Shown here: positions 1 to 64,000 of the stretch, in pieces
Layout of the letters: every line of letters begins with the position of its first letter
Position numbering within the stretch: position 1 is the first letter of the stretch
Origin: Escherichia phage 1-6bf
Direction: 5' to 3' (one strand)
Sequence record: OR983334.1
Length of the DNA: 64,000 nt
Position numbers and translations under genes: made by a program
The notes under the pieces: generated by a model
The model's database searches: none
What the model was told of the DNA's origin: nothing
What the model saw: the letters and a program-made list of their open reading frames with translations, nothing else

Positions 1-710
1 TGTGGTGCACTTGCCCTCTGAACTGTTTGAGAAGTAGGAGGTTTACCAGCAAGCATAGCAGCTACCCCTAATACTGCATTACCAAAGTTCTGTTGAGGCT
101 TCTGATCTTCCCCTTCTTGTGCTTCATCAGAGTAAAACTCTACTGGATTGCCACCTAAAGCACCAGTCTTAGAAGCAGCAATTTCTGCCTGAGTCGGAGC
201 TTGTGCGGCCTTCTCTCTATCTAATAAGTCAGGACTAAACTGATTGACTGGTTGAACAGCTTGCAAAGCTCCAACAGGGTTAGCAATCTGAGAAGCTGCA
301 TCACCATAAAAAGGAAGAAAGTGTTTGTTGTTCATTGAATCTAGAGCCTGAGGGGTAAATCCTTTCTTACCAGCGAACATCTGCTTAGCACCACCAGTTC
401 CCTCTGAGTAACCGACCATTGCCTTCTTAACGTCACCATTAAAAGCTTTCAGGTTGTCTCTGATGTAACGAGCACCCATGTCGATATTCTTTGCTGGATC
501 AAGTCTATCTTCTAGTTTGTAACCATAGTCTTTGGCTAACCCTTTACTGATCTGCATCAAACCGACAGGACCAGTTCCGGAAGCCACCTTAGGACGTCCG
601 CTAGACTCTCTTTGGATTACAGCATGAATCAAAGCAGCTGGGATTCCATACTTCTTTGAAGCCTGTTGAACCATCGGGTCTAGTTCTTCTATATCCATTC
701 TAATTGCCAT
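1..710 (-). CDS. Internal virion protein with N-terminal lytic transglycosylase (SLT) domain; 5' part only, gene continues beyond window start
   Basis: Minus-strand ATG at 708-710 preceded by AAGGAGAG; my translation begins MAIRMDIEELDP..ALIHAVIQRESSGRP..GLMQIS (SLT Glu-Ser and GLMQ motifs); frame open to position 1. Confidence 0.6.
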   Translation of the reverse strand, partial: MAIRMDIEELDPMVQQASKKYGIPAALIHAVIQRESSGRPKVASGTGPVGLMQISKGLAKDYGYKLEDRLDPAKNIDMGARYIRDNLKAFNGDVKKAMVGYSEGTGGAKQMFAGKKGFTPQALDSMNNKHFLPFYGDAASQIANPVGALQAVQPVNQFSPDLLDREKAAQAPTQAEIAASKTGALGGNPVEFYSDEAQEGEDQKPQQNFGNAVLGVAAMLAGKPPTSQTVQRASAP

Positions 711-719
711 AAGCTCTCC

Positions 720-1754
720 TTATTGTATGCTTCTAAAAATCTTCCTAGCATCTAGTACTGGAACCTGAAGGGAGATAGCCCCACCACCACCCATATCGTA
801 GTTTCTACTCCACTGGAACATATATCGACCATACCCTGTGCCAAAAGAAGACCCGTTCATTATATGAGATCTTGCGTGTTGGAAATACCAACTACCAGCT
901 TGGCCTCTAATTGAACCAGCCCCATTCGTCAGAGGAATCATAGGATAGGATAGTCCAGTGTCTCCTCCACTCATAGCCATAAAGCGATCAACCATAAAAG
1001 GTGTTCTGTAAGTAGAGAATACACATTGAGAACCATTAGGTGAGTAGATGTTCAATCCACCATTGTGAGTAGGAACACCAGCCCCATCACAGAACACTGC
1101 AACTCTCACATTGTTGATTGTACCTGTTTGGTTGTTGTTTCCATTGTCGTATGTTCTGTTTTGATAAACTCTGATATTACGACTCCCTGCATCGTACAGT
1201 AAACCTTGCCCTCCAGACCAGTTAGCAAACACAGAAGCTCTTGACATATCAAAACCACTGATGGCTGGTATTTGCATAGAACCATTAATGTTTCCTTCCC
1301 AAGCCCAAATACATTGACCAACAACCCCAGCATCTGATATAGAGAAGTAATCAGCTGTGTTTGAAAAGGTTATCCCGTAGTTTCTATTAGCTCTAGGCCA
1401 TATTTGATATACATTGAAAGCCACGTCAAACAATGGGTTACTTCCGGGATTCATATTTATGCTAACCCTAAAAGTTGAGTTATTCACAATACTTATGTTA
1501 TTTACAACATACACATCAGGGACAAGGTTAGGAGGGACTTCCCATTGCCAACACAAAGAGCCGGTTGGGACTACAACAATTTGGCCTGAGCCATCCCATC
1601 CAGAAATAGGGAAATCTCTACTACCTCCATTAAAGTTGTAATTACCACTGACCCTATTCTTGAATTGAGGGAAAGTGGAATTACTATCAATAAAAATCTC
1701 AGCCGGAGAAGCTGGTCCCGGTCCAACTGGCGTTGTCCATATTCCATATGCCAT
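720..1754 (-). CDS. Tail fiber / receptor-binding protein candidate (344 aa)
   Basis: ORF track; Gly/Asn/Ser-rich beta-type composition, adjacent to other fiber genes. Confidence 0.35.
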   Translation of the reverse strand: MAYGIWTTPVGPGPASPAEIFIDSNSTFPQFKNRVSGNYNFNGGSRDFPISGWDGSGQIVVVPTGSLCWQWEVPPNLVPDVYVVNNISIVNNSTFRVSINMNPGSNPLFDVAFNVYQIWPRANRNYGITFSNTADYFSISDAGVVGQCIWAWEGNINGSMQIPAISGFDMSRASVFANWSGGQGLLYDAGSRNIRVYQNRTYDNGNNNQTGTINNVRVAVFCDGAGVPTHNGGLNIYSPNGSQCVFSTYRTPFMVDRFMAMSGGDTGLSYPMIPLTNGAGSIRGQAGSWYFQHARSHIMNGSSFGTGYGRYMFQWSRNYDMGGGGAISLQVPVLDARKIFRSIQ

Positions 1755-1755
1755 A

Positions 1756-2790
1756 TTACCAACTCCCTATTCTGATACGGAGTGTACCACTTCCATCATA
1801 AAAATCTATCCTGTTCCCATTCATCCATAGCTGAGAACCACCAGTACCACCCATAACAAAATCACCACCAACAGTCAATCTCCAGTTTGTACCACTCATA
1901 GAACCAGCGGTAATTTTATTAGCAGACAAACTCTGAATCTGTGCGTTTGTGATGTTGACATTATCAATTTGTGCCCACTGTATTCTAGCGTCAGCAATCA
2001 TAGCAGTTGTAATGTTGACATTCTTTATGTCAGCAAACTCCATCTTCGCTCTACCGTTTTCAAAAACAAAAGGAGTGTTACCGGAGCTGCCATCACCAAC
2101 AATAAATTTGTTAGCTGTTACTTGGAATTGACTGTTTGTTCCGTTGTTAGTTAGCTTGACCCCAGCATATTTTCCGTTGATTGTAGAGTTAACACCCCAC
2201 GTAGCTTCATACTCAGAGAGTTTCATATACTGAGAAAGGCTTCCGTTGATATTTTGAATCTCTGTCTGAACTAAAGCGATCTCTTGACCTTGGTCGTTAA
2301 CAATCCCTTCTACCGTTTGAATCTTAGTTGTGTTACCTTCAATACTAGTTTTAAAGCCAGATACAGTGCTTTCTAATTTTACAGGAGGTTGAACAGAATT
2401 ATCCCAAATATCTTCAGTGGATAAGTTCCCCATCTGAGTTTGGATATCTGCAATAGCTGTCTCTATCTCTGTAGTAACTCTATTCTCAAGCTCATCAAAT
2501 TGTAGATTCATCGCATGAAGAGCTTTGATACGAACATCAATCTCATCGTGAATCTCATCAATAGCTTGGAACATTTGGTTAGTAGCTGTACTAACTTTCT
2601 GTAGCTCGTCATATACGGCTACGTTATATGTTTCTGTGTCCTGTACATTATTGAGAAACCCAACGTTGTACGGGAGTGTGGTGTTATTACGACCAGTGTT
2701 CTTACGAAAACCACCTGCACCCATAAGTTCCTCCAAAACAATAAAAGGGGCACGAAGCCCCTTGTTGTTATCTCCGTCCGCCAACAGCAA
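1756..2790 (-). CDS. Tail fiber protein candidate with central coiled coil (344 aa)
   Basis: ORF track; heptad-like central region (NLQFDELENRV..), Gly-rich C-terminus. Confidence 0.4.
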   Translation of the reverse strand: MLLADGDNNKGLRAPFIVLEELMGAGGFRKNTGRNNTTLPYNVGFLNNVQDTETYNVAVYDELQKVSTATNQMFQAIDEIHDEIDVRIKALHAMNLQFDELENRVTTEIETAIADIQTQMGNLSTEDIWDNSVQPPVKLESTVSGFKTSIEGNTTKIQTVEGIVNDQGQEIALVQTEIQNINGSLSQYMKLSEYEATWGVNSTINGKYAGVKLTNNGTNSQFQVTANKFIVGDGSSGNTPFVFENGRAKMEFADIKNVNITTAMIADARIQWAQIDNVNITNAQIQSLSANKITAGSMSGTNWRLTVGGDFVMGGTGGSQLWMNGNRIDFYDGSGTLRIRIGSW

Positions 2791-5779
2791 ACTCTATCGT
2801 TAACCCATTGATAGCAGCATTACTGTTAACATCATTATCTATAACATTATAGAAAAGGTATGGATGGTTCAGTCTCACCGAGACATGTCTGTCAACACCG
2901 ATTGTATAAGTCTTAGATGTGTGTGGGTGTCCATATTCATTTGAGAATTGACTACCTCCAGCTTCAAAGGTATAGGTGCCTGAGCCAGTTGTCTGAGGAC
3001 GGAATCTATTAACATGCTTCTGATTCCACTCATTCGTCACATTATCAAAATCTATACCAGTCCTCTCCAACCTCATTTCCAGAGGCTTCTCTATAACAGC
3101 ATCATTTAATCTGTCATAGAAATAGTCAAGAGCGCCTACATCCACTTGGTAGAATCCCCTCAAGAATGAACCTACTATCGTAATCCTCTGTCTGAAGTTT
3201 GTTGCATCCTTTCTCCAAACAAGCTCTTTGATCGATGGGTCATCCCAAGTGATTTCTTGGAAGTCAGCCCAAATTGGACCCCTTTCAAGGACAGGAGGAT
3301 CAACCAAACCAATACACTGAGCATATGGGATAGTACGGAAAGACCAAGTATCAAACTCGTAATTCCATACAGCAGCTTTAGTACAAGCATAACTTTCCTT
3401 AGGCTCTCCCGGACCTACATAAAGAATCCAAACCTCCTTTTTATCTTGATGTAAGTGAACTCTGGTAGCTAACGGGTTGACCAGACAGATCTCATTAATC
3501 AGCATGTTCTTGACACGGTTGGAAGCGATTGACTTCTTAGTTGCGCCGTTATGTAAGATCACATCGTTCTGAGTAACAACGAAATGGCTACCTTCTACTT
3601 CAACTGCACACTCAGGAGCAAGGATACCAGAGTCATTAAAGAGTTTCTTGAACATCAGTGGTTGATACGTGTTATTAGTCGGAGAACCAATGTACGTTTC
3701 AAACTCCGTGTAAACGAACAAGTAATCTTTAAGAGGTAGGATATCAATCAAGCTGCCATTGGAGTCTGCTAAATCAATGTAACCAGCATAACCATTTTCC
3801 AGAGCCTCAGTCTGCCCAACTATGTTCGAAGCTAAGTCAGATGTTACTAAACGATCATAGGCAAAGTCATCCCATAGTGTAGGAGCTTTGTTCTCATTAG
3901 CAAAATTAGACCAACGAAGACGAAGTGGGTAGTTAGTTGTAACGCCAGAAGCATTTGATTCCCTCATATTCAGGGCAAAGAGCCTGTTGTTAAAAGAACG
4001 AACTCTTTCACATTTCCAGTTGAACTTCTTAACTGAAGGATTCCCATCACTATCTACCACTGTTTGTTCTCCCCACCCCGGAAGATCAGTAAAATGTTCA
4101 GATTCGAATTCTTTTACTTGTGGTGTTTCATAGTGAGTTGTAGCAACTGCACAGTTTGATATAACAGCATGATACCAAGGATAGTCGTCAAACGCGTCAT
4201 AATCCCTTTGTGTCATTTGGCTGACAGAACATGTTATGTTAATCTCACCTTTGCGAAGAGCTGTAAGTTTAATAGATTTACCAGTTACTGAAGTAGTTGA
4301 GACATAGCCAGTTTTGTCTACAGACCATAAGTACGAGTAGTCACCCTCTGGAGACGCTGTAGCTGTAATAACGATCTCCTCTCCTACATCAAGAGAAGCA
4401 CTAACTACATCTAATGTTACAGAGTCTAAAGGAGTGGCAAAAAGAGAGGCTCTTGCAAAACCTTCCATGTCATCAACGTTTGAATAATCATAGAAGCTAT
4501 TTCCTTCAGACATTCCAGTAGTATCAATCCCAGAGGAGGGTGATGCAAAATATAAAACCTCTTCTGATTCAGGAACTACTACATCCTCGACCACTTCTGG
4601 AGCATCTGGTTCAGTAGAAGACTCAGCCATAAGAGAGGTTCTCATCATCCTTCCAGCCAAATCTACACGAACTGTACAGACAGCGGTTCTGTTGCCCTCT
4701 TGAGTAGTAGCAGTAATCTCAGTGAATCCAGCTGTAATTGCAGTGATGGTAGCCTCTGTGCTCGTACCAGACACTGTAGCAATATTCGGGTTAGAGGAAG
4801 TCCATGTTATATTTTTATTAGGAGCATTCGTTGGAGACACTGTAGCTGTGAGAATATATTGAACCCCTCTATTAATGGTAACATCTGTTTGACTCAGAGT
4901 AATACTATCAATCTGTGGGATTACATTAACAATACATGATGCAGTTTTTGTTCCATTGTCTGCTGTAACAGTTGCTGTCCCTTCTCCATTAGCTACAAGC
5001 ACTGCTGTGAGTGTGTTAGCATTAGGTGTTATAGAAATGATAGAGCCATTAGTAGTGGACCAACTTACAGAAGTTTTACCAGTCACCGCAGTTATGGTAG
5101 TATTTCCACCTTTACGGACAGTCAGAGTATCCTGACTCAAGAAAATACCTGAGTCTCCGTCAATAATATTGACAGCAATCTGAGCTGATACAGATTCATC
5201 TTTAGTCTGAACTGTAACTACGAGATTACCTTCTTTATTCAAAGACGTCAAAGAGGCTTTCTTAGAGTCAGTAGGGTCTACAGTGATCTGACCGTAAGAA
5301 GAGTTACTAACACTCCAAACAAGTTCAGGGTTATTAGCATCTTCTGGAGAGATTGTAACTTCTAGAGATTTAGTTTGGTTGAAGTTCATAGAAATAGTAG
5401 ACTCTTTAGGAGTAATCCTAGAGACTACAGGGTATATCTTGATATTAGCAGAAGCTTTTTTAGTGACCGTAGCAACTTTCCTGCTGATATCAGTTAAGCT
5501 TTCATCTGTTAGTTTATATAACTTCTTATTGGTTCCCACAATAAGAAAGCTATTACCTGCACTATAGTAATCGAAAGGCATAGATATGAAAGATAATGGG
5601 GTTAGATCCTTATCTTCATCTACGTAAGAAAGAGGGGCATTGCCCCCCGTCTTAAAAACTCTCTGCTCAACAAATCGAGCGTTTATAGCGTTAGTGAAAG
5701 CGTTAGGAGCTAAATCAGTAGGTGCTTGGTCAGCAATAACACCGACAGCACCGAGTGATTTTATTGGATACAACGCCAT
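2768..5779 (-). CDS. Large virion structural protein with tandem bacterial Ig-like (Big_2-type) domains (1003 aa)
   Basis: ORF track; repeated Thr/Ser/Val-rich segments (ITAVTGKTSVSWSTTNGSI..; VTISPEDANNPELVWSVSNSS..) typical of Big_2 domains. Confidence 0.5.
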   Translation of the reverse strand: MALYPIKSLGAVGVIADQAPTDLAPNAFTNAINARFVEQRVFKTGGNAPLSYVDEDKDLTPLSFISMPFDYYSAGNSFLIVGTNKKLYKLTDESLTDISRKVATVTKKASANIKIYPVVSRITPKESTISMNFNQTKSLEVTISPEDANNPELVWSVSNSSYGQITVDPTDSKKASLTSLNKEGNLVVTVQTKDESVSAQIAVNIIDGDSGIFLSQDTLTVRKGGNTTITAVTGKTSVSWSTTNGSIISITPNANTLTAVLVANGEGTATVTADNGTKTASCIVNVIPQIDSITLSQTDVTINRGVQYILTATVSPTNAPNKNITWTSSNPNIATVSGTSTEATITAITAGFTEITATTQEGNRTAVCTVRVDLAGRMMRTSLMAESSTEPDAPEVVEDVVVPESEEVLYFASPSSGIDTTGMSEGNSFYDYSNVDDMEGFARASLFATPLDSVTLDVVSASLDVGEEIVITATASPEGDYSYLWSVDKTGYVSTTSVTGKSIKLTALRKGEINITCSVSQMTQRDYDAFDDYPWYHAVISNCAVATTHYETPQVKEFESEHFTDLPGWGEQTVVDSDGNPSVKKFNWKCERVRSFNNRLFALNMRESNASGVTTNYPLRLRWSNFANENKAPTLWDDFAYDRLVTSDLASNIVGQTEALENGYAGYIDLADSNGSLIDILPLKDYLFVYTEFETYIGSPTNNTYQPLMFKKLFNDSGILAPECAVEVEGSHFVVTQNDVILHNGATKKSIASNRVKNMLINEICLVNPLATRVHLHQDKKEVWILYVGPGEPKESYACTKAAVWNYEFDTWSFRTIPYAQCIGLVDPPVLERGPIWADFQEITWDDPSIKELVWRKDATNFRQRITIVGSFLRGFYQVDVGALDYFYDRLNDAVIEKPLEMRLERTGIDFDNVTNEWNQKHVNRFRPQTTGSGTYTFEAGGSQFSNEYGHPHTSKTYTIGVDRHVSVRLNHPYLFYNVIDNDVNSNAAINGLTIEFAVGGRR

Positions 5780-5788
5780 AATTCCTCC

Positions 5789-6592
5789 TTAGCTAATACG
5801 TCTCCAAATGTGAGCCGCTCTGAATGGTGGCAAAGTGTTAATAGGTTGACGAGATATGTCATCACGTCCAAAACTAACAGAACCAGATATTGTGTGAGTA
5901 TGAGTATCAGATTCTGTTCTATGAGTAAACCCAGAACCGGGACTATACCAGTTAGGAGAACTATTGTGACCACTAGCATCCCCACGACCAAAGTTGATAT
6001 TGTGTGAATGGGTGTTACTGGAAACAGAGAAGCTAGAGCCATCAATAGTTATCAACGGTAAGTTCTCTGTCTGGACTGTATTGAAAATCCTACCACCAGT
6101 AGCTCCAGATGTAAACTCAACCCTAGAGGCATTAGGAACTGTACCATCAGGGTTGACCACACCAGTACCCATGATAACACCAGTAACTTTAGACCAAGAG
6201 CCAAACCCAAGAGAGATAGAGTCTCCGGGGTTGATATCCTCTTCAGTGATATAGTAAGAACCAATTCGATAAAGCTTATTCTCCATCCAGTTCTTCATGA
6301 ACGCTTCCATCTGGCCTTTAGTAACAACATCCTTGTCACCAGTTCCCGGAGTAACGTTCTTAATCATAAGACCGCCAACATCCATTGCATCACCAGTAAA
6401 CTTGAGCTTCTCTGACATGATCTTAAAGGTGTCGGAATCTATATCAACTGGCTCAGTTACATTAGGGAATGTGTTCTTTAGTGTTTGTTTAATGAGGCGG
6501 ATTTGGGCCGCCCCTTCGTAGATATAATCCCTATCTCTAGGATAGAGCGGGTTCAGGTCGGTAATCACGACCGCATTAGTTTCAATAGCCAA
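5789..6592 (-). CDS. Tail fiber / tail protein candidate (267 aa)
   Basis: ORF track; Gly/Ser/Thr/His-rich C-terminal part; position in tail gene block. Confidence 0.35.
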   Translation of the reverse strand: MAIETNAVVITDLNPLYPRDRDYIYEGAAQIRLIKQTLKNTFPNVTEPVDIDSDTFKIMSEKLKFTGDAMDVGGLMIKNVTPGTGDKDVVTKGQMEAFMKNWMENKLYRIGSYYITEEDINPGDSISLGFGSWSKVTGVIMGTGVVNPDGTVPNASRVEFTSGATGGRIFNTVQTENLPLITIDGSSFSVSSNTHSHNINFGRGDASGHNSSPNWYSPGSGFTHRTESDTHTHTISGSVSFGRDDISRQPINTLPPFRAAHIWRRIS

Positions 6593-6604
6593 AAGGAACC
6601 TCCA

Positions 6605-7096
6605 TTAATATTTACCTTCGGTATAAAGATCAGCTTCCGCAACCCTTCTGTTATGAAGACCCTGACTTCTCTGCTTCTCTCCCTTAACCGTAATTTTATC
6701 CCAACGTAGAAATTCTGAGTATATATCACCCTTAACCTCTCCATTGATAACTTTCCTTAGCTTAGATGTGCTCAGTGCCCCACTACCAACATTGAAGTTG
6801 AAAGAGGTGAGTGCATCGAACTCATGAACTAGCAAAGGAACCTTTATGTTCTTCTGAGTAGCACGAACAGAGTCTTGTGTGTCTCTATCTAGCAGAGCTA
6901 GACAATCCTCTATAGAATATGTTAATCCTTGCCTAACCGGATAACCATTCATATCGCGCGTAGCCCCTACACAAATCGTCCAGATGCCTGCGGAATCTTT
7001 ATAAGCTTTGGTTCTCATACCCTCATGCTTCATGATGAATTCCATTCCAGCTGGGCTTAAGTTTAGTTGTACAGGTGGCAATGCGACGTTATCCAT
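6605..7096 (-). CDS. Endolysin, T4-type lysozyme (GH24)
   Basis: EFIMKHEGMRTKAYKDSAGIWTICVGAT aligns by eye with the T4 lysozyme catalytic Glu/Asp/Thr triad region. Confidence 0.75.
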   Translation of the reverse strand: MDNVALPPVQLNLSPAGMEFIMKHEGMRTKAYKDSAGIWTICVGATRDMNGYPVRQGLTYSIEDCLALLDRDTQDSVRATQKNIKVPLLVHEFDALTSFNFNVGSGALSTSKLRKVINGEVKGDIYSEFLRWDKITVKGEKQRSQGLHNRRVAEADLYTEGKY

Positions 7097-7125
7097 TTCT
7101 AACCTCCTTTCATGGTCCCTTTAAA

Positions 7126-7344
7126 TTAAGGTAGTATCTTTCTCAGAGCGTTAGATTCAGCATCAGGGCAAATAACAACCAAATTGTTTTGAATGGTTCG
7201 CTGCTTGCATTGTGAACTGAGTTTCTCTACTGGAGCAGGAGTAGTGACTAAAGGGTGGACTGCATTAACAGGAACTGCTGTTGATACAACAACTCCAGCA
7301 CCTAAGCAAACTAAACCGTATGCAGCTTGTTTCATCATTTTCAT
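7126..7344 (-). CDS. Small secreted Pro-rich protein, lysis-accessory candidate
   Basis: N-terminal signal-peptide-like segment MKMMKQAAYGLVCLGAGVVVSTAVPVNA; lies directly upstream of the endolysin gene. Confidence 0.3.
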   Translation of the reverse strand: MKMMKQAAYGLVCLGAGVVVSTAVPVNAVHPLVTTPAPVEKLSSQCKQRTIQNNLVVICPDAESNALRKILP

Positions 7345-7397
7345 CTTAGTGTCTCCTATATATTAACCTTTCATTCATATTGAATTCATTATCTGTC

Positions 7398-7432
7398 TCA
7401 CCTAAATACTACTAAAACCCTCCGAAGAGGGT
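7398..7432 (-). terminator. Rho-independent terminator after tail fiber gene
   Basis: Minus-strand hairpin AACCCTCTTCGGAGGGTT followed by a T-rich run. Confidence 0.45.
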
Positions 7433-7484
7433 TATTAGATTTAGCTATAAGATGCATCAACTGCACAAGAAAAACAGTGACCAC

Positions 7485-10400
7485 TTATTTTTTCTCTAGC
7501 AGTTCCAGTCGCTTGATAATATCCTGCAAGCAAGACACTATCGGAGAGATGAACTCACCGTAGCGAAGACCAAGCTTACCGTCCTCACCTTCAACGTACC
7601 CACCGAAGTCGGAGATTCCCAACTTGTCTACGAGATCCTTAACTTCCTGTGCGATGAATCCATAGTGCGTACGTTTACCCGGTACTTCCGTAATAACTTG
7701 GCGAGTTTTAGGAACGGTTACTTTCTCCATCAACGGTGTTTTGATTGTTCCAATGACATTACCTAGCTCATCACGCAGATCAACCTCATGGAATACTGGA
7801 CGCTCTACTTCCTTGTCAACGAACTTACGGACGTAATAGACTTCATCTCCATCAACAACACGTTCGTGGACTTCTTCAGTTGAAACAACCTTTTCTACCA
7901 CCTGACGTTCAATCTCCTCTACACCATCTTCAATCTCTTCTACAATATTCCCACCAACAATGTTTTTGTAAGAAACAGGGTTTAGGCCCAGAATAAAGTC
8001 TGTAGATAGATTGGATCCTTGAACTTCGGTTTTTGTCGTCCCATCAGAAGTCTGGATAGTAGCGTTCGATGACCATATCTGTGACCACCTATTCCCAGAC
8101 TTACCACACGAATAGATGTTATCTACATATGGATACATCGCGGCGTTAACACCTACCTCGGAGTGGAACACAACCTTACCTGCACCTTTAGACTTAATAG
8201 TTAACGACGCATCCGGTGTAGATCCACCAGAGACTGTAACGGTGGCGTTGCCATTCCTGTTGTCCAGCATGATTTGTGGGTTAGAGGTTTGGCTATAGGG
8301 TACATATAACGGCCCGTTCCCGTAGTTACCACCGAGGGTTACATCTCCATTGGCTGCGGAGATAATGCTTCTTCGCATCTGCCCGTTATCTTCCCAACCA
8401 GATCCAATGTAGAGTGGATACTGCTCATTCGCTGGGTTACTAGCAGCAGCGTGCAATGCGTAATATCCACTATTATTGGCAATGAGACTAATATTTTCCT
8501 CAAAGCCAGCATCATTGATACGATGAACCCGAAGTGCACTGTTGAGGTTGTTAACTGTACCCCAGAATTTATATTCTGTTGATGCTGAATCCCCCGGAGC
8601 AGAACTAAGGGTAACATGCTGAGGGTCTGTAAAAGCCACTACGCGGTAGTCGACACCATTAATAGTCATTGTCTGAGGTACTGATGCGTCGGGAATCACA
8701 AACGGATCACCACTAATGCGGGTTACAGTAGTGCCGGATACACTGCATACACCACTGCCGTGGTAGTAACACAAGCTGTACGAGTGGGTTGCATTTGATC
8801 CCCAAGTAACAGGTGACCCATTGATATTTTTAACAGTAAAACCATCTGCTGTTACGGATGCTACAGTATAAAGTGCATCATAGATAGCAATAGGTTTACC
8901 GATCGCTTCAGATGTAATGCTAGCACCAGACAGGATTTTTACAGCATTGCTGCCTGAGATTGTCTGACATGACCCGGATTTAGAACTTGGATATATCGCC
9001 ATTTCTGTAGGGTGAGGCCATTTAGATGCACGAACACCTAACCACCCAGAACTACCATCGGTAAACATTCTAATACCATCAGCACCGTTATATGGCACAG
9101 CCCCACCAATCTGAATTCCGGTTGACGTCACTCCGTTATCACCGAAAACAGCAGATGTGGTCATCCTCTCAGTAGTTCCTGGCTTAGCCCATTGGGAAAC
9201 TTTAGTTGTCCCATCCGACATAATGCGATTTACAATAGCACCATAGAATTTACCAGCACCAGTAAATGTCACTGGTTCTTCAAATACGAAACGGCGACCG
9301 TAACATTCTACATTACTATTGAGGAGGTATGTCCCGCTTGGAACAATGATCTCACGACTTTTAGGTAGAAGTGTGTTGGCAGAAATAAAGGAACTTGCAG
9401 CATCCGTAGTGCCGTTGTATTTATCACCAAGAAAGTCAAGAATGCTACTGAATTGTGCATTTATGTCATGCTGAGTACGAGCCGCAGCGCCAGCGAAAGG
9501 AGCCTTGACCCCAATTAGTGCATCACCTTGAGCTACGTTAGACGTATTAGAAAGCTGAGCTGTTGGTACACGACTATCCGCATTAGTATTAGCAGCAGCA
9601 GCAGCATCTTTAGCTTCGTTAATCTTCGTTTCAAGTAATGCAGTTTCAGTAGACAGTTGACCGAGAGCTACTGGTTCGTTGTTAGCTACTGCATCAGGAA
9701 TCACTGGAGACTGCGTGAAAGTAACCTTGTTAGTCATTGAGGTTATATCAGAGTTAGCCCCACTTTTAGCAGCAACAAGAGACATACGCGCTGCATCTGC
9801 TGTTGTTGCCCCAGTGCCACCCTGTCCAACCCCTAACGGTATCCAACCTGTTCCAGTGCTGCTGCCCCATGCACCGTTATCCTGGATACGCAAGCGGTTG
9901 GAACCGTTGGCTGTAAGGAAATCGCTATAACTACCACCTTGTATTACGCGGTTGACACCGAGATTCTCTCTGGCACTGACCACCGTTGTTGCCCCCGTAC
10001 CTCCATTAACAATAGGTACAGTGTCCAAAGTAGAAATAGGTCCAAGTCCTAGATTAGTTCTTGCACCAGCAGCATCTCTTGCCCCTGTACCACCTTGATT
10101 TACTTTAAGAGCAATAGGTCCTGTACCTGTTGAGGAATAACACCCCCAAGTGTCGCCATCTTTGTTTACGTATAAAAAAGCGCTACCTGTTCCATTACGT
10201 AGCTGAGTTTCACCGCTAGTTAACTGAGTAAGACGGTCAACTGAGAGATTTATACGAGCATTAGCAGCATCTTTTGCCCCTGTACCACCTTGAGCTACAG
10301 ATAGGGCAGTAGTCAACCCACGAATCTGGTTAATATCGTTGTTAACGCCAGAAGCAGCTGCGCCAGTAACTTGACTTACTGTGTAGTCTCCAGCAGCCGG

Positions 10401-11081
10401 AATAACAGGACCAGTACGACCATTGAAACTAACAACTGCTGGAACAAGCTTAGCAATCTCACTCATTGGAGTTCGATACAAACCACCATTGTCTTTGTCC
10501 ACAAAGAACCCATAATCATCAGCTACAGGAGTGCTTATAGCTACATCCCCAATATCAGAGATTGTACCATCTGTTCCATCTTTACCGGGCTGGCCTTCAG
10601 GGATACCAAAGGAGAAAACACCTGTACTATTATCAAAACTCCCAGTTGCGGGTGCTCCCGGAGGAAGGGTTGTGGCAACAACCGACATATTAGAAACCTT
10701 ATCTAATTGAGTAAGAACATCTTGCACTGCTTGGTTGGCTCGATCTGTTGCTGCATTAGCTTCGCCAATAGCAGTATTAGTGTTGTCAACAGCTTCGACC
10801 GTTTGCTGAATAAGACCAAGAAGCATTTGGTTTTGGTTTTCAAAATCAAATTTGAGTTGTTCAATATCTTCTTTTAATAAACTACCTTCTGCATAGAGTC
10901 TTTCTACTTCCTTAAGAATTTCATCAATGCTGTTGTAGTTCTTTTGAGAAAGCATCGCCCAATACTTGGAATCAGCTGCGTATTCAGCTGCTGATTTGTA
11001 AGCACCGATAGAGCCTTCTGTAGCACCAAACTGACCTACATTATTAACTGCATTAGGTGCTGAGTTGTTGTAACTGATCAT
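7485..11081 (-). CDS. Tail fiber with internal QGGTGA repeats and C-terminal S74-type intramolecular chaperone domain (1198 aa)
   Basis: Four copies of QGGTGA..AA.AR.NL; C-terminal ..THYGFIAQEVKDLVDKLGISDFGGYVEGEDGKLGLRYGE resembles the auto-cleaving chaperone domain of phage fibers. Confidence 0.6.
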   Translation of the reverse strand: MISYNNSAPNAVNNVGQFGATEGSIGAYKSAAEYAADSKYWAMLSQKNYNSIDEILKEVERLYAEGSLLKEDIEQLKFDFENQNQMLLGLIQQTVEAVDNTNTAIGEANAATDRANQAVQDVLTQLDKVSNMSVVATTLPPGAPATGSFDNSTGVFSFGIPEGQPGKDGTDGTISDIGDVAISTPVADDYGFFVDKDNGGLYRTPMSEIAKLVPAVVSFNGRTGPVIPAAGDYTVSQVTGAAASGVNNDINQIRGLTTALSVAQGGTGAKDAANARINLSVDRLTQLTSGETQLRNGTGSAFLYVNKDGDTWGCYSSTGTGPIALKVNQGGTGARDAAGARTNLGLGPISTLDTVPIVNGGTGATTVVSARENLGVNRVIQGGSYSDFLTANGSNRLRIQDNGAWGSSTGTGWIPLGVGQGGTGATTADAARMSLVAAKSGANSDITSMTNKVTFTQSPVIPDAVANNEPVALGQLSTETALLETKINEAKDAAAAANTNADSRVPTAQLSNTSNVAQGDALIGVKAPFAGAAARTQHDINAQFSSILDFLGDKYNGTTDAASSFISANTLLPKSREIIVPSGTYLLNSNVECYGRRFVFEEPVTFTGAGKFYGAIVNRIMSDGTTKVSQWAKPGTTERMTTSAVFGDNGVTSTGIQIGGAVPYNGADGIRMFTDGSSGWLGVRASKWPHPTEMAIYPSSKSGSCQTISGSNAVKILSGASITSEAIGKPIAIYDALYTVASVTADGFTVKNINGSPVTWGSNATHSYSLCYYHGSGVCSVSGTTVTRISGDPFVIPDASVPQTMTINGVDYRVVAFTDPQHVTLSSAPGDSASTEYKFWGTVNNLNSALRVHRINDAGFEENISLIANNSGYYALHAAASNPANEQYPLYIGSGWEDNGQMRRSIISAANGDVTLGGNYGNGPLYVPYSQTSNPQIMLDNRNGNATVTVSGGSTPDASLTIKSKGAGKVVFHSEVGVNAAMYPYVDNIYSCGKSGNRWSQIWSSNATIQTSDGTTKTEVQGSNLSTDFILGLNPVSYKNIVGGNIVEEIEDGVEEIERQVVEKVVSTEEVHERVVDGDEVYYVRKFVDKEVERPVFHEVDLRDELGNVIGTIKTPLMEKVTVPKTRQVITEVPGKRTHYGFIAQEVKDLVDKLGISDFGGYVEGEDGKLGLRYGEFISPIVSCLQDIIKRLELLEKK

Positions 11082-11090
11082 AAAATCTCC

Positions 11091-11840
11091 TTATACTCTA
11101 GAGGTACGTATTCCATAAATATCTGGCAGGCTACTCTGAAGTCTGGTCATGTTGTTGGGTATCGCAATAGGAGAACCTGAGTACTCCTGTTTCTTATCTT
11201 GCTCAACCATCTCATCAAGAATAGCCTTACCTAACGCAGACCATTTTTGAACACCGTTATCATCCTGAACAAAAAGACATGCATGCCTAAGGGTAAAGTA
11301 TAGAAGAAGTTCTGGAGCAATCGTAAGTATTGCACTAGTATCTTCGTCTGCGTGAAACTCCGGAGGATCTGCATAATAGCTTAGAATTACAGAGTTCTCT
11401 GCTGGAATAGCAGGACTTCCATCTTCAGGGTAAACAGGGGTATCAGCATCAATCAGTGGATAGAACAAGAAACGACTTCCGAAACGAGCAAAATTAACAG
11501 GTTGATTATTCCAGTGAGAGGGGTTAATTGTGCCATGCTGTTTACGATAGCTTATCTCTTCTGGGGAAGTTACTTGGAATATTGCTCCATCTTTAGCTCT
11601 CATTATCCATTGAGCTTGCAAGTAGTCCGGTGGGATGAATGCTATACCATTCTTGATACTCAGATACACTTCCTTTTCCAGAGGAGGGATACGTAAGTTG
11701 CGATAAATCTCTTTCTCTGCAAAATTAATAAAGTTTGGAATTTGATTAACAAATTCGTCATCGTCCCTATCTGCCCAGAGGGCCACGGCTTTCTTTAGCC
11801 ACCCATAGGTATTGATGGGATATTGGACGTCAGGCATCAT
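11091..11840 (-). CDS. Virion structural protein (adaptor or tail tubular candidate)
   Basis: ORF track; position between capsid block and tail fiber; no motif recognised. Confidence 0.3.
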   Translation of the reverse strand: MMPDVQYPINTYGWLKKAVALWADRDDDEFVNQIPNFINFAEKEIYRNLRIPPLEKEVYLSIKNGIAFIPPDYLQAQWIMRAKDGAIFQVTSPEEISYRKQHGTINPSHWNNQPVNFARFGSRFLFYPLIDADTPVYPEDGSPAIPAENSVILSYYADPPEFHADEDTSAILTIAPELLLYFTLRHACLFVQDDNGVQKWSALGKAILDEMVEQDKKQEYSGSPIAIPNNMTRLQSSLPDIYGIRTSRV

Positions 11841-12342
11841 AATAAACCTCCTTCCAGTTTACGCCTTTAGTAATGAGAGATATTGTGCTTTTAGAGACCC
11901 CAAACTTTCTAGCTAAGGCTCTAGCTCCAAACTCTCTATCTCTCGGTTTGTAGTTCTCCAAACAAAAGAGAACTTGCTCTTTAGTGAGTTTGGAATTAGG
12001 GTTATCCTCAAGACTCCTAGGTGTTGAGAGGCCTGTTTCAAAAGCATGTGTACAATTTTCTTGTTGAGTACACCACTCTAGATTCTCAATCCTGTTATCG
12101 TCTTTTATTCCATTCTTATGGTTGACACAGTCCTTCCCTTCTACCTTAGGAAGAAAGAGTTCAGCTATGACCCTATGCTCTAAATATGATTTCTTTTTAA
12201 AAGTCACTTTACGATAACCTCTGTCGCCAATACACCCGGCACGTTGTCCTTTCTGCTTATTAAAGATGTTACTCATAGACCAGAAAAGATGCCCTGTATT
12301 TGGATCATAGGTAAAAGCTTCTCTGAAATCTGGCATTGCCAT
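11830..12342 (-). CDS. HNH homing endonuclease
   Basis: CVNHKNGIKDDNRIENLEWCTQQEN HNH motif plus C-terminal HTH-like segment. Confidence 0.75.
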   Translation of the reverse strand: MAMPDFREAFTYDPNTGHLFWSMSNIFNKQKGQRAGCIGDRGYRKVTFKKKSYLEHRVIAELFLPKVEGKDCVNHKNGIKDDNRIENLEWCTQQENCTHAFETGLSTPRSLEDNPNSKLTKEQVLFCLENYKPRDREFGARALARKFGVSKSTISLITKGVNWKEVYYDA

Positions 12343-12410
12343 AGGTTGTCCTCCTTGTTATATGTAGACAAAGAATATACATTACACACTAGCTTGTATA
12401 GGTCTTAAAA

Positions 12411-12438
12411 CGAAAAAACCCCGCCCGAAGGCAGGGTC
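12411..12438 (-). terminator. Rho-independent terminator downstream of capsid gene
   Basis: Minus-strand ACCCTGCCTTCGGGCGGGG hairpin followed by TTTTTTCG. Confidence 0.5.
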
Positions 12439-12443
12439 TAGTT

Positions 12444-12987
12444 TTAAGCAGGTGTTACACCAGTAAAAGTGCATGTTGCATTGATGGACGGGTCAGCTGT
12501 CAAACTTGCTTGAACAGTAACTTCGCCACTTGCAGCAGCATCTAAGGTTAACGCACCAGCGGCGCTTACTGTACCAGCTTCTATAGGAGTTACAACAAAC
12601 GTGTAATCCGCAGCAGCAGAATTAGTTACAGTAAACATGGTAGTGAAATTAGTGGAGGAACCACCAGTTTTACCCGTAATTGGACCCTTAGCTACAATAG
12701 TAGGAGCAGGAGCAACAATTTCAGAAATGGTTGCTGTACCAGAAACACCTTCTAAAGTTGCAGTAATGGATACATCAGTGGATTGAGACGCACTCGGAGC
12801 AGTATACAAACCCGACTGAGTGATAGAACCACCGCCTGTCACTGACCAAGTAAAGCCAGTTGTTTCGGTAGAACCATCACTTTTCTCCGCGCTTGCAGTG
12901 AACTGCCGAGTAGCCCCTGTCTCTAGACTTGATAAAGACGCAGGGCTAACAGTCACACTGTCTACTGTTACGCCGCCACCTTTCCCG
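12444..12987 (-). CDS. Ig-like (Big_2-type) C-terminal extension of the capsid protein, in the -1 frame
   Basis: -1 frame is open across the capsid stop codon; reads GKGGGVTVDS then an Ig-like domain (TVSPASLSSLETGATRQFTASA..). Confidence 0.5.
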
Positions 12988-14026
12988 CAGCAGTGAACAG
13001 AACGCCGGAAGCATACGGGTTGCGGTGACGCAGACCAACTTCCATTTCAATCATCCACTTCTCGTAAGAACCGTCTTTAGCCAGTTCAGTACGTTTCGGA
13101 GCACGCAGAACCATCTGAGTCCAGTCAGCGCTACGGAAGAAGTAAACTGCATCGGTAGGCATCCAACGGTTAACGATGATTTTGTAGCTCTGGCCCAGCG
13201 GGTCAGTGATGCTGTTAACTTCGTAGATGAACTGCTTGGTGTTCTCAAAGATACGCTTACGTGAACCCTGAGTATTTTCTTGCAGACCAGCGAAGATCTT
13301 AGCATGAGCTGGGTTAATCATGATGATATCTGCTTCAGAACCAGCGGTATACAGTTGCAGAGTCATATCAAAGATATCAGCTTCGTCAAAACCAATGTTA
13401 GTGGTCGGGTTAGAAGCATTCTGTGCAACTTTAACAGTTACTGCACCAGTATCTGGGTCAGCAGGACCATTCTTGGTCTTGTCAACAACACCACCAGCCA
13501 GACCGCCGTGAGCACACAGGAACTGGAATGCACCAGTCTTACGAGCTGCATGAGTGTCGTTCAGACCAACAGTTGCAGGATCAGTTGCAGAGTTAGTCAG
13601 GTACTGGTCAGCCAGAACGTCGGTACGAGCCTGACCGGATAGAAGGATTTTCTCGAGGTCACGCTTGATCTCTTTACCTTTCTTCTCCAGCTGATACATC
13701 AGTTCACGACCACGACCGTAGTTAGCGGTGGTGTTAGCAGTATCAGAAACGCGAACAACCTTACGCAGAATCTGAGTAACGTTAGATTTGATAACAGTCG
13801 GTTTCATTTCGCCGTCTTCAGCACGAGAGCCTTCGACGTGTGCGTTATTACCGTCAACGCTTGCCAGTGCATCGGTCTGCCAGCTAAAGATAGTCTGGTT
13901 AATAGACTCTTTACCGGTCATGGATACGAACGGGGTATCCTGAGGGGACAGAACAGAAATCCAGTTAGCAAAAGAAAGTTTTTTACCATTCTGGTCATAC
14001 GATACAAATAAAGTTGGATTAGCCAT
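12968..14026 (-). CDS. Major capsid protein (352 aa)
   Basis: Position after portal and scaffold, size, strong downstream terminator, frameshift-linked Ig extension. Confidence 0.6.
   Translation of the reverse strand: MANPTLFVSYDQNGKKLSFANWISVLSPQDTPFVSMTGKESINQTIFSWQTDALASVDGNNAHVEGSRAEDGEMKPTVIKSNVTQILRKVVRVSDTANTTANYGRGRELMYQLEKKGKEIKRDLEKILLSGQARTDVLADQYLTNSATDPATVGLNDTHAARKTGAFQFLCAHGGLAGGVVDKTKNGPADPDTGAVTVKVAQNASNPTTNIGFDEADIFDMTLQLYTAGSEADIIMINPAHAKIFAGLQENTQGSRKRIFENTKQFIYEVNSITDPLGQSYKIIVNRWMPTDAVYFFRSADWTQMVLRAPKRTELAKDGSYEKWMIEMEVGLRHRNPYASGVLFTAAGKVAA
12981..12987 (-). other. Candidate -1 programmed ribosomal frameshift site (slippery heptamer G_GGA_AAG)
   Basis: mRNA GCG GGA AAG GUG GCG GCG UAA; heptamer GGGAAAG fits X_XXY_YYZ, four codons before the capsid stop. 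Confidence 0.5.
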
Positions 14027-14067
14027 GTTATGTTAGCTCCTATACTATTAATAATTTAATTTGTCGA

Positions 14068-15144
14068 TTAATCTACGAGGAATTTGAATGCGTCTTCGTG
14101 ACTAACGCGACCCTCTGCGAATGCCTTGGCAACCTTAGCGTTGTCGGGCTTATTGGAAGTGCGAGACTTTGCAGCATCAGACTTCACAACCTTGCGTGGA
14201 GCACCGGGACGTTTAATCTTAGCCATCACCTGTTGCTTACCTTTATCAAATTGGTATGCTTTGTGGAGAGCTAGGAAAATAGACGGACGGTTTTCCTTCA
14301 ATACTTCTTCTTCAGTAGCACCTAAGTCAATTGCGTATTGCATTAAGTTTTGATATAAGTTTTCATCCCAATTTGGAATCTCACGTTTCAGAATATTAAC
14401 ACATTCAATACTCTTGGCTTGGAAAGCTTCCTGCTCTTTAGCTGCTGCTTCCTGCTTAATACGGACCTGAGCCTGTTCAAGCTGTTGACGGCGAGCTGTG
14501 TACTTCTCTAGGAAACGTTTGTTTTCAACATATGCTTGAGGATCTTCTACTGCAAGCTTGTCCCAATCAAAACCGTTATAATCTTCAATTACTCGGTCTG
14601 CTTCTAAAGACGCTAGTTCTAATACATCCTTCAAACCTACTACACGTTCCTCAAATGCTTCCATATGACGCTGAAGAGTAGTCTCTCGTTCCGTCATATC
14701 GGCACCAGTAAGATAGCCATTAGAAAGTTCTTCAATAGTCATCTCACGTCCGTCAGGAAGGGTGATAACGGTTTCGTAGTCTACATCAAAGACTTCACCT
14801 TCACCGTCAGCAGAATCATCTTCATATTCTGCATCGCTTGAATCTTCTTCCTCTTGCTCTTCTGCTTCAGAGGAGTCTTCTTCATCTTCTTCGACTTCGC
14901 CTTCCTCTTCACGATCTTCCCAACCATCTTCATCTTCGAACTTAAGCTCATCGCTTTCACCGAGAAGGTCGGTATCAAAGTCGAAATCGTCACCGTCTTT
15001 TTCCGGGAACTCATCGTCAATGTCCACTTCTGGTTCTTGTTCAGATTCTAATCGACCGAGTTCTTCTTTGAAAGAACCTTTCAGGTCATCCAGTTGGAGG
15101 AAAGATTTAAAATCGTTCGGGTCAATATAATTATCTTGTGGCAT
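14068..15144 (-). CDS. Scaffolding protein candidate
   Basis: Highly acidic N-terminal half and helical, charged C-terminal half; sits between portal and capsid genes. Confidence 0.45.
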   Translation of the reverse strand: MPQDNYIDPNDFKSFLQLDDLKGSFKEELGRLESEQEPEVDIDDEFPEKDGDDFDFDTDLLGESDELKFEDEDGWEDREEEGEVEEDEEDSSEAEEQEEEDSSDAEYEDDSADGEGEVFDVDYETVITLPDGREMTIEELSNGYLTGADMTERETTLQRHMEAFEERVVGLKDVLELASLEADRVIEDYNGFDWDKLAVEDPQAYVENKRFLEKYTARRQQLEQAQVRIKQEAAAKEQEAFQAKSIECVNILKREIPNWDENLYQNLMQYAIDLGATEEEVLKENRPSIFLALHKAYQFDKGKQQVMAKIKRPGAPRKVVKSDAAKSRTSNKPDNAKVAKAFAEGRVSHEDAFKFLVD

Positions 15145-15380
15145 TATGAAACATCTCCTGCACTATTGATAGCAGCTTTTATGACCTCTTTTAAGCTACC
15201 CACCATTTTATACTTTTGATAACAATCTTCGCGTTTCTTATTCTCATGAGGTTCTGTTTGAACTATCTCTGTCATGAGTCTTTCTTTCAATGCCTCTAAT
15301 GCTGCGTCAAGACTGCCGTTAAGGTTGAGAGCCGCCAAAGCGGCGGCGTGCTCTTTATTAAATTGATGTCTAATGTTCAT
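15144..15380 (-). CDS. Hypothetical protein (78 aa)
   Basis: ORF track; start overlaps scaffold gene end. Confidence 0.3.
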   Translation of the reverse strand: MNIRHQFNKEHAAALAALNLNGSLDAALEALKERLMTEIVQTEPHENKKREDCYQKYKMVGSLKEVIKAAINSAGDVS

Positions 15381-15389
15381 TCGACGTCC

Positions 15390-17633
15390 TTAGTTTTTAC
15401 TTCCAAGACGTTTGCCTGGAATCCGTGAATCTTTGAGAGAAGCTTGTTGCTCTTTCTTAGTTACATTAGCTTCTTTCTTTTGGAGTTCCAAAGTTTTATC
15501 CTGAACACGAGCTTGCTGAACAATCTTCTCTTGGTCTACCTGATGAGACATAACCATCTGCAATTCTTTCAGTACAGATTCATACTGACGGACCTGCTGT
15601 TGCATAAGAGCTAACTTGTGCTTAGCTTGTTCCAGAGTAGCATTGTTATCTTCTTTACGGTTTTCCAGAGTCATTGCATCTGCTGCATTTTCTTGCTTGA
15701 ATTGCAACTCTTCCTGACGCAGACTTAATTCATCCGCAGCTTTCTGCTGTTCGAATGTAGTACGTTCACGTTGGTCGAATGCATCAGCAATCATCTTCTG
15801 AGAAGAAGCCTGTACGTTCTCAACCTGTGCTTTAGTCATCTCGAGCTGGAGGATTTCCATCGGAGAAGGTTCTGGAGGCTGATACTGTTCCAGAGGCAGA
15901 AGGTATTTATGTGTGTCCTTAATGCCCATCAACTCAAAGATCTGTGCAGTCATGTAACGATCTTGCTCCAAACCAAAGAGAGGTGCTAACTGTGCATCTG
16001 CTGCAATCAGCTGCTTCAAGCTAATCAGTTTCTGTGCACGTTCTGCTTTCTCATTAGGAGAAATGGCTACAACAACTTGAAGGTTGTGACGAGCTGGCAA
16101 TTGTTTCGGATTTACCTGAATCATACCACGAGGGGTTTGTACCTCGATAGGAACTTCACCATTTTCTCTGATAAGATTGTAAATACCACGCATCAATTCA
16201 ACCATACCATTGTGAGCAATGTTACGACATACCATACGGAGACGGTTCTGTGCAGCATTCATCATCAAGCCTACGGTTGCATAAGCGTTATCATTCTTAA
16301 ACACATCAGGGTTGATACCCATGCCAAGTTTAGTTACACCTGTACGTGTCTCTTTAAGCTCCTCAGACATACCTAGGAGGCCATCAATACCTTGAGGTAA
16401 GTTATGGTATGGGAACAGGTCAATAGCGTCCTGACGTTCCATTTCAACCACTCCACCGGGACGGTTATCAAGCAGAGAGCGACGATCGTATGCACCAACA
16501 AGAGCTTTGTATCGACCATAGTTAGCATTGTTGACGTTATCAATATAACCACGAACTAACGCGGTACGTAAATCTTGAATATCTTTCGTAATGTCATAGA
16601 CCGATTGACCATAGAAGGAACCCGGAATCGGATACGGGCAGAAGGTTACAAACGGAATGTGAGTCACTTCTTCAGTGTGAAGGATATGCTCACCAGCTTG
16701 AATAACCTGATAGAGTTTAGACTCTTTATTCTTATCTAGAACACCAGTACGAATGTAGTGCTCATAAACCCAAACCATAGAAGCAATGTCTTCGGTATCT
16801 GTACCAATATCAGCATCAATATCCTGACGCCAGTCAGTACGAGACCAAGCAACTGTAGATTGAGTAGTGTCCATCGTGTCTGTCCAGTCGTTGAATGCTT
16901 CAATCTCATCTTTAGGGAAGCCCATGGCAACCAGATCTTCTTTAGAACGACGTACACGATGGCAGAAGTATTGTGCATCTGCAAAAGAGGTAGCATGTTC
17001 GTCAACAAAGATTTGCTCTGAAGGAACATATTCAACTTTCACACGTTTGACAGTTTGTTCGTAAGTAACTTTAACATCTACTGTACCATCTTCATTTTCT
17101 TCAGTGAAGATTTCCAGATTCTTGAGTCCACCAGCTTCTAGTCCCTGAACATATGCAGCCAATGCTTCCGGTGGTACACCTTCAGCCTCTTCAGTTTGAG
17201 TAGAAGTTTGCTCATCCCAATAATATTTGATAAAAGAGTTACGAGTAACCAGACATTCTTGTGCAGCAGAAGAGATAATATTGTATCCCGGATTATCACG
17301 CAGAAGAATTTGGTTAACTAATTTAGTTGCTACATCAGCAGCATCAGAATCCTGTTGGTTGTCAGCTACGAAAGTAACTGCTTCATCACCAGAACAGAAT
17401 ACGTTAATAATATCTTGCAATGTACCGTTAACAGATTCCCAAACAGTACGATCTACCCAACTAGAGCTGCCAGCAGTTACTGGTGCAGGTAAGTTACCAT
17501 AGAAATATTCCCAAGCTTCACGAGCATAGCCCTTAACAGCTGTGTCTACGTAGCCTTGAGCATAATTAAAACGACGTTGAAGGTCAACACGTAACTCGTC
17601 CAACACCTCTTCACTATATTTTTGCTTAGCCAT
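15390..17633 (-). CDS. Portal protein candidate (747 aa)
   Basis: Size and position immediately after terminase large subunit; C-terminal coiled-coil/charged tail. Confidence 0.5.
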   Translation of the reverse strand: MAKQKYSEEVLDELRVDLQRRFNYAQGYVDTAVKGYAREAWEYFYGNLPAPVTAGSSSWVDRTVWESVNGTLQDIINVFCSGDEAVTFVADNQQDSDAADVATKLVNQILLRDNPGYNIISSAAQECLVTRNSFIKYYWDEQTSTQTEEAEGVPPEALAAYVQGLEAGGLKNLEIFTEENEDGTVDVKVTYEQTVKRVKVEYVPSEQIFVDEHATSFADAQYFCHRVRRSKEDLVAMGFPKDEIEAFNDWTDTMDTTQSTVAWSRTDWRQDIDADIGTDTEDIASMVWVYEHYIRTGVLDKNKESKLYQVIQAGEHILHTEEVTHIPFVTFCPYPIPGSFYGQSVYDITKDIQDLRTALVRGYIDNVNNANYGRYKALVGAYDRRSLLDNRPGGVVEMERQDAIDLFPYHNLPQGIDGLLGMSEELKETRTGVTKLGMGINPDVFKNDNAYATVGLMMNAAQNRLRMVCRNIAHNGMVELMRGIYNLIRENGEVPIEVQTPRGMIQVNPKQLPARHNLQVVVAISPNEKAERAQKLISLKQLIAADAQLAPLFGLEQDRYMTAQIFELMGIKDTHKYLLPLEQYQPPEPSPMEILQLEMTKAQVENVQASSQKMIADAFDQRERTTFEQQKAADELSLRQEELQFKQENAADAMTLENRKEDNNATLEQAKHKLALMQQQVRQYESVLKELQMVMSHQVDQEKIVQQARVQDKTLELQKKEANVTKKEQQASLKDSRIPGKRLGSKN

Positions 17634-17658
17634 CGATTCTCTCCCTCGGTTGATAGCT

Positions 17659-17688
17659 TAAATAAAAGAAGGGAGGACAAACCTCCCC
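17659..17688 (-). terminator. Hairpin plus T-run between terminase and portal genes
   Basis: Minus-strand GGGAGGTTTGTCCTCCC followed by TTCTTTTATTT. Confidence 0.35.
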
Positions 17689-17694
17689 CTTACT

Positions 17695-19236
17695 TTAGTA
17701 ACTCTGATTCCATCTGCTTACGTTTGCCTCATACAGAGAAGCACTTCCGTAGCTAACATCATGTTTAGAGCGACCACGATGTGTAACAGAGCACGCTGAA
17801 TAGCGCATTGCATCCATTAAGTCATCATATTCTTTAATAATCTTACCAACCTTACGGTGATATCTAGCTTTCTCTTCGAATAGCTTAGCGTTAGCGGCTG
17901 TGTTAAAGATTTTAAAGCGTCCACTCATCATTCTTTCTCGGATATCTGTGATTCCCGGTTCTACAAAGAAGTTCTTTTTACCATCCATTCCAATTTTGTT
18001 GTAGAAGGTCTCACTCTGTACGTTAACTCCTGCATTCTTATAGAATTGAGCAACAGATGAGCCACTACCTTTCTCAATATTGTCCGCATCGTGCGGTAGG
18101 ATGACAGGAATCCACTGACCACGACCATTAATAGCTGGAGCATGATACACTGGAGTAAAGCCACCTTCTTTATATGAGTCGTAAACATAGATAGTATCCG
18201 TGTTTGCGTCGTAAGCTGTCCAAACAGCAGCAGTTGGGTGATCAATACCAATATCAATTGCACAGACACGTTTCCACGTATCGGGAATTTCGAATGGCTC
18301 ACATTTAATTGTGTCATCCGATACATCATATATCAAACCACTTCCTAACAATGGCATACCTTTCGAACGCATTTCTAATTGCCACGCTGGAATACCTTCA
18401 GTCATATCTTTTATATCTTGGTCAGTGATATGTCCACCTAGGTCTACATGAGCATCCCACCAAGAAGCATTCTGGAAATATAGAGAACCTGTGTTCTCAT
18501 CCCCTTCACCTTTCATAAATTTATCTACCAGTTCCGTTAAACCGTTCTCTGGTGTAGCTGTAATTGTAACTAGACCTTTAGTTGTGAGTGTACGTGTGAC
18601 GCACTGTGCGAATATAGCCATAGACTCGTATGGATCTTCTTCGTCTAACCAAATGTAGTCAACTGTCGCACCCATCAATGTGTGTTCACCCTGTTGGGTT
18701 GAACGGAATTCTAATGTACTTAAACCGTCAAACTCTCCTCTTTCATTTTGATGTTTGATTTGTACGATTTGAAGTTTGTTACCATCTCGTTCTATCGTGT
18801 CAATGACGATAGCATCACGAGGAATGACACCTGTCCCTAATAAGTTTGTATCCTTTCCGATAGGTGTACCAAACAATTCCTTTTGCAATACTTTCCTTGT
18901 GGAATCCCCTGTAATACCAACTGCCCATGCTAAGATAGGTCTTTTAAATTTATATCCTGTCCACCAAGTTGGGTAGCGACCTGTGACATGACAAGCAAAC
19001 TCGTATGCCTCGCTGTAAGATTTACCAACACGGTTCGCTGCACACAAGAATCTAAAGCGATGCTTCAATCCTGCTGCATAAAATTTCTTTTGGAAGTCGT
19101 ACGCCTTGAAAGACAAAATCCTATTATACTTCCTCCATTGGTCACGCTCTTTCAACATATTCAATAGTGCTTTCTTTTCGTCTACACTAAGGTTGTTACC
19201 AGTTAGAGCTTCATAAATTTGTTTATCTAATGACAT
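17695..19236 (-). CDS. Terminase large subunit
   Basis: Walker A-like CAANRVGKS, Walker B-like YIWLDEED, C-terminal acidic nuclease-like region AIDIGIDHP. Confidence 0.65.
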   Translation of the reverse strand: MSLDKQIYEALTGNNLSVDEKKALLNMLKERDQWRKYNRILSFKAYDFQKKFYAAGLKHRFRFLCAANRVGKSYSEAYEFACHVTGRYPTWWTGYKFKRPILAWAVGITGDSTRKVLQKELFGTPIGKDTNLLGTGVIPRDAIVIDTIERDGNKLQIVQIKHQNERGEFDGLSTLEFRSTQQGEHTLMGATVDYIWLDEEDPYESMAIFAQCVTRTLTTKGLVTITATPENGLTELVDKFMKGEGDENTGSLYFQNASWWDAHVDLGGHITDQDIKDMTEGIPAWQLEMRSKGMPLLGSGLIYDVSDDTIKCEPFEIPDTWKRVCAIDIGIDHPTAAVWTAYDANTDTIYVYDSYKEGGFTPVYHAPAINGRGQWIPVILPHDADNIEKGSGSSVAQFYKNAGVNVQSETFYNKIGMDGKKNFFVEPGITDIRERMMSGRFKIFNTAANAKLFEEKARYHRKVGKIIKEYDDLMDAMRYSACSVTHRGRSKHDVSYGSASLYEANVSRWNQSY

Positions 19237-19397
19237 ACTTCCTCCAGTTTAAAAATAGAAAAGGGAAAGTCCCTTCGTCAAAGAACCTCCCCTCTCCACT
19301 ACAAGGGTACACTGCAAAAGAACATCGTGGCAATAAAACTATAACAATCCTCAGATTATTAATCAGATGATCTTCGACAGCTCCCTGTTTCCTTTAC

Positions 19398-19871
19398 TTA
19401 ACTCTCGTCCGCTTCCTCCCCCTTTTCAGCGTCCTCAGAGTTGTCTTCTTCTGGAGGCATAACGTCGATACCAAGTGCTCCAGTCAAGAAGTCCTTGATT
19501 TGTGCATTCAATGATTCTTCGTTGATTACATTCTCTTCCTCAATCTTAACTTCAACAGAGGCCGCCTTAGGATATACCAGATCTGCAACTTTTGATGCAG
19601 CCTTGAATCTAAGATCGGGTGGAATATTAGGATCTTCGTAAATTTGAATTAACACTTCATCAGGAGACAAATGACTTGCAGCAACACGGTCCAACATTAA
19701 TTGTGTCAGTTTACCTCTACTACCTCTGGGTCGTCCGAATTTATTTCCCTTTTGAAACTTCCCATTGCTTGGGTTCATACCACGGCTTTCGAGTTCTTCC
19801 GTTACTCCGGGTAATCTTCCTGTAATCTCAGCTACCTGTGCAGGCGTGAGTTCTCCGTTTTCTCCAAACAT
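19398..19871 (-). CDS. Terminase small subunit candidate
   Basis: 157 aa ORF immediately upstream of the large subunit; basic N-terminal part, acidic tail. Confidence 0.35.
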   Translation of the reverse strand: MFGENGELTPAQVAEITGRLPGVTEELESRGMNPSNGKFQKGNKFGRPRGSRGKLTQLMLDRVAASHLSPDEVLIQIYEDPNIPPDLRFKAASKVADLVYPKAASVEVKIEEENVINEESLNAQIKDFLTGALGIDVMPPEEDNSEDAEKGEEADES

Positions 19872-19927
19872 TTTATACTCCTTCTACATTATCAACAACA
19901 CAAAAAGCCTCCCAATGGAGGCAAATA

Positions 19928-20611
19928 TTACTTACAATCACCAACGGACAGGTTAAACATCTTACCTAGAGCAATCGTCTCACCTTCCCACGGAAGTTCT
20001 ACACCCTTCTCTTCCTCTAAAAGAATAGAGCCGTCGACCAAAAATTTTTCGTAGTCTCGCAGTGCGTCGTCTACTAGCTCACTCTTGTGAATCCACGTAA
20101 TTGTTTCTGTACCATCCTCTTCGATTCGAACATCACGATGCCATTCATCTTTGGAGGTAATGTAATCATGGAGCATTTCATATTCAGCTTCTTCAATCAT
20201 CTCAATCATTGCACGAGCGTAGTCAGGGAGATGATCATGTTTAGTAGATTCGTATTCAACTACTTCCAGAGTGGACGGTGCTGATTTAGTTTTAGAATTA
20301 GGGCGAGTAGTATGAATCAAGTCTAACATGTTTTTGTTCTCCGTAATATTTGGTTTAAGAATGCTTCCACTATATAAATCTTGTACAGCCAGTCCTGAAA
20401 CATTTCCCATAGTTTCTAAATGTTGTAAGCTACAACCAGAACGACACAGCTGTGAATTATACTCGTTAAGGTCCATCGCTTTAGTGTGGAAAGGAGAACC
20501 AGAAGGGAAGCTACCTCCATAAACACCTTCCATATTAACTGCGATTATTTTATTATTCATCTGTCTCTCCCTTGCTGTAATCTTTAAATGTTTCATATTT
20601 GTACGATGCAA
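19928..20611 (-). CDS. Hypothetical protein (227 aa)
   Basis: ORF track. Confidence 0.3.
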   Translation of the reverse strand: MHRTNMKHLKITARERQMNNKIIAVNMEGVYGGSFPSGSPFHTKAMDLNEYNSQLCRSGCSLQHLETMGNVSGLAVQDLYSGSILKPNITENKNMLDLIHTTRPNSKTKSAPSTLEVVEYESTKHDHLPDYARAMIEMIEEAEYEMLHDYITSKDEWHRDVRIEEDGTETITWIHKSELVDDALRDYEKFLVDGSILLEEEKGVELPWEGETIALGKMFNLSVGDCK

Positions 20612-20819
20612 ATGCTCTGAAGAATAGCCAACCTAAACTGCTAACATCCATCGTAACATCAAAATCTGTTTCATCATCCAAGTCAACCAGACGACCAATA
20701 CAAGTGAGTTCCATAATCTCACCATCTCCATACTTATCAGAGGATTCTTTGATGAAGGCACATTTCTCCGTTCTGAACCGTGGAATCAACTCTGATAAAA
20801 AGTCTAATACTAAATTCAT
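20553..20819 (-). CDS. Hypothetical protein (88 aa)
   Basis: ORF track. Confidence 0.25.
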   Translation of the reverse strand: MNLVLDFLSELIPRFRTEKCAFIKESSDKYGDGEIMELTCIGRLVDLDDETDFDVTMDVSSLGWLFFRAFASYKYETFKDYSKGETDE

Positions 20820-21033
20820 AATTCTTCTCCTCTGAATAAGAGTATAAAGGGCACATCATAAGACCTACCCGTAAAGGCACCCTCACATTGACACCCGTGA
20901 GCATACCTGTATTCATTTTCGTAGTCTTCTTCAGAGAAGCTACCATATTCATCTTCAGTCATAAATCCCTCTGATAAAGTTAAGACATAAAGGGGACTTC
21001 ATGTTAAGGCACCCCCATAAAGGCCATGTCACG

Positions 21034-21240
21034 TTAAGGCTTATCCACCCACGTACTGAATCTCAACTTACCACATTCCTTACACTTCCATGTTGATAGA
21101 TACAAACCATGTATTCTTTCATCCCCGTAAGCTTTACGAAGAAGATAGTAATTGTGCTTACACTTCATCCGTCTAAATACTTTAATTAGATTCATTAAGT
21201 CCTCTCTTAAGCTTAAATCCACAACATAAAGTTGGGGCAT
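21034..21240 (-). CDS. Small Cys-rich protein (68 aa)
   Basis: CKHNYY..CKECGK pairs suggest a zinc ribbon. Confidence 0.3.
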   Translation of the reverse strand: MPQLYVVDLSLREDLMNLIKVFRRMKCKHNYYLLRKAYGDERIHGLYLSTWKCKECGKLRFSTWVDKP

Positions 21241-21379
21241 ATTCTTATATATAAGAGTTTAAAATTCTGATTTGGCCGAGTGGGGCTAGCCGCTTCCCGC
21301 GCGTTTCCTAAAAAGGGGGAGTCCTCATTTAAAAAAGGGTTATTGGCAATGCCTTTACCTTCCCTTTCAACGTTCCACC

Positions 21380-21860
21380 TTTCCCCGTGCCTACTCCCCG
21401 TAGTTATTCCCCCGTGTATACTACCCAATACATTACCTACCCGTTTATTTAGTTCCCCTTTAAAGGGTGAGAGAAAGGCTAGCACTGTATAAACTAGTAC
21501 AGGCACAACCATAACAGGTCTGATAATACCGTATTGTTACCGTTCCAATGGCAGCGTTAGCGTCGCATTCCCCCCACAGTTTGAGTGTAAATAGTTTCAA
21601 TAGTAATGATTATGAGTGCAATAATGATGTATGTATTAATTAAGTGGAAAGATAGTAATTAACAGTTATTATATTCTTTTATTACTTTCTTTTTTCAGCG
21701 TACATGAGCGTAGCGAATGGTCTTTGATGTTTGAGTTATACAATTATTTAAGTGGTATATTATTACCGCACTATCTTGCATGTTTCCCCGTGGTCTGTCC
21801 TGCGGTTGTTGTATCCCCGTTTGTCCTGGTCTGTTGGTCTGTTACCCGTAGTGTTATAAA
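21380..21860. repeat. Iteron-like cluster (CCCCGT x5, ACCCGT x2, GGTCTGT x3) flanking an AT-rich block
   Basis: Direct reading: ttccccgtgcc, ctccccgtag, tcccccgtgt, ctacccgttta, tttccccgtgg, tatccccgtttg, ttacccgtag; AT-rich stretch about 21590-21720. Confidence 0.5.
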
Positions 21861-21960
21861 GTAACAATAAGAAGTAAGCTGATTCTCTGAGTATGGAAAG
21901 TTTAGTAAATTAAATTCCTTTAGTTTTCAGTAGGATGCAAGAAAGTTAGAAAATAGATGG

Positions 21961-21988
21961 TTGACAGTCTTTTCCTTTAATATATAGT
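21961..21988 (+). promoter_or_regulatory. Sigma70-type promoter for rightward early genes
   Basis: TTGACA, 16 nt spacer, TATAGT; about 40 nt upstream of the 22027 gene. Confidence 0.5.
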
Positions 21989-22026
21989 TGTCGATAGTTG
22001 GTTGAATTTATCTAAGGAGTAACGAA

Positions 22027-22524
22027 ATGGCTAAAGCAATGCAGGTAGTTAATCTGGCAAGTTATGCACTAGTTGCAGCGATTGGTGTTAGTGCACTGGT
22101 CACATCTCTTTCTGATAAGGCTATCGCTAGTCCTACTCCTACTCCTGCAACTGATGCGGCTAGTGTCTTCTCTAGTTCCATCAATAAGGGTTGGATGATT
22201 TGTAACGGTGCTGATAGTGATGGCACTTCCATCGTGTTAAAGATGAAATTTAGCAACGTTACTAATGATGGTGTTCTCTTTCAATCTAAAACGCTAGATA
22301 ATCAGCCTAACAGTGATTTGGTGCTTAAGCGTACCGATAACGATATGGATATGGTGACATTTGGCACTGTACAACGTTATGAAGACGTTAAAGCCGTTAC
22401 TAATCTTGTGAGTTATGGTCCGGTTAATGAGTCGATGATCGCCACAACTGTTTACAATAACGCTGACAACGCTGTTTATACTGTTCACGTTAATTTAGCC
22501 AACTGCATTAAGGCTAGTAAGTGA
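22027..22524 (+). CDS. Secreted early protein (165 aa)
   Basis: N-terminal signal-peptide-like MAKAMQVVNLASYALVAAIGVSALVTS; GGAGT RBS. Confidence 0.45.
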   Translation: MAKAMQVVNLASYALVAAIGVSALVTSLSDKAIASPTPTPATDAASVFSSSINKGWMICNGADSDGTSIVLKMKFSNVTNDGVLFQSKTLDNQPNSDLVLKRTDNDMDMVTFGTVQRYEDVKAVTNLVSYGPVNESMIATTVYNNADNAVYTVHVNLANCIKASK

Positions 22525-22560
22525 ATAAATTAATTTGCCAATCTTTTGGGAGTATAAATA

Positions 22561-22812
22561 ATGGCTATTAAAGAAGTTGAATTATCTAACGACTTTTCTT
22601 GTTTTGTTGGCGATACTGCTATCATGTTTAATACGCTTGATGGTCAGCTTATCGTGCCTATTATCACTTTTTGCAAAATGGATTTTCAGTCAGCTAAAAA
22701 ATGGTTGAAATTTGCTGGCCTTGAAATTACCCGTGCTGATTTTCGTGACATCTATATCAAAGGTGATTTGTCACTGGCTAACCTGTTAAGTGAAAGATTG
22801 ATACATGACTAA
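22561..22812 (+). CDS. Hypothetical early protein
   Basis: ORF track. Confidence 0.35.
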   Translation: MAIKEVELSNDFSCFVGDTAIMFNTLDGQLIVPIITFCKMDFQSAKKWLKFAGLEITRADFRDIYIKGDLSLANLLSERLIHD

Positions 22813-23059
22813 AGAGCATAGCTTTACTATTCCGACTCACAATTATGGTGAGATTGATTTCTCATATACTGATGACTCTGACAAGTGTCTAATCTTGTTT
22901 ATTGTCGGCGATAATATTAAGACGGTGAGCTTTCCCGCTGTTGCTTTGATCATGGATACCCTCCTAGCTGGTCAGTATTTGGCGCAACGTCGGATTCTCT
23001 TATCGCTGGAAGAAATCGAACTGCTCAGAGTAGCACTATTTAAGGGTAAAGGCAACTAA
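22805..23059 (+). CDS. Hypothetical early protein
   Basis: ORF track; start overlaps upstream stop. Confidence 0.35.
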   Translation: MTKEHSFTIPTHNYGEIDFSYTDDSDKCLILFIVGDNIKTVSFPAVALIMDTLLAGQYLAQRRILLSLEEIELLRVALFKGKGN

Positions 23060-23258
23060 TGATTCATGATTATTTTTGGCGTTGCTTGTTCGTTGTTACA
23101 GTGGCGTTATTCGTCGCTGACATGCTTTATTCTTACGTTCTTTAAGGTCTGTTGTGCTGTTTTTGTTTTTTGTTTGTCGTGGGCTTCATTTCTTTAAACT
23201 ATTTACTGATTGTTGCCGCTCTCGATTTGCTTAATCTCAATATTAAAGGTTAATTGCT

Positions 23259-23624
23259 ATGTGGTTTATTAAATTCGTCGTTAAAACGATTGTAGGCTTC
23301 TTCCTTGTCGTTCTCCTGTTAGGTGTCCTGCTGTCAGCTATGGGTAGCGTTAAGGCTGCAACGTTCTCCCCTGCTACGGTTGACGGTTTACAGTGCACCT
23401 ATATTGTAGAAAACTATGACACTGGTAAAAAGTCACCTAAAGTTATTATTTTACATGTAAATGATTTCGATCATGTACAATCATATGATAAAACTATTCA
23501 ACTGGTAAATGAAACCACTGGTAAGCAAATTACGGTCGATCACTTGATGCGCTCATCGTTGACGCTCTTTGATGAGTCTATGAATGAAATGGCATCCGGT
23601 AACGGTCAATGTGTAAATCCATAG
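23259..23624 (+). CDS. Membrane-anchored early protein (121 aa)
   Basis: N-terminal hydrophobic segment FIKFVVKTIVGFFLVVLLLGVLLSAMG. Confidence 0.4.
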   Translation: MWFIKFVVKTIVGFFLVVLLLGVLLSAMGSVKAATFSPATVDGLQCTYIVENYDTGKKSPKVIILHVNDFDHVQSYDKTIQLVNETTGKQITVDHLMRSSLTLFDESMNEMASGNGQCVNP

Positions 23625-24007
23625 GCTTAATCTTTCTTCTGTATTGTGCCGTAGTCATGCCTATGGTCATAATCTATCTGATTCTCTAATCCTTCCTGTA
23701 AGCCTCCTAGTGAGGCTTTTCTCTTTTATGAGGTGAGTGTATGCCTTACTCCCTTTTAGCTCGTTGTGATGCGTTTTAGGCCGCTAAATATCGCTTTACA
23801 AGCCGTTTTCTATGATGTATCGCGTGCGCCTGCTCTTTTACCTTCCTATAGTGAAAAAGTTTAAAATAATTTGCTTTACCCTATTGCAATCTCATCTGAT
23901 TAGCGTATACTTCATTTCATCGGGTACGATGTAAAACATACAAGGCAAGAAATTGCCCCGCTCTTTAAAAATCAGGTTAGAAAGTGAAAATATTCTCAAA
24001 AAGAGTA

Positions 24008-24036
24008 TTGACACCGAAAACAGCCTGATATATAGT
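24008..24036 (+). promoter_or_regulatory. Strong sigma70-type promoter P1
   Basis: TTGACA, 17 nt, TATAGT, then GAGCAT; A-rich upstream element. Confidence 0.6.
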
Positions 24037-24139
24037 GAGCATAGTCAGCGATGACTTAAAAAATCCCGCTCTTTAAAAACTTATCATCTTGCCCTTTCGC
24101 ATAGATTCACGCGAGATAAGGGAAAGGAATTAAAAGAAG

Positions 24140-24274
24140 ATGATAAAAAGAGTTGCAAACGTGGTTAAAGTAGTCCATACTAACCACAAGTTAGCAGATA
24201 CACCGCTAACAAGTTCCCAAATCAACGTATCGCGGGAAAAGTGGCACATAGTGCAGCGAGTAGTTCGGGTGTAG
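24140..24274 (+). CDS. Candidate small basic ORF (44 aa) in leader region
   Basis: ATG preceded by GGAAAGGA; below the ORF-track size cutoff; weak support. Confidence 0.2.
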   Translation: MIKRVANVVKVVHTNHKLADTPLTSSQINVSREKWHIVQRVVRV

Positions 24275-24455
24275 GCGGCCCGTTAATGAATAAGTAAGCC
24301 TTAAATGTGACAGTGATTAGCAGACACTCTAAAAGGCTAACGCTCTTTAACAATATGAATCATAAGTTAAGCATCACCGCTTAATCTTCAATCAAATAAA
24401 GCTGATTGATATATCCTCCCAATAGCGGGAACGACGAAAAAAGATTAAAAAGCGG

Positions 24456-24484
24456 TTGACAGCGAAAACAACATGATTCATAAT
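24456..24484 (+). promoter_or_regulatory. Strong sigma70-type promoter P2 (duplicate of P1)
   Basis: TTGACA, 17 nt, CATAAT, then GAGCAT; spacer nearly identical to P1. Confidence 0.6.
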
Positions 24485-25404
24485 GAGCATCACTTAAGCA
24501 AATCACCGCTTAAGGAAAGCGTAACAACGGCTAACAGTTGCATAGTGTGAGAAAGCACACTGATAGATTTACCGCTCTTTAATAATTTAAACATTCTCCT
24601 ATATCGGTTGAATATGCTGGATGATAATAACCATCGGAAAGCATACCAGATAAAACGGCGTAAAACTCCCTAAATTATCAGGGTAAACAGTTTTACATTC
24701 CCTTACTGGAAACGTCACCACTGGTAAACGGATTCATTGAGTGCACGCAAAGGCTTAAGCTAATCGCCCACGGTTAAGGGTAGCGGCGGTCATCGCTAAC
24801 AAGGCGCTACAGTGAAAGAAGTTAATCAGGGTAGGCAATCCCGACGAATTAACGCCCAATTGAGGGCGGCGGGGAGTGGTTAAAAGTGGCAAATTGCTAT
24901 TTAACAATAAGGTTTAGTGTGAACGTTTACGATGTGAACGGCTTGAGATTCATCTTATGATGAAAGTACATAGTCGGGTAATGTAGTAAACTCGCTGAAA
25001 GATATAAAACGTCGGAATATTAGGCGGTTAGTGACTCTTTCGCAATAGTATCCCGTAGTGGGCGATGACTAGCGATAGAGAGCTGATATAAAAGGATAGG
25101 CGAGAGCGAAAGCAAAGTGGACGATATTGCCGACGGTTACAATAATGTAACTAATTAGAGTCGGACACACAGCCTTATTGTGATGATTGATCATCGCTAT
25201 CAGGTCGGCTTCGTTTATAGCGACTAATTAAAGATACCAGATGAAACATCACGGATAAGGGGGCGGCAAGGTTAACTCCTGATAAGACCGCCCCGCTTAC
25301 CTATAACTACTTAACAACGAGTGGTTATAGTTAAGTTAATAGTGACTTAAACAAGCTCATAGAGAGCGGGGCAATAGCGCCCTTACAATTGAAAGGTGAA
25401 TATC

Positions 25405-26304
25405 ATGGCTAAAATCTTTACTCTGGTTAACGAATCCGGTTTTAATGCTCTGGCTAACAACATTCGCAGTAATAACGCGGCGATCAAACAAGATGTTTCT
25501 AACTTCCTGTTAGGGCACTTACAGCACTTCCGCAGTAATGGTAAGAAGCTGGACGTATTGCAGGCGGCGGTTGACTTCTTGTTAACTGAACGTTTCCGTG
25601 ATATGGATGTTATTGCCACTGCAATTACTTTCTTAACTCCTATCAAGTTTAACACTGATGCGGCAAACGGTCGTAAAAAGTGGATTAATCTGGAAGGTGA
25701 AGCGAAAGCGAAAGAAGATGCGAAAGAAGCGCAAATTAAGGCCAAAATGGAACAAAATCGAGCTCGCTGGTCAAATGCTTTCGAAAATTTTGCCCTCGGT
25801 CGTGAAATTGAAGTCGATAACCCTAACTTTTACAAGGGTTGCAATGACAACGTAGCGGCACACCTGCAAATACCTGCGAAAAACAAGGAAGATTTTAATC
25901 AGGATATTTACGCTTTAGTTGAACGCTTGAATGCAATCCGTATCGAAGCCAAATTGCTGGCTGATGAGCGCAACGGCGCTACTAGCGATAATACTATCGC
26001 CTTAAGTGAAGAAGTCGGCAAGGTTAAAAAGTCTTTCGACTCACTCATCAAGAAAGTAACGGCCTCAACGGTAGCGATCTCCGATGACTATCTGATGAAC
26101 GCATCAAGCAAGGAATTAGAATCCCTCGATTCATACGCTGATGAAATGGAAAAGACTATCGCAGCTATGCAGGAGAAGTTAGAAGGACTGCGCAGTCGTA
26201 TCTCTTCAACGGTTGCTACCCGTACCGAACAAGCGGCGAAAGCAGAAGAGGAAGAAGTATTGCGTAAAGCGGCTGAAATTATGGCGGCACGCCAAGCGGC
26301 ATAA
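25405..26304 (+). CDS. Hypothetical early protein (about 300 aa, helical)
   Basis: ATG at 25405 with AGGTG RBS; ORF track frame. Confidence 0.45.
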   Translation: MAKIFTLVNESGFNALANNIRSNNAAIKQDVSNFLLGHLQHFRSNGKKLDVLQAAVDFLLTERFRDMDVIATAITFLTPIKFNTDAANGRKKWINLEGEAKAKEDAKEAQIKAKMEQNRARWSNAFENFALGREIEVDNPNFYKGCNDNVAAHLQIPAKNKEDFNQDIYALVERLNAIRIEAKLLADERNGATSDNTIALSEEVGKVKKSFDSLIKKVTASTVAISDDYLMNASSKELESLDSYADEMEKTIAAMQEKLEGLRSRISSTVATRTEQAAKAEEEEVLRKAAEIMAARQAA

Positions 26305-26338
26305 GTAAGACAATTCAAATAAGCATAAGGCGCTATCT

Positions 26339-26372
26339 TAACGGGTAGCGCCTTTTCTTTTATCAGTGCATT
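26339..26372 (+). terminator. Rho-independent terminator
   Basis: GGCGCTA..TAGCGCC hairpin followed by TTTTCTTTT. Confidence 0.5.
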
Positions 26373-26406
26373 GATTCAGTGCATTAATCAAAGAATCTAA
26401 TCAAAG

Positions 26407-26634
26407 GTGACGATCATGTTAATTACACATACCACGATCTATAGGAATCTTGTCAACGGTCAACATTACCGCCTATCTAAAAAGTATGGCGTTGAATGTA
26501 AATGTGTTATTACCGGTGAATGGTATCCGTCTCCAATGAAGATTGAGACGTTGGAACGTGAAGCGATCAGCTATATTATCACGCAAGAAACAACGTTAGG
26601 CCGTATCTTAAGAAAGTTGGGATTAAGAAAATGA
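26407..26634 (+). CDS. Hypothetical protein (75 aa)
   Basis: ORF track. Confidence 0.3.
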   Translation: MTIMLITHTTIYRNLVNGQHYRLSKKYGVECKCVITGEWYPSPMKIETLEREAISYIITQETTLGRILRKLGLRK

Positions 26635-26855
26635 TATTCAGTAGCAATTTTGGTAAGTGTCCTATTTGTGAGAAACATCGCAGCACGGGAAACCATCGCA
26701 AATGTAGTAAGATATTACAGCGCCAACGTGATGACAATCATTGGGATACTGTACACGCTAATCAGCGTAAAGAAGAAGTTAGAAAAATGGCTGTTAAAGC
26801 GTCCTTTGCTCAATCCACCCGTATTGAACACATCCAAAGGTATCAAGCATTATGA
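26631..26855 (+). CDS. Small Cys/His-containing protein (74 aa)
   Basis: ORF track; CPICEKHRSTGNHRKC. Confidence 0.3.
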   Translation: MIFSSNFGKCPICEKHRSTGNHRKCSKILQRQRDDNHWDTVHANQRKEEVRKMAVKASFAQSTRIEHIQRYQAL

Positions 26856-27061
26856 TCACTAATATTTCAGAGTTTAAGAAAGCTCCCTCCCGACTGTTAG
26901 GTCGTCGTGTTGTATATCTTTACAGCAACAAAGGTAAATGCACAACCGGACGAATTACAACGGTGAGTAGTGCCAATAAGAAACTACTAAAGTTGTGTGT
27001 AACTATGGATGACGGTACAATCCTTCTACGTAGTTGGAAATCGTTTAGTTTACTTGATTAA
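26852..27061 (+). CDS. Hypothetical protein (69 aa)
   Basis: ORF track. Confidence 0.3.
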   Translation: MITNISEFKKAPSRLLGRRVVYLYSNKGKCTTGRITTVSSANKKLLKLCVTMDDGTILLRSWKSFSLLD

Positions 27062-27130
27062 GTTATTTGTTCAAGCCTATCGCCTTGATGGGCTTGCCCG
27101 ATATAACTTATCACTGAAAGGAATAAGATT

Positions 27131-27574
27131 GTGGCTAAATCTAAAATCAGCATGAAGGGCGGTCGTTGTTTTTCTATTTCTGAATTGGAGAAAGAGAAGC
27201 CAAAGGCAACCAATCACGTTAGTAAGCGTAGTTTAAAACGTCGTGCTGCAAAGGCTGAAGCTGAATCCCATGTTCCTTCTAGTGTGGCAAAACGTGTAGG
27301 CCATCGTGTCCATCGTGCTGATGCGTTGTTGTTAGCTGATCATAAACGTTCTTTGTTACAGAGCGGGGGCGCTAAAACAGAAGAAGAGAAGAAGTTAGAA
27401 ATCTTCTGTAATGGTCGCACCCGTGGTAAGCAGAAGTTTAAAGGTAGCACGAAAGACCCGCAAGCATTCCCTAAGACAAGTCAGTGTGCGCCTGATGTTT
27501 TCTACGCAGATAGTAAACATAAATGGGGCGTTGAGAAATACATTGACCCCATCAAAGAGGCGAGGGTAAAATGA
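27131..27574 (+). CDS. Basic Lys/Arg-rich protein (147 aa)
   Basis: ORF track; strongly basic composition. Confidence 0.35.
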   Translation: MAKSKISMKGGRCFSISELEKEKPKATNHVSKRSLKRRAAKAEAESHVPSSVAKRVGHRVHRADALLLADHKRSLLQSGGAKTEEEKKLEIFCNGRTRGKQKFKGSTKDPQAFPKTSQCAPDVFYADSKHKWGVEKYIDPIKEARVK

Positions 27575-27744
27575 TTTATTCAGAGATTCTAAATAAAGTC
27601 AGAGAGATGCGGCAAGGTGATGCAGTAGTTGATGTTCTGGTCCATCTGGTAGCATCCTTGCAAGAAGAAAACGAATTGGTTAAACAAGAAAACAAGGCAT
27701 TAAGGAAGGCAATAAGTAACCTCTCCAATAGCCTCTCTTTTTAG
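27571..27744 (+). CDS. Small helical protein (57 aa)
   Basis: ATGA start/stop overlap with upstream gene; my translation MIYSEILNKVREMRQGD.. Confidence 0.3.
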   Translation: MIYSEILNKVREMRQGDAVVDVLVHLVASLQEENELVKQENKALRKAISNLSNSLSF

Positions 27745-27800
27745 TACTATGACGCTCTTTCTGTAGCGTCGTGCCCTCTCCCCATTTGAAGCTTCCGCAT

Positions 27801-27824
27801 AGCCGCCTTTGAGCGGCTTTTTGC
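27801..27824 (+). terminator. Rho-independent terminator (first of a tandem pair)
   Basis: AGCCGCCTTTGAGCGGCT followed by TTTTG. Confidence 0.45.
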
Positions 27825-27885
27825 GTTGCTGTAAGTGCATTTGCGAGTGTATTTATAGCAACGGTCATGTGTTGCTTTCAGGTTT

Positions 27886-27911
27886 GCCCCGGCTACGGCT
27901 GGGGCTTTTTT
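27886..27911 (+). terminator. Rho-independent terminator (second of the pair)
   Basis: GCCCCGGCTACGGCTGGGGC followed by TTTTTT. Confidence 0.55.
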
Positions 27912-27960
27912 ATGCCCGTAAAACAGGAGGTAGCAAGTTCTGATAACAACGGCCCAGCTA

Positions 27961-28350
27961 ATGTTGACATTGACTATTTATTATGAGGCAGGGAATCAGC
28001 CAACCGCATGTAAGGCTTTAGTTGCGGATACCGTGATAAATAGAATGGCCCAACGAAAACTGACCGCTGAACAGGTGATAAGACAAAAGAACCAGTTTGA
28101 GTGGATTCCGGTACTATTAAAACAGGAGAAACCTTATAAACGTTATGTAAAGCTGATTCGTGATAAAAATCCGATGACTAAACAAGCCATTGGAGAAAGC
28201 GAGCGGTTAGCTAAACGTGCCCTTAAGAAGAATTATGTTCCTCTGTATAGTGGGACTTACTTTCAGAGTAAGAGCGAAGGGGTGCCAAAATGGTATGCCA
28301 ATCCTATGTATTGTGGTGATTTAGTGTTCGATAATAGCTCTAGGGAATAA
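27961..28350 (+). CDS. Hypothetical protein (129 aa)
   Basis: ORF track. Confidence 0.35.
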   Translation: MLTLTIYYEAGNQPTACKALVADTVINRMAQRKLTAEQVIRQKNQFEWIPVLLKQEKPYKRYVKLIRDKNPMTKQAIGESERLAKRALKKNYVPLYSGTYFQSKSEGVPKWYANPMYCGDLVFDNSSRE

Positions 28351-28549
28351 TCACTAGTGCCAGATTTGACAAACTAAATTCCTTTATAAACCAACCACTT
28401 AGTAAATTTATTGAAAAAGATGGCAGTATTCTGGAACTATGGGTAATGCTCTGTATATAGACCCTTTGAAAATTTCTTAGAAAATAAGTTTACTAAATAT
28501 AACTTACTTAAATAATATTACTTTTAATCTCTGATAAAGGGTAAATAAT

Positions 28550-28846
28550 ATGACTTTAGAAGTATATAAATTCCTTTTTGTAAGCTGTTTAACTATCAGC
28601 GTTCTAGGATTTATTATTCTCAGAAACAAAGCAGCAAGCTGGGAGAGAATGTATAAATCCCTAGTTCGAGTGGATGAGATGTATAATGAGAAAGTTAAAG
28701 TAACACTTAACGATCTTATTATGCAAGTAGAGGACAGAAACAAGCGTCTTCAGAACCTCAACAATGAAGTATTACGCCTTGCTCGTGCTAATGAAGACTT
28801 GCGAGTAGCTATTGCTAAGCAGCAGGAGATTAACAATGAAGCATGA
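28550..28846 (+). CDS. Membrane-anchored coiled-coil protein (98 aa)
   Basis: N-terminal hydrophobic segment then heptad-like region (NKRLQNLNNEVLRLARANEDLRVAIAK). Confidence 0.35.
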   Translation: MTLEVYKFLFVSCLTISVLGFIILRNKAASWERMYKSLVRVDEMYNEKVKVTLNDLIMQVEDRNKRLQNLNNEVLRLARANEDLRVAIAKQQEINNEA

Positions 28847-29093
28847 TATTAATACAGCCCCTGTAGTCAAGCAGCTGAAAGATCTGAAGGTGGGAAGTGT
28901 TTTTGAAACTGTGCCACCTAAAAATAAATTATATCTTACAGTAAAGCTAGATTCCTCAACCGTTTATTCAGCTAGTTGGAAGTCTGATGAAAGGGTAGTA
29001 GTAGATCTCACTTCGGATAGAATAACAATGTTGAGAAAAGATACTGTTGTTCAGGTAGTTGATAATGCTCGACTTACCAATAAGGTGGATTAA
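28836..29093 (+). CDS. Small protein, paralog family A member 1
   Basis: ATG with AGGAG RBS; shares DLKxGxVF and downstream hydrophobic blocks with seven other ORFs. Confidence 0.45.
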   Translation: MKHDINTAPVVKQLKDLKVGSVFETVPPKNKLYLTVKLDSSTVYSASWKSDERVVVDLTSDRITMLRKDTVVQVVDNARLTNKVD

Positions 29094-29095
29094 AG

Positions 29096-29332
29096 ATGAA
29101 AGTTAATATTAAATCCGATCGTACAATGCTTCGCTTAAATAACATGAAGCCGGGGGTTCTGTTTGAGTCTAAAGGGTTCTTTTACATTAGAACTGACAGT
29201 CTATACGCAGAAAATTATGTGAACTGTGTTGATGTGGTAACTGGAAAGCTCATTCCTATTAAACGAGATGAAGTCTGCCAAGTACGCAGTGATCTCCACA
29301 TAACCAATATAGAGGCTAAAGATGAAGATTAA
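29096..29332 (+). CDS. Small protein, paralog family A member 2
   Basis: NMKPGVLFE..FYIRTD..VNCVDVVTGK. Confidence 0.45.
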   Translation: MKVNIKSDRTMLRLNNMKPGVLFESKGFFYIRTDSLYAENYVNCVDVVTGKLIPIKRDEVCQVRSDLHITNIEAKDED

Positions 29333-29579
29333 TCTTGAAGTAAAGGAACCGTCTTTGTGTGTTGGTGATCTCAAACTTGGAGATGTATTCCAAATCAGGG
29401 AAACACGAACAGATTTCTACATGGTTGTTCAGCTATTTACCCCACAGATTGAAGAGACCAAGCCTTCTGATGGTGGTTGTGTCGTCCTCAGTCTGACAAA
29501 TAAGCAAGTCCTTAAGCTTAGATCGAAAAGCAAGGTTGTTCTTCTTCATGATGTTATTATTACCAACAAGGGTAAGTAG
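29322..29579 (+). CDS. Small protein, paralog family A member 3
   Basis: DLKLGDVFQ..GGCVVLSLTNK. Confidence 0.45.
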   Translation: MKINLEVKEPSLCVGDLKLGDVFQIRETRTDFYMVVQLFTPQIEETKPSDGGCVVLSLTNKQVLKLRSKSKVVLLHDVIITNKGK

Positions 29580-29798
29580 ATGGAAATTAAAGTAGTTGAG
29601 ACTCCTAAATATGCAAATGTGGAAGATCTTAAAGGGGGAGATGTTTTCTCTTATGATCAAAAATTCTGGCTGATGCTAGATGATGATCTCTCTAATGGAC
29701 TACGCAGGGCTGCCAATCTAAGCACTGGTTATGTTGGTAATTTCAATCCATCAACCACTGTTATGCCTCGCCCTGATTTGTATTTGACTCAAAAGTAA
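29580..29798 (+). CDS. Small protein, paralog family A member 4
   Basis: DLKGGDVFS..FWLMLDDD..ANLSTGYV. Confidence 0.45.
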   Translation: MEIKVVETPKYANVEDLKGGDVFSYDQKFWLMLDDDLSNGLRRAANLSTGYVGNFNPSTTVMPRPDLYLTQK

Positions 29799-29935
29799 CA
29801 CCGACTTATAGCCCTTGTGTTTATCAGAGGGCTATGTGAGGGTGTTCCTCATTAACTTATTAATTCAGGCATATGCCACACCGCTAGGGAGAGCTTGCTC
29901 GAACATCCGGTGCTAGACTAAAACCTGTTAATTTT
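29796..29935 (+). repeat. Intergenic repeat element, copy 1
   Basis: Shares TAACACC..TATAGCC..AGGGCTATGTGAG..GCTAGGGAGAG..CTCGAACATCCG blocks with 35771-35900. Confidence 0.45.
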
Positions 29936-30156
29936 CGAAAGACTTTCTGATATGTAGGGGTACGTATTAGTTTGGGATTCAGGAGACTTCCTAGGGGTAG
30001 GGAGTCTTCACCAGTTGGAATAAGAGATAGCTCTAGAACCTGAACTCTTAGGCAGAGAAGGTCGGCAATGAGTACGCGGTCAGGATTAGTCTACTGACTA
30101 GGGCTATTCCTTATATCAACTGGCAATAATGCCTCCACTAACAAAGAGAGATAGGT

Positions 30157-30297
30157 ATGAAAGTATCAACCAAACGTATGAACCGCCCTGAACGTATGGA
30201 TGCAGTAGCTAACGGTGCTCTGAAACTGGAAGGCTTTTGGATTCATGCAATGTCAGCCATTCGTAACAAGCAAGGTGGTTGGACGTATAACAGTTAA
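30157..30297 (+). CDS. Candidate small ORF (46 aa) followed by a terminator
   Basis: ATG at 30157; MKVSTKRMNRPERMDAV..; below ORF-track cutoff. Confidence 0.3.
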   Translation: MKVSTKRMNRPERMDAVANGALKLEGFWIHAMSAIRNKQGGWTYNS

Positions 30298-30306
30298 TAA
30301 ATAAAA

Positions 30307-30335
30307 GGCTGCCTTCGGGCGGCCTTTGTTGTTTT
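30307..30335 (+). terminator. Rho-independent terminator
   Basis: GGCTGCCTTCGGGCGGCC followed by TTTGTTGTTTT. Confidence 0.6.
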
Positions 30336-30378
30336 AATTAAGGGACAACTCTTACTTAAACTAACAAGAGGTGCTTAT

Positions 30379-30723
30379 ATGAGACGCATGGTTAAAGATT
30401 GGGTCACTAAATCAGGTCTTCGTGCTGTGATTATGCACATGAACGACTCCCATTTTTGTGGATATGTAGAGCTACCAGACAGCTTAAAACATAAAAACTT
30501 CACCGGATATAACGGAAAGGAAAAGGTTTGTTATGTAAGTGTTCATGGTGGTGTCACATGGCAAGACACCCTTGAAGAGATGGGTGGTTTAAATACAATC
30601 GGATTTGATTGTGCCCATGCAGGTGATAAGACACGGTTCAACCCTAACGGGGTTCCAAGAACAGAAGCTTTCTGCATCAACGAATGCGAACAAATGGCTG
30701 AACAACTGAGAGATCTTGAATAA
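30379..30723 (+). CDS. Hypothetical protein (114 aa)
   Basis: ORF track. Confidence 0.35.
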   Translation: MRRMVKDWVTKSGLRAVIMHMNDSHFCGYVELPDSLKHKNFTGYNGKEKVCYVSVHGGVTWQDTLEEMGGLNTIGFDCAHAGDKTRFNPNGVPRTEAFCINECEQMAEQLRDLE

Positions 30724-30901
30724 AATGTCTAAGCAAACAATAAAACATACGCAAGCTGGTTACTCTTATGTCAACTCCCCTTGCTGCGGTGCTCGTATTA
30801 ATCTGGTTAAGGAAGAGGTTCGTATCGTTCAGCGTGGCGCTACTGTTGTTCGTTCATGCTGTGTCTGTGGTAATGATATTTTTATCAAAGGTAAAGTATG
30901 A
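30716..30901 (+). CDS. Small zinc-ribbon-like protein (61 aa)
   Basis: CCGAR..CCVCGND Cys pairs. Confidence 0.3.
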   Translation: MNKMSKQTIKHTQAGYSYVNSPCCGARINLVKEEVRIVQRGATVVRSCCVCGNDIFIKGKV

Positions 30902-31149
30902 AAAACTTTCAAGCTGCACCAATCACTAAAGTGATCGAAGTTGACGGTGTGATGATGACTGTTCCTCTGAACACTCGTTACATTGCAATTGACAAGATGG
31001 GTTATGTATGGGCTTGGAAGATTAAGCCTAGCTATAACGCATTGTTTGATGAGTTTGTTTGCACTGGTACGTACAGTCCTACATTCTTGGGTTTGTTTAG
31101 TGAGTTTGATGGTCAGTATAAAATCATCACTCTCCCTGCTTGTGCTTGA
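30898..31149 (+). CDS. Hypothetical protein (83 aa)
   Basis: ORF track. Confidence 0.3.
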   Translation: MKNFQAAPITKVIEVDGVMMTVPLNTRYIAIDKMGYVWAWKIKPSYNALFDEFVCTGTYSPTFLGLFSEFDGQYKIITLPACA

Positions 31150-31156
31150 GGTTAAT

Positions 31157-31318
31157 ATGTTCAAGTGGCTAAAGCGTGTCTTTCATTGTCATGATTGGAA
31201 GATTATTAATACTCGCCCTCTGGTCTATACAGATTCAGATGGGAATAACGACAAGGGCACACGTTACGTTATTCAGTGTAAGGTGTGTGGTGATGTTAGT
31301 CATCGTGATGTAATCTAA
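31157..31318 (+). CDS. Small protein, paralog family B member 1 (53 aa)
   Basis: MFKWLKRVFHCHDW..CKVCGD; below ORF-track cutoff, supported by paralogy. Confidence 0.4.
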   Translation: MFKWLKRVFHCHDWKIINTRPLVYTDSDGNNDKGTRYVIQCKVCGDVSHRDVI

Positions 31319-31327
31319 GGAATCATT

Positions 31328-31492
31328 ATGATCAAATGGTTCAAACGCTTCTTTCATTTCCATGAGTGGGAAGATCTTCATACTTATGAACTGACGATCA
31401 CAAATAAACTTACTGACAGAGAGCGACAAGGGTTGCGTATCTACTCTCGCTGTAAAGTGTGTGGTCTGCACAAGAAAACAGATCTGATCTAA
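31328..31492 (+). CDS. Small protein, paralog family B member 2 (54 aa)
   Basis: MIKWFKRFFHFHEW..CKVCGL. Confidence 0.4.
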   Translation: MIKWFKRFFHFHEWEDLHTYELTITNKLTDRERQGLRIYSRCKVCGLHKKTDLI

Positions 31493-31500
31493 GGGGTGTT

Positions 31501-31710
31501 ATGTTCTTTCGTAAGAAAAAGCCCGAAGATTCTGGATGTAAACACGAGTGGGTGATCACTGAGAACCTACATATCACCCACGCTAAAGACACTCCGGTCG
31601 AGAGAAAAGAATCTCGTGTATCTCGTATCTGTAAACACTGTTTGAAAATAGAACAGCATAAAGTTCCCGGTCATATTGGTCACGATGTAGCCATTCGTAT
31701 CTTTAGTTAA
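31501..31710 (+). CDS. Small protein, paralog family B member 3 (69 aa)
   Basis: CKHEW..ICKHCL shares the family B motif. Confidence 0.4.
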   Translation: MFFRKKKPEDSGCKHEWVITENLHITHAKDTPVERKESRVSRICKHCLKIEQHKVPGHIGHDVAIRIFS

Positions 31711-31733
31711 ACAAATCTAGCACCCTTAGCTCA

Positions 31734-32174
31734 ATGGAGGTGGTATTGAAAATAGAGTTGGAATACCCCTTCATCAATGACTGGAGGTTGGGGTATTTAA
31801 GGACAAGTAAGGATGGGAGGAGGCGTGTTGACCTATTCAATTCTAACACAGATAGGACTACGATCTCTTATGCAAGGTATTTAATGTCTTGCCATGTAGG
31901 GAGGTATCTTACTGCGGAGGAAGAGGTAGATCATGTTGATCAAAATCCAACCAATGATGAGATATCTAACCTTCAGATTCTAAGCACAAATGATCACCTA
32001 AAGAAGACCTTAGAGAACAGACCTAAGGGTGTGGTCATTACTTTGATTTGTAGTAATTGTGGCACATCTTTTGAGAGAAGGGGTAACAAGGTCCACAAAG
32101 AAAACCAAAACCATTTTTGTAGTAGGTCTTGCAACGGTAAGTATTACTGGAGCAAGGGTTTCAATAATAAATAA
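31734..32174 (+). CDS. HNH homing endonuclease
   Basis: EVDHVDQNPTNDEISNLQILSTNDH HNH motif plus C-terminal Cys-rich zinc-binding segment. Confidence 0.7.
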   Translation: MEVVLKIELEYPFINDWRLGYLRTSKDGRRRVDLFNSNTDRTTISYARYLMSCHVGRYLTAEEEVDHVDQNPTNDEISNLQILSTNDHLKKTLENRPKGVVITLICSNCGTSFERRGNKVHKENQNHFCSRSCNGKYYWSKGFNNK

Positions 32175-32277
32175 GAGCTTCTAGCGAGGATGTATCTTCC
32201 CCGCCTTCTAAGCGGTCGTTAAAGAAGTAATTGGAGTATGCAGGTTCGAACCCTGTCATCCTCGCTAGAGGCTCTTG
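32172..32277 (+). ncRNA. tRNA-like structured element (about 20 bp outer stem, internal UCU-loop hairpin and T-arm-like hairpin)
   Basis: Outer stem AGAGCTTCTAGCGAGGATG / CATCCTCGCTAGAGGCTCT; inner CCGC-CTTCTAA-GCGG and GCAGG-TTCGAAC-CCTGT; no canonical D-arm. Confidence 0.3.
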
Positions 32278-32287
32278 GAGGTGTGTT

Positions 32288-32569
32288 ATGTCATGGGGTG
32301 GTGTAATATCCTTAATCTGTATCTTCCTTGTCTGCATAGCCCTTACAGGCTGCGTACAGAGCCGTCCTGATGGATGGTGTGCAGTAGCAGTGGAAGGTGT
32401 TTGTGTTTCTCGCTGGCACAAAGGTGAGAAGGTTCCTTCTGGTGAAATTGATATGCGTTACAGTGGTATCTCATGCCTGAACGGTGCAGCAGTAGATGAG
32501 GAAACTAAAACCTTGTCAGATGCACAGTGGTGTGGTGGTTCTGTAACAACAACCGGTAAGGAGTGGTAA
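32288..32569 (+). CDS. Small lipoprotein candidate (superinfection-exclusion-type)
   Basis: MSWGGVISLICIFLVCIALTGCVQ: hydrophobic segment ending in LTGC lipobox, Cys-rich mature part. Confidence 0.4.
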   Translation: MSWGGVISLICIFLVCIALTGCVQSRPDGWCAVAVEGVCVSRWHKGEKVPSGEIDMRYSGISCLNGAAVDEETKTLSDAQWCGGSVTTTGKEW

Positions 32570-32570
32570 T

Positions 32571-32819
32571 ATGACAGCTCATTATTGGAATACAAAGAAG
32601 CTTCTTGAAGAGATGGCTGGAGGTAGTAGGGTACAGCTAATCTCCATGCTTCGAATGGATGCTCGCTCCTTACGCTTCCAAGTAAAGATTGGTAACTTCA
32701 GTGATGGCCTTTATTACACGCTGAAGGAAAGGATCAAGAAGACTCACTTCATCATGTACGGAATCAAACCGAGAACGTACGTTAACTACATGTATTGGAA
32801 TACATGCTACGATAATTGA
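32571..32819 (+). CDS. Hypothetical protein (82 aa)
   Basis: ORF track. Confidence 0.3.
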   Translation: MTAHYWNTKKLLEEMAGGSRVQLISMLRMDARSLRFQVKIGNFSDGLYYTLKERIKKTHFIMYGIKPRTYVNYMYWNTCYDN

Positions 32820-32826
32820 GGTTATT

Positions 32827-33048
32827 ATGAAACTAGACTCTAAGCAGTCACTTAAAACCGCTGAACTGTCCACGCTGCCAAACGGAAGTATCTTTGGTCA
32901 TGATAAACACTTCTGGATTAAAACAGACATCATAGACGATGGGTATATTACCTGTGTCAACCTTTGGAATGGTTCAGTGGATGGTTATCGCCCTAGCGCA
33001 AAGGTAGTCCCTCAGCCCGATGCAAAGGCTATAGGTTTAGTTTACTAA
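32827..33048 (+). CDS. Small protein, paralog family A member 5
   Basis: TLPNGSIFG..FWIKTDIIDDGYITCVNLWNGSV. Confidence 0.45.
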   Translation: MKLDSKQSLKTAELSTLPNGSIFGHDKHFWIKTDIIDDGYITCVNLWNGSVDGYRPSAKVVPQPDAKAIGLVY

Positions 33049-33057
33049 GGAGCCTGT

Positions 33058-33231
33058 ATGAGTTGTTTTGGTGGCGGTGAAGTAGATGACGATGATGACA
33101 TGGAATCAAACGGCACATGTCCTGATTGTGGGTGTGAGACATGGGATGGGGTTTCTGTCTACCCTGCCTGTAGTTATTCACCAGTAATTTGTAAAACATG
33201 CGGTGATCAGCCGTGTGACCAGTCTTGCTAA
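33058..33231 (+). CDS. Candidate small Cys-rich acidic protein (57 aa)
   Basis: MSCFGGGEVDDDDD..CPDCGCE..CKTCGDQPCDQSC; below ORF-track cutoff. Confidence 0.3.
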   Translation: MSCFGGGEVDDDDDMESNGTCPDCGCETWDGVSVYPACSYSPVICKTCGDQPCDQSC

Positions 33232-33844
33232 GAGAATATTATGACTGAAGAATTTTTAAAGTGGTTTGGTGATACCTTCAAAGAGTATCTATTCTCTCCA
33301 GAAGACTTTGAAGAACTGAAAACCTACACTTGGTTGGCTTGGAGAGATAGCCGACGAGAGATGAATAAGTAATATCGTGAAGGATTCTTACGAGAGTCCT
33401 TTGAGATAGGACTTCAGATCTCCTATCAAACTAACATTCATGTAACTAGCCCATAAGGGCGTTACCCTTTAATAACCCAGCCCACTAAGGGGGCGGGAGT
33501 TTAGTGCTGGATTAGCATAACGCTTATTCCTACAAAGGCAACCGATTGTTAGATCTTACATGCAATACTAATTAATAGGATAAGGGAGGATTCGTCCCCT
33601 CCCCCTATTTATAAATTATCAGGAGAGTACTCTAGCTGATTAGCTGTAGAAGGGAGGCCGATATCTACGGCGTGGCCCAGAGCTAGTGTACTCTCCTGAT
33701 GAGGCACCTCCTCATCGTGGTAAGCTGTGGAATAATCTTTACAGCAGTTACTTGAAGTAGCCTGTACGGCCCTCAGCAAAGAGTCCGGACGATATCTGAG
33801 TGACTTTAAAAACAGATGGAGCCAGGTGGAATCCCTGGCAATTA

Positions 33845-33992
33845 GTTACAGGTATAGCTTATGAGGCTCACTAATGCAGAGCCTACGGTAAAGCAGTCGC
33901 CCGTGGTCAAATGACCGTATGCCCATTGGATGCATTCCTTTGGTGATGGCTAGGGAGTCCGAGCGTAGGTTCGAATCCTACACCTGTAACCA
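33845..33992 (+). ncRNA. tRNA-like element with canonical T-arm, acceptor 3' strand, discriminator and encoded CCA; 5' acceptor partner 139 nt upstream
   Basis: GTAGG-TTCGAAT-CCTAC then ACCTGTA-A-CCA at 33965-33992; complementary TACAGGT at 33847-33853; intervening region forms several hairpins but not a standard cloverleaf. Confidence 0.35.
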
Positions 33993-34020
33993 AATCGAAT
34001 AATATCTAATTGGAGGATGT

Positions 34021-34332
34021 ATGAAAGCACGAAGAACTATATGGACTCCGATGCAGATTGAAAATCTTCGGAGACTAATCAAAGAGTACTCGGTTAAAGA
34101 AGTTGCTCAGATTATGAATGTAACGGAGAATGCAGTTAATACAGCTTGCACTAAATTCGGAATATCAAGAGCTTCAATCCGAGTTAAATGGTCTGAAGAA
34201 GAAGACCAGTTCCTTATCCGTAATGCTGGGTTCATGTCTATTCAGAGAATGGCTGACATGCTCGGTAGAAGCTATGCTGCTGTACAGAACAGGGCATGTA
34301 TGCACCTTAATATTAGCCTCAAACTTAAATAG
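34021..34332 (+). CDS. Putative DNA-binding protein with two HTH-like repeats (103 aa)
   Basis: Two W..E..L.. helix-turn-helix-like units (TIWTPMQIENLRRL.. and VKWSEEEDQFLIRN..). Confidence 0.35.
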   Translation: MKARRTIWTPMQIENLRRLIKEYSVKEVAQIMNVTENAVNTACTKFGISRASIRVKWSEEEDQFLIRNAGFMSIQRMADMLGRSYAAVQNRACMHLNISLKLK

Positions 34333-34340
34333 GAATCAAT

Positions 34341-34589
34341 ATGAAGATTACTCACAAGAAAGAAGAAGTGACCACGGTTGATATCAACTCCCTTCCCAGC
34401 GGAGCAGTATTTAAATTCCCTGAGAGTGCTACTCTCTATGTTAAAGGGTCTGTGTCTGAAAGTCCTAATGTAACCGTTAACTCTGATCGAGCAATTACCC
34501 TTCGTTTATCCGATGGTAACGTAACAGCACCTTCTATCTGGTGCCGAGTTGTTCCTGTGTCAGCAGAACTTTTGGTGGATAACACATAA
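34341..34589 (+). CDS. Small protein, paralog family A member 6
   Basis: SLPSGAVFKF.. Confidence 0.4.
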   Translation: MKITHKKEEVTTVDINSLPSGAVFKFPESATLYVKGSVSESPNVTVNSDRAITLRLSDGNVTAPSIWCRVVPVSAELLVDNT

Positions 34590-34834
34590 TGAAGATCCTT
34601 CCCAAGATTAAAGATAAAACTGTTTCACTGGATACAATTATTCCCGGAAACCCTTTCGTAATCCAACAAGGTTTAGCATCGCCTCAGTATTATATGCGAG
34701 TTACCAATGTATCCAATAAGATCTCTGTCGAAGAAGGTTGGATTACTACAGTTAATCTTATGACTGGTGTTCTGGGTGTTATGAAAAGTGATACTCAGGT
34801 TGAAATGATTCGTATGTCAGTGGTTCAGGAGTAA
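34589..34834 (+). CDS. Small protein, paralog family A member 7
   Basis: IIPGNPFVIQ..WITTVNLMTGVLGV. Confidence 0.4.
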   Translation: MKILPKIKDKTVSLDTIIPGNPFVIQQGLASPQYYMRVTNVSNKISVEEGWITTVNLMTGVLGVMKSDTQVEMIRMSVVQE

Positions 34835-34836
34835 TT

Positions 34837-35085
34837 ATGAGCACTATTCATATTAAAGTTAAGAGCAAAGAGGAAACAGTCCTCCGTGTTAAAGATCTAA
34901 ACATGTCAGATGTGTTCACTCTCCAAGAGTGCCATCTTCAAAAGATTTACATGCTGACAGCTAAGAGCATAGGTTGTCAACCTGCTGGAGCTGTTAACTT
35001 AGGAACTGGAGAAGTTCGTCCTGTGTCTGGAGATATGGTTGTTGGTGAGAAGTTTATTAAGGCTGAGATTATTTTAACTTCATAG
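34837..35085 (+). CDS. Small protein, paralog family A member 8
   Basis: DLNMSDVFTL..GAVNLGTGEVRPV. Confidence 0.4.
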   Translation: MSTIHIKVKSKEETVLRVKDLNMSDVFTLQECHLQKIYMLTAKSIGCQPAGAVNLGTGEVRPVSGDMVVGEKFIKAEIILTS

Positions 35086-35092
35086 GTGATCT

Positions 35093-35305
35093 ATGACTCA
35101 AGAAGAGAAAGATATACTCATCCAGAATGCATACCTACTGTTCTCCTCTGAGGAAGTATTGTTCAACCAACTTTCTAAGTTGTGGAAAGTGTCTGAGGAA
35201 GAAGCTAAAGAGAAGTTTTATTCTGACATAACAGAAGATTACAAATCTTTTCTTGGTGAGGTGCTGAGAGATCGGCATGTGTATCTAAGTAACTACGCCT
35301 GTTAA
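35093..35305 (+). CDS. Hypothetical protein (70 aa)
   Basis: ORF track. Confidence 0.3.
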   Translation: MTQEEKDILIQNAYLLFSSEEVLFNQLSKLWKVSEEEAKEKFYSDITEDYKSFLGEVLRDRHVYLSNYAC

Positions 35306-35539
35306 TAGGAAAACAAATGAGACGTAAAGCATATTCTTATGACGATATGATTAACCAGAAAGGCTTCGGTCAACGACAGCCTGATGGTTCAATTATCTGG
35401 TTCGTAAATGGACAGAAAAAGGTAGCTAAATAAGCCTTCTTCTCTCCTCCTTTTAGTACTATGACGCCTCTCTGTGGGCGGCCCAATTTGCGTAGGGAAT
35501 TCCCTCTACGCAGCCATGACTTTTTAAGGAATTTCCCCT

Positions 35540-35773
35540 ATGTCTAAAGTAAGCGCAATTGATGCAATCCGTCAACCATTCCAGTTCCAATCTAAATCAA
35601 CCCAAACCTTCAGTGAGCCTAAGCAAATTCGCTTGGGCGGCACAGAGAAGACTGTGTTTGATCTGGCTAAAAACAAGAGCGTTACTGTAGTTGAAGGTGG
35701 CACTCTGGTTAACGTTTCACACCGCATCCGCACTGGCAAGACTGCCAAAGACCGTGCTAAGAAAGGCGAGTAA
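35540..35773 (+). CDS. Hypothetical protein (77 aa)
   Basis: ORF track. Confidence 0.35.
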   Translation: MSKVSAIDAIRQPFQFQSKSTQTFSEPKQIRLGGTEKTVFDLAKNKSVTVVEGGTLVNVSHRIRTGKTAKDRAKKGE

Positions 35774-35900
35774 CACCTATAGCCTTCTTCGGAGGGCTAT
35801 GTGAGTTATTCTGACTCAACTAACCTAATCTTAATATATTTCCCGTATGGGGCCGATGCTAGGGAGAGGAACATTCCTCGAACATCCGTCGGATAGATAT
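35771..35900 (+). repeat. Intergenic repeat element, copy 2
   Basis: Same conserved blocks as 29796-29935. Confidence 0.45.
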
Positions 35901-36154
35901 TTTAAGAGCAGGTTATCCACAGATATTGGGTAATATCTTTTTGTATTTAAAGCTTGACTCTTTTCGGAGAGTCCTTTTTTAAATTCAACGAGAGGAAATA
36001 TGTCTAAATTAGATTTAAAACTGCTAGCAGCAGCGGTAGTGATTTGTGCACTAGCACTGGTAACGCAGAGAACATCTGGATTTATTCAGTGTTTCTTTTC
36101 TGGGCAATCCACTTATCAGTGGGTTATTGACGAGTGTAAACAACAGGAGTAAGT

Positions 36155-36517
36155 ATGAATACACGTCCCATCAAGGGCAACGTTAATATTGAAACTCTGA
36201 ACAAGGTTGCATCAAACCTCGGTGGAATGTCCAACGATGAGCTTGAGCAAGAACTTGCTTGGATTGCAAATGGTATCAAAGTTGCTAAAGGTAAGATTGC
36301 TCGTGAGCAAAGTAATATGAAAGCTCACAAGTATATCATCCGTCGTGCAAATATGTTACCGGAGCGGGTTGTACATCTTGCCCGTAAGAACTACGAAGGT
36401 GCTAAAGAAGCCCTGCTTGAAGCAGAGTTCCAGAAGCATCAATTTATGAACAACTATCGAAACTTCCGAGATATTCTCTATATCCGTAAATCGATTGAGT
36501 TGATTAAAAACCAATAG
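36155..36517 (+). CDS. Hypothetical protein (120 aa)
   Basis: ORF track. Confidence 0.35.
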   Translation: MNTRPIKGNVNIETLNKVASNLGGMSNDELEQELAWIANGIKVAKGKIAREQSNMKAHKYIIRRANMLPERVVHLARKNYEGAKEALLEAEFQKHQFMNNYRNFRDILYIRKSIELIKNQ

Positions 36518-36528
36518 AGGTTGGTATA

Positions 36529-37728
36529 ATGTTTCCAGTAACATTAGAAGATACTGAAGGTAATGTTTTAACGGTCAACCCTCCTTGTTATGGGTTCCTT
36601 CAGCTACGCAATTATAACGGGGGCGTTGAGGAAGAGGATGAAGAATATGATGAGTATTACGAACCTAACATGTATGAGGCAACTCATGGATGGAATATGC
36701 ACGTTCGAGTGTGGCATGAAGAAGCTAACGTTCGTAGTGCTGATGGGGAAGAATTCCGATTAAGCAGAGAGATGGATATGTGTAAAATCAAGCATATCTG
36801 GAACTCTGGAACTCATATGAAAATGTTAGGTTTTAGACGTTGGCGCGATGAAAAGCATGTAGCTGAAGCTTTAAGTTGGTGTTCGTATGAAGATGAAGAC
36901 ACGCCCCCTAAGAATAACATTGAACGTTGGAACGACAAAAACCCTGAACATCGAACCACACCTCGTGCTGTACTGGAAGCTATGGAAGCATTTGTGGACA
37001 AAGATCGTCCCTCCTGTTTACGCTGGCACGATAAAGGTTTTATGGGGGTAGCAACTGAGAACATCCCTGCTGATCGTTGTCTGTTCTATTTGATGTTAGA
37101 TCGAACCTTCTATTGTGAAGATGAAGAGAGTCAAGTTGAAACCTTCCTTCATAAATGGTTGGTTGAAGGCTGGACAATCCTTCAGGCTTATGTTTACTCA
37201 CGAATGGTTAGTACCTACACTAACCTCTTGGGGGAAACGAAAGCAACTCTGGTTGGTAATGATTGGGATGCTTGTATCTTCCCAGCGTCGCTGTTTACAG
37301 TCGGCATGGCTGATAAATATGCTGAAGCATTTCAAGTGCCATGGCGTCAACAGTCGTACAGAGATGGCTGTGGTCACTTCCGTGATGAAGATTTTAAGTG
37401 GATTCATTATGAGAATGATGAAACAGCAGAATTACGAGTTAATAACTCAATGTTCTTGCCAGTGATGCACCCCGATCTAGTAGAGAGTGAATCAGAAATC
37501 CTGAAATGTGATAACCTTTTGGTTAACTTTGCTCGTCGTGTCTCTAAAGATGAAAGAACAGCAAATAAATTAGTATATGGCATTCGTGCTGAGACTAAAG
37601 ACCTGTTCAACATCTATAACATTGTTCAGCGATTTAGTAGTGGAACTCTGGACCAAAGTTCGGAGTATTCAGTGATTCCATCCTCTGAGTGGGATGGTGT
37701 TATGAGCGGATTATTTTTAGGAAAATAA
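36529..37728 (+). CDS. Hypothetical protein (399 aa), first gene of amidoligase cluster
   Basis: ORF track; Trp/acidic-rich; no motif recognised. Confidence 0.4.
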   Translation: MFPVTLEDTEGNVLTVNPPCYGFLQLRNYNGGVEEEDEEYDEYYEPNMYEATHGWNMHVRVWHEEANVRSADGEEFRLSREMDMCKIKHIWNSGTHMKMLGFRRWRDEKHVAEALSWCSYEDEDTPPKNNIERWNDKNPEHRTTPRAVLEAMEAFVDKDRPSCLRWHDKGFMGVATENIPADRCLFYLMLDRTFYCEDEESQVETFLHKWLVEGWTILQAYVYSRMVSTYTNLLGETKATLVGNDWDACIFPASLFTVGMADKYAEAFQVPWRQQSYRDGCGHFRDEDFKWIHYENDETAELRVNNSMFLPVMHPDLVESESEILKCDNLLVNFARRVSKDERTANKLVYGIRAETKDLFNIYNIVQRFSSGTLDQSSEYSVIPSSEWDGVMSGLFLGK

Positions 37729-37738
37729 AAGGTTAGTT

Positions 37739-38710
37739 ATGTCAATCTCCACAACGATCGTACCTCTTAACCTTCAACAGGATTTAGGGGAACAGAAGTT
37801 CTTAGGTCGTGGGTGTTTCGGTATCCACAACTACATGCAAGGCCAGTGTGTAAATGACATTAATGGTGAAGTTATCACGGAAGAAGGGCGCTATCGTCGC
37901 TTCAACCGTGATATCAACTTGCAACTGGAGATGTTGAATTACTGGACTCACTCTTTTCATGGTCATGTTACATCTGATATTGAAAAGAATTTGGTTGAAA
38001 CAGCAGACATTATGAACTCCATGTCTTGCTATCGTGACGTATTTACGATCACTTCAGCGAATAGTGTTGCTGTCAACCTTCGTGAGCATCCAGCAGATCA
38101 GATCTTCACAGGACTTATGCTCTTTCGTAGTATTCTGGAAGGGCAATATCGTGGAATGGATTTCCTAGCAGAAGGAATTGAAGACAGGGAAGAGTGGCTG
38201 AAGCGTAAACGCATCGGCATCGCTCTAGTGTTAGCTGGGTTGGGTCGTGACTTCTTCGGTGGATGGTCTCAACGAGGAAGAGCTAATGGGAGTAGCGAAA
38301 GCACCTCTATTGTTATTAACAACAATATGTCAGCAGCAGCATTCCTTCCTTTGGTTGTAGACTCTGATGAATACACGAAGCAAGTATGGGTTCAAAACCC
38401 CTTCGGTGTTGGCGACAACGAGAATGGTTATGTTCGTAACCATAACCAAGATGCCTTACGAAGATTTGCTCGTGCTAAAGATCAAGACCCGGACGAGTAT
38501 GAAACAATGTCAGAGTGGTTAAGACTCTGGTCCAACTGTTATGGTCACAAACGTGAATCAATAGACGACAAGTTGGGAAACATTACAGTACAAAACTTTA
38601 CATCCCGACTGATTCAAAGAACTGGAGCAGATTCCGGTCTTACTCTTGAAGAAGTTGGTAACACAATCTCATCTCTCTTTTCTGAACTAGTGGAGTATTA
38701 CAATGACTAA
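37739..38710 (+). CDS. Hypothetical protein (323 aa), amidoligase cluster
   Basis: ORF track; no motif recognised. Confidence 0.4.
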   Translation: MSISTTIVPLNLQQDLGEQKFLGRGCFGIHNYMQGQCVNDINGEVITEEGRYRRFNRDINLQLEMLNYWTHSFHGHVTSDIEKNLVETADIMNSMSCYRDVFTITSANSVAVNLREHPADQIFTGLMLFRSILEGQYRGMDFLAEGIEDREEWLKRKRIGIALVLAGLGRDFFGGWSQRGRANGSSESTSIVINNNMSAAAFLPLVVDSDEYTKQVWVQNPFGVGDNENGYVRNHNQDALRRFARAKDQDPDEYETMSEWLRLWSNCYGHKRESIDDKLGNITVQNFTSRLIQRTGADSGLTLEEVGNTISSLFSELVEYYND

Positions 38711-39509
38711 GCGCAAATTCCTCATCGGCTCTGACCCTGAAATGTTCGTTCGTACTAGCAATGGTATCATCACTTCTGTAGCCGGTTTATTAGGCTGCTC
38801 TAAGGACGATAAAATCGCTCTGGCTAAGGATGTTCGTCTCCAAGAGGACAATGTACTGGCTGAGTTTGATATTGACCCACAGAGCGGTTTTGAAGCGTTT
38901 AACGATAACATGCAACGTGGTATTGATCTCACCAATAATGTCCTGAACAAACTGGACATGGAAACAGCTCCTGGTGTTAGCTCTCACATCTTCACTGAAG
39001 AAGAGATGAAGACCTTTAATGAATCAGCGTTCATCTTCGGGTGCACTCCTGATTTCAACGCCTTCACTGGTCAGAAAAACCCATCCCCGACTTCTCAGAA
39101 TAAGGGACTTCGTACTGCCGGTGGTCACGTACATCTTGGCGTAGTTGGTGCTTTGGATATCACTCTGCAAACTCAGATGATGCTTGGTGTGCTGTGTGAC
39201 TACTTCCTATCCCTCCCAGCAGTAATTATGGACAAAGATACTCGCCGTAAAGAACTCTACGGTAAAGCATCTGCAATCCGTTATAAAGACTATGGTATTG
39301 AATACCGTTCTCTGTCTAACTTCTGGATTAGTGATCGTGAAAACCGTAAGTTTGTTTACGATCAGGTTGACAAGGTTGTTCAGCAATGTGATATGTCCAC
39401 TCTGATGGCATTGCACTCTCGCCTTCCGATTGAGAAGCTTCATGAAATCATTAACGGGAACAATGTTAAAGAAGCTGACCAGCAGATCAAACTCCTTCAG
39501 GTAGCATAA
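38703..39509 (+). CDS. Divergent amidoligase / GCS2-like COOH-NH2 ligase candidate (268 aa)
   Basis: LIGSDPEMFV .. GGHVHLGV .. YGIEYRS pattern parallels the neighbouring amidoligase; start overlaps upstream gene. Confidence 0.4.
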   Translation: MTKRKFLIGSDPEMFVRTSNGIITSVAGLLGCSKDDKIALAKDVRLQEDNVLAEFDIDPQSGFEAFNDNMQRGIDLTNNVLNKLDMETAPGVSSHIFTEEEMKTFNESAFIFGCTPDFNAFTGQKNPSPTSQNKGLRTAGGHVHLGVVGALDITLQTQMMLGVLCDYFLSLPAVIMDKDTRRKELYGKASAIRYKDYGIEYRSLSNFWISDRENRKFVYDQVDKVVQQCDMSTLMALHSRLPIEKLHEIINGNNVKEADQQIKLLQVA

Positions 39510-39518
39510 GAGGTTATC

Positions 39519-40136
39519 GTGAGCTTAGTAGCTGATTTTTCTCATTACTATAATGGTACATGGATTGCTAAACGAGCAGGTAATATCAACCTTCCATGTT
39601 TTGTGATTGGTGTTGAGCAGAGCGGTAACTTCCGCAGTGATGACTTCTCTCACGAAGCAGAGCAGGCTCTGTACTTTGTTGTAGAGCAGTGGTACAAGAA
39701 CGAGCAAGGGCATCTTCGAAACACTACGATGAATATCCCAGTGTTCGACCCAACCCTGATTCTTGAATCACCTGACGTTGGTTATCTGTTCCATAACGGT
39801 AACACTGTAAGCTGGACTCATATTAACCCTGTTCGCCAGAGAGCAAAGGGCTTAATGGGTAATAAGATTCGAAATGCTCCGGGTGTTGGTCGTGCTATCT
39901 CCGGAGAGATGGTTTACAGTCTGTTCAATCCTGAATTCGAAGGATTGGTTACTCGTTATATTTACATCAACCCTACAGATGGTAAGGTGCATTATAAAGG
40001 TGCACTGGTAGGACAAGTAGATCTGGAAGCACCTCGTGACTCTTACGGTCAGCAACCGATGCGACTTCTGGAACATTTTCATCACATTTCTGAAAACCTT
40101 AGCAATTACAATATTACGTTGGTGGATTCGTTATGA
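39519..40136 (+). CDS. Hypothetical protein (205 aa), amidoligase cluster
   Basis: ORF track. Confidence 0.4.
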   Translation: MSLVADFSHYYNGTWIAKRAGNINLPCFVIGVEQSGNFRSDDFSHEAEQALYFVVEQWYKNEQGHLRNTTMNIPVFDPTLILESPDVGYLFHNGNTVSWTHINPVRQRAKGLMGNKIRNAPGVGRAISGEMVYSLFNPEFEGLVTRYIYINPTDGKVHYKGALVGQVDLEAPRDSYGQQPMRLLEHFHHISENLSNYNITLVDSL

Positions 40137-41236
40137 CAACTGTAGCGCAAACTTTTGGATATCGAGAAGGTCGTTTAACTGAGGCGCATAGTTCAATTGC
40201 ACTTCAGTGCGGTGTCGGTATTGAACTTGAACTCGAAGGTTCCGATCATATCGAAGCAGATATGTGGGATTGTACAGAGGATGGTTCCCTGCGTAATGGT
40301 TGTGAAATGGTATGTTCACGACCTTACAACGGACAGGAGTTGTTAGACGCTATCAACAACCTGAGTGAAGCAGTAGCTGAATCGCACGCCGAGGGGACTT
40401 GGCGTTGCTCTACTCACGTTCATATGGATATGAGGGATGCTGATAGTAATATCCTCAAGAAAACCATTCTCGCTTGGACCTTCTACGAAAAGATGTTGTT
40501 CAAGTGCTCAGGCTACCATCGTTACCGTAGCAATTTCTGCCCTGCGTTTGCAGTGGTACAAGCACAGGTAATGAATGCCTCTGACGCATTTAACTACGAT
40601 GGTGAAGAGTTCTTCAACCGTCTGGTTCGTTCATGGGATAAGTATACATCCCTGAACCTTCTGCCACTTGCCCAATACGGTTCGATTGAGTTCCGTATCA
40701 GCGAGCCTAAGTGGAAACGTGGTCAACTTCTCAATCTGGTTAACCGCTTCTTGATGCTGAAGAAGCTGGCTTTAGATAACGCAGATATGAGCAACGATCA
40801 GTTTGTTGAGCATTTAAATACTGTACGATTTGCCCCAATGCTTCCTTACCTTCCTCTGGATTACAATCTGGATGAATCGGATTTGCATTCAGGTTATTGT
40901 ATGGCCCGTGATGTTTTGTATTGTCGTTCTCATGAAGTAGAACAGTCTGGTCGTATTCGTTTACGTCGAACCAACTCCAACGGAGATGTTCTTGTTGACT
41001 TGCGTCTTATGTCAGACTTCTATGGATTCCTTGGTTATGTCCGAGGGAACGCTAACAACTTGTATCAAGAGATTTTGGTTATGCTTCGTACAGCAGACCT
41101 ATCTCAAGTAAGACACGCTCCAGAACAACGTATCCGTGCTATTTTTGACTTACTACGTGAGTCAGGTCACAGTGATAGCAATATCACAGGGTACATTCCA
41201 GACCATCTGGAAAATCAGTTAGAACAAGCGCTGTAA
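40133..41236 (+). CDS. Amidoligase (glutamine-synthetase-fold COOH-NH2 ligase) (367 aa)
   Basis: CGVGIELELEG .. STHVHMDMRD .. YGSIEFRISE blocks; ATGA overlap with upstream gene. Confidence 0.55.
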   Translation: MTTVAQTFGYREGRLTEAHSSIALQCGVGIELELEGSDHIEADMWDCTEDGSLRNGCEMVCSRPYNGQELLDAINNLSEAVAESHAEGTWRCSTHVHMDMRDADSNILKKTILAWTFYEKMLFKCSGYHRYRSNFCPAFAVVQAQVMNASDAFNYDGEEFFNRLVRSWDKYTSLNLLPLAQYGSIEFRISEPKWKRGQLLNLVNRFLMLKKLALDNADMSNDQFVEHLNTVRFAPMLPYLPLDYNLDESDLHSGYCMARDVLYCRSHEVEQSGRIRLRRTNSNGDVLVDLRLMSDFYGFLGYVRGNANNLYQEILVMLRTADLSQVRHAPEQRIRAIFDLLRESGHSDSNITGYIPDHLENQLEQAL

Positions 41237-41282
41237 TCAATGGGTGCCTCTGACAAAGGGGCACAATTTAAAGGTTAATTAG

Positions 41283-41312
41283 ATGAAAGGGTTTACCCTT
41301 CAGGTGGATTAG
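41283..41312 (+). other. Nine-codon upstream ORF (MKGFTLQVD) ending in TAG, in frame with the glutamine amidotransferase
   Basis: ATG at 41283 with AAAGG RBS; TAG at 41310-41312; in-frame AGGTGG lies 8 nt before ATT 41316. Confidence 0.35.
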
Positions 41313-41315
41313 AAA

Positions 41316-43346
41316 ATTTGTGGCATCGTATTAGCTGGCGGTAATCTGTCAAGCACTGATTTAGACGTATTCAACCAACTCTTTTATGCTGGAGTATTCC
41401 GAGGACAACATTCCTCCGGTATCTTTGGTCAGCGTAAAAGCACTAAGGAAGTCTTCACTTATAAAGAAGCTCTTCCTTCTTTCGCATTCATCCTACAAGA
41501 TGAGTACAAGAAGCACACCACTGGTGAAACAGCTTACACTGTAGCACCTTCATGGATTGTTGGTCACAGTCGTCATGCAACGAAAGGTGCAGTTAACGCC
41601 AAGAACGCCCATCCTTTCCAACATGGTAACATCACTCTGGTTCATAATGGAACCTTGATGGACCAAGATCTGTTACCTGACAGCAAAAGCTTCGAGGTAG
41701 ACAGCGAGAACATCTGCCACTCTATTAACACTATCGGTGCAGCAGAGACTATTCAAAAGCTGGATGGTGCTTTCACCTTAATCTGGCATGATGCTTCTGA
41801 TAACCGCCTTCATATCATTCGTAACGAAGAGCGTCCTTTCCACCTCGCACGTTGTAACAGAGATTGGTTTGGTGCTTCTGAAGAAGATATGTTGATGTGG
41901 ATTCTGAAGCGTTCTAAGTCTCATAAGAACCGTATTGACGAGCATTTTGAATGTAAAGTTGGTACAGAGTATATCTTTGATATGTCAAACAACGGCATGA
42001 CTCTGGTTGAAGAGGTCGCCCACGAGCTTCCGGTTTTTACGGTAGCCAATCGTTGGGGCAGTTATTACTCGAACAACTACAGCCAAAGCAACTATCAAAG
42101 TTCCTCAAAAAGCAGTACAAGCAATCCCTACGACACGAAGCCGGGAGTGACAGCGGCAGATGTTCGTCGAAGAAACGCAGTGGTAAGTCAAAACAAAATC
42201 GCAAGTGATCGAAACATTGATATTCGCCGCGATATGACTGTGGAAATCACTCCGCATGAGTTTGTTCCTTATGCAACTGCTGGTGCTGTTCCTTCTCGTG
42301 GTAAGATGATTGGTTATATCTACGATGAGAAATCTCAAGAGTATATCGAAGGTGATGTCCATAACGTAGATATTAAGGCTTATCAGGATGCCCTGAAAGA
42401 CCCTAAAATTGTTTACCGTGGGACAGTATCCTGTATCTCCGAAGTTAATGCTATGGTTCGCTTAGTGATCACAGCAGGTCGTTTTGTTGACCCATCTCTG
42501 GAGAAAAAGGAGCCTGAGTCTACTACTGCTGACTTTGATGATGATATCCCTTTTGACATGAATGATAGTTTCGTCAACAAGAATGGCGTTACTATCACTC
42601 GTAAATTCTGGGAAGCACATTCTCATGGTGATTGTGGTGGTTGTGACAAACACATTGATTGGAAGGATGCACCTAAAGCAGTCTTCGCATATCAGTGCTA
42701 CTGGCATCCTGAATGTCTGGAAGGTTTGACTAAACCTAAAGAGGAAGAAGAGGAGGAGACTCCTATTGGTGTTTGTGAAATCTGTGGTGAAGTTAAAACA
42801 GAGAATGAGTTCGATGATGAACTTAGTCGTCTTCGCGGTGAAGATATCTGTAAAGCCTGCGCTGTAGAGGTAAAGAAGAAAGTATCTAATGCTACGATCA
42901 AAGATGGTTATGTATGGATTAAAGCAACAGATACAACAAACGCCCGTCGTCCTGAGTTTGCTTTACGTGTAACTGAAGATATGATTGGTCGTATGACTGT
43001 ATTACCTTCCTCAGCGAAACAGACAGGCATCACTCTGGAGGATGTTGTTGATGCTTATGTTGAGAAACGTAGCAACAGTATTTTTGCAATCTCAACTAAG
43101 CCAAAAAAGGAGGAACCTGCTGAGAAAGCAGGTGTGTTTCCTGAATCACGAACAACTCTCCGCAAAACTGTTGTCAGCTTCGACGGAAACCGAAGCACTG
43201 ACTTCACCAAAGCCATGTGGTCAACCCTTGGATACTGCTCAGAGTGTTTTAAGCAGATTCCGTGGCGCGATGCTGAAAGTTGTACGCTTGGTTCTATGAA
43301 TCAAGTTTATTGTAATTCTCCTAAATGTTCATTGAATAGAGGTTAA
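41316..43346 (+). CDS. Class II (Ntn) glutamine amidotransferase domain fused to a ~430 aa Cys-rich C-terminal region; start codon uncertain (ATT or readthrough)
   Basis: Frame reads K-I-CGIVLAGG..VFRGQHSSGIFG..VGHSRHATKGAVNAKNAHPF..LVHNGTL, matching PurF/GlmS-type N-terminal motifs; C-terminal part has several CxxC pairs. Confidence 0.55.
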   Translation: MCGIVLAGGNLSSTDLDVFNQLFYAGVFRGQHSSGIFGQRKSTKEVFTYKEALPSFAFILQDEYKKHTTGETAYTVAPSWIVGHSRHATKGAVNAKNAHPFQHGNITLVHNGTLMDQDLLPDSKSFEVDSENICHSINTIGAAETIQKLDGAFTLIWHDASDNRLHIIRNEERPFHLARCNRDWFGASEEDMLMWILKRSKSHKNRIDEHFECKVGTEYIFDMSNNGMTLVEEVAHELPVFTVANRWGSYYSNNYSQSNYQSSSKSSTSNPYDTKPGVTAADVRRRNAVVSQNKIASDRNIDIRRDMTVEITPHEFVPYATAGAVPSRGKMIGYIYDEKSQEYIEGDVHNVDIKAYQDALKDPKIVYRGTVSCISEVNAMVRLVITAGRFVDPSLEKKEPESTTADFDDDIPFDMNDSFVNKNGVTITRKFWEAHSHGDCGGCDKHIDWKDAPKAVFAYQCYWHPECLEGLTKPKEEEEEETPIGVCEICGEVKTENEFDDELSRLRGEDICKACAVEVKKKVSNATIKDGYVWIKATDTTNARRPEFALRVTEDMIGRMTVLPSSAKQTGITLEDVVDAYVEKRSNSIFAISTKPKKEEPAEKAGVFPESRTTLRKTVVSFDGNRSTDFTKAMWSTLGYCSECFKQIPWRDAESCTLGSMNQVYCNSPKCSLNRG

Positions 43347-43348
43347 GT

Positions 43349-43582
43349 ATGGAAATTCGTAAGATGATGCTGGATAACGTTGTAACTACTCGACGTATCC
43401 CGATGACGAGCACAGGATGTGATAACCTTCGTGCAATCCAAAAGTGGATGCAAGCTGGTATTGGTCAAGTACTTGAAACACAGGTTGAGGTTCCTTTCCC
43501 AACGGTGATCAACAACGTGCTTGCTGATTATGTAAAAATCAAAGGCATTAAGGTAGAACCTCATGTCAAATCTGGTTCCTAA
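43349..43582 (+). CDS. Hypothetical small protein (77 aa)
   Basis: ORF track. Confidence 0.35.
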   Translation: MEIRKMMLDNVVTTRRIPMTSTGCDNLRAIQKWMQAGIGQVLETQVEVPFPTVINNVLADYVKIKGIKVEPHVKSGS

Positions 43583-43787
43583 GAAACCAAAGATCACTCT
43601 CCTACAGTATTATATGGGAGTTCATATCGAATTAGTAACGGAGCAGCGAAAGCTGTATCCGTTCGCTTTCGGTCTGATTGATGCACCATCCGATGAAGTA
43701 GAGAACGATGCGTTCAACGACTACTTCGAAATTGAAGCTCAGATTCAAAAAACTCGTAACGAAATTCTTAAACTTAAAGGTATCTAA
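43563..43787 (+). CDS. Hypothetical small protein (74 aa)
   Basis: ORF track. Confidence 0.35.
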   Translation: MSNLVPKKPKITLLQYYMGVHIELVTEQRKLYPFAFGLIDAPSDEVENDAFNDYFEIEAQIQKTRNEILKLKGI

Positions 43788-43789
43788 CA

Positions 43790-44986
43790 ATGACTACTCG
43801 TATCCGTGTTCTTCCTTATGGCCCTTCCGATTCAGTTCGTGAACTTACTTCTGCAATTAATACTAAGATTCAGGAACTCCGCTTAAATGCTAACGTAATG
43901 TCTTTGGTATCAGAAGGCTCTCGTTATCGTTCTCGAGCTGGTGATATTGTTGTAAACTATGGCAACCGCCGTTATGATGCTTCTTTCTTTGGTGGTGCAA
44001 CCGTATTGAACCCTGTTGAAGCTCTGAACCGAGCGGCTAACAAGATTGCAGCGTTCAACGCATTGCGTTTGGCTGAAGTTAAGACTGTTGAATACACTAT
44101 CGATCACGAATTAGCTCTGAACTGGAACCGAACCGAAATTGTTTATGAACGTGCAACCTTAACTGGTCACTCTGGTGAAGGTATCACCGTTCGTCTTCCG
44201 GGAGAAGGTGTTGCAAGTGCTCCTCTGTATACGAAAGGTATTCAAGGCCCACGTCGTGAATGGCGTGTTCATGTGTTTGAAGGTGTTATCACTTACGTTC
44301 AGAAGAAGATTCGTCGTAATGGATATCGTGAACTGGAAAGCTACCGTGAAGATATTCGTAACCATCACACTGGTTGGGTTTATTCTAACGCATTCACTGA
44401 AGCTCCTCCTGATCAAGTTCTGATTCAAGCTCACAAAGCTGTATCTGCTCTGGGCTTAAACTTCGGTGCTGTTGATCTGATTAGTAAAGGGAATAACGCT
44501 TGGGTTCTGGAAGTAAATACAGCTCCGGGACTGACTGGTACAACTCTGGAGACTTACACTCACAATATCGTTGAGTTTGTTAAGAGCTTCTCTGGTGTTG
44601 AACCTGACTATCGTGTTGCTTACCAACTGCCTGTTGAAGAAGTGGAAGAAGAATTTGCTGAATCAGCAGATGATGAGAACTTTGCATTAACAGCTGAGCC
44701 AGTTGCTGAAGAATCTTCGGAACCTGTTCCTGAAACGATGCAAGTTGAAGAGCAAGGGTTAGAGATCACCCCGATCACCCGTCGTAATCTGCGTCGTGGT
44801 TATTACATCGCTAACATCAAGCATCCTGAAAACGGTTCAACTGTAGCAAGTAACGTAATTGTTTTCTTCTGCGGTCGTAACTTCTACCGCTCTGGCTGGA
44901 ATGCTCCAATTAGTGATCGTCAGCTTGGTCGTGTGTTGCAGATTAATAGCATTACCCTGAATGATGGCACTGTTGTAAACTACTAA
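43790..44986 (+). CDS. ATP-grasp ligase (RimK-like) with acidic C-terminal region (398 aa)
   Basis: TLTGHSGEGITV Gly-rich loop, EWRVHVFEGV, FGAVDLI..WVLEVNTAPGL Mg/ATP-binding block. Confidence 0.6.
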   Translation: MTTRIRVLPYGPSDSVRELTSAINTKIQELRLNANVMSLVSEGSRYRSRAGDIVVNYGNRRYDASFFGGATVLNPVEALNRAANKIAAFNALRLAEVKTVEYTIDHELALNWNRTEIVYERATLTGHSGEGITVRLPGEGVASAPLYTKGIQGPRREWRVHVFEGVITYVQKKIRRNGYRELESYREDIRNHHTGWVYSNAFTEAPPDQVLIQAHKAVSALGLNFGAVDLISKGNNAWVLEVNTAPGLTGTTLETYTHNIVEFVKSFSGVEPDYRVAYQLPVEEVEEEFAESADDENFALTAEPVAEESSEPVPETMQVEEQGLEITPITRRNLRRGYYIANIKHPENGSTVASNVIVFFCGRNFYRSGWNAPISDRQLGRVLQINSITLNDGTVVNY

Positions 44987-44992
44987 GGATAT

Positions 44993-45241
44993 ATGGATAT
45001 GTTTTCATTGGAAGATCTAGTACAAAATGGAATGATGGAACAAAAAGAGCCTCTGACTGTAGGCTCTCGTAAAGAGTTGCGTAAGTTGTGTGAAGAATGG
45101 GGTATTACTAATCAGCGAATGATTGGTAATCAGTTCTCTGCAATTGTAACTTTCCTGAAACGTGGTGATAAGTATTCTATGGAATGTGTAGAACGTATCA
45201 TCACTGAAGCACAACAAGACAAGGGAGTGACCTATCTGTGA
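44993..45241 (+). CDS. Hypothetical protein (82 aa)
   Basis: ORF track. Confidence 0.3.
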   Translation: MDMFSLEDLVQNGMMEQKEPLTVGSRKELRKLCEEWGITNQRMIGNQFSAIVTFLKRGDKYSMECVERIITEAQQDKGVTYL

Positions 45242-45423
45242 ATAAGTATAAAGTTCTGTTTAAAGATACCAATACCGCTGGTGAAATGCGAGCTATGGAC
45301 CTCGATGCTGATATGTTTAACTTCACTGATGGCAAAGTGGCCTTCTTTCAAGGAAGTGAAGCTATTGCAGTGTTTGAAAGTGCAGCGATCTGTGGCGTAA
45401 TCAAAATCTTTATTACAGAGTAA
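45238..45423 (+). CDS. Hypothetical protein (61 aa)
   Basis: ORF track. Confidence 0.3.
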   Translation: MNKYKVLFKDTNTAGEMRAMDLDADMFNFTDGKVAFFQGSEAIAVFESAAICGVIKIFITE

Positions 45424-45492
45424 TCTGCTTTAGCCTCTTCGAAAGAGGAGGCTAGTTCGGATAAACTAAACAAACCAACAAAGGTATAGATA

Positions 45493-45912
45493 ATGTCAGA
45501 AGTAATTTACGTAGCAACTTATGGTTCTCTTCGTCGTGGTCAAGCTAACTATTTAGTTAATGACCGAGCTGGTGCTAAGTCAATTGGTGAAGGTTGGACT
45601 GAAGACAACTTCGATCTGTTCCGTTATGGTGGTTCCTACTTCCCAAGCATCTCTCTCACACACAGCAATAATAATAAGCCTGTTCGTGTAGAAGTGTTTG
45701 CTACTGACAAAGCAGGTCTGGAAGGTCCGTATGACCGTCTGGAAGGTTACAACAAACATAGCCCTGAAGACAGCTTCTATCAGCGTACTCAGATTGCTGT
45801 TAAGATGGACTCAGGTGAAACTGTTATCGCTTGGATTTATCACATCGACAAAGAACAAGACGTTCTGGTTGAATCTGGCGACTGGTCAGAGTATCTGAAA
45901 AGTGAATCTTGA
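45493..45912 (+). CDS. Gamma-glutamyl cyclotransferase-like (AIG2/GGCT family) protein (139 aa)
   Basis: N-terminal VATYGSLRRGQANY and later YDRLEGY, matching the YGSL / catalytic-Glu pattern. Confidence 0.5.
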   Translation: MSEVIYVATYGSLRRGQANYLVNDRAGAKSIGEGWTEDNFDLFRYGGSYFPSISLTHSNNNKPVRVEVFATDKAGLEGPYDRLEGYNKHSPEDSFYQRTQIAVKMDSGETVIAWIYHIDKEQDVLVESGDWSEYLKSES

Positions 45913-46105
45913 GAAAAGGCAGGCTCTTCGGAGACTTGAAGCCAAGTATTTAATGCTACGGTGCAAAATCAACCGACATGAACGTTTCGTTGAAGCTGCA
46001 CAAACCAAAAACTTTGAATCATCAGTGGAGATGTTCAAGACACAACTTTCTTTTTATAGGAAAGAACAGGAACAAGTGTGGGATGAAATTCGTTCGTTCT
46101 ACTAA
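45902..46105 (+). CDS. Hypothetical protein (67 aa)
   Basis: ORF track. Confidence 0.3.
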   Translation: MNLEKRQALRRLEAKYLMLRCKINRHERFVEAAQTKNFESSVEMFKTQLSFYRKEQEQVWDEIRSFY

Positions 46106-46131
46106 GCTCAAGGATTCCAAGGAGGAAGAGC

Positions 46132-47922
46132 ATGTCAAAGATCATTTTGGGAGACACAGGTTGTAAGGAATGTATCTCTCATGGTCGTGATAAAACCCAC
46201 AACCACATGATTCTCTTCCGTAACGAAGAGACAGGTGAGGAGTGGGGAAGTTGTAACCGTTGTGGGAATTACGAAGTGTTCGAAAAGGGCACTACACCTA
46301 CTCCAAACGAGAGAAAAGAGTTATCCCCTGAAGAGTTGAGAGAAGTCTTAGATGATTGCTTAGAGCTTCCTCAGGGAGAGCTTACTCGACGTTTAATCCC
46401 CAAAGCTGTATCAGAGCGTTTTGAGTGTCGCATCGGTCTAAGCCAGACTGATGGGCAGACTCCAGACAGCTACTTCTTTCCTCGTGAACGTGATGGAAAC
46501 ATTGTTGGTTACGAGGTTAAGCTGCTAGATAGTAAGAAGTTTTATTATGTCGGCAGTGTGAAAGAAGCAGATTTATTTGGTATGGCACAAGCTCAACGTG
46601 GAGATGTGTACAACAAGAAGCTCTTCATTTTTGAAGACCCGCTATCTTGTATGTCTGGTTTCCATGTCCTCACAGCTTTTACAAATGCAACAAACATTAA
46701 ACCAGCATGTGTTTCTTTACCGTTCGGTGCAGGTTCAATCTCTTCTGTGTTGTCTCGTAACCGAGACTTCGTAAATGGTTTTGAGGAGGTTGTGCTCTGC
46801 ATGGACAACGATGATGCAGGTGAGATAGCTTTAACAAAAGGTCGTTCTTTATTCCCTCATGTTAAGTTTGCTCGTATTCCTAAAGGAACTTTCCCATACA
46901 ACGGTGTGGAGAAAGAGATTAAGGATGCGAATGACATGCTTCTGTCTGGTCGTGGTCAAGAGTTATTCAACATTCTCAAGTACTCAGCAAAGCGGGAATC
47001 TCCTGCTGGAGCTGTAACAATCTTTGATTGCCTTGATGATGCTCTGAAGAAAGCGGAGTGGGGTATCCCATATCCGTGGAAGACTCTGAATGAGATGACC
47101 TTCGGTATTCGATGGGGAGAGGTGGTAGCAATTGGTGGTGGAGTAGGGAGTGGTAAAACACTCATTGCTCACGAGCTGGTTGCCCATCTGTGCTTAGAGC
47201 ATGGTTTTAATGGAGGTGGCTTCTTCTTGGAAGAGAAGGTAGGCATGTCTGTTAAGAACATTGCTGGTAAGTCAGCATCAATTCCTTTCCACCGACCTGA
47301 TGTTGAATATGATGAGGAGGATTTGCGTAATGAAGCACTTCGTTATGCAGACAAATTCTTCTTGTATGACAACTTCGGACAGAACGAATGGGAAGACATT
47401 AAACAGTGTATCCGTTTCTGGGTAGTTGAAAACCAGTGTAAGTTCATCATCCTTGATAACATTACCGCTCTGGTGTCTCATTTAACACCTTCAGAGATTA
47501 ACACTGAAATCAGTAAGATTGCTTCCGAGCTTGCTGGTATGTGTAAAGAATTAGACTTTACCGCTTTCGTGCTATCTCACCTTAATGCTCCGGCAGGTGG
47601 TGCTCCTCATGAAGAAGGTGGACAGGTACGTGAAGTACAGTTCACTGGCTCTCGTTCTCTTATGCGTTGGTGTCAGTGTATCATTGGCTTTGAGCGTGAC
47701 AAGCAAGCTGATGGCTTAGCTAAGAACATCTCAGTCATTCGATTGCTGAAAGAGCGTAACTATGGTCAGACTGGTGTCTGTTATACTAAGTATATCAGTG
47801 AAACCGGTAGGCTTGTAGAAAGGGAAGACTTTGAAGTCGATGAAGATAATCCATTCGTTTTAACTAATGGAGAGGATGCAGCTTCTCTCGTCAACCAAGC
47901 AGATGGAGCTTCACCGTGGTAA
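46132..47922 (+). CDS. DNA primase-helicase (T7 gene 4-like)
   Basis: N-terminal zinc ribbon CKEC..CNRCGN, central primase region, helicase Walker [10 protein letters not shown] and Walker B-like IILDNIT. Confidence 0.7.
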
Positions 47923-48473
47923 AGAAAAAGAAGAAAGTGTTTGCATTCGATATCGAGAGTAATGCACTGTACGATGACATAACTAAAGTATGGTGTATTT
48001 ATATCTTCGATGTTGAAACTGGTGAAAGGTGGGGCTATCGGCCTCACCAAATCGAAGACGGGATTCGTAAACTGACAGAAGCAGATGTGCTCGTGGGTCA
48101 TAATATTATTGACTTCGACTTACCTGCTCTGAAGAAGATGTATCCCTCTTTGATTAAATATAATTTTAACGTCTTTGACACTTTATGTCTTAGTCGATAT
48201 CTTAAACCTGACCGTATTGGTGACAGTCCTGAGTATCCGAAAGGCGACCCTAGACGTGGCCCAAGGGGTCATGGCTTGAAGCAGTGGGGTGAGTTCTTAG
48301 GAGAACTTAAGGGCGATTATGGTGAGCAAGAGGAAGCATGGGATGCTTTCACTGAAGATATGTTTACTTATTGTGAACAGGACGTTAACTTAACTGTTAA
48401 GGTTTATCTTTTCTTGTGTGAAATCACAGGATTTGACCCTTACGACCCACCTTCATTATATTGGAAAATGTAA
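47916..48473 (+). CDS. DNA polymerase 3'-5' exonuclease domain as a separate gene (185 aa)
   Basis: FDIESNAL (Exo I), [43 protein letters not shown] align by eye with the T7 DNA polymerase N-terminal domain. Confidence 0.7.
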
Positions 48474-48474
48474 A

Positions 48475-49824
48475 ATGATTGTTATCCCGATTAACCGAAT
48501 TGAAGATAAGGTTGCTCAACAACCTGATATCACTGTTGGTCGTCACTTCATTGAACAGCTGATTAACAACAACTTGATTCCAGACTGTATTTGTCCTATC
48601 ATCACTGGTGGGGCTATTCGTGATGCTGTGCTTAATAACACAGCTCCGCATGACATTGATATCTTTATTGTCAGAGGACAGGCCCCAAGAACTCGAAATA
48701 CTTTCATCCGTCATGAGCAGTGGCAAGATCTCGGACGAGAAGTTGAAAGTAACGTTAAAGAGTGGCTTGAGTCTCAAGATATTGAATATGCATCACTTCT
48801 TGCTGAAGCTACAAACGAATCCTATGCTGGGGGTTCTCAATTAACATTCACTGATATTATTGAGTTTCAGTGGAATGGGGTTCGTATCCAATTCATGTTT
48901 AATTATCCTACTTCTATCGAAGAGGTATTGGATAACTTTCCTATGATGTGCCGTGGTGCGATGACTCTTGACAACTTATTCATGACTTCTCACGGATACT
49001 TGGCTATGACTGCCCCTTGTCCAGTGGTTGTTTCTAGTCGTGAAATCAGGTATGTTCACAAGAAGTGGCCTAATTCACAAGTGTTGAGATTTTCCTCTCC
49101 AGCAGTTGCACATCAATACATGGCCCAAACTCGATATCTTCCCACACCTCAGCCAGTTAGTCACCTAGTCAATGGATTAGGTCAGGTTTCTCTTATTGAA
49201 GATACAACAAGTGCTCTATATTGTGTTAACCGAGACATGAGTCTATTCTTTGGAATCCCTTATGAAGAGATTCAGATTATGTCTAGTCTTCACGGTTCCG
49301 GTCAGATTCATGCGTATTGGTCTGAAGGGTTGACAAATTTAACGACTAATACAGGAGGAGATCTACTTGGTCGAGAAGAAGAGCCTAGTCGTCATAACGC
49401 AATCGAAGGGGTGTTTGTAGCCCCTACAAGACGCCGAGCAAACGAAGCACGAAATATAAGCTCTACTCGTAGAACATCTTTTGAAGAAGCTCTTGGTATT
49501 ACAAGTGATTCTATGGAGAGATGGATGGCTAGTCCTTCTCGTGGTCGACCAAACGGCTTCAATGTTAGTGCACGTCAGTTCTCTGGTCAGGGTTTCGCTG
49601 TTGGTGATATCAACGCTCCTTCTCGTGTTATCTGGACTGATGAAGGCGTGGCTCAAGATGTGGTAGGTAGTCTCTCCGATCTTGATATTCCTTCTCATGA
49701 CGAACTCGCTGAGACTGTCAGCCGCAGTCTCGCTGATCGGTTTGTTGCCAACAATCCTGAAGTATTAGAGCCTCAGGTTGGTGGAGAACTGGACCACTTA
49801 ATAAATTCACAAAACATTCGCTAA
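48475..49824 (+). CDS. Pol-beta-type nucleotidyltransferase with CCA-adding-enzyme-like head motif (about 450 aa)
   Basis: ITGGAIRDAVLNNTAPHDIDIF matches the GGxVRD..DxD head motif; rest divergent; ATG at 48475 right after exonuclease stop. Confidence 0.45.
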   Translation: MIVIPINRIEDKVAQQPDITVGRHFIEQLINNNLIPDCICPIITGGAIRDAVLNNTAPHDIDIFIVRGQAPRTRNTFIRHEQWQDLGREVESNVKEWLESQDIEYASLLAEATNESYAGGSQLTFTDIIEFQWNGVRIQFMFNYPTSIEEVLDNFPMMCRGAMTLDNLFMTSHGYLAMTAPCPVVVSSREIRYVHKKWPNSQVLRFSSPAVAHQYMAQTRYLPTPQPVSHLVNGLGQVSLIEDTTSALYCVNRDMSLFFGIPYEEIQIMSSLHGSGQIHAYWSEGLTNLTTNTGGDLLGREEEPSRHNAIEGVFVAPTRRRANEARNISSTRRTSFEEALGITSDSMERWMASPSRGRPNGFNVSARQFSGQGFAVGDINAPSRVIWTDEGVAQDVVGSLSDLDIPSHDELAETVSRSLADRFVANNPEVLEPQVGGELDHLINSQNIR

Positions 49825-49836
49825 TAAGGAAAAAGA

Positions 49837-50370
49837 ATGAGTTTACTAGGAAGTATTGAACTGCACGATGTAATTGACAATGGTTATCTGGATGCGGAGC
49901 ATAAGTATGTTAACGCTGCTAGTGTGGATATCCGTATTGGTGATACTATCCTTGTTGAAGAACAGGCTGATGGCATCGTTGATATTGATGCGAAAGAAAA
50001 TCTTCAGTGGAAGGAAGTAAAGATTCCTGAAGAGGGTTTGGTTATCACTCCGGGTCAGTTCTTCTTGGCTCACTCTATGGAGGAGTTTAATCTTCCAGAT
50101 AACATCTCAAGTCTGTTTGTTCTGCGTTCATCTATGGCTCGTTGTGGTTTGAACCACCTCCATGCTGGTTGGGCTGATGCAGGATTTAATAGTAGTAAGC
50201 TGACATTTGAATTCCACAACGTAACCAAGCACCATAGCTTACGAGTTCGTGCTGGTATGCGTGTTGGTCAAATGGTTATGTTCGAGCACTCTCATGCAGG
50301 GGAACACTCCTATGCAGTGAAGGGTCGTTATAATAACTCTGAAGGTGTAGTTTCATCTAAAGGTGTGTAA
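49837..50370 (+). CDS. dcd: dCTP deaminase family protein
   Basis: VDIRIGD .. SSMARCGL .. GRYNNSEG align by eye with dCTP deaminase / dUTPase-fold blocks. Confidence 0.65.
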   Translation: MSLLGSIELHDVIDNGYLDAEHKYVNAASVDIRIGDTILVEEQADGIVDIDAKENLQWKEVKIPEEGLVITPGQFFLAHSMEEFNLPDNISSLFVLRSSMARCGLNHLHAGWADAGFNSSKLTFEFHNVTKHHSLRVRAGMRVGQMVMFEHSHAGEHSYAVKGRYNNSEGVVSSKGV

Positions 50371-50568
50371 ATGAAAAAGTGGATTGTTCGTGTACATGAT
50401 AACACGACTGGAGAGTTAGTAGCTGTAGATTTTGTTAAGACTCGAGAGCACGCACGTAGGGTCAAAAATCAATACAAGTCTACTTTTAGACTTAACAAGG
50501 TTACATTAGGAAGAGCTATCGTGAGTAGTGAAGGTGCTTTTATGGCAAATAGTAAGGTTTATTACTAA
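50371..50568 (+). CDS. Small protein, paralog family C member 1 (65 aa)
   Basis: MKKWIVRV..KVYY. Confidence 0.4.
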   Translation: MKKWIVRVHDNTTGELVAVDFVKTREHARRVKNQYKSTFRLNKVTLGRAIVSSEGAFMANSKVYY

Positions 50569-50777
50569 TGAGACCGATCACCATGAGACAGTTTTGGTTA
50601 GCGAAGATTAAGTGGGCATCAGGCGGGATGACTATGACTGCACTGCCCACCCGTCAACAAGCTCGAGAGTTTAAAAAGTCTATGTTCAATGTAGACTTAA
50701 CTAAGAATATTAGCATTCACAAGGCCAGAGAATATTCCTCTGGTCGTGTTTATATCAGCGGAAAGGTACATTACTAA
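50568..50777 (+). CDS. Small protein, paralog family C member 2 (69 aa)
   Basis: ..ARE..KVHY; same length class and C-terminal motif. Confidence 0.4.
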   Translation: MRPITMRQFWLAKIKWASGGMTMTALPTRQQAREFKKSMFNVDLTKNISIHKAREYSSGRVYISGKVHY

Positions 50778-50986
50778 TGAAAAAGATGTGGGCTGTTCGT
50801 GTTGTTTGGGAACAGAAGCAACACTTAGGTAAAGATAATATCAAACTGTTTAACACTCGCAAAGAGGCTCGTGTCGCTAAAAAGAACATGAAAGCTCTAA
50901 TAGGAACTGTTAAAAGTGCTGACATTCATCGCTGGTATGAAGACCCTAGCTCGGGTTCTTTTATGTCTAAAGTAATTTACTACTGA
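50777..50986 (+). CDS. Small protein, paralog family C member 3 (69 aa)
   Basis: MKKMWAVRV..KVIYY. Confidence 0.4.
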   Translation: MKKMWAVRVVWEQKQHLGKDNIKLFNTRKEARVAKKNMKALIGTVKSADIHRWYEDPSSGSFMSKVIYY

Positions 50987-51059
50987 TTGGTAGTAGATAT
51001 GGTAACTCTCAAATGTATATAGAGTACAATAAGAATTTGTATTTTTACAGGAGAGAGTT

Positions 51060-51389
51060 ATGTTAGATTTGAGTAAAGTGGCCCCGCCCACTGAAGAGAT
51101 TACAAAATCCAAGGTGATGCAACAGTTTTATCATCGTGATATGCTTGGTCGCTTTATCAAGAATCGTGATGTTGTTGCTTGGTCTATTGGGAATCAGGGA
51201 TATCTGTTGAAGGTTCTTCAGGTTACAGGTTCAACTGCTAAGCGAGTTAAGGTGTATGACCCTGAAATGGGGCGTTCTAAGTCAGTAGACCCACAGAACT
51301 GCATCGTAATTACCCAGCAGGTAATGGATAATATTGCACGTAACGTTGCTAACTCAGTTGAACTGGATGGAGAAAACCCAAATGCATAA
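51060..51389 (+). CDS. Hypothetical protein (109 aa)
   Basis: ORF track. Confidence 0.35.
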   Translation: MLDLSKVAPPTEEITKSKVMQQFYHRDMLGRFIKNRDVVAWSIGNQGYLLKVLQVTGSTAKRVKVYDPEMGRSKSVDPQNCIVITQQVMDNIARNVANSVELDGENPNA

Positions 51390-51945
51390 GAATGTTTTTG
51401 ATTTACCTGAGATCGGTCGTGACAGTTATAGCATGTTAGACCGGTCCGACCTATCAATCTCTCGCCTTGAAACAATGCAGGGTATGATTAGTGGAAACAG
51501 CCTAGAACACATCCTGAGCTGCTTACAAGCTAACATGGAACTCTTGCATATCAAAGCTAAAAACTACCACTGGAACGTCTCTGGTGCAGGATTTCAAGGT
51601 GTTCATGGTATGTTTGATGAGCTGGAAGATTACGCACGACAGGTAGGAGATCGTATTGCTGAACGTATGCGTTACCACTGTGTTAAAGTGGATGCTACAG
51701 CAGCTAACTATCTCTCTCATGCTTGGTTCTCAGAGGGTAATGCTGATCTAGACATGGACGGTATGCTCTCTGATATGTGCATGACCTTGATGTGTATTAT
51801 TGAGAAGATGGATGAGTTTGATGGTGATTTAGCCACCTACCCTGTCGATCAGAGTATGCTTCAAGAAATTAATGAAGGTCTTGGCAAGTATTGCTACTTC
51901 GTCAAGAGCAACATGTCCCATTCAAGTGGTGACGTGTCTTACTAA
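51382..51945 (+). CDS. Dps-like ferritin-fold protein
   Basis: LHIKAKNYHWNVSGAGFQGVHGMFDELEDY matches the Dps signature (HWN..G..F..H..FDE); start taken at ATG 51382. Confidence 0.6.
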   Translation: MHKNVFDLPEIGRDSYSMLDRSDLSISRLETMQGMISGNSLEHILSCLQANMELLHIKAKNYHWNVSGAGFQGVHGMFDELEDYARQVGDRIAERMRYHCVKVDATAANYLSHAWFSEGNADLDMDGMLSDMCMTLMCIIEKMDEFDGDLATYPVDQSMLQEINEGLGKYCYFVKSNMSHSSGDVSY

Positions 51946-52005
51946 AACCTCCGCCCTGTCTCCTAACCCGAGGTGGGGCGAACTTATTTATAAGGATATA
52001 GATAT

Positions 52006-52185
52006 ATGTTATCAGCAATCGTATGGGGTATTTGGGCTATCTTTATTGGTGGTGGTATTTATTGGGCTTCTGGTAAGCTTATTGAAGAAACTCCTGATAA
52101 GAAAGGTGAGATTCAAACAGCATCAACTATTATGGTTGTCGTAGCTGTTGTTATCCCATTCCTGCTTCACCTCCTGACTGCATAA
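52006..52185 (+). CDS. Small membrane protein (59 aa), paralog family E
   Basis: MLSAIVWGIWAIFIGGGIYWASGKL..; preferred over the overlapping ORF 51872-52144. Confidence 0.35.
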   Translation: MLSAIVWGIWAIFIGGGIYWASGKLIEETPDKKGEIQTASTIMVVVAVVIPFLLHLLTA

Positions 52186-52194
52186 GGATTTGAT

Positions 52195-52380
52195 ATGATT
52201 TCACTGATTGTGTGGGCCGTGTGGTCGTTAATAGTTGGTACTGTTATATATAAAGCTCGAAATTTAGCAATTAAAGAAAACCCAGCAGAAGAGGATGTTA
52301 AAGCTATCAAGCTAGGTAGTGTTGTTCTGGTACATTTTGCTATAACACTACCTCTTGTTATTATTCTTTGTATGCTATAA
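52195..52380 (+). CDS. Small membrane protein (61 aa), paralog family E
   Basis: MISLIVWAVWSLIVGTVIYKARNL.. plus second hydrophobic segment. Confidence 0.4.
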   Translation: MISLIVWAVWSLIVGTVIYKARNLAIKENPAEEDVKAIKLGSVVLVHFAITLPLVIILCML

Positions 52381-52570
52381 GGAATCCAAAGAGTGAAACT
52401 AAACCTACCTGAAGAATTACAAGCACATGCCATTATCGTTAGTGGCTGTGTGATGGGTCTTGGTCAGACAAAGAAGATTGCTCATGACCTAGCAAAAGGT
52501 CAGTATAAATCTTTTATTGTTGTTCCTGCTACCCAGCGTCATATCAACCTGTTTATTAACAAGGAATAGA

Positions 52571-52846
52571 ATGAGTAAAGTAATTAAGTTTTATAGTGAT
52601 CAGTGTGCTCCATGTAAAGCAATGGCTCCTACCTTTGAGAAGGTTGTTAAGGAGTTTGATGTAGAAGTGGAAGAGATTAACATCCTTGAAGGTGATGGTC
52701 GTGAGCAAGCTGTTAAGTATGGTGTACGAAGCATCCCTGCTTTCGTTGTGCCTGACCGTAACAGTGGTGCACACTACAGCCTCTCTGGTATGCAGACTGA
52801 AGCAAACCTGAAAGCATTTTTGGACACAGCCCTGAGCAATAAATAA
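52571..52846 (+). CDS. Thioredoxin-like protein
   Basis: ATG at 52571 with AAGGAA RBS; KFYSDQCAPCKAMAP CxxC active-site context. Confidence 0.6.
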   Translation: MSKVIKFYSDQCAPCKAMAPTFEKVVKEFDVEVEEINILEGDGREQAVKYGVRSIPAFVVPDRNSGAHYSLSGMQTEANLKAFLDTALSNK

Positions 52847-52861
52847 TAAGGATATTCACGG

Positions 52862-53518
52862 ATGAATGAACAACTACAAGCAACATTAATCGAAGCTATG
52901 GGAAGTGACAAATCTGTAGTCAATGCAGCTAGAGTATCTTTCGGTGTTGTTCGAGAAGGTGACTTAAATGAGAGAGACACAAAACTTATCAACTTCCTTG
53001 CACGGGAAAAACACTGTACTCCATTCCGACACCCGCAAGTCAGTTTCCGATGCAAAGCACCTATCGCAATTGCGAGACAGCTGGGAAAGCATCAGGTTGG
53101 ATTCTCGTGGAACGAAATGTCCCGGCGGTATAAAGATGGAGCAGTTGAAGTCTTCATCCCTAAAGAGATTTTTGCGAGACCTTCGGACCTCCATGCAGGT
53201 TCAGGGATTCAACTCATCGACGGAGAGCGAGCTGAAGCATTAATGTTGATTAATGATGCATATGAAGCTTCTTTAGCAGCATATGATAAGTTGATTGAAT
53301 TTATTGCACCAGAGCAAGCTCGATTTGTTCTTCCTCAGGGGATGATCACTGAGTGGGTGTGGACTGGTTCTTTGTATGGCTGGTTTGAGTTGTGCCGTCA
53401 GCGACTATCCTCTCACGCTCAATATGAAGTTCGAGTGTTTGCTAAATCCGTAGATGAAGAGATGGCTAAGCTCTACCCAATCTCGTGGGCAGCTCTGAAG
53501 AAAACTTTGGAGAATTAA
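52862..53518 (+). CDS. ThyX-like flavin-dependent thymidylate synthase homolog with non-canonical KHQ in place of RHR
   Basis: VNAARVSFG, TPFRH, KAPIAIARQLGKHQVGFSWNEMSRRY, LSSHAQYE align by eye with ThyX blocks; RHR replaced by KHQ. Confidence 0.55.
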   Translation: MNEQLQATLIEAMGSDKSVVNAARVSFGVVREGDLNERDTKLINFLAREKHCTPFRHPQVSFRCKAPIAIARQLGKHQVGFSWNEMSRRYKDGAVEVFIPKEIFARPSDLHAGSGIQLIDGERAEALMLINDAYEASLAAYDKLIEFIAPEQARFVLPQGMITEWVWTGSLYGWFELCRQRLSSHAQYEVRVFAKSVDEEMAKLYPISWAALKKTLEN

Positions 53519-53519
53519 A

Positions 53520-53762
53520 ATGGTTAGGAAGAATATTTGGATTCTGAGTCGTGTTGAGGATGCAGACAGAGGAGAGGATACAGAAATTCTTTGCTCTTTC
53601 ACTGACTATCCTACAAAGCAGCAGCTTGAGGATGTTGGAGTAGAAGAGGATGTTTCTCAATCCCTTTTTGATAAAATGGTTTCCAACTTAACAGCCAAAC
53701 CCTTTGGTTACTCCTACTACATGCTTGACTGTGTGGAATTATTCTCACCCAACAACATTTAA
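53520..53762 (+). CDS. Hypothetical acidic protein (80 aa)
   Basis: ORF track. Confidence 0.3.
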   Translation: MVRKNIWILSRVEDADRGEDTEILCSFTDYPTKQQLEDVGVEEDVSQSLFDKMVSNLTAKPFGYSYYMLDCVELFSPNNI

Positions 53763-53777
53763 ATTTAAGGTTGTGAA

Positions 53778-53981
53778 ATGAAAACTTTGTGGACTCTTGG
53801 TTGCCAAGACGATGACGGATATTTTTGGACTTGGAAAAGATTTCCAAAGAAGCCAACACCTGATAATCCTGCTTTAGATTGTGCTTCAGATGAAGATGCT
53901 AAGAAATTGGTAAATGGAGAAAAGGTTTGGTCTCCGGATAATGAAGTTCAGCACTCTTTAACAGAACGGGAATTTTCGTAA
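53778..53981 (+). CDS. Hypothetical protein (67 aa)
   Basis: ORF track. Confidence 0.3.
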   Translation: MKTLWTLGCQDDDGYFWTWKRFPKKPTPDNPALDCASDEDAKKLVNGEKVWSPDNEVQHSLTEREFS

Positions 53982-54304
53982 TGATTGACAGTAATACATT
54001 TAGGACTTCAAATGGAAGTGAGATAAGTCCCGCTGAAGTAATTAATCGGCACAGAAGGCAATTGATCATCCATTCCTATTTGTATTACTGGTTGGATGAC
54101 CCTATCTGGTCTGACGATAAATGGCAACAAGTTGCTAACGATCTAGTGGAGCTGCAAGCTCTGTATCCAGAGCCTACCGGAGTCTTTGACAGTGAGTTCA
54201 AAGATTGGGATGGTTCTACAGGGATGCACCTCCCACACAACGAGGCTGTTGCTTGCATGGCGACAGCTATTTATAGACTTCATAAAGAGGCTAATGTCGC
54301 ATGA
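53981..54304 (+). CDS. Standalone protein resembling the N-terminal Ia domain of NAD-dependent DNA ligase (107 aa)
   Basis: RHRRQLIIHSYLYYWLDDPIWSDDKW..LVELQALYPEP parallels the LigA block [35 protein letters not shown]. Confidence 0.4.
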   Translation: MIDSNTFRTSNGSEISPAEVINRHRRQLIIHSYLYYWLDDPIWSDDKWQQVANDLVELQALYPEPTGVFDSEFKDWDGSTGMHLPHNEAVACMATAIYRLHKEANVA

Positions 54305-54501
54305 GTGTAGTTTATGTGCTTGAGGAGTTTTCTGATGATGGTAATAACATTGTTGCCATATTCAAACATGTTCCAGATGTTGAGGATATCTTGAATGTAA
54401 CTCACTTGACTGATGTTGATAAAATCAAAGATCTCATCCGACATGACAACACCCACATAGGGGACTCTCTGTGGTCCCTTACTGAATGGACATTGTGGTA
54501 A
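54301..54501 (+). CDS. Hypothetical protein (66 aa)
   Basis: ORF track. Confidence 0.3.
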   Translation: MSVVYVLEEFSDDGNNIVAIFKHVPDVEDILNVTHLTDVDKIKDLIRHDNTHIGDSLWSLTEWTLW

Positions 54502-54507
54502 GGAGTT

Positions 54508-54753
54508 TTGATGCAATATAGAACATTCGAAGGATGGGCCAAAAAAGGAAAAGTGGTTAAGAAAGGAGAAAAATCTTCTGCTAGGACTTCTGAAGGGGTT
54601 CACCTTTTCTCTTCTAGTCAAGTAACGAACATAACCAAAGGCAAAACTGTTCCTGGAAAACCTCACTACGAAGATTTCGGATTAAAGCGCCGATATCTTA
54701 ATAGCTCAGATTATGGGTTTGATTCTCTTGATTATGACCTTTATAATTTCTGA
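54508..54753 (+). CDS. Hypothetical protein (81 aa)
   Basis: ORF track. Confidence 0.3.
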   Translation: MMQYRTFEGWAKKGKVVKKGEKSSARTSEGVHLFSSSQVTNITKGKTVPGKPHYEDFGLKRRYLNSSDYGFDSLDYDLYNF

Positions 54754-54761
54754 GGTAAATA

Positions 54762-54947
54762 ATGAAGTGCTCTAAATGTGAAGGAACAAACCTTCATTTA
54801 AGTAACAAGGTTATCAGAGAGCTTGCCAAAGGCTCTCCAACCAAAGGGAAGAACAAACGATTTACTAACGTCAGGGTTTATACAGCAATCTGTAAAGACT
54901 GTTTAACTACTGAGTGTCATTACGAAGAAATTGGAGAGCGTAAATGA
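54762..54947 (+). CDS. Small zinc-ribbon-like protein (61 aa)
   Basis: CSKCEG..CKDCL. Confidence 0.3.
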   Translation: MKCSKCEGTNLHLSNKVIRELAKGSPTKGKNKRFTNVRVYTAICKDCLTTECHYEEIGERK

Positions 54948-55684
54948 GTCGTCGTCAATCACGGAAAGAATCACGGAAAGACCTTCGTCGGGAAGCACTT
55001 GTTACTCGTAAAGGTAAGCGAGAGTATGAAGAGGTGGTTTTAGCAAAGCCTGTAGTCCCTCAGAACCAGTTTCAGTCTGAGCTACTCAATGCTATTAAGA
55101 CTAAACAAGTTGTGTTCACAGACGCTCCTGCGGGCTGTGGTAAGACCTTTGTAATCACTTCCACGGTTATTGATGCACTGAAGAGCGGTAAGATTCAGAA
55201 GATCATTCTGAGTCGTCCTTCGGTTGGCATGGGCAATTCTCTTGGGTTACTTCCGGGGGGAATGCGTGAGAAGTTTGAACCATACCTGATGCCTATTATT
55301 GATGTTATTACTCAGCGATACGGTAAGGGGTTCTATGAATGCCAAATCGGAAATGGTAACATTGAATTCGTACCTCTGGAATATCTCCGTGGTCGTTCTT
55401 TCAATGATGCTATTGTTATCGTAGATGAGTTCCAGAACACAACTAAGGATGAAGCCTTCTCCATCATGACTCGATTGGGAGAAACCTCTCAGCTGTTTTG
55501 CATGGGTGATACAAACCAGCATGATATGCGTGGTCGTGAGAGTGGCCTAACTTGGGCTACTAATTTTATTGATGAACATGATCTGTATGAGTTCGCTGAG
55601 ATTGTAGACGGCGAATCGGATGACATTGTTCGTTCTGGTTTCTGTAAAGCCATTGTTAAAGCAATGGAAAAGGTAAACAGTTAA
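54944..55684 (+). CDS. phoH: PhoH-like ATPase
   Basis: Walker A FTDAPAGCGKTF, Walker B IVIVDEFQN, GD.NQ.D block (CMGDTNQHD). Confidence 0.7.
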   Translation: MSRRQSRKESRKDLRREALVTRKGKREYEEVVLAKPVVPQNQFQSELLNAIKTKQVVFTDAPAGCGKTFVITSTVIDALKSGKIQKIILSRPSVGMGNSLGLLPGGMREKFEPYLMPIIDVITQRYGKGFYECQIGNGNIEFVPLEYLRGRSFNDAIVIVDEFQNTTKDEAFSIMTRLGETSQLFCMGDTNQHDMRGRESGLTWATNFIDEHDLYEFAEIVDGESDDIVRSGFCKAIVKAMEKVNS

Positions 55685-55978
55685 TGAAAATCGGTATTAT
55701 AGTTCGTGAGTGTTATGATGGTAGTGCAGCTCTTAATTTTTATAAAGATATTGATAAAGCTCGCTGGCTTTTAGGTTTTGGCGAGCGTACCTACCTGAGT
55801 GATGATGTAGAGGTTCTGGATGTTCAAGAAAATTTTGAACCACCGGGAGGGTGGAGTGATTAGTACTCAAAAGTCAATGATAGAAGAGGGTTTTATTTAC
55901 ACTGAGTAGGGGGTCCAAATAGCAACCTACCACAAGGAATGTGAAACCTGTAAGGTACCATTTGTAACGAAGTATATA

Positions 55979-56308
55979 ATGCAGAGGTTTTGCAATGACT
56001 CGTGTAGATGGGCCGACCCAGGAAATAGAGATAAGAGAAAGGCAGATAACGAGAGAAGAAGAGTTAGGCAACTAGCTTTTATTCGTAGAGTTAAAACATT
56101 CTATGGATGCTCTGAGTGTGGCTTTAAGGGTCACGCATCTGCTCTTCAGTTTGATCATTTAAATCCATTAACTAAGTCATTCGAACTCTCCAAAGGGCAC
56201 ACCAGATCTTTATCTCAAGTAAAAGAAGAGATGAGGAAGTGCAGGATATTGTGTGCTAATTGCCACGCCATCCACACCTTTAATCAAAGAGAATCAGGAG
56301 AAATCTAA
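55979..56308 (+). CDS. HNH endonuclease (109 aa)
   Basis: CSECGF..LQFDHLNPL..CANCH His-Me finger pattern. Confidence 0.65.
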   Translation: MQRFCNDSCRWADPGNRDKRKADNERRRVRQLAFIRRVKTFYGCSECGFKGHASALQFDHLNPLTKSFELSKGHTRSLSQVKEEMRKCRILCANCHAIHTFNQRESGEI

Positions 56309-56335
56309 TGGCAGATCATGTAGGAAAAAGAGATT

Positions 56336-56614
56336 ATGCACAAGAAAGAAGGACTGCGATCAAGCGCGGTGAAACGGGAATTGGGAGCAAGAGCGGAGAT
56401 GCTCAGCGCCACCGTGCACGTCGCATCGTTGAAAAGCGCGATGGAAAAGCTGCTGTCAGAGGTAAAGACGTTGGACACAAACGAGCTGTCAAGTCTGGAG
56501 GTTCTAATGCGTCAAGCAACTTACGTGTTGAATCAGTCAGCTCAAACCGTTCAAACGGCGGCAAAAGTGGTGATCGAGCTGGAAAAGCAGCTGGAGCACG
56601 CAAAGGAGCTTTAA
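56336..56614 (+). CDS. Coiled-coil protein (92 aa)
   Basis: Preferred over the overlapping low-complexity frame 56308-56625. Confidence 0.3.
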   Translation: MHKKEGLRSSAVKRELGARAEMLSATVHVASLKSAMEKLLSEVKTLDTNELSSLEVLMRQATYVLNQSAQTVQTAAKVVIELEKQLEHAKEL

Positions 56615-56629
56615 GCTCATCATAACATG

Positions 56630-56658
56630 AGGCTACCCAAATGGGTGGCCTTTTCATT
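56630..56658 (+). terminator. Rho-independent terminator
   Basis: GGCTACCCAAATGGGTGGCC followed by TTTTCATT. Confidence 0.55.
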
Positions 56659-56671
56659 AAAGGGCAATTAG

Positions 56672-56857
56672 ATGAAGAGAGAAATTATCAATTTTATCAA
56701 CCCTGGAAATTGCTGCCCCGGTCATGACAAATATCCGTGTGACAAATACAAAAACAGGCGTTCAGTTCGACAGCGTGCTCTCGGTATTAAAAAAGAGCAT
56801 AGATATGTGAGAAGAGTTGTCCGTCAGAAGTTGTTATTAAATGTCATCGAAGAGTAA
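56672..56857 (+). CDS. Small basic protein (61 aa)
   Basis: ORF track. Confidence 0.3.
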   Translation: MKREIINFINPGNCCPGHDKYPCDKYKNRRSVRQRALGIKKEHRYVRRVVRQKLLLNVIEE

Positions 56858-56874
56858 TCCAGTTCTAGTACAAT

Positions 56875-56906
56875 AGGCTGCCCACTTGGGTGGCCTTTTC
56901 TTTTAT
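56875..56906 (+). terminator. Rho-independent terminator (near-duplicate of 56630 hairpin)
   Basis: GGCTGCCCACTTGGGTGGCC followed by TTTTCTTTT. Confidence 0.55.
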
Positions 56907-56938
56907 ATAAACCAAATTAAACTTCTTAGGTAATAATT

Positions 56939-57196
56939 ATGTCTATTGTAAAAACCGTAACTATCATTGATGTTTGGACTAACCGTCTGGCTAAGTGGAA
57001 ATTCACTAATAACCATGATGTCAAACACAACATCAGCCTAATTGCAAACCAGATTGGTCATAATCCAAAAACAGCTCGTACTAATGTAATCCTCCGTGGG
57101 GCTGATGGGAAATTCATTTCTTATAAGAATAAAGATGTAGAGAAAGAATATCGTGTTGCAGTAGAAAACCTCATCCCATTCCCTAAAGGAGTTTAA
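56939..57196 (+). CDS. Small protein, paralog family D member 1 (85 aa)
   Basis: ..ARTNVILRGADGKFISYKNKD..ENLIPFPKGV. Confidence 0.4.
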   Translation: MSIVKTVTIIDVWTNRLAKWKFTNNHDVKHNISLIANQIGHNPKTARTNVILRGADGKFISYKNKDVEKEYRVAVENLIPFPKGV

Positions 57197-57197
57197 C

Positions 57198-57473
57198 ATG
57201 AATAAGTTAGCTATGGTACAGATTCGAGACACATACCCCAACCATCCAGAGCAGACTTGGTCTTATTTGTTAACTGAAAGCAAAACTATTGACAGATGTT
57301 CTGTAGGGATTGATACTATCCCAACCAGTATTACATTACTCCCTCATTTAACAGCCAGAACTAATGTGATGTTACGTGATACCAAAGGTAAGTTTATCTC
57401 TTATCGTGACTCACGAATCAATAACGAAATTAAATCTGCTATGGAATCTTTAGTGCCATTCCCAAAAGGTTGA
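57198..57473 (+). CDS. Small protein, paralog family D member 2 (91 aa)
   Basis: ..ARTNVMLRDTKGKFISYRDSR..ESLVPFPKG. Confidence 0.4.
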   Translation: MNKLAMVQIRDTYPNHPEQTWSYLLTESKTIDRCSVGIDTIPTSITLLPHLTARTNVMLRDTKGKFISYRDSRINNEIKSAMESLVPFPKG

Positions 57474-57476
57474 GTT

Positions 57477-57899
57477 ATGCCATTACCAGCTAGACACCAA
57501 AACCGTTTCTTAGTTCTTAAGTGGGATGATATCGAAATGAATCTCACTGAGCACGAACTAGATCTGTTCCATGAATTATTATCGGAGATTCGATCTGGTA
57601 TTCCTGAACGTCAATATGTGGTTATCAGTGATAAACACCCTCAAGAGTTTGAAGAAGCTTGGGGTATGAAGCTGGCTTACATCCAAAGAGCTATCCGAGA
57701 AAGAGAAGAAGTCGCTAACCAAAGGGTTGTGGCTCATTTAGTACGAGAGCAACCTCGTGAAGCTAGGGCTAACCATGCACCACCTCCACCTCCTCCTTGG
57801 ACAGTTGTCAACGGGACGGTTAGGGCTTATAGTGATGAAGCCACCATGTTGAATGTAGTAGAAGATAACCAAGCATTTACAGATTTACTTTACCAATAA
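57477..57899 (+). CDS. Hypothetical protein with poly-Pro tract (140 aa)
   Basis: ORF track; PPPPPPW. Confidence 0.35.
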   Translation: MPLPARHQNRFLVLKWDDIEMNLTEHELDLFHELLSEIRSGIPERQYVVISDKHPQEFEEAWGMKLAYIQRAIREREEVANQRVVAHLVREQPREARANHAPPPPPPWTVVNGTVRAYSDEATMLNVVEDNQAFTDLLYQ

Positions 57900-57915
57900 T
57901 TTAAAGGAGTATAAA

Positions 57916-59616
57916 GTGAGCAACCCGGACGCTCTTCCATTTTTGACAGAGATGACTGTCGCTGATATAATCTCTAAGCAAGCAAAGCACGGAGTGAGTT
58001 TCAACCGAAGAAATGCTCGGTGGTATGTTCACCTCCTTAAAGAGATTATTGTTAATATTGACAGAGAGTTGATTCCTCTCTTACCTAAGATGAGATTAGA
58101 TGGCTCTACTTATATGAAGCCGTTTAAGAAGTCTGGAGCTTTGCAGAAGTGGCCTCAAGCCTATTGTGATAGAGTTGGGCTGAAGAGAGAAGACATTGGT
58201 GGAGCTTTCACCTGTGTCGAATACGTAGACTTTGACCCATCGAAAGATGCACGAGTTAAAGAAGCTCTTATGGATGAGGGCTTTCTTCCTCCAGAGTTTA
58301 ACGTATCTAAGAAGCCTTGGAATACTTTCGAAATTAAGAAAGATATGAGAAAGTATGGAACATACCAAGCATGGTATACTGCTTGGATGCGAGGAAATGC
58401 TAAGCAGAAGCAGACAGCCGAGATGGTTGACGCTGATATTAAGAAGTTCTTAGAAAAGCATTTTAGGTTTAAAACTAAGAACTATATGAAGGCTTACGTG
58501 TTTGGTTTGGGATTAAACCCGAATCGACGTAATCCTGTAACGTTTGATGAGATTAAGAAAGCACTAGCCACTTCAAACAAGTGGCCTACAGCTCCTACAA
58601 ACCTCGAGGAGACTCTTGAAGAAGGGTTAGGGGGTGAGCTAGGGAGTGTCGGAAGTTTGCTTAAGAGACGCGTTGTAGCGGCTCACAGGCTAGGTCTTAT
58701 CAGTGGACTCATAGCAAAGGAACGCGAAGATGGTAAACTTTCGGCAGAAGCTAACAGCTGCGCTACGCCGACTTTTCGATTCAAACATCGTATCGTGGTT
58801 AATATTCCCTCCCGTGGTTTGTTTGGTCACGAGTGTCGCAGTTTGTTTGAGTCTGACTATAACTCAGACAGTGATCATTCTCGTCCTTTCGTTATTACTA
58901 ACGTTGTTCCTGATGGTTGTTATATACGAAAAGGTACTAACGTAATTTATGAGAAAGGTAAACCGGGGAAGAAAGACAAACCTGTAGGTGCTTACAAATA
59001 TTACATACCCGCTGGTAAAGAAGTATTCTTAGGGTATGATGGTTCTGGGCTTGAACTTCGTATGCTCGCTCACTACCTCATTAAAGAGTGTAGGGATATG
59101 CTTGCTGAGGCAATTGAAGAGAACAACCCAGCTAAGAAAGCTCTGGCAGAACGTGGTTTAGCTTCTGCTATTATGTATCGTGATATTCTCCTTGAAGGTG
59201 ATATCCACTCCCACAACCAGAAACTTGCTGGTCTTCCTACTCGTGACAACGCTAAAACGTTTATCTATGCATTCAACTACGGTGCTGGCGATGCTAAGCT
59301 TGGTTCAATTGTAGGTGGTGGGGCTGACGAAGGTTCAGTGATGCGAGCACGTTTCTTGGCAGAGAACCCATGTATTGCAATCCTCATTGATCGTATGACA
59401 GAAAAGGCTGCTCAAGGGTACTTGATTGGTGTTGATGGTCGTAAGATTACAATGAGACGAGATGCCACTGGTAAAGTTATGGTTCATAAAGCCCTTAACA
59501 CACTCCTGCAATGTGCTGGTGCTGTTGTTATGAAATACGCTATGATGTTCCTTAACAAGTGGATTGAGAGGGATGGGGTTCGTTGTGCTAAGGTAATTGA
59601 TATGCATAAACTTCAT
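57916..59616 (+). CDS. Family A DNA polymerase, polymerase domain (exon 1; 3' boundary uncertain, ORF track frame runs to 59637)
   Basis: GTG start with AAGGAG RBS; motif A LGYDGSGLELRMLAHY, motif B RDNAKTFIYAFNYGAGDAKLG, GVDGRKI..ALNTLLQCAGA; aligns by eye with T7 DNA polymerase. Confidence 0.7.
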
Positions 59617-60214
59617 TGTGCATGTAAAAGTTGGTGAACTCGGTGAAACCCGACCATTAAGTTGAGGGCAATACCGAGCTAAGCTATTAGGAGGTGATAT
59701 GGCTAAGAAAGATCTAGTGCTAGAAACAACTAGCACAGGATGTATCATCCCTATCTCACACAAACTAAATAAAGATGGTTACTTTCGAAAAATGATAAAT
59801 GGCAAATGGGTCATGTATCACAGATACGTCATGGAAGAGAAATTTGGAAACATCCCTGACGGTTATGAAGTTAACCATAAATGCAAGAATAGAGCTTGTT
59901 GCAATACTGACCATCTAGAAATCTTAGAAGGTAGTGCACATGCTATCGAGTCAAACACTGGCAGAAACAGAGAAAGACAGAATGCTGCTAAAGAGTTCTG
60001 GCTTAACAATGAATGCACTGGTGTTGCTCTTGCAGAAAGGTTTGGTGTGAGCTTTGGAATCGCTTGTAGATGGATTCGAAAGTGGAAAGTGTAGAGACTA
60101 TCCTGCGGGAGTAGGGGGTTAACAGGGAAACCCTCGAAGCGCCAACAACAGCAAATTAGCTATGCTGTTATGATATAGTCCGATACCCGAAGTAATTTGG
60201 GAATAACATAAATG
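59617..60214 (+). mobile_element. Candidate group I intron carrying an HNH endonuclease ORF, interrupting the polymerase before motif C
   Basis: Exon 1 frame stops before motif C; downstream reading DEGQ..GLNWMHTH supplies motif C and the conserved C-terminus right after a G at 60214; HNH ORF lies between. Confidence 0.45.
59699..60094 (+). CDS. HNH homing endonuclease (intron-encoded candidate)
   Basis: GYEVNHKCKNRACCNTDHLEI HNH motif; AGGAGG RBS. Confidence 0.7.
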   Translation: MAKKDLVLETTSTGCIIPISHKLNKDGYFRKMINGKWVMYHRYVMEEKFGNIPDGYEVNHKCKNRACCNTDHLEILEGSAHAIESNTGRNRERQNAAKEFWLNNECTGVALAERFGVSFGIACRWIRKWKV

Positions 60215-60366
60215 GATGAGGGCCAGTTCTCAGTTAATCGTAACGATGTACAGAAACTCAAAGAGCACACTGAGCTTTGCGTTAAGAAAGCTGGTGAGTA
60301 CTTGAACATGGAATGTCCTCTGGCATCTGATTGTCAGATTGGACTTAACTGGATGCATACGCACTA
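60215..60366 (+). CDS. DNA polymerase C-terminal segment (exon 2) with motif C Asp-Glu
   Basis: DEGQFSVN..ECPLASDCQIGLNWMHTH parallels the T7 polymerase end HDEIQVGC..LLDTEGKMGPNWAICH. Confidence 0.45.
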
Positions 60367-60375
60367 AGGTGGGTT

Positions 60376-60567
60376 ATGAGTGTTCGTGATTATTATAAAT
60401 CTTGGGCCATCTTCAGTGGTGGCTCCACTATTACCGCGCTGAATAGTCAATTCTGTATCTTTGAAACAGAGAACTTAGCAATTAGCAAAGCAGCGGAGCT
60501 AGTTCGAAAGTTTCCAGACAAAGCATTCACAATTAAGAGATTAGAGATACCTGCATTGGCAGAGTGA
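60376..60567 (+). CDS. Hypothetical protein (63 aa)
   Basis: ORF track. Confidence 0.3.
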   Translation: MSVRDYYKSWAIFSGGSTITALNSQFCIFETENLAISKAAELVRKFPDKAFTIKRLEIPALAE

Positions 60568-60723
60568 ATAAATAAGACGAATGAACTATTCTTATTGATT
60601 GGTTCGTAACAAGGAGATTGAAGTGGAAGAGATGCCATCGGATTGGTGTTATCGTCAAAGCGCCATCTGTAGTGAACAAGGACGTGCTGATGAAGCACAA
60701 TATTATTTAGAACTGGCTGAATT

Positions 60724-60921
60724 ATGGAAAGAGAGAGAAAAAGAATGACTGCAACTGAACTGAAAGAAACCATATCCACTGAAGAAGGTAAAGCTTTCTT
60801 CTTATCTCAAGTACACTCTATGGGTAAAGATGCCCTTCGCCAAGCAGTCGTTGAGCTTACTGGTGTAGTGATTGACTTGAGTATTGAAAATGAAACACTT
60901 GAAGCTAAAGTGAATAGTTAA
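60724..60921 (+). CDS. Hypothetical protein (65 aa)
   Basis: ORF track. Confidence 0.3.
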   Translation: MERERKRMTATELKETISTEEGKAFFLSQVHSMGKDALRQAVVELTGVVIDLSIENETLEAKVNS

Positions 60922-60925
60922 ATAA

Positions 60926-60952
60926 GAAGCTGCCTTCGGGCGGCTTTTCTTG
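60926..60952 (+). terminator. Rho-independent terminator
   Basis: AAGCTGCCTTCGGGCGGCTT followed by TTCTT. Confidence 0.5.
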
Positions 60953-60968
60953 TCTAAAGGGTTTAGAT

Positions 60969-61361
60969 ATGAATATTGGTTTAGATTACGATGACACTTA
61001 CACCTCAAATAAAAAGCTGTGGCGCTCTGTGGTGGCATTAATGCAAGCCGAAGGTTATGATGTACGCTTTGTAACCTATCGCTTTGCAGAGCCTAATGGG
61101 TACGATAATCACGACATTAAGATTGATGCAGAGTGTTTGCAGATTCCTATAATCTTTTGCAATGGTGTACAGAAGGATGAGGTATGTCGGCAGCTAGGTT
61201 TCTTTGTAGATATCTGGATTGACGACTTCCCTGTTGGAATCCCCCAAAAGGACCACCTAGATGGGATGCTGAAGGGTGTAAGACTTAATGACCTTAGGGC
61301 AGCACCTCCTGTAGAAATAGCCGCTCCTGTGTACTCTGAGGAGCCTTTGGTGATTCGATGA
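60969..61361 (+). CDS. Putative HAD-like phosphatase / nucleotidase (130 aa)
   Basis: N-terminal hydrophobic-DxDxT pattern (NIGLDYDDT); weak. Confidence 0.3.
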   Translation: MNIGLDYDDTYTSNKKLWRSVVALMQAEGYDVRFVTYRFAEPNGYDNHDIKIDAECLQIPIIFCNGVQKDEVCRQLGFFVDIWIDDFPVGIPQKDHLDGMLKGVRLNDLRAAPPVEIAAPVYSEEPLVIR

Positions 61362-61534
61362 AGAAGATAATTCTTTGGGCTTTAGGTCTAGCTCTATTCC
61401 TGTATCTGGTTGATATCGGAGGGGATGCCAGTAGAGAAGACTGTGAAGTGAGACTGTCTCAAGAATTTAAGTCAGAGACAAAGTGGGTTAACGGTCGATG
61501 CTATGTAAAAGATTGGGGAAGAACTTCTCGATGA
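61358..61534 (+). CDS. Candidate small secreted/membrane protein (58 aa)
   Basis: MKKIILWALGLALFLYLVDIGG..; ATGA overlaps with both neighbours; below ORF-track cutoff. Confidence 0.3.
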   Translation: MKKIILWALGLALFLYLVDIGGDASREDCEVRLSQEFKSETKWVNGRCYVKDWGRTSR

Positions 61535-61698
61535 AGAAATATAGTGTATGGTTTAACGAAGAAGAGGAAGGTTTTGATGAAGTTGGAGGGTGGGTGAACA
61601 TCCTAAACACTGACGACATAGAAGAGGCTGAGAAGTGCGCCCTAAACTACAACTCTGGATATTATGAAAGAAATTGGGAATATGAGGAAGAAGTATGA
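61531..61698 (+). CDS. Hypothetical acidic protein (55 aa from internal ATG)
   Basis: ORF track frame 61498-61698; ATG 61531 coupled to upstream stop. Confidence 0.3.
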   Translation: MKKYSVWFNEEEEGFDEVGGWVNILNTDDIEEAEKCALNYNSGYYERNWEYEEEV

Positions 61699-61853
61699 TT
61701 TGGATTCACACTTATAAGATTGGAAAGAAAGAGATCACCGTTGTACATCACTCTGAGGAAAGTGCAAATGCTTCTCAGGAAGTCTTGAAAGGTGAAGTTA
61801 AAACATACGTCGAAGTAAAAGCTAAATCTTGGTCATAATTAATAGGAGTAAAA

Positions 61854-62069
61854 ATGGAATACATTGATAAATATTCAAGTGAAGATTCAACAGACGCTGA
61901 AGTTTTATTTATACTAAAAACAGACTGTCTTGAACATGGTCAACTTATCAATTTCATTGAGTTGGCAAAACTTAAAGAAGAGATTGATCAACTATATAGT
62001 GATGAGCAATCCAGATTACTTTCCCTATCCCTGCTAGGTGACTTAACTTGTGATGGGTGTACTATCTAA
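61854..62069 (+). CDS. Hypothetical protein (71 aa)
   Basis: ORF track; AGGAG RBS. Confidence 0.35.
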   Translation: MEYIDKYSSEDSTDAEVLFILKTDCLEHGQLINFIELAKLKEEIDQLYSDEQSRLLSLSLLGDLTCDGCTI

Positions 62070-62078
62070 GAGGTCTTT

Positions 62079-62582
62079 ATGGCTGAAGTTTATTTTGCAG
62101 GAGATGGTCACTTAGGTCATCGCAACATCTGTAGTTTTCGTAAGCAATTTAAAACCATCGAAGAACATGACAAAGCAATTCTAGCTGCATTTGATCATGT
62201 AACTAAGCGAGACAAAATATTCTTTACCGGTGATTGGGTGTTTGAAAAGTATGCCCTTGATATCATCGCTGAAGTAAAAGGAGAGAAGCATCTAGTCTTA
62301 GGGAACCATGACAGGTTAGAACTTCTCCCTGATATGATGAAAGTCTTCCGTAGAATCTCTGGTGATTATAAATATAAAGAGTTTTGGGTAACTCATATTC
62401 CTATTCACACTGATGAAATGAGAGGGAAGTTTAATATTTATGCTCATACCCATAATCATGTAATTGATGATTGGAGATATTTCTGTACATCAATGGAGCA
62501 AATTAATTATAAAGCTGTTTCTCTGCAAGAGATTAGGAAGGTTTTCGATGAAAGAAGAAAAGAACAAGATCTCATTATTTAA
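62079..62582 (+). CDS. Calcineurin-like metallophosphoesterase
   Basis: GDGHLGH, FTGDWV, LGNHD, AHTHNH metal-binding motifs. Confidence 0.6.
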   Translation: MAEVYFAGDGHLGHRNICSFRKQFKTIEEHDKAILAAFDHVTKRDKIFFTGDWVFEKYALDIIAEVKGEKHLVLGNHDRLELLPDMMKVFRRISGDYKYKEFWVTHIPIHTDEMRGKFNIYAHTHNHVIDDWRYFCTSMEQINYKAVSLQEIRKVFDERRKEQDLII

Positions 62583-63128
62583 AGAACCTGTAGTTTATAA
62601 AGACTCTATCAGAGATAAATATAATGAGATGTTAAAGAAACAAGCTGATTCTAGTCTTCACTATCAGAGGATAGTAGAACAATCTAACTTTAAAGGTTTA
62701 CTTGAATGGTAACTTATATCCTTTACTTTTTAGCTTTCTTAGGAATAATCTTTTTATCTATTGTTCTTGAATTTGGTTTAAGTAAGTTAGTTAATTATTT
62801 AGGTAATAAGTAATTAATATTCTTTTAAATAGAGAATCAAAGTCCCTAGGAGTCCCTACAACCTAAATCAAGGATTCCTTAATTCTCTATTTTTATCTCG
62901 CAGGTGGCTCCTGCCCTTCGGTACTTGCAAGGGATTCTGTGAATTGCCCAATATACAAGCCTGCAATAACTTTATCAGCTATACAATATATACATTACTA
63001 GTGTGTTATATCTACTACCAAAGATACTTATATTATATAGTACTCTTATCGGTATAAGCGTAATGTATACTATACATAACCGCTCAAAGAGAGCAACAAT
63101 CTTTCAAATTAAATAAGGAAATTAAAAT

Positions 63129-63875
63129 ATGTCTATGATTCCAACTATCGCAACTTCTTCCCGTAAATCCAACTACGATGTAATCCCTGATGGTGAGTAC
63201 GAAGCACGTATCGTTCGTGTAGTAGGTTTGGGTGTTCACAATCGTGACCCTTGGATTGACCCGAAGACCAAAGCAGTAACTCCTAAGAATCCGGCTTTCC
63301 GTATGGATTTAGCTTTCGAGCTGATTGGTGTTGATGCTACTGGTAAAGATTCCGATGGTAAGGCATTAGAACCACGTCCGGCTTGCCAGTTCAAGAGCTA
63401 TGATGTAAACCCACGAGCTAAGAACTCTGGTATTCTTGATCTTTGCAAGATGATTGACCCAAGTATTCAAGCACTGAAAGGTGATCTGTCTTGGTTCAAG
63501 GATGTTCTGTTAGGTCAGCCTGTTAACATTCTGGTTAACTCTTACACTAACAAAGCTGGTGAAGTTAAAAACTCCATCAAGACCATTTCTCCAATCCCAA
63601 CCAAATATCGTGCAGCAGTTGGTGAAGCTCGTAGTCCTCTGGTATTCTTCGAACCGTATGCTGAAACCGATGAGAACGTAGCATCCTATCAACTGATGTT
63701 CCCGTTCCAGCGCAACCTGCTTACTCAAGCTAATGACGCTAAGAACATGCCTCTGGCTGGTCGTGAAATTACTCGTGCTTCTGAAACAGATCAGAAAGAA
63801 GCTACTCCTTCAATCCCTACGATTGATAAAGAGCCTGCTTCTACTTATGAAGACGACAACGATAGCCCATTCTAA
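63129..63875 (+). CDS. Single-stranded DNA-binding protein candidate (T7 gp2.5-like) with acidic C-terminal tail ending in Phe
   Basis: Strong AAGGAA RBS after AT-rich leader; C-terminus ..TYEDDNDSPF; followed by a strong terminator. Confidence 0.45.
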   Translation: MSMIPTIATSSRKSNYDVIPDGEYEARIVRVVGLGVHNRDPWIDPKTKAVTPKNPAFRMDLAFELIGVDATGKDSDGKALEPRPACQFKSYDVNPRAKNSGILDLCKMIDPSIQALKGDLSWFKDVLLGQPVNILVNSYTNKAGEVKNSIKTISPIPTKYRAAVGEARSPLVFFEPYAETDENVASYQLMFPFQRNLLTQANDAKNMPLAGREITRASETDQKEATPSIPTIDKEPASTYEDDNDSPF

Positions 63876-63895
63876 TAACTCTCCTTGTTATAGCT

Positions 63896-63921
63896 TAGCC
63901 ACCTCCGGGTGGCTTTTTTCG
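63896..63921 (+). terminator. Rho-independent terminator
   Basis: AGCCACCTCCGGGTGGCT followed by TTTTTTCG. Confidence 0.6.
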
Positions 63922-64000
63922 TTGGAGACAACATGCAAAACACATTAAGTGATAACTTAGGGTTTATCGTTTTCTCAGCTCTTGTGTTCTTTGGTGGTAT

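Follow-up and report, generated by a model that had tools for sequence, protein, structure and literature searches.

The amidotransferase gene of Escherichia phage 1-6bf, a homologue of phiEco32 gene 83, is very probably translated from a non-canonical AUU codon that directly precedes the codon of the catalytic cysteine. The gene lies in a 64,000-nt stretch of the phage sequence (accession number OR983334.1), here called the window, and all coordinates are window positions. The window belongs to a phiEco32-like coliphage of the genus Kuravirus. The first-pass annotation had reported that the catalytic Cys codon lacks a canonical start codon, is preceded in frame by TAG AAA ATT, and has an AGGTGG motif 8 nt upstream of the ATT; rechecking against the window sequence showed that its coordinates around the Cys codon are all correct (Table 1). 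After ATT-TGT, the protein reads CGIVLAGG, and the first in-frame ATG, GTG, or TTG past the TAG is the TTG at 41655, which is codon 113 counted from the Cys. Among the long open reading frames (ORFs) of the window, a canonical-start gap of this size (114 codons) is unique to the amidotransferase. The runner-up, 85 codons, occurs in a 166-codon opposite-strand ORF inside the amidotransferase gene, which is probably not a gene, and the third is 30 codons. Based on the codon usage of the phage itself, the probability of 112 codons without a canonical start is approximately 0.007. Two out-of-frame codons overlapping that of the Cys, TTG (41318) and GTG (41320), are potential competitors for initiation.

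Table 1. Features of the amidotransferase gene and its start region in the window
Feature	Position	Strand	Description
Stem-loop (GUGCCUCU / AGGGGCAC)	41244..41264	+	Just past the amidoligase stop codon; 8 bp, -13.9 kcal/mol, z = -4.1
Invariant 55-nt block	41269..41323	+	Leader ORF, Shine-Dalgarno sequence, spacer, ATT, and first two codons; at least 99% identical in 96 records
Leader ORF of 9 codons (MKGFTLQVD)	41283..41312	+	ATG at 41283, TAG at 41310-41312; in frame with the amidotransferase, ends 3 nt before ATT
Small weak hairpin AAGGG-UUUA-CCCUU	41287..41300	+	Inside the leader ORF; about -6 kcal/mol, not better than shuffles
Shine-Dalgarno sequence AGGTGG for the amidotransferase	41302..41307	+	Read from the sequence; duplex with 16S 3' end, -5.9 kcal/mol
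Spacer of 8 nt (ATTAGAAA)	41308..41315	+	Between AGGTGG and ATT; contains the in-frame TAG (41310-41312)
AAA between TAG and ATT	41313-41315	+	Window sequence
ATT, putative initiation codon	41316..41318	+	ATG occupies the same position in homologues
TGT, catalytic N-terminal Cys (Cys1 of the mature enzyme)	41319..41321	+	C1-G2 invariant; profile alignment with GlmS and PurF
Full amidotransferase coding sequence	41316..43346	+	ATT, 675 codons, stop; class II glutaminase domain N-terminal

The position of the start is marked by the homologues. Salmonella phage 7-11, Proteus phage P59, Cronobacter phage GAP52, Vibrio phage Vp_R1, and Aeromonas phage 4_4572 carry ATG TGT GG (MCGIV) exactly at the ATT position, and most IMG/VR relatives likewise have ATG directly before the same Cys. 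Since ATG occupies this position in distant homologues and AGGTGG is located 8 nt upstream, Shine-Dalgarno-directed initiation at AUU best accounts for the arrangement. In addition, codons 1 to 112, which precede the first canonical start, have dN/dS values of 0.065 to 0.087 in comparisons with SU7 and L013, in which synonymous sites are nearly saturated, and none of the genomes compared has a stop or a frameshift in them. Of the options that had been listed for this site, initiation at AUU, possibly coupled to the leader ORF, is thus favoured by the homologous ATG position, the Shine-Dalgarno spacing, and the purifying selection downstream of the ATT.

In the mechanism proposed from these features, AGGUGG would position the 30S subunit and AUU would be read by initiator fMet-tRNA. 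Deformylase and methionine aminopeptidase would then take off the Met, as expected because Cys is a small second residue, exposing Cys1 as the nucleophile of the Ntn (class II) glutaminase; the mature free N-terminal peptide predicted for AUU initiation is CGIVLAGGNLSSTDLDVFNQLFYAGVFR. The leader ORF may also deliver terminating ribosomes for re-initiation at the AUU. AUU is a weak start codon that is discriminated against by initiation factor IF3, and enzyme synthesis should therefore stay low and IF3 sensitive. In Escherichia coli, AUU initiation reached 1 to 2% of that of AUG in one study (bioRxiv 10.1101/063800), and AUU was six to eight times weaker than AUG in another (PMC3592434). The literature searched ties no ATT start to an amidotransferase and nowhere discusses the start of phiEco32 gene 83.

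The position of Cys1, the conserved residues, and the domain match identify the encoded protein as a class II (Ntn) glutamine amidotransferase. In an alignment of 12 sequences (A1), C1, G2, R28, G29, N96-F100, N110, G111, and D128 are invariant, and profile position 1 aligns with residue 1 of the GlmS glutaminase domain (1xff; E = 3e-11) and of PurF (1ecb). Pfam matches to GATase_6 (54.4 bits; cutoff, 27), GATase_7 (27.4 bits; cutoff, 25), and GATase_4 all fall within residues 75 to 192. Together with the dN/dS values given above, the invariant catalytic residues and the alignment of Cys1 with GlmS and PurF refute the suggestion that the domain is inactive. As in GlmS, PurF, and AsnB, the Cys nucleophile comes right after the initiator codon, and Arg, Asn-Gly, and Asp are conserved; unlike these enzymes, the phage protein has no sugar-isomerase, PRTase, or synthetase domain. 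Its C-terminal two-thirds (450 residues) has no Pfam match and contains Cys-rich motifs. The database name "L-glutamine-D-fructose-6-phosphate aminotransferase" is not justified, and the usual product name, glucosamine-6-phosphate synthase, is unsupported. The gene sits in a phiEco32-type cluster with genes for a COOH-NH2 ligase, an amidoligase, an ATP-grasp enzyme, and GGACT.

The start region is strongly conserved. Across 96 phage records from two genera, identity over the 60 nt at 41266-41325 is at least 99%, and TAG AAA ATT TGT and its surroundings are the same in these records and in independent metagenome contigs, so that the sequencing error considered by the first-pass annotation can be dismissed. 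The window and SU7 share an exact run of 58 nt (41266-41323) within a 4-kb region of 69% mean identity, in which the second-longest run has 26 nt; in L013, the identical block begins only at about 41269 because of a one-base deletion. The length of this run was rejected as proof of constraint, since the window and SU7 are mosaic and have many longer exact runs in common elsewhere. The argument for constraint rests instead on Aeromonas phage BUCT695 and on the shared cassette: ATTAGAAA-ATT-TGTGG also occurs in BUCT695 and in lineages L034, L133, and L137, whose proteins are about 33 to 53% identical to that of the window. A scan of bacterial genomes for copies of the cassette in cellular or prophage DNA yielded nothing beyond chance matches except for a single kuravirus contig that had been binned into a MAG. 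The invariance over 55 nt exceeds what a Shine-Dalgarno sequence and a start codon need, and part of the mechanism may therefore be missing from the present account.

To our knowledge, infC (IF3) and pcnB (poly(A) polymerase I) are the only confirmed AUU starts in E. coli. The AUU of pcnB limits its expression. The phage gene resembles infC in combining an AUU start with a Shine-Dalgarno sequence, and the thrS-infC junction in having an upstream ORF that stops 3 nt before the AUU (UAA GGU AUU there and UAG AAA AUU in the phage). As in the phage gene, the non-canonical start of infC is conserved among orthologues (PMC3592434 and PMC5499595). However, the AUU of infC serves autoregulation by its own product, whereas there is no reason to suppose that the phage enzyme feeds back on IF3. 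Moreover, the upstream ORF of the phage is a 9-codon mini-ORF rather than a full gene, and members of the phage family do not all share this start codon (ATG is used by about 75% of lineages). Rare AUU or ATT starts are also found in pcnB, where the AUU was confirmed in E. coli (bioRxiv 10.1101/063800), and in ebpA of Enterococcus faecalis, where the ATT start is reported to hold down the protein level and automatic annotation had picked a downstream ATG (PMC4447247). The cellular examples are individual genes whose starts have been proved by experiment, whereas the phage case is comparative and involves ATT or ATC across many lineages of one phage enzyme family. A coliphage gene with a conserved AUU, an infC-like junction, and an invariant leader would provide a third, easily manipulated case for studies of IF3 discrimination and re-initiation.

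The ATT is annotated as the start of the coding sequence in phiEco32 (NC_010324; phi32_83) and SU10 (KM044272). Among the matches listed, only eight records annotate a coding sequence that reaches the ATT; the others start downstream or leave the region unannotated. A downstream start removes the catalytic cysteine from the predicted protein, and in most database entries the active site is cut off in this way. Such annotations, in which gene callers picked downstream starts in 1-6af, SU7, and BUCT695, would agree with a protein that begins at TTG 41655 or another downstream codon, the glutaminase domain not being made and the upstream 112 codons being a decaying remnant. The only proteomics found, that of SU10, might seem to point the same way, since the protein was detected with a listed expected mass of 63.8 kDa, in a report whose supplements hold no peptide lists (PMC4281155). 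The mature mass is 75.9 kDa for the full coding sequence and 63.7 kDa for the truncated TTG model. The listed mass is thus that of the TTG-start model, which indicates that the truncated sequence was used and that N-terminal peptides were probably not scorable. A decaying remnant is also hard to reconcile with low dN/dS at saturated dS, with the intact frame of codons 1 to 112 in every genome, and with the invariance of the catalytic residues. In addition, the residue at the TTG position varies among M, L, and V in relatives, and annotators disagree on the downstream start. Truncation is therefore regarded as extremely improbable.

A comparably small chance is given to readthrough, in which translation would start at the leader ATG, the UAG at 41310 would be read through, and a 12-residue propeptide (MKGFTLQVD-X-KI) would be removed autocatalytically, as in Bacillus subtilis PurF. 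The B. subtilis PurF propeptide has 11 residues, and the leader, which is in frame and gives 12 codons before the Cys, is of similar length; in lineage L057, the frame is open from an ATG 12 codons before the Cys. Unlike the stretch of about 11 to 12 codons in PurF, however, that of the phage is broken by a TAG that is kept in all records compared, leaving no uninterrupted frame from an upstream start to the Cys, and L060, the lineage closest to L057, has TAA in that frame. In the other ATT or ATC relatives, a TAA or TAG lies 1, 2, 4, 5, 7, or 9 codons upstream and is not followed by a canonical start, and stops that differ so in type and distance mean that readthrough cannot be a common mechanism. 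No tRNA was detected in the window, and tRNA-Arg(TCT) is the only one encoded by the complete SU7 genome, so neither offers a suppressor tRNA. The ATG-type homologues all begin with Met-Cys, which indicates that no propeptide is needed. The propeptide route raised by the first-pass annotation thus found no support. Frameshifting from out-of-frame ATGs, which are present in L057, L060, and L086, was also rejected, as a canonical slippery site is lacking and the window has no such ATG.

With the AUU taken as the initiation codon, the part played by the leader has to be weighed. Translation that depends on the leader, in which ribosomes start at ATG 41283, stop at the UAG, and are retained to re-initiate at the AUU 3 nt on, with little de novo initiation, is rather unlikely. 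The upstream ORF does end very close to the downstream start, with the same geometry as at the UAA GGU AUU junction of thrS-infC, where re-initiation and de novo initiation contribute about equally (PMC3592434). Kuravirus, Suseptimavirus, and the distant BUCT695, where the peptide reads MKGLTLQAD, all retain the ORF, its frame, and the TAG, and the nucleotide invariance covers the entire leader. Among ATT-type genes, the two leader-carrying lineages are precisely those with the weakest Shine-Dalgarno sequences (-5.9 and -5.8 kcal/mol); the AGGTGG is imperfect, and relatives sharing the ATTAGAAA spacer have AGGAGG. Against these points, the leader proved poorly equipped for translation: the ORF seen by the first-pass annotation was borne out, but the ribosome-binding site ascribed to it is weak here, being only a 4-nt AAGG (41271-41274) 8 nt before the ATG, and is absent from BUCT695, and a small hairpin begins 4 nt past the leader ATG. 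Seven other ATT or ATC lineages (L034, L133, L137, L058, L063, L086, and L088) have no such leader, three of them with an identical ATTAGAAA-ATT spacer, so a translatable upstream ORF does not accompany the AUU wherever it is used. Both changes in the BUCT695 leader alter the peptide (F to L and V to A), so that nothing points to selection acting on the peptide sequence. It may thus be doubted that the leader contributes to amidotransferase translation, and direct initiation at the AUU from AGGUGG is the preferred reading.

The phage enzyme family was clustered at 70% identity into 72 lineages, 11 of which (a count that leaves out L056) have ATT or ATC directly before the Cys and are scattered over the tree. 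All 11 have a Shine-Dalgarno sequence 6 to 8 nt upstream, and every ATT or ATC lineage except L057 has an in-frame upstream stop with no later canonical start. Several ATT lineages have the cassette AGGNGG-ATTAGAAA-ATT-TGTGG in common, and the first 30 residues are the same in L133 and L137, which have ATT, and in L135, which has ATG. Annotated AUU and AUC starts have a background frequency of 0.004 to 0.024% (PMC5499595). A share of about 15% of lineages versus a background of roughly 0.01% raises the question of why a weak or IF3-sensitive start has been retained for this enzyme in particular. One tentative answer, which we consider possible rather than probable, is that the AUU or AUC start is a selected regulatory device of the family instead of a tolerated weak start, acting through a portable cassette, AGGNGG-AUUAGAAA-AUU-UGUGG, that is kept by, or passed between, unrelated phages infecting E. 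coli, Aeromonas, and uncultured hosts. If so, the cassette would tie glutaminase synthesis to IF3 activity or to the translational state of the infected cell, and the invariant 55-nt leader with its infC-like mini-ORF would form a further control layer in kuraviruses. The family would then be the first besides IF3 with recurrently conserved AUU or AUC initiation.

The first-pass annotation had also suggested attenuation-like control by a small hairpin at about 41245-41265. A leader-peptide transcription attenuator was rejected, as there is no U-tract terminator downstream of the leader, no significant leader fold, and no Rfam match beyond chance level at a permissive threshold. Leader folding is not better than that of shuffled sequences in either the window or BUCT695 (z = -0.6 and +0.5), and BUCT695 does not preserve the most stable of the pairings that mask the Shine-Dalgarno sequence. 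The sole BUCT695 change in the hairpin inside the leader ORF affects the loop (UUAA). The upstream hairpin itself is real, with none of 200 shuffles folding as well. It precedes the leader and was not called in a terminator scan, and the absence of a U-tract indicates that it is not a canonical terminator. Relatives carry a hairpin at the matching position, and that of SU7 (GCGCUCU/AGGGCGC; -12.1 kcal/mol, z = -3.9) represents a compensatory change.

Escherichia phage 1-6af is 100% identical to the window in the region examined, and phiEco32, SU10, and other kuraviruses (Gordonclarkvirinae) share 97 to 98% identity with it. The ATT preceding the catalytic Cys codon lies between an amidoligase gene and the amidotransferase gene, a homologue of phiEco32 gene 83. 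The surrounding known cluster also contains a COOH-NH2 ligase (PF14395), a GGACT/AIG2-like gene, and a gene annotated in phiEco32 and SU10 as an ATP-grasp enzyme or S6 glutaminyl transferase, the window copy of which had no Pfam match. Cell wall or peptide modification is the published speculation for this cluster, as relayed from Iyer et al. 2009 in PMC10580990. The same gene block includes the position of phiEco32 gene 79, whose product is described as inhibiting host sigma-70 transcription and activating gp36-dependent transcription (PMC8948821).

Features at and around the amidotransferase start (window positions)
Feature	Position	Remark
Amidoligase gene	40133-41236	Pfam Amidoligase_2; directly precedes the site
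Hairpin	41244-41264	
Upstream box	41267-41279	TTTAAAGGTTAAT
Leader ORF	41283 (ATG) to 41310-41312 (TAG)	MKGFTLQVD
Shine-Dalgarno	41302-41307	AGGTGG; 8 nt before ATT
ATT	41316-41318	Preceded by AAA
Cys codon (TGT)	41319-41321	Protein reads CGIVLAGG...
Out-of-frame TTG	41318	
Out-of-frame GTG	41320	
Start-free gap	41319-41654	112 codons
First in-frame canonical start after TAG	41655	TTG, codon 113 from Cys
C-terminal two thirds	~42000-43343	
Position of phiEco32 gene 79	44993-45241	

Re-reading of the sequence confirmed all of the coordinates in the first-pass annotation. The start-free gap contains no Met, GTG, or TTG codon (P of ~0.007 with the phage's own codon usage). The amidotransferase ORF has 114 codons ahead of a canonical start, which is unmatched by gene-like long ORFs in the 64-kb window; the sole other gap of >30 codons (85 codons, in a 166-codon ORF) is on the opposite strand, inside the amidotransferase gene. 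In SU7, codon 10 is an in-frame ATG, which indicates that the start-free stretch is not a conserved feature.

A sequencing error, one of the options listed initially, is contradicted by the 60 nt at 41266-41325, which show 99% or higher identity across 96 phage records from two genera and were likewise recovered in separate metagenome assemblies. The suggestion of an inactive domain also failed. Codons 1 to 112, all upstream of any canonical start, were compared between the window and either SU7 or a KBNP1711-like contig; they contained neither a stop nor a frameshift, and dN/dS was 0.065 to 0.087, with synonymous sites near saturation (pS of 0.67 to 0.73). For an ECBP2-like contig, dS was saturated beyond computation. 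C1, G2, R28, G29, N96-F100, N110, G111, and D128, numbered from the catalytic Cys, are invariant in an alignment of 12 diverse phage homologues. Pfam GATase_6 and GATase_7 matches exceeded the threshold, and the alignment-derived profile matched PurF and, at E = 3e-11, the glutaminase domain of Escherichia coli GlmS (1xff); its first position fell on Cys1 of both. The selection, the invariant residues, and the Cys1 alignment together indicate that translation of the protein must begin no later than the Cys codon.

All more distant homologues, namely those of Salmonella phage 7-11, Proteus phage P59, Cronobacter phage GAP52, Vibrio phage Vp_R1, and Aeromonas phage 4_4572, read ATG TGT GG (MCGIV...), with ATG directly before the same Cys at the exact position of the window's ATT. 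Methionine aminopeptidase removes Met ahead of small residues such as Cys. AUU initiation, one of the options raised at first, agrees with this position, with the Shine-Dalgarno spacing, and with the purifying selection on codons 1 to 112. From the sequence we infer that ATT is a real, conserved non-canonical start, and all steps of the mechanism past the sequence anatomy are likewise deduced; the gene is predicted to be a new member of an established class, that of AUU-initiated genes. In E. coli, AUU functions as a start codon, but weakly, with 1 to 2% of AUG activity in one system (bioRxiv 10.1101/063800) and six- to eightfold lower activity than AUG in another (PMC3592434), and is discriminated against by IF3 (PMC5499595). 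The out-of-frame TTG and GTG, which overlap the Cys codon (41318-41322), are 10 and 12 nt away from the Shine-Dalgarno, would encode peptides of 8 and 4 codons, and could compete with the weaker AUU. Two curated records, the phiEco32 RefSeq entry (phi32_83) and that of SU10, already set the CDS start on ATT, and the CDS reaches the ATT region in 8 of 60 records among the matches listed. Most Gordonclarkvirinae GenBank records begin the gene at a downstream ATG or TTG or leave it unannotated, and the records of 1-6af, SU7, and Aeromonas phage BUCT695 use three different downstream codons, so that the catalytic Cys is missing from the predicted protein. The literature searched does not discuss the non-canonical start of this gene.

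Relatives encoded by 80 IMG/VR loci, 21 metagenome loci, and the named phages were clustered at 70% identity into 72 lineages. The codon directly before Cys was ATT or ATC in 11 lineages and TTG in 5; one locus mis-scored in the automated count (L056) truly has ATG. Against an annotated AUU/AUC start background of 0.004 to 0.024% (PMC5499595), this is a very large enrichment. The ATT/ATC lineages are dispersed over the neighbor-joining tree, and each has a Shine-Dalgarno 6 to 8 nt upstream. The ATG/ATT switch can be recent, since the first 30 residues are the same in L133 and L137 (ATT) and L135 (ATG). In all ATT/ATC lineages except L057, an in-frame TAA or TAG lies 1 to 9 codons upstream and is followed by no canonical start. 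These facts argue against amber readthrough followed by propeptide removal, as does the lack of a suppressor tRNA: no tRNA was found in the window, and the complete SU7 genome encodes only tRNA-Arg. L057 (IMG/VR 3300022540_000049) has ATC before Cys and, 12 codons upstream, an in-frame ATG with no stop in between (MTVFIRLGDEKI-C); it may represent a true propeptide form. In L060, the relative closest to it, that frame contains TAA. No mechanism other than AUU/AUC initiation is shared by every case, and the recurrence of ATT/ATC through this phage enzyme family appears to be new.

Five places share the cassette AGG(A/T/C)GG-ATTAGAAA-ATT-TGTGG in identical form: the kuraviruses and suseptimaviruses, Aeromonas phage BUCT695 (a different family; protein 53% identical), IMG/VR contig L034 (33%), and soil contigs L133 and L137 (about 35%). 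This small segment may move between phages, or its spacer may be under selection. The shared cassette with the infC-like junction described below appears to be new. Between the window and SU7, a 58-nt exact run (41266-41323) is an outlier within 4 kb that average 69% identity, the next longest run there being 26 nt. Longer exact runs are common to these two mosaic genomes elsewhere, so run length by itself proves nothing; the retention of the block in BUCT695 is the better argument for constraint. The Shine-Dalgarno and start codon do not account for every base being fixed.

The hairpin noticed at first is stable (-13.9 kcal/mol, z = -4.1), shows a compensatory change in SU7, and has a counterpart hairpin at the same place in 7-11, GAP52, P59, and 4_4572. 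The attenuation-like control considered possible at first is disfavored because the hairpin precedes the leader, it lacks a U-tract and was not called by a terminator scan, and no significant fold was seen in the leader. Its features suggest an intercistronic element for stability or processing, or a partial terminator, rather than an attenuator. A box, TTTAAATGTAAAT, is conserved ~20 to 25 nt upstream of the start in ATG-type relatives and BUCT695 (L005, L006, L007, L015, L016, and L020). The window version resembles the phiEco32 gp36 promoter element, tAATGTAtA (PMC8948821), without matching it.

Coupling to the leader may contribute to amidotransferase translation, although we consider a real contribution less likely than not. 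The junction is UAG AAA AUU in the window and UAA GGU AUU in thrS-infC, with the same 3-nt gap, and at thrS-infC re-initiation and de novo initiation were found to be about equal (PMC3592434). The leader ORF and its TAG are kept in Kuravirus, Suseptimavirus, and BUCT695; the BUCT695 ORF differs by two changes, in the small-hairpin loop (GGGTTAACCC) and in the Shine-Dalgarno (AGGCGG), which both alter the peptide, giving MKGLTLQAD. The Shine-Dalgarno is weakest in exactly the two leader-bearing lineages (-5.9 and -5.8 kcal/mol), and that of the leaderless L034 reaches -11.7 kcal/mol (L133 and L137 have the same AGGAGG), a hint that the leader might compensate. However, the leader is missing from many ATT lineages and has no Rfam match, and the ribosome-binding site credited to its ATG is present but weak in the window and absent in BUCT695. 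In BUCT695, ~190 nt (2805-2995 of locus L020) separate the ligase-like gene from the leader and contain short ORFs that resemble remnants of an HNH/HTH homing endonuclease.

Across its C-terminal two thirds, the amidotransferase had no Pfam match, and three Cys-rich CxxC...CxxC motifs there resemble zinc ribbons; the L034 C terminus is similarly Cys-rich. With no synthase or isomerase domain, the name "glucosamine-fructose-6-phosphate aminotransferase" is unsupported. An 8-kb contig of a "Peptococcaceae" MAG (CALKAR010000070.1) carries the unchanged kuravirus leader and amidotransferase 5' end and is probably of phage origin, binned by mistake into a bacterial MAG.

Follow-up and report, generated by a model that had tools for sequence, protein, structure and literature searches.

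A T7-type family A DNA polymerase encoded as separate exonuclease and polymerase genes, the latter with a probable group I intron, in a Kuravirus coliphage

Introduction

When the exonuclease and polymerase domains of a T7-type family A DNA polymerase appear in two distant genes of a phage genome, is the enzyme genuinely split, or is a single gene interrupted, or are the two products unrelated? The question is raised by a stretch of 64,000 nucleotides (the window) from Escherichia phage 1-6bf (sequence record OR983334.1). The window belongs to a Kuravirus (phiEco32-like) coliphage and is 98% identical to Escherichia phage 1-6af and, at the same level, to phages of the Kuravirus group. A preliminary description, made from the sequence alone, had concluded that the enzyme was genuinely split and not intron-interrupted. 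The analysis reported here supports the first part of that conclusion and modifies the second.

Results and discussion

Genomic context

The first three features of the locus are as follows.

46132..47922, + strand: T7 gp4-like primase/helicase
47916..48473, + strand: DEDD 3'-5' exonuclease of 185 aa, candidate proofreading subunit
52571..52846, + strand: phage thioredoxin, inside the exonuclease–polymerase gap

The primase/helicase, included for context, matches Pfam DnaB_C (E = 9.3e-11) and, weakly, Toprim_2, and its orthologues in phages 172-1 and PE006 are annotated as DNA primase/helicase. The end of this gene, with its stop codon, overlaps the start of the exonuclease gene by 7 nt. The distance from the exonuclease gene to the polymerase gene was measured as 9,442 bp, in agreement with the earlier estimate of about 9.4 kb, and the gap holds about 26 genes, more than the 20 or so first counted. 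Pfam matches were obtained for the dcd, ferritin/Dps-like, thioredoxin (E = 1.7e-13), ThyX, PhoH and HNH products that had been named in this region; the HNH match and that of the proposed nucleotidyltransferase are present but lie below the curated cut-offs. An intron spanning the gap is ruled out, as the gap consists of these ordinary genes.

Stand-alone exonuclease

The exonuclease reading frame opens with a GTG codon, with GGAG 7 nt upstream. Its product matches Pfam DNA_pol_A_exo1 (PF01612; E = 1.2e-8), exceeding the curated cut-off, and aligns with residues 3–178 of T7 gp5 (E = 2e-12). The N-terminal domain of T7 DNA polymerase is its best solved relative and accounts for all of its PDB matches at E ≤ 1. 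The three motifs of DEDD (DnaQ-like) PolA-type exonucleases are present, in an RNase H-like domain: Exo I (DxE) as D12 and E14, Exo II (Nx(2–4)D) as N63 and D68, and Exo III (Yx3D) as Y152 and D156. Among 34 stand-alone homologues of 31–80% identity, D12, E14, N63, D68 and D156 are invariant and Tyr152 is conserved in at least 90%. An exhaustive search returned 2,848 relatives; 80 of the best 150 are fused PolA proteins of 540–800 aa, about 40–45% identical, in which this domain is N-terminal. In RefSeq the orthologue is labelled 'DNA polymerase exonuclease subunit'. The assignment of 47916–48473 to the exonuclease domain of T7-type polymerases, made previously from the conserved blocks, is thus borne out.

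Polymerase gene

The limits of the polymerase gene were set by reference to phage 172-1, whose orthologue is uninterrupted and 614 aa long, and the following features were identified.

57916..59607, + strand: DNA polymerase exon 1, codons 1–564 (thumb and fingers, motifs A and B, and the first residue, His, of motif C)
59608..60214, + strand: group I (IA2-like) intron, 607 nt, splitting motif C (HDE) after its His codon
59699..60094, + strand: putative intron-encoded HNH homing endonuclease of 131 aa, preceded by a ribosome-binding site (AGGAGG) of its own
60215..60367, + strand: DNA polymerase exon 2, codons 565–614 (the remainder of motif C, Asp-Glu, and the protein's C-terminus, ...NWMHTH)

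In blastn comparisons positions 1–1692 of the 172-1 gene match 57916–59607 of the window at 95% and positions 1693–1845 match 60215–60367 at 96%. The true gene is 57916–59607 joined to 60215–60367, with a predicted spliced product of 614 aa. It starts with GTG at 57916, with AAGGAG 6 nt upstream, as the preliminary description had proposed along with motifs A and B (D375; R443, K447 and Y451). The end that it had placed at 59637 was not retained: there the open reading frame has run 30 nt into the intron, the resulting product is without the two catalytic residues of motif C, Asp and Glu, and the comparison with 172-1 shows that the gene resumes at 60215 after a 607-bp insertion. GenBank records give three coding sequences, for a DNA polymerase, for a homing endonuclease and for a 'DNA polymerase-like protein' of 51 aa.

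The polymerase matches Pfam DNA_pol_A (E = 1.4e-13). Its best sequence match is T7 gp5 (E = 1e-32), residues 295–704 of which are colinear with exon 1, and the spliced product aligns with gp5 up to the last residue. The AF2 model (pLDDT 91) has T7 DNA polymerase as its best fold match in Foldseek (E = 2.4e-25). All of the family A signatures are found, namely motif A (DxSxxE; D375 and E380), motif B (RxxxKxxxFxxxYG; R443, K447, Y451 and Y455-G456), motif C (HDE; H564-D565-E566) and the palm–fingers–thumb fold. The listed motif residues are invariant in 56 homologues; motif C is whole only once the intron is removed.

Complementarity of the two products

As the Foldseek output carried no residue ranges, the absence of an exonuclease domain from the polymerase chain was judged by a custom HMM, a profile of the exonuclease domain and the segment following it in fused homologues. 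The exonuclease matches positions 11–187 of this profile. On the polymerase chain the profile detects no exonuclease domain; the sole match is to the linker, profile positions 187–219, at polymerase residues 11–43. The AF2 model of the polymerase begins with two long helices and contains no RNase H-like sheet, and these helices correspond to the segment that comes after the exonuclease domain in fused forms. The same division is seen against the fused relative P0180, residues 2–145 of which match exonuclease residues 7–164, while residues 164–281 and 302–611 match polymerase residues 12–132 and 243–614. The polymerase differs from P0180 by an additional insertion of about 110 aa (residues 133–242).

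The two products are therefore exactly complementary pieces of a fused T7-type family A polymerase, and the alignment to family A polymerases, which had been suggested as a check, gave T7 gp5 as the best solved relative of each. The split is genuine, because the exonuclease is complete and stands alone and the polymerase starts exactly where fused homologues leave the exonuclease domain. Of the earlier conclusion, the split and the lack of an intron across the gap both stand; the statement that the enzyme is not intron-interrupted does not, since the polymerase gene is itself interrupted at motif C.

An exonuclease-less polymerase accompanies the exonuclease gene in each of the four contexts compared, namely the window, phage 172-1, MHN1 and the contig L013, and the order helicase, exonuclease, polymerase is kept in the LUZ24-like phage MHN1 and in L013. 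In a rough neighbour-joining tree of the exonuclease domains the fused and stand-alone forms interleave; the tree is thus compatible with one or with several fission events and does not establish a single origin of the split.

The exonuclease could instead be an independent DEDD nuclease and no subunit of the polymerase, acting for example in recombination, in primer or host-DNA processing or in transient proofreading in trans, perhaps recruited via the helicase, while the polymerase works without a bound proofreader. The overlap of its start with the primase/helicase stop, an adjacency conserved in Kuravirus, LUZ24-like phages and L013, would agree with this, as would the location of the polymerase gene 1.9–9.4 kb away with many genes between. 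However, the adjacency is more simply explained as a remnant of the T7 arrangement, in which gene 5 follows gene 4, because the exonuclease is the N-terminus of gp5. Furthermore, the break falls exactly on the domain boundary, the co-occurrence with an exonuclease-less polymerase holds in all four contexts and, according to PMC9965538, in the whole phiEco32-like group, and among the best 150 of the 2,848 relatives the closest are polymerase-fused domains, not free nucleases. We regard an independent nuclease as rather unlikely.

Intron in motif C

Relative to 172-1 the 607-nt insertion is precise and in frame, and its removal restores the reading frame. An intein is ruled out by in-frame stop codons and by the RNA core described below. 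A search of 59400–60500 against Rfam RF00028 gave 26.2 bits (E = 2e-4), under the gathering threshold of 50 bits, with a match covering only 60022–60202, the 3' half. The low score probably arises because a 396-nt open reading frame separates the 5' and 3' halves of the model, leaving the 5' half unmatched; in relatives, the intron that lacks an ORF reaches 102 bits. The AGACUA and GAUAUAGUCC elements do align to the Rfam core. Given the sub-threshold match, homologues and covariation were used as evidence for the intron.

The features of a group I intron were found throughout. P1 is formed by 59602–59607 with 59618–59623 (AUGCAU/GUGCAU) and places a U·G pair at the 5' splice site; P3 is formed by 59630–59636 with 60140–60146, P7 by 60096–60100 with 60176–60180, and P9 by 60186–60201 with a GUAA loop, and the terminal G is 60214. 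P4, P5 and the R and S sequences are also present. The P7.1/P7.2 region reads UCC-N4-GGA, then GUA, then GGGGG, with the G-U-A linker of the phiI/W31 type. No convincing drawing was obtained for P6 and P7.2 of the window copy. ORF-less introns were aligned with MAFFT, and P7.2 was removed before realignment; P8 was left out of the formal pair count and checked by eye, as P8 and the two outer P3 pairs of the T7-like copies were misaligned. All 36 proposed pairs are 100% paired across seven homologues, and nine show compensatory double changes. None of 500 shuffles reached the observed level, and slid controls gave 30–50%.

The insertion site, H|DE, is identical in eight introns. At this same site, gene 5 of T7-like phages has introns that are 65–70% identical to the window intron over 83–98% of its length and whose guide sequence is altered to fit a different exon codon. 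In phages 13a and K1F the homologous intron is annotated within a joined coding sequence. The motif C intron occurs in a minority of Kuravirus-group records (about 10 of 100), most, such as 172-1, being uninterrupted. A literature search found nothing relevant on introns in Kuravirus or phiEco32-like polymerase genes. Judged by its sequence, the intron is of the known phiI/W31 type in a new host lineage. We also note that in other relatives a second, ORF-less intron sits in motif B of the polymerase gene.

The putative endonuclease encoded by the intron matches Pfam HNH_3 (E = 7e-12, above the cut-off). Its reading frame lies in the P6 region, upstream of P7, and ends 1 nt ahead of AGACUA; orthologous frames of 131–132 aa occur in the introns of 13a, K1F, VSG32, Vp_R1, ECBP2 and PAS59. 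The distribution of intron and endonuclease is patchy (about 10% of kuravirus records, together with T7-like and Vibrio phages), which is consistent with mobility.

It might be argued that the insertion is not spliced and that a free-standing HNH gene broke the polymerase into chains of 573 and 51 aa, which either reassemble non-covalently or amount to a dead polymerase. This would fit the three coding sequences in GenBank, with their 51-aa 'DNA polymerase-like protein', as well as the Rfam score; the intron closes with an AUG that shares the frame of exon 2, so that separate translation of the 51-aa fragment is formally possible. Nevertheless, the in-frame ATG has no good Shine–Dalgarno sequence ahead of it, and the catalytic Asp would sit on a peptide of 51 aa, implausible as a separate subunit. 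The group I core, with its splice-site U·G, terminal G, R and S elements and compensated pairs, the guide sequence that tracks the exon codon in T7-like copies and the joined annotation in 13a and K1F all argue for splicing, and phiI/W31 introns are said to self-splice in the part of PMC3428280 that cites Bonocora and Shub (2004). An unspliced insertion is in our view very improbable.

Proposed explanation

The scenario that the preliminary description had named as the case against a split, in which 47916–48473 is an unrelated DnaQ-type exonuclease and the 57916 product already contains a full exonuclease domain, has a practically negligible chance and is excluded by the profile matches (exonuclease positions 11–187, linker only on the polymerase), by PDB matches confined to the T7 polymerase N-terminal domain and by the post-exonuclease helices that open the polymerase model; nothing was found in its favour.

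The most consistent interpretation, and a likely one, is that the replicative T7-type family A polymerase of this phage is encoded in pieces, as a separate exonuclease gene and an intron-containing polymerase gene. The 185-aa DEDD exonuclease would be made from its own gene, with translation coupled to that of the primase/helicase, as their overlap suggests. The 614-aa exonuclease-less polymerase would be made 9.4 kb downstream from an mRNA that first loses the 607-nt group I intron, and the HNH homing endonuclease would spread the intron into intron-less alleles. The exonuclease and polymerase may then associate non-covalently to give a gp5-like proofreading polymerase; that the two proteins act as one enzyme is our inference from their complementarity, and no biochemical report of their association was found in the literature searched. 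The phage thioredoxin is a candidate processivity cofactor and possibly the clamp of the rebuilt polymerase: polymerase residues 63–134 align with T7 gp5 295–362 and overlap the position of the T7 thioredoxin-binding loop. For the relative Privateer, coupling of thioredoxin and polymerase has been put forward as a hypothesis (PMC7881722). The split itself may have arisen once, when DNA was inserted into an ancestral gp5-like gene adjoining gene 4, in the linker between its two domains. The gap would later have widened; it measures 1.9 kb in the LUZ24-like group, 3.2 kb for a metagenomic relative and 9.4 kb in the window.

A bolder joint reading, which we consider improbable, would combine a helicase-associated proofreader acting in trans, a thioredoxin-clamped exonuclease-less polymerase and recent cross-family homing of the intron. 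If it were true, the overlap of the exonuclease with the primase/helicase would be functional and not a relic, the proofreader being brought to the fork via the helicase; the phage's own thioredoxin would clamp the polymerase at a domain resembling the thioredoxin-binding domain of T7; and the replisome would have an architecture unlike the single-chain gp5 of T7. The presence of the motif C intron both in gene 5 of Autographiviridae and in the polymerase gene of kuraviruses would then mark recent homing across unrelated families into a 100% conserved target.

As regards annotation, three deposited coding sequences (truncated polymerase, HNH protein and 51-aa fragment) are most probably one 614-codon intron-containing gene, both in this phage and in some 10% of related ones. 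The split would offer a convenient natural case for the tolerance of family A polymerases to a separated proofreading domain, and the intron one for homing between unrelated phage families via invariant catalytic motifs; neither question is new.

Comparison with known systems

In the E. coli Pol III core the alpha polymerase and the epsilon (DnaQ) exonuclease are separate polypeptides. The likeness is a functional analogy only, in that polymerase and DEDD proofreader are on separate chains; Pol III is a family C enzyme with proven association, whereas the present polymerase belongs to family A and its association with the exonuclease is inferred.

T7 gp5 is colinear with the two halves in Exo I–III and motifs A, B and C, and the polymerase shares a Tyr at the position of T7 Y526 and a C-terminal His. 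However, gp5 is a single chain of 704 aa; its counterpart in the window is divided in two at the end of the exonuclease domain. T7 gp5 works with E. coli thioredoxin, whereas this phage encodes a thioredoxin of its own, with putative binding to the polymerase.

The insertion site and the position of the HNH frame are those of the phiI/W31-type IA2 intron with its HNH endonuclease (I-TslI) in T7-like gene 5, also found in 13a and K1F. Those introns lie at site 881 (numbered as in E. coli Pol I), corresponding to His881 in HDE, with P7.1 and P7.2 linked by G-U-A and the HNH frame in P6a (PMC3428280). The host gene differs, being an exonuclease-less Kuravirus polymerase here and a fused gp5 in T7-like phages. 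In addition, P1 of the window intron fits an exon end of AUGCAU, not GUGCAU, its P5 loop is longer, its P7.2 is shorter and its 3' end is AUG in place of AAG.

LUZ24-like Pseudomonas phages (Bruynoghevirus) encode a 'DNA polymerase part I' (exonuclease) and 'part II' (polymerase), as here. The exonuclease gene again overlaps the end of the primase/helicase gene, part II lacks an exonuclease domain and is 39–42% identical to the present polymerase over its full length, and the upstream synteny of amidoligase, GATase and gamma-glutamyl cyclotransferase genes is shared. The gap differs, with 1.9 kb and seven small genes in LUZ24-like phages against 9.4 kb and about 26 genes in the window, with dcd, trx, thyX and phoH among them. 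The LUZ24 polymerase gene contains a 669-bp group I intron that splices in vivo (PMC10914365).

In the phiEco32-like phages (Kuravirus/Gordonclarkvirinae: phiEco32, 172-1, NJ01, YF01, SU10 and others) the polymerase and 3'-5' exonuclease are encoded separately, and the orthologous genes are 92–98% identical in nucleotide sequence to those of the window and in the same order. The split is already known, having been published for phiEco32-like and LUZ24-like phages and annotated in RefSeq; the separation has been described for the whole phiEco32-like group (PMC9965538) and in a report citing Savalia et al., 2008 (PMC3517423). Overall, the arrangement of exonuclease and polymerase is a known hallmark of phiEco32-like and LUZ24-like phages; in the split itself the window does not differ from the phiEco32-like phages, and what sets it apart from most of them is the intron in motif C.

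Gene organization

A search with the 14 kb at 47000-61000 matched 100 phage records, nearly all of them Escherichia phages of the phiEco32 group (Kuravirus, Gordonclarkvirinae); phages 1-6af (98.4%) and FH3 (97.8%) are the closest. In the RefSeq phage 172-1, which belongs to the same group, the orthologues are ordered 'DNA primase/helicase', 'DNA polymerase exonuclease subunit', 26 further CDSs and 'DNA polymerase'. The features discussed here are as follows.

47916-48473, + strand: exonuclease; GTG start, 185 aa, Pfam DNA_pol_A_exo1
52571-52846, + strand: phage-encoded thioredoxin, in the exonuclease-polymerase gap
57916-59607 joined to 60215-60367, + strand: polymerase; GTG start, 614 aa after splicing, match to the 172-1 gene
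59608-60214, + strand: predicted group I intron; 607-bp insertion relative to 172-1
59699-60094, + strand: predicted HNH_3 endonuclease; 131 aa, Pfam HNH_3 E = 7e-12

The exonuclease gene

The exonuclease ORF starts 7 nt before the primase/helicase stop, with GGAG 7 nt upstream. Its product matches Pfam DNA_pol_A_exo1 with a score exceeding the curated cut-off (E = 1.2e-8). T7 DNA polymerase chains are its sole solved relatives at E ≤ 1, residues 10-160 aligning with residues 3-178 of T7 gp5 (E = 2e-12). Across 34 aligned stand-alone homologues (31-80% identity), the DEDD residues D12, E14, N63, D68 and D156 are invariant and Y152 is at least 90% conserved. The conserved blocks quoted in the preliminary description are genuine and represent Exo I, II and III.

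A word-indexed search returned only relatives of 100-250 aa, with identities down to 34%; an exhaustive HMMER search gave 2,848 relatives. Among the best 150 cluster representatives, 80 are of 540-800 aa, 39 are of 260 aa or fewer and 31 are intermediate, and in each of the six long relatives checked a Pfam DNA_pol_A domain lies C-terminal to the exonuclease match. Searching phage genomes by tblastn matched 1,627 records, the majority within the 5' portion of Autographiviridae gene 5, T7 included. These fused PolA relatives and gene 5 matches identify the exonuclease as the proofreading domain of PolA in detached form and rule out an unrelated DnaQ nuclease.

The polymerase gene

The polymerase ORF opens at 57916 with GTG, preceded by AAGGAG 6 nt upstream, and reads to 59637, which had been taken as its end. 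The uninterrupted 1,845-nt gene of 172-1, our reference for the extent of the polymerase, continues at 60215-60367: its nucleotides 1-1692 correspond to 57916-59607 (95%) and 1693-1845 to 60215-60367 (96%), the window gene containing a clean 607-bp insertion. This insertion splits motif C between its His and Asp codons (...KVIDMH/DEGQFSV...). A product ending at 59637 does contain motifs A and B, but it is without the catalytic motif C residues Asp and Glu, and its final nine residues (KLHCACKSW) are intron read-through. The product after splicing has 614 aa.

The 172-1 orthologue is colinear with residues 295-704 of T7 gp5 (E = 1e-32). When a relative with 98% identity was modelled with AlphaFold (alignment of 56 sequences, pLDDT 91.1, pTM 0.79), T7 DNA polymerase was likewise the top fold match (E = 2.4e-25); the model opens with two long helices, not an RNase H-like sheet. 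A custom profile constructed from the exonuclease family and the first 200 residues of fused polymerases matched the exonuclease at positions 11-187. It detected no exonuclease domain in the polymerase, where the only match was at positions 187-219 (polymerase residues 11-43). In P0180, a fused exonuclease-polymerase protein of 611 aa, residues 2-145 match the exonuclease (40% identity) and residues 164-281 and 302-611 match the polymerase (38 and 44%). The profile and P0180 complementarity together place the chain break exactly at the interdomain linker. The split into separate genes proposed in the preliminary description is thus borne out, and the T7 gp5, profile and P0180 comparisons exclude an unrelated DnaQ-type exonuclease alongside a polymerase already holding a full exonuclease domain.

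We note an insertion of approximately 80 aa in the polymerase (residues ~56-136; window ~58081-58323) where the thioredoxin-binding loop of T7 gp5 sits. In the T7 alignment, residues 63-134 of the polymerase fall opposite T7 residues 295-362, a stretch that overlaps the site of that loop.

The motif C intron

The stretch 60022-60202 scores 26.2 bits against Rfam RF00028 (E = 2e-4), under the gathering score of 50, and the alignment takes in the conserved core elements AGACUA and GAUAUAGUCC. P1 is formed by AUGCAU/GUGCAU. The splice site has a U.G pair, U being the last base of the exon, and the intron ends in G. The HNH_3 ORF is preceded by an AGGAGG ribosome-binding site and stops one base short of AGACUA, which places it in the P6 region. 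When seven ORF-less cores were aligned, the 36 pairs proposed in P1, P3, P4, P5, P7, P7.1 and P9 were paired in 100% of 246 cells, and nine of these pairs carried changes on both sides. None of 500 shuffles attained the observed values, and slid controls were 30-50% paired. T7-like copies have GUGCAU at the exon end and GUGCAC as the internal guide, so the guide has co-varied with the host codon. The 607-bp insertion is thus predicted to be a group I intron carrying a homing endonuclease gene. The earlier statement that the enzyme is not intron-interrupted is right for the split but incomplete, as the polymerase gene itself carries an intron.

The last three intron bases (60212-60214) are AUG, in frame with exon 2, in the kuravirus copies and AAG in the T7-like copies. 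The in-frame AUG accounts for a spurious 51-aa 'DNA polymerase-like protein' CDS (60212-60367) in GenBank records.

The intron shares 65-70% identity over 83-98% of its length with gene 5 insertions of T7-like phages (13a, K1F, VSG32 and many others) and also matches the polymerase gene of Vibrio phage Vp_R1. In RefSeq, gene 5 of 13a and K1F is entered as a joined CDS. The insertion site is the same in all eight copies examined (between CAU and GA(U/C)GA(G/A)), and the lengths are 598-613 nt. PMC3428280, citing Bonocora and Shub 2004, places the phiI and W31 introns at PolA site 881, the position of His881 in the HDE motif, and classes them as IA2 introns in which G-U-A links P7.1 to P7.2 and an HNH ORF occupies P6a. 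The window copy, IA2-like, shares the site, the G-U-A link and the HNH ORF, which is assigned to the P6 region by its position.

About ten of some 100 kuravirus-group records carry the intron, including 1-6af, FH3, PE006, pEC-N1203-2Af.1, PAS59, ECBP2 and SU7, and these annotate it as separate CDSs. Our literature search found no mention of an intron in the polymerase gene of the Kuravirus/phiEco32 group. A known intron family is thereby seen in a new host lineage.

A second group I intron, ORF-less, of 303 nt and absent from the window, occurs in the same gene of other kuraviruses. In one kuravirus-like metagenome contig (L010:3865-4167; RF00028, 102 bits, E = 3e-27) it lies in motif B, after ...KTFIYAFN and before YGAG. 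An intron of this type explains many ~450-aa 'polymerase' matches that cover 72-74% of the query (among them P0226 and Aeromonas phage BUCT695).

Other genes and features

Directly 3' of the exonuclease, 48477-49824 encodes a large protein (at most 468 aa if read from the upstream GTG at 48418; ~450 aa in annotated orthologues). It is annotated as a nucleotidyltransferase in relatives and matches the PolyA_pol/CCA-adding head domain weakly, under the cut-off (E = 7.7e-4). The 107-aa product of 53981-54304 is the Ia (NAD+-binding) domain of NAD-dependent DNA ligase alone (Pfam Nlig-Ia, E = 3.8e-35); relatives annotate it as 'DNA ligase', yet it is far too short for one. Three tandem ORFs of 65, 69 and 69 aa at 50371-50986, each ending ...KV.YY, and two ORFs of 85 and 91 aa next to each other at 56939-57473, with a common TARTNV.LR..GKFISY, look like local paralogue arrays. 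A free-standing 109-aa HNH-like ORF lies in the gap at 55979-56308 (Pfam HNH, E = 3.6e-4, just under the cut-off). Judged from the 172-1 annotation it may lack a counterpart in that phage, in which case it would be another mobile nuclease gene here besides the intron ORF. Elsewhere, GC skew changes from negative to positive at ~22000-24000, which would fit a coding-strand switch between divergent gene blocks.

Proposed mechanism and comparison with other phages

The genes are complementary, the exonuclease active site is conserved, the polymerase motifs are intact after splicing and the ribozyme core covaries. In our view, the exonuclease would bind the polymerase non-covalently and proofread as the exonuclease domain of T7 gp5 does. 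It could instead be an independent nuclease; we favour a polymerase subunit because an exonuclease-less polymerase accompanies the exonuclease gene in every context examined, and the literature reports the same group-wide. Most simply, the helicase-exonuclease adjacency may be left over from an arrangement in which gene 5 follows gene 4, as in T7. Insertion of DNA at the gp5 linker would have opened the gap, which nucleotide-metabolism genes would later have filled: dcd, a Dps-like ferritin gene, trx, thyX and phoH. The phage thioredoxin is a candidate processivity factor; PMC7881722 offers the hypothesis of a thioredoxin-polymerase clamp in the relative Privateer.

The split itself is an already known arrangement. 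Phage YF01 encodes polymerase and 5'-3', 3'-5' exonuclease 'subunits' separately (PMC9965538), and the phage tf paper describes separate encoding in all LUZ24-group phages (PMC3517423), its text crediting a like organisation in phiEco32 to Savalia et al. 2008. The LUZ24 polymerase gene contains a 669-bp group I intron for which splicing in vivo was demonstrated (PMC10914365). The LUZ24-type 'DNA polymerase part II' is 39-42% identical to the window polymerase over its full length. In the LUZ24-like MHN1 (L009), as in the window, the exonuclease gene overlaps the primase/helicase end, and the upstream genes include those for an amidoligase, a GATase and a gamma-glutamyl cyclotransferase. Metagenome contig L013, with a 41%-identical polymerase, keeps the order helicase, exonuclease, dcd, ..., polymerase. 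The exonuclease-polymerase distance is 1.9 kb in MHN1, with the polymerase downstream, 3.2 kb in L013 and 9.4 kb in the window, the order helicase, exonuclease, polymerase being constant. Across these phages the former interdomain position appears to act as an insertion site that can expand to take in accessory genes.

Follow-up and report, generated by a model that had tools for sequence, protein, structure and literature searches.

Does the gene between the exonuclease and dcd genes of Escherichia phage 1-6bf (OR983334.1) encode a CCA-adding enzyme acting on tRNA 3′ ends, or a different nucleotidyltransferase (NTase)? The sequence-only reading of the window, the whole stretch of 64,000 nucleotides analysed here, recognized a class II head motif in the product. 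It raised tRNA 3′-end repair or maturation as a role and left room for the second answer, which is the reading favored by the evidence. The protein has a Pol-beta/class II-lineage fold, and by most defining features it fails as a CCA-adding enzyme.

The window region is 91–95% DNA-identical to Kuravirus phages of E. coli and Shigella (SU10, CHD5UKE1, Bas90/91, Paul and others), phiEco32-like phages of the subfamily Gordonclarkvirinae. The NTase-like protein matches PHROG 12715 ('nucleotidyltransferase') over the full length (E 4.7e-248; residues 1–435 on profile positions 1–436 of 457), and 69 full-length tblastn matches in other phage records show 76–93% identity. RefSeq names the orthologs 'nucleotidyltransferase'. 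The same label was used in the 2014 paper on SU10, in which the protein was seen by mass spectrometry with one peptide (PMC4281155). The likeness to CCA enzymes is thus already public and is rediscovered here, not new. A literature search found no experimental work on this family or on PHROG 1614, a second phage family discussed below. What is added here is that the two families appear to form a phage-only, replication-linked clade of mini class II proteins in about 270 phage records, and that two otherwise invariant acidic residues are swapped for other invariant residues in the window branch. The Pfam label precomputed on most close homologs (P0001–P0042) is PF26128.2, not PF01743; PF26128.2 was absent from the local Pfam scan of the protein and from the papers searched.

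Family and layout of the NTase-like protein

The open reading frame at 48475..49824 starts with an ATG that a single base separates from the upstream TAA stop, and encodes 449 residues plus the stop; it, the protein features given below, the genes flanking it and the tRNA-like element lie on the plus strand. Homologs of the protein all open with MIxIP. Word-indexed homolog searches listed only relatives of at least 77% identity and one at 39%, so that the family could be delimited only with an exhaustive HMMER search. Among 1.84 billion cluster representatives only 31 proteins were found at E ≤ 1e-3. No bona fide CCA enzyme is among these 31 matches, and the two groups were not linked in either search direction. 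In isolated phages the family occurs in Gordonclarkvirinae only, with 97 records.

Family members diverge to about 23–30% identity, with the motif A residues still invariant. The family-wide invariants are G45, G46, R49, D50, D60, D62, F64, Y117, I128, Q139, P156, Y193 and K197. All 26 members compared have an acidic residue at position 190, and 17 of the 26 have one (E/D) at position 130. Many members are only 274–320 residues long, so the common core covers about residues 1–290, and the long tail belongs to particular lineages. In comparisons between Kuravirus genomes, dN/dS was 0.10–0.14 in the core and 0.20–0.33 in the disordered tail, the latter value indicating that the tail is constrained coding sequence under purifying selection. 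The length and charge of the tail vary by lineage, with a pI of 4.9 in the window and 9.4–12 in most other lineages.

The head domain of Pol-beta/class II NTase fold comprises residues 1–147 (48475..48915). It carries motif A, G45-G46-x-x-R49-D50...D60-x-D62 (48607..48660), which is invariant in 26/26 members and aligned to class II by hhalign, and a beta-hairpin of residues 125–146 (FTDIIEFQW-NG-VRIQFMFNYPT, 48847..48912; DSSP strands 125–133 and 136–146). The hairpin bears Gln139 (48889..48891), which is Gln in 26/26 members, and Glu130, which probably lies cross-strand from it. Phe155-Pro156 (48937..48942), with Pro156 invariant, follows the head at the place of the motif B Asp (class II RRD; D150 of PHROG 1614).

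Residues 148–290 (48916..49344) form a mostly helical extension according to DSSP and pLDDT. It is family-specific, is modelled with confidence, and stands where class II enzymes have their neck, but carries none of the neck motifs. Within it, the segment R189-[D/E]190-x-x-Y193-x-x-K196-K197-x-P199 (49039..49071; DSSP helix 188–197), in which the acidic residue 190, Y193 and K197 are kept in 26/26 members, is a candidate substrate- or phosphate-binding element. A predicted disordered tail rich in Ser, Gly, Arg and Glu follows at about residues 291–404 (49345..49686, pLDDT < 50). Near the end is a helix of residues 408–431 (...LADRFVANNPEVL; 49696..49767; DSSP helix, pLDDT 73–79), which is kept across SU10, phiEco32 and a further Kuravirus (L006) and may be a partner-docking element.

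The last 18 codons of the reading frame (49768–49821), ending ...EPQVGGELDHLINSQNIR, differ from those of SU10 and phiEco32, ending ...EPQTRTVRFADEAGRGISF... The divergent ending is common to a sub-clade with Ptacy1479, O18-011 and Paul. A frameshift origin of the divergent last 17 residues was ruled out; the 3′ segment is replaced, and the replacement is common to the sub-clade.

Likeness to class II enzymes and its limits

Motif A of the window protein reads GGAIRD...DID (residues 45–62), in agreement with the class II head motif GGxVRD..DxD claimed for it. The segment that had been quoted, ITGGAIRDAVLNNTAPHDIDIF, comprises residues 43–64, and the pattern GG.[VI]RD.{6,14}D.D is found once among the six-frame translations of the window. 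Motif A is recognized from these residues as the NTP- and metal-binding motif. PF01743 (PolyA_pol head) matches the window protein at E 7.3e-4 and 20.3 bits, under the 23-bit gathering threshold, and its matches in the family are all weak (15 of 26 members, best E 2.5e-4). An NCBIfam scan of the protein yielded no match, and a PDB search with its single sequence nothing significant; the 26-member family profile found the CCA-adding enzyme 6ibp in the PDB at E 0.0027.

A class II profile of five sequences (E. coli Cca, PcnB and three solved enzymes) was built from PDB alignments. A word-indexed search with the head and neck of E. coli Cca listed only enterobacterial Cca of at least 87% identity, which gave no diverse profile. 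Against the five-sequence profile, hhalign aligned the family over 25 motif A columns (82–86%, E 5e-6 to 1e-5); against the single Cca or PcnB sequence it aligned motif A only, or nothing meaningful. Forcing long alignments (mact 0.05 and 0) produced zero-confidence columns past motif A, which were unused for motif mapping. By sequence, the assignment to class II is weak and limited to motif A.

In the fold search, CCA-, CC- and A-adding enzymes are the closest solved folds to the protein, and the match to class II is clearly above the match to Pol X. The Pol-beta superfamily signature (hG[GS] and [DE]h[DE]h on an alpha-beta-alpha-beta core) is present together with the fold likeness. Profile and fold comparison hence uphold the earlier placement in the class II lineage, and the tRNA function proposed with it gains no support.

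A regular-expression search of the protein finds none of motifs B (RRDxTxN), C (DxxGG) and D (EDxxR), of which RRD, DxxGG and EDxxR are invariant across the five-sequence class II alignment. The position equivalent to motif B reads xFP. EDxxR of motif D is the amino-acid template for the selection of CTP and ATP. No RNA-binding body or tail domain, including PF12627, was detected by the Pfam scan, the predicted model or the fold search, and the earlier remark that the rest of the protein is unlike a body domain is correct. The class II tRNA NTases (B. stearothermophilus 1miv, T. maritima 3h37, human TRNT1 1ou5 and E. coli Cca) have C-terminal domains, whereas the phage protein has a disordered tail of 160 residues. 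PcnB (3aql) has RRD, EDxxR and a basic RNA-binding C-terminal region, with a head and neck pI of 9.3, and the phage protein is without these. Because the protein has neither a body nor a tail to measure tRNA, and EDxxR for base templating is missing, it is predicted to be unable to act as a CCA-adding enzyme. Since most features defining that family are missing, the label 'nucleotidyltransferase' does not equal tRNA CCA-adding enzyme.

PHROG 1614 and the altered active site

The best non-self matches in a viral fold library are small proteins of T7-like phages, 194–215 residues long, with target-normalised TM of 0.47–0.62. Among them is phiAS7 gp3, a member of PHROG 1614 (E 2e-37). The window protein itself matches PHROG 1614 in hmmscan (E 2.8e-7), and this family contains its nearest sequence relatives outside its own family. 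PHROG 1614 occurs in 177 phage records (phages of Klebsiella, Vibrio, Aeromonas, Pectobacterium, Proteus, Pseudomonas and Escherichia); the members phiAS7 gp3, Ahp1 gp19, PP47 gp29, PM16 gp16 and VP93 gp16 are 176–205 residues long.

PHROG 1614 bridges the distance between the window family and class II. With hhalign, the window family aligns to it over the whole head (95.5%, E 1.4e-8, 105 columns), and PHROG 1614 aligns to class II (96.4%, E 1.2e-9) with its FDCxxNQ on the motif B RRDFTINA. The invariants of PHROG 1614 in a seven-sequence alignment are G, G, R, D-x-D, Y108, D133, F149, D150 and N154. Both families have GG, R, DxD, an invariant Tyr, the hairpin, a Phe before motif B and a location in the replication module. 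However, PHROG 1614 keeps D133, D150 and N154, where the window family has Gln139 (26/26), Pro156 (26/26) and a variable residue, and the window family has about 100 extra structured residues, plus the long tail in many lineages. On these alignments the window family is classed as a sister family of PHROG 1614, not a member.

The hairpin of residues 125–146 aligns to the PHROG 1614 hairpin. There, the invariant Asp133 is matched by Gln139, and Phe149-Asp150 are matched by Phe155-Pro156. Apart from the motif B Asp, PHROG 1614 has a single invariant acidic residue beyond DxD, namely Asp133, and this makes Asp133 the natural candidate for the third carboxylate. The equivalence of Gln139 to Asp133 is supported by the alignment, and Gln139 likely sits at the position of the third catalytic carboxylate. 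Gln139 (after Gly135) also has the same register, +4 from the hairpin-turn Gly, as Glu79 of Bst CCA, which we take to be a catalytic residue. We infer from the hairpin register and from transitivity through PHROG 1614 that Gln139 maps onto Glu79. The class II Glu ('EVxTFR' strand) is invariant in the five aligned class II sequences; hhalign paired its strand, with low confidence, with a different, non-conserved strand.

Both replacements of Asp are invariant in their turn, and motif A is intact, which argues for a rebuilt rather than a decaying site. The invariant Gln139 and Pro156 at the invariant Asp sites of the sister family suggest that the chemistry or the substrate is no longer that of canonical class II enzymes. 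The best explanation, to which we give a probability of slightly less than one half (about 0.45), is an accessory, phage-specific mini class II NTase-fold protein that would bind NTP-Mg2+ at motif A and, if active, would add untemplated tails to a 3′-OH. The protein consists of a compact head of the CCA-adding/poly(A) polymerase lineage with intact GGxxRD...DxD, the helical extension and the long disordered tail. Motif A would hold the NTP-Mg2+ complex. If the protein is catalytic, the reaction would be template-free nucleotidyl transfer to a 3′-OH, most likely that of an RNA end. To our knowledge, every characterised class II enzyme transfers untemplated to an RNA 3′-OH. RNA, DNA, proteins and small molecules are all possible acceptors of the predicted enzyme. 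The choice of substrate or partner would fall to the conserved R-[D/E]-x-x-Y-x-x-K-K helix, the disordered tail and the helix near the tail's end.

The same substitutions mean that the protein may not catalyse nucleotidyl transfer at all. A pseudo-enzyme is the strongest competitor, though we consider it improbable: the change of the third carboxylate to Gln and of the motif B Asp to Pro would have abolished transferase activity, and the fold would be kept as a nucleotide-binding or structural module, for instance a (d)NTP sensor or a scaffold that the tail tethers to replication proteins. The invariance of Gln139 and Pro156 where PHROG 1614 has invariant Asp agrees with this, as does the loss of RRD, DxxGG and EDxxR altogether. 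A long disordered tail that ends in a helix is also what docking regions commonly look like, and the gene starts one base past the stop of the exonuclease subunit and adjoins dcd, as would suit a tethered scaffold. Yet G45, G46, R49, D50, D60 and D62 stay invariant at about 23–30% identity, which would be unusual for a dead enzyme. The missing carboxylate could be provided by E/D130 (17/26) or by the acidic residue 190 (26/26); Glu130 or residue 190 is thus a possible substitute. If inactive, the protein would be a clear phage example of a pseudo-enzyme under purifying selection. If it is active, as the mini class II reading allows, it would tell what a class II catalytic core of minimal size can do without tRNA-binding domains and might reveal a new accessory or anti-defence activity of phages. 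The Asp-to-Gln and Asp-to-Pro swaps and the clade of about 270 records make it a reasonable biochemical target.

Genomic neighbourhood and candidate roles

The gene lies between those for a PolA-type 3′–5′ exonuclease subunit (47916..48473, PF01612 E 1.2e-8) and a dCTP deaminase (49837..50370, PF22769 E 3.6e-34), as had been noted from the sequence, and a primase/helicase with a DnaB-like C-terminal domain (46132..47922, PF03796 E 9.3e-11) precedes the exonuclease. The order primase/helicase, exonuclease subunit, NTase-like gene and dcd is kept in SU10, EP335, ECBP2, MLP3, L009 and L010. It spans Kuravirus, Nieuwekanaalvirus, Suseptimavirus and two distant metagenomic phage contigs. The PHROG 1614 gene adjoins the DNA polymerase gene in phiAS7, Ahp1, PP47, PM16 and Ptacy1537, is one gene away from it in VP93, and is directly upstream of the primase/helicase gene in Vasula. 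The NTase-like gene belongs to the middle/replication module, and the gene context speaks for expression together with replication functions.

The family A DNA polymerase of the window is split into the exonuclease subunit of 185 residues (47916–48473) and a polymerase-domain protein of 573 residues (57916–59637), about 9.4 kb apart. The split is annotated likewise in SU10 and 7-11.

Salmonella phage 7-11 has the primase/helicase, endonuclease VII, exonuclease subunit, dcd and a separate PolA, and no NTase-like gene. The Autographiviridae homologs are patchy, being found in 37 of 46 Pectobacterium phages versus 60 of more than 500 others (PMC7693777). Because 7-11 has the module without the gene and the Autographiviridae homologs are patchy, the gene is accessory and not part of the core replisome. 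A core replisome subunit was ruled out on the same 7-11 module. Since 7-11 runs its replication module without the gene, the function is probably host- or conflict-related. In 7-11 (L021, 11438–12717) the exonuclease subunit and dcd genes are adjacent with only a 185-nt gap, and the endonuclease VII gene is inserted between the primase/helicase and exonuclease genes.

A broader proposal, speculative when taken as a whole, is that a clade of mini class II NTases lies beside polymerase genes in two podophage lineages with T7-type replisomes, Gordonclarkvirinae and many Autographiviridae, and that the Gordonclarkvirinae center was rebuilt for a new accessory activity in host takeover or counter-defence. 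The rebuilding would comprise the Asp-to-Gln change, the change of the motif B Asp to Pro and the new, invariant R-[D/E]-x-x-Y-x-x-K-K helix. Examples of such a new activity, if the proposal is true, would be a switch that senses nucleotides and an uncommon choice of nucleotide or acceptor.

The place among replication genes could also fit a replication-linked terminal transferase, which would add dNTPs untemplated to DNA 3′ ends or primers in replication or end processing, its use of dNTPs being tied to the loss of the ribose-discriminating RRD. We hold this to be unlikely: 7-11 replicates with the same module and the gene absent, the Pol X fold match is clearly weaker than that to class II RNA enzymes, and no DNA-binding domain was detected by the Pfam scan. 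The adjacency may only reflect a common middle-gene timing.

Slightly less probable still is the role first proposed, a tRNA 3′-end (CCA) repair or maturation enzyme acting against host tRNA-targeting defences. The closest solved folds, the CCA-, CC- and A-adding enzymes, speak for it, and its patchy accessory distribution fits an anti-defence role. The tRNA 3′ end is described as a target of E. coli defence toxins such as toxSAS/CapRel and MenT/AbiE-type NTases (PMC11559606, PMC10435456). Also, the tRNA-like element of the window does not encode CCA. Nonetheless, the protein is without a body or tail domain and without motifs B, C and D, the likely position of its third carboxylate is taken by Gln139, and its PF01743 match is under the gathering threshold; the host already provides Cca, and the gene is located in a replication and dNTP module.

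ARAGORN finds no tRNA in the window, and the Rfam tRNA model gives a borderline match at 32186–32264 (29.7 bits against a 29-bit threshold). SU10 has at the syntenic site a canonical tRNA-Arg(TCT) with CCA encoded in the genome, and one such tRNA is generally present in Kuraviruses (PMC9965538). The non-canonical variant of the window occurs in few relatives only (1-6af, FH3, Bas93 and Bas94), whereas the NTase-like gene is subfamily-wide. An enzyme serving the phage's own tRNA was ruled out, as the tRNA-Arg of SU10 encodes its CCA and the window element is rare among relatives; nothing ties the element to the gene. The element itself has a UCU (Arg) anticodon loop and a 20-nt insert; its acceptor stem and T arm are well formed, and the D arm is nearly absent. 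It is enclosed by a 17-bp stem (32176–32273) with an MFE z-score of −4.7.

Least probable of all is nucleotidylation of a protein (AMPylation) or small molecule, or an anti-defence activity that makes or intercepts a signalling nucleotide: the class II match is distinctly better than that to any such system, PADLOC models (CD-NTase, MenT/AbiEii and others) gave no family at E ≤ 1 for the protein, and the charge of the core, tried as a test for nucleic-acid binding, is uninformative since three of five genuine class II head and neck regions are equally acidic. The minimal NTase toxins MenT/AbiEii form a separate family (DUF1814), whose match falls far short of that to class II, and an antitoxin-like partner gene is absent.

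Two further sets of genes flank the module. Directly downstream of dcd are three abutting small open reading frames of 65–69 residues (50371–50568, 50568–50777 and 50777–50986), which are 22–26% identical, have a common Trp4, a TRxxARxxK motif and a C-terminal Tyr, and look like tandem paralogs; SU10 has a run of small hypothetical proteins annotated at this site. Upstream of the replication genes, relatives encode an ATP-grasp protein ('ribosomal protein S6 glutaminyl transferase'), a gamma-glutamyl cyclotransferase, a glutamine amidotransferase and an amidoligase. The open reading frames at 43790–44986 and 45493–45912 and those upstream of them correspond to this peptide/amide-ligation gene set.

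Follow-up and report, generated by a model that had tools for sequence, protein, structure and literature searches.

A group I intron carrying an HNH endonuclease gene very probably interrupts motif C of the DNA polymerase gene in a Kuravirus

The family A DNA polymerase gene of Escherichia phage 1-6bf is interrupted within the codons of its catalytic motif C by a segment (59608-60214) that is, in our judgement with little room for doubt, a mobile group I intron of subgroup IA2; that it splices and homes is what we infer. The element is of a known type, in a new host lineage. The DNA analysed (hereafter the window) is a 64,000-nucleotide stretch of record OR983334.1; it is that of a Kuravirus and is 99.9% identical to Escherichia phage 1-6af.

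Results

The polymerase gene is interrupted between the His and Asp codons of motif C

An earlier note, made from the letters alone, had described a polymerase frame that starts at 57916 and runs into a stop at 59635-59637, an HNH gene behind it, and, after a G at 60214, the codons GAT GAG GGC CAG. All three are found: the list of open reading frames gives a polymerase ORF at 57916-59637 (573 aa, TGA at 59635-59637) and the HNH gene at 59699-60094, and the codons stand in the sequence as described. The gene and its insertion are organized as follows.

57916-59607, plus strand: DNA polymerase exon 1, 564 codons (ORF list; Pfam DNA_pol_A, 1.4e-13)
59608-60214, plus strand: very probable group I intron, subgroup IA2, 607 nt with terminal G at 60214; the segment missing from intron-less relatives
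59699-60094, plus strand: HNH gene of the intron, 131 aa, in the P6a loop (Pfam HNH_3, PF13392, 7e-12; PHROG 6254)
60215-60367, plus strand: DNA polymerase exon 2, 50 codons and TAA (alignment to intron-less genes, spliced ORF, alignment to T7 polymerase)

Exon 1 contains motifs A and B of family A polymerases, and its final codon, CAT, encodes the His of motif C (HDE). Exon 2 starts at the Asp-Glu of the same motif and ends at the C-terminal His; its PHROG match consists of C-terminal ends of DNA polymerases. The junction between CAT and GAT was defined by alignment to the intron-less phages Ptacy1479 and SU10, a comparison that the earlier note had proposed and in which the insert is missing exactly at 59608-60214: intron-less kuraviruses read GATATGCAT directly followed by GATGAGGGC, and the window adds 607 bases precisely at that point. 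SU10 differs here in having CAC in place of CAT. Two His codons had been suggested as donors, 59605-59607 and 59614-59616; this alignment retains the first and discards the second, and therefore the span originally assigned to the insertion, 59608-60366, covers the intron plus exon 2. When 59607 is joined to 60215, the product is a 614-aa polymerase that is identical to the intron-less Ptacy1479 polymerase at 612 of 615 positions, with H-DEGQ restored as had been anticipated; the peptide spanning the junction is VIDMHDEGQFSVNR. The joined product aligns with residues 496-704 of the T7 polymerase (E=4e-33), VHDEIQ and the C-terminal H704 included, which bears out the likeness seen earlier between DEGQ..GLNWMHTH and motif C and the C-terminus of the T7 enzyme. 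In this alignment exon 2 corresponds to T7 residues 654-704, and the insertion site falls between VH and DEIQ. Loss of the N-terminal exonuclease part of the polymerase to a second insertion was considered and rejected, separately encoded exonuclease subunits being the norm in this group of phages (PMC9965538).

The position of the insert is one that an intein might occupy, since inteins typically sit at conserved catalytic motifs. However, the frame of exon 1 meets the TGA 28 nt into the insert, the length of the insert is 3n+1, the HNH ORF lies in another frame (frame 2, exon 1 being in frame 1) with a start of its own, and a TAA immediately precedes exon 2. The same features stand against translational bypassing of the insert, and we know of no precedent for a bypass of 607 nt. 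We thus discard both an intein, as the earlier note had already done, and a bypass.

The distribution of the insertion is patchy. It is precisely missing from about 87 related phage records and present in about 10 of 97 kuravirus-like records; the Kuravirus and Suseptimavirus records that carry it include 1-6af, FH3, PE006, pEC-N1203-2Af.1, PAS59, ECBP2 and SU7. A spliced polymerase gene is annotated in none of the approximately 10 intron-bearing kuravirus-like records, and a literature search for an intron in Kuravirus, phiEco32, SU7 and ECBP2 returned nothing relevant. The same intron family also occurs in phages of Vibrio, Aeromonas and Edwardsiella, and the site (CAT upstream, an insert ending in G, GAY GAR downstream) is common to all 14 copies examined, those of the window, 13a and K1F included. 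Within the window the element has no second copy, the covariance model and a whole-window Rfam E-value scan matching only the 59608-60214 locus, and no paralogous HNH gene, tblastn returning the query alone.

The non-coding segments fold as a group I core of subgroup IA2

The following helices were assigned to the segments that flank the HNH gene.

59600-59625, plus strand: P1, exon AUAUGCAU (59600-59607) with the internal guide sequence GUGCAUGU (59618-59625)
59611-59617, plus strand: P10 5' strand CUUCAUU; its partner is GAUGAGG (60215-60221), with which exon 2 opens
59630-59636, plus strand: P3 5' strand GUUGGUG; partner CGCCAAC (60140-60146)
59640-59677, plus strand: P4 (59640-59644 / 59673-59677) enclosing P5 (59649-59651 / 59666-59668) and P5a (59652-59654 / 59661-59663), from covariation and the MFE fold
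59678-59687, plus strand: 5' strands of P6 (59678-59680, with 60088-60090) and P6a (59684-59687, with 60082-60085)
60096-60180, plus strand: 3' half of the catalytic core, with P7 (60096-60101 / 60175-60180), P7.1 (60102-60103 / 60108-60109), a GUA linker, P7.2 (60114-60120 / 60129-60135), the P3 3' strand (60140-60146), P8 (60147-60153 / 60163-60169) and J8/7 AUGAU, from covariation, the covariance-model alignment and the Rfam alignment of AGACUA / GAUAUAGUC
60186-60201, plus strand: P9 hairpin CCCGAA-GUAA-UUUGGG with a GNRA loop, from covariation and the MFE fold

All 12 proposed helices consist of fully standard pairs in the window, and unconstrained MFE folding recovers P1, P3, P4, P5, P7.2, P8 and P9. 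Across 11 ORF-less intron copies, 92.5% of cells pair, versus 35-42% when the partners are slid, and 28 pairs show double changes, versus 14.8 +/- 2.3 in shuffles (0 of 500 reaching the observed value). The window keeps every column that is invariant across these 11 copies. At the 5' splice site, P1 has eight of eight standard pairs with a U59607-G59618 wobble; its three pairs nearest the splice site, U-G included, are invariant in the 11 copies, and position -6 covaries (GC in 6, AU in 4). P10 is paired in 91.9% of cells, with double changes at two pairs. P3 is paired throughout the 11 introns and shows compensatory changes in 5 of its 7 pairs. Pairing is also complete (100%) in the P4/P5 region (helices 6 and 7, two compensatory pairs each) and in P6 and P6a, where C-G, U-A and G-C all occur as the third pair of P6 and three of the four P6a pairs have compensatory changes. 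P7 is invariant in 11/11 copies, P8 has 5 compensatory pairs, and P9 (helices 15 and 16) is 97% paired with 4 compensatory pairs. The guide sequence tracks the exon of its host: the pairing is AUGCAU/GUGCAU in kuraviruses, GUGCAU/GUGCAC in T7-like phages and UCCAU/GUGG in MQM1.

The insert thus combines the marks of a group I intron, a 5' exon U in a U-G wobble, a terminal G and P3-P9 with covariation, with those of subgroup IA2, which is recognized by extra P7.1 and P7.2 helices, joined by GUA, between P7 and the P3 3' strand (PMC3428280): positions 60102-60135 read CC-UGCG-GG, A-GUA and GGGGGUU...AACCCUC. The suspicion of the earlier note, a group I intron with an HNH gene, is upheld by P1 and P10, by this covarying core and by homology to the intron of 13a and K1F (see below).

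The covariance-model search that had been recommended gave a divided answer. A model built solely from introns of Autographiviridae phages has a single match in the window, at 60091-60219 (71.4 bits, E=4e-18), which ends at the exon junction, and no match in intron-less loci. By contrast, the window stays below the gathering score of Rfam RF00028 (26.2 bits against 50; E=1.9e-4 locally and 0.014 for the whole window). The sub-threshold alignment is sensible only for the P7-P9 half: because the 396-nt ORF in P6a separates the two halves of the intron, RF00028 misaligns the 5' half. It puts P3-P6 into the 3'-terminal part of the HNH gene, a placement that was rejected because, by covariation, P3-P6a precede the ORF.

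Constraint acts on both the ribozyme and the HNH gene

The HNH gene lies between the covarying P6a strands, is preceded by a Shine-Dalgarno sequence (AGGAGG, 59689-59694) and overlaps the 3' strands of P6a and P6 with its last 13 nt or so. Its product scores 45.2 bits against PF13392 (cut-off 24.8) and matches PHROG 6254, 'HNH endonuclease', at 2.4e-41. It shares 54-59% amino-acid identity with the intron HNH proteins of 13a and K1F. A large protein search yielded 68 HNH relatives at 34-98% identity; these carry uninformative names, so no link to I-TslI follows by name, and a PDB sequence search with the protein gave no match, I-HmuI included. The ORF is intact and its dN/dS is 0.02-0.17, showing that the HNH gene is under purifying selection of strong constraint. 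In PAS59, SU7-like exons flank an intron ORF that is nearer to that of the window.

The ribozyme is under purifying selection as well, and again the constraint is strong: between the window and PE006, PAS59, SU7 and ECBP2, the ribozyme segments are 96.7-100% identical, while in the same four comparisons the HNH ORF is 78-92% and the exons are 71-96% identical. These observations bear on the idea of a dead insertion, in which nothing would be spliced, the polymerase gene would be a pseudogene and the phage would replicate with another polymerase. The sub-threshold Rfam score could be quoted in its favour, and nothing specific besides. On the other side, the exons are intact and encode a protein that matches the intron-less allele at 612 of 615 positions, all columns invariant in the 11 copies are kept, the ribozyme and the HNH gene show the strong constraint just described, and the near-identical 1-6af and FH3 are propagated isolates. 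We find a dead insertion barely credible.

Very improbable too is a fractured gene, in which a free-standing HNH cassette would have split the polymerase and the 573-aa (..CACKSW) and 51-aa (MDEGQ) parts would assemble without splicing. It has some basis in the sequence and in the records. The ATG at 60212-60214 shares the frame of exon 2 and opens a 51-aa ORF finishing ..GLNWMHTH at 60367, with a TAA (60209-60211) directly 5' of it, as the earlier note had stated; a 'DNA polymerase(-like)' CDS of 51 aa has an entry of its own in GenBank records, to which the SU7 record adds a ribosome-binding site; and T3 and other T7-like phages have a related free-standing HNH gene (gene 5.3) beside gene 5. 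However, the fractured gene leaves unexplained the covarying group I core of the flanking non-coding segments, their 97-100% conservation amid diverging coding DNA, and a guide that base-pairs with the ends of both exons and varies in step with the exon. Moreover, the intron-terminal AUG is not a conserved feature, because T7-like copies end in AAAG or UAG, without it; the supposed ribosome-binding site has its GGG within the stem of P9; and a split at this point would part the His from the Asp-Glu of one catalytic motif. A group I intron accounts for the insertion far better.

The intron resembles those of T7-like polymerase genes

Nucleotide identity to the polymerase introns of Teseptimavirus, Kayfunavirus, Teetrevirus and Vibrio phage Vp_R1 is 65-69% over 80-99% of the intron, with blastn E values to T7-like polymerase introns of 1e-15 to 1e-42. 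GenBank annotates a joined polymerase CDS around the homologous intron in phages 13a and K1F, and gp5.3 of K1F has been described within a putative group I intron (PMC4925675). The polymerase introns of PhiI and W31 are of subgroup IA2, with an HNH ORF in P6a and P7.1/P7.2 linked by GUA, and sit at site 881 of the polymerase in E. coli Pol I numbering (PMC3428280); according to the citation given there, this T7-like family was described as self-splicing in 2004 by Bonocora and Shub. Judged by sequence and architecture, the window intron appears to belong to the PhiI/W31 type, the link running through 13a, K1F and the description in PMC3428280.

The likeness to this type, as represented by 13a and K1F, extends to the sequence (65-68% nucleotide identity), to the site (881, in motif C, with His on one side and Asp on the other), to the architecture (no P2, P7.1/P7.2 joined via GUA, a HNH ORF of about 131 aa in P6a with its own Shine-Dalgarno sequence), to the size (598-607 nt) and to near-identical J6/7-P7 and J8/7-P7 strands. 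The differences lie in the host, a Kuravirus (Gordonclarkvirinae) in which the intron would splice from a polymerase that lacks exonuclease domains and is a distant relative of T7 gp5, and in details of the RNA: the guide has been adapted to the kuravirus exon AUAUGCAU, P5 carries an extension (P5a), P7.2 is shorter, P8 is longer, and the intron terminates in AAAUG instead of GAAAG.

Group I introns with nicking HNH enzymes are likewise found in a conserved part of the family A polymerase gene in SPO1/SP82 (I-HmuI/II), Bastille (I-BasI), Pf-WMP3 (I-PfoP3I) and phiL7. That of Pf-WMP3 is also IA2 with an ORF in P6a; however, all of these lie in the fingers subdomain, at site 674 or 676, and not at site 881 in motif C (PMC3428280). 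The free-standing HNH gene 5.3 of T3 and other T7-like phages is 43-47% identical in the N-terminal HNH_3 region, over about 64-73% of the protein; it adjoins the polymerase gene, lies outside any intron and leaves the polymerase frame uninterrupted.

Discussion

A working model may be suggested. The polymerase gene would be transcribed as a single pre-mRNA, in which exon AUAUGCAU and guide GUGCAUGU would pair as P1 and the helices P3-P9 and P7.1/P7.2 would form. Splicing would begin with the attack of an external guanosine 3' of U59607, and the freed exon 1 would then be joined to G60215 under the guidance of P10, the intron leaving with its terminal G60214. In phage 1-6bf, the ligated mRNA would be translated into the complete 614-aa polymerase. 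The HNH protein, made from its own ribosome-binding site, may, as the example of related intron HNH enzymes suggests, cut or nick polymerase alleles that lack the intron in co-infecting phages, near TGCAT followed by GATGA, and recombinational repair could copy the intron into the cut allele, which would constitute homing.

The nature of this target raises a more speculative, and in our view rather unlikely, prospect: the endonuclease might act across phage families, moving the intron between unrelated coliphages or serving as an interference weapon. The idea comes from the fact that the target, TGCAT followed by GATGA(G/A), encodes the HDE motif, His-Asp-Glu being universal in family A polymerases, and is 11/12 identical between kuraviruses and T7-like phages. 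The intron endonuclease of PhiPA3 reportedly interferes with a co-infecting phage, as shown within one family. If the prospect were true, the intron could move among Autographiviridae, Gordonclarkvirinae and Grimontviridae, and the endonuclease could be a weapon in co-infections with intron-less phages from another family. Still less likely, the intron-terminal AUG would let exon 2 be translated alone, as a back-up to splicing.

The finding matters for annotation, for intron biology and as an experimental system, points that bring nothing conceptually new. Intron-bearing Kuravirus and Suseptimavirus records have entries for a truncated polymerase, for an HNH gene and for a 'polymerase-like' protein of 51 aa where one spliced 614-aa polymerase should stand; these phages are under development as therapeutics, and the fragments enter pangenome and taxonomy studies as separate genes. 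In at least three phage groups that are unrelated to one another, one intron family occupies an identical catalytic-motif site of the polymerase and has a guide adjusted to the exon of each host; it offers a clean natural example of a mobile ribozyme adapting after transfer between families. With the intron in about 10% of kuraviruses, these phages form a ready system for the study of homing and marker exclusion among therapeutic coliphages.

The polymerase gene is interrupted within motif C

The window belongs to a Kuravirus (phiEco32-like coliphage), and over the region studied its locus is 99.9% identical to that of Escherichia phage 1-6af and 99.3% identical to that of FH3. The coordinates given for the locus in the earlier note proved correct when checked on the sequence and the ORF list:

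57916 to TGA 59635-59637 (+), family-A polymerase ORF, 573 aa, Pfam DNA_pol_A
59689-59694 (+), AGGAGG upstream of the HNH ORF
59699-60094 (+), HNH ORF, 131 aa, HNH_3 domain (E=7e-12)
60212-60367 (+), 51-aa ORF starting with M-DEGQ and ending in GLNWMHTH

Most related records lack 607 bases of the window here, and in the intron-less relatives Ptacy1479 and SU10 the polymerase is a single 614-aa CDS. Comparison with intron-less polymerases, a check proposed earlier, was run on these two phages and identifies 59608-60214 as the insertion, because the alignment places the extra bases there (slashes mark junctions):

Ptacy1479/SU10: ...GTAATTGATATGCAT/GATGAGGGCCAA...
The window: ...GATATGCAT/AAACTTCATT......ACATAAATG/GATGAGGGCCAG...

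Joining 59607 to 60215 yields an open frame of 1845 nt. The protein it encodes agrees with the Ptacy1479 polymerase at 612 of 615 positions, and its alignment with T7 DNA polymerase starts at residue 496, takes in VHDEIQ and reaches the C-terminal His704 (E=4e-33), bearing out the claim that a splice onto 60215 restores motif C. In this motif, the insertion separates the His codon from the Asp codon, and an unspliced polymerase would be without the catalytic Asp-Glu. By Klenow numbering (D882, E883), we take the His of HDE to be site 881. An intein, already excluded in the earlier note, and translational bypassing are both ruled out by the frame and the stop codons.

Exonuclease domains are absent from the spliced polymerase (57916-60367, 614 aa); in all members of the kuravirus group, separate genes encode the 5'-3' and 3'-5' exonucleases (PMC9965538). 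Directly 3' of the polymerase, a 63-aa ORF (60376-60567, +) matches Pfam T4_Y13H (7.8e-22), a family of small T4 proteins of unknown function. SU10-type kuraviruses have an additional 121-aa ORF right after the polymerase stop codon (2370-2735 of the SU10 locus L002), with no Pfam match and missing in the window and Ptacy1479, which may be another mobile insertion. Elsewhere, an Rfam tRNA match at 32186-32264 (+) is barely at threshold (29.7 bits against 29), with a nearly missing D-arm and a 20-nt insertion 3' of the anticodon stem, and ARAGORN found zero tRNAs in the whole window; the element is perhaps tRNA-like but degenerate or unusual.

The insertion folds as a group I ribozyme

The 5' exon ends in U, forming a U-G wobble at the splice site, and the following elements were placed:

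59600-59607 AUAUGCAU with 59618-59625 GUGCAUGU (+), P1, exon-guide pairing
59611-59617 CUUCAUU with the first seven exon 2 bases (+), P10 pairing
59630-36 with 60140-46 (+), P3
60096-101 with 60175-80 (+), P7
60214 (+), intron terminal G

P4, P5, P5a, P6, P6a, P8 and a GNRA-capped P9 were all placed as well, with the HNH ORF inside the P6a loop, as were P7.1 and P7.2 with a GUA linker, the arrangement that defines subgroup IA2 (PMC3428280). All helices placed in the window consist of standard pairs (100%). Phage records yielded 14 copies of the element, each at CAT/...G/GAY GAR, of which we aligned 11 non-redundant ones with the ORF removed. In this alignment 92.5% of cells were paired, against 35-42% when the 3' partners were slid by 1-3 columns, and both partners had changed in 28 pairs, where shuffles gave 14.8 +/- 2.3 (0/500 reached 28). 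P3, P4, P5, P6 and P6a were 100% paired in the 11 copies, with 13 compensatory pairs in total. An unconstrained MFE fold of the ORF-less RNA recovered P1, P3, P4, P5, P7.2, P8 and P9. The generic Rfam group I model scored 26.2 bits (threshold 50); since the ORF divides the ribozyme, it correctly aligned the P7-P9 half alone.

With P1/P10, a covarying P3-P9 core and the terminal G in place, and in line with the group I reading of the earlier note, 59608-60214 is very probably a group I intron whose removal would restore the polymerase. The reading of a polymerase split into two separately made polypeptides draws solely on the AUG at the intron end and on existing database annotations; it leaves the conserved, covarying RNA unexplained, and T7-like copies do not have the AUG.

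The intron is a member of a known family

Inside gene 5, the T7-like phages 13a and K1F encode an HNH that shares 54-59% identity with the HNH protein of the window, and similar genes of other Autographiviridae (e.g. Sekstaphage-1) match it at that level too; GenBank gives the 13a and K1F polymerases as joined CDSs. K1F gp5.3 has been reported inside a putative group I intron (PMC4925675). The entire intron shows 65-68% nucleotide identity to polymerase introns of Teseptimavirus, Kayfunavirus and Teetrevirus phages and 69% to Vibrio phage Vp_R1; Aeromonas and Edwardsiella phages gave partial matches. For the covariance-model search proposed earlier, a model built exclusively from six Autographiviridae 3' halves had a single match in the window (60091-60219, 71.4 bits, E=4e-18), whose end falls at the exon junction, and zero matches on the intron-less loci L001 and L002.

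According to PMC3428280, the introns of PhiI and W31 were the first group I introns reported in T7-like enteric phages (Bonocora and Shub 2004), lie at polymerase site 881, belong to subgroup IA2 and carry an HNH endonuclease in P6a (I-TslI in W31). Likened by description, the window intron is also of subgroup IA2 with its HNH in P6a, and is a new host-lineage member of this family known since 2004. Boundaries, restored frame, fold and homology agree: what the earlier note observed was real and rightly interpreted.

Two group I cores were seen in the polymerase genes of both L018, a metagenomic kuravirus-like contig (2001-2125 and 2968-3095), and Aeromonas phage MQM1 (locus L007, 895-1004 and 1894-2012). 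In both, the second intron precedes the motif C site, and in L018 it comes after a 173-aa ORF without Pfam match. The IA2 core model also finds an intron in the ribonucleotide reductase gene of Rhizobium phage RHph_N3_13 (L016, 1277-1388) and has two matches in the terminase gene of Aeromonas phage phiA047 (L017, 988-1107 and 1968-2102), genes annotated as partial or split.

Distribution and mobility

The intron is present in 10 of 97 kuravirus-like records (1-6af, FH3, PE006 in two records, pEC-N1203-2Af.1, PAS59, ECBP2 in two and SU7 in two), none of which annotates a spliced gene. Literature searches found no description of an intron in Kuravirus, phiEco32, SU7 or ECBP2, and neither the SU7 genome paper nor the 2023 kuravirus comparative paper (PMC9965538) mentions it. 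Metagenomic kuravirus-like contigs encode HNH relatives 68-76% identical, in the same arrangement.

PAS59 is a mosaic (L014, 1-1160): the exons around its intron are SU7-like (about 92-100% identical), and most of the intron ORF is nearer to that of the window. This pattern suggests separate histories for intron and flanks, and fits an intron whose movement or recombination is independent of the flanks. The intron-less target sites of kuraviruses (ATGCAT/GATGAG) and T7-like phages (GTGCAT/GATGAG) are identical at 11 of 12 positions, a near-identity that makes passage of the intron between phage families by this route plausible.

The intron appears maintained in kuraviruses

The guide of the window fits the kuravirus exon and not the T7-like exon: exon position -6 forms an A-U pair in kuraviruses and Vp_R1, and a G-C pair in T7-like phages. 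MQM1 has a C-G pair at exon position -3, and Vp_R1 a G-C pair at -7. When kuravirus-type copies are compared with the window, identity is 96.7-100% in the two non-coding ribozyme segments, 78-92% in the HNH ORF and 71-96% in the flanking exons; between the window and PE006, the ribozyme is unchanged at an ORF dS of ~0.46. The HNH gene has a dN/dS of 0.02-0.17. Ribozyme conservation and this ratio therefore indicate that RNA and protein are both under purifying selection, which contradicts a dead insertion. Both 1-6af and FH3, nearly identical to the window, are isolates that have been propagated. All together, the match between guide and exon, the selection on ribozyme and HNH gene and the propagated isolates are evidence that the intron still functions in kuraviruses.
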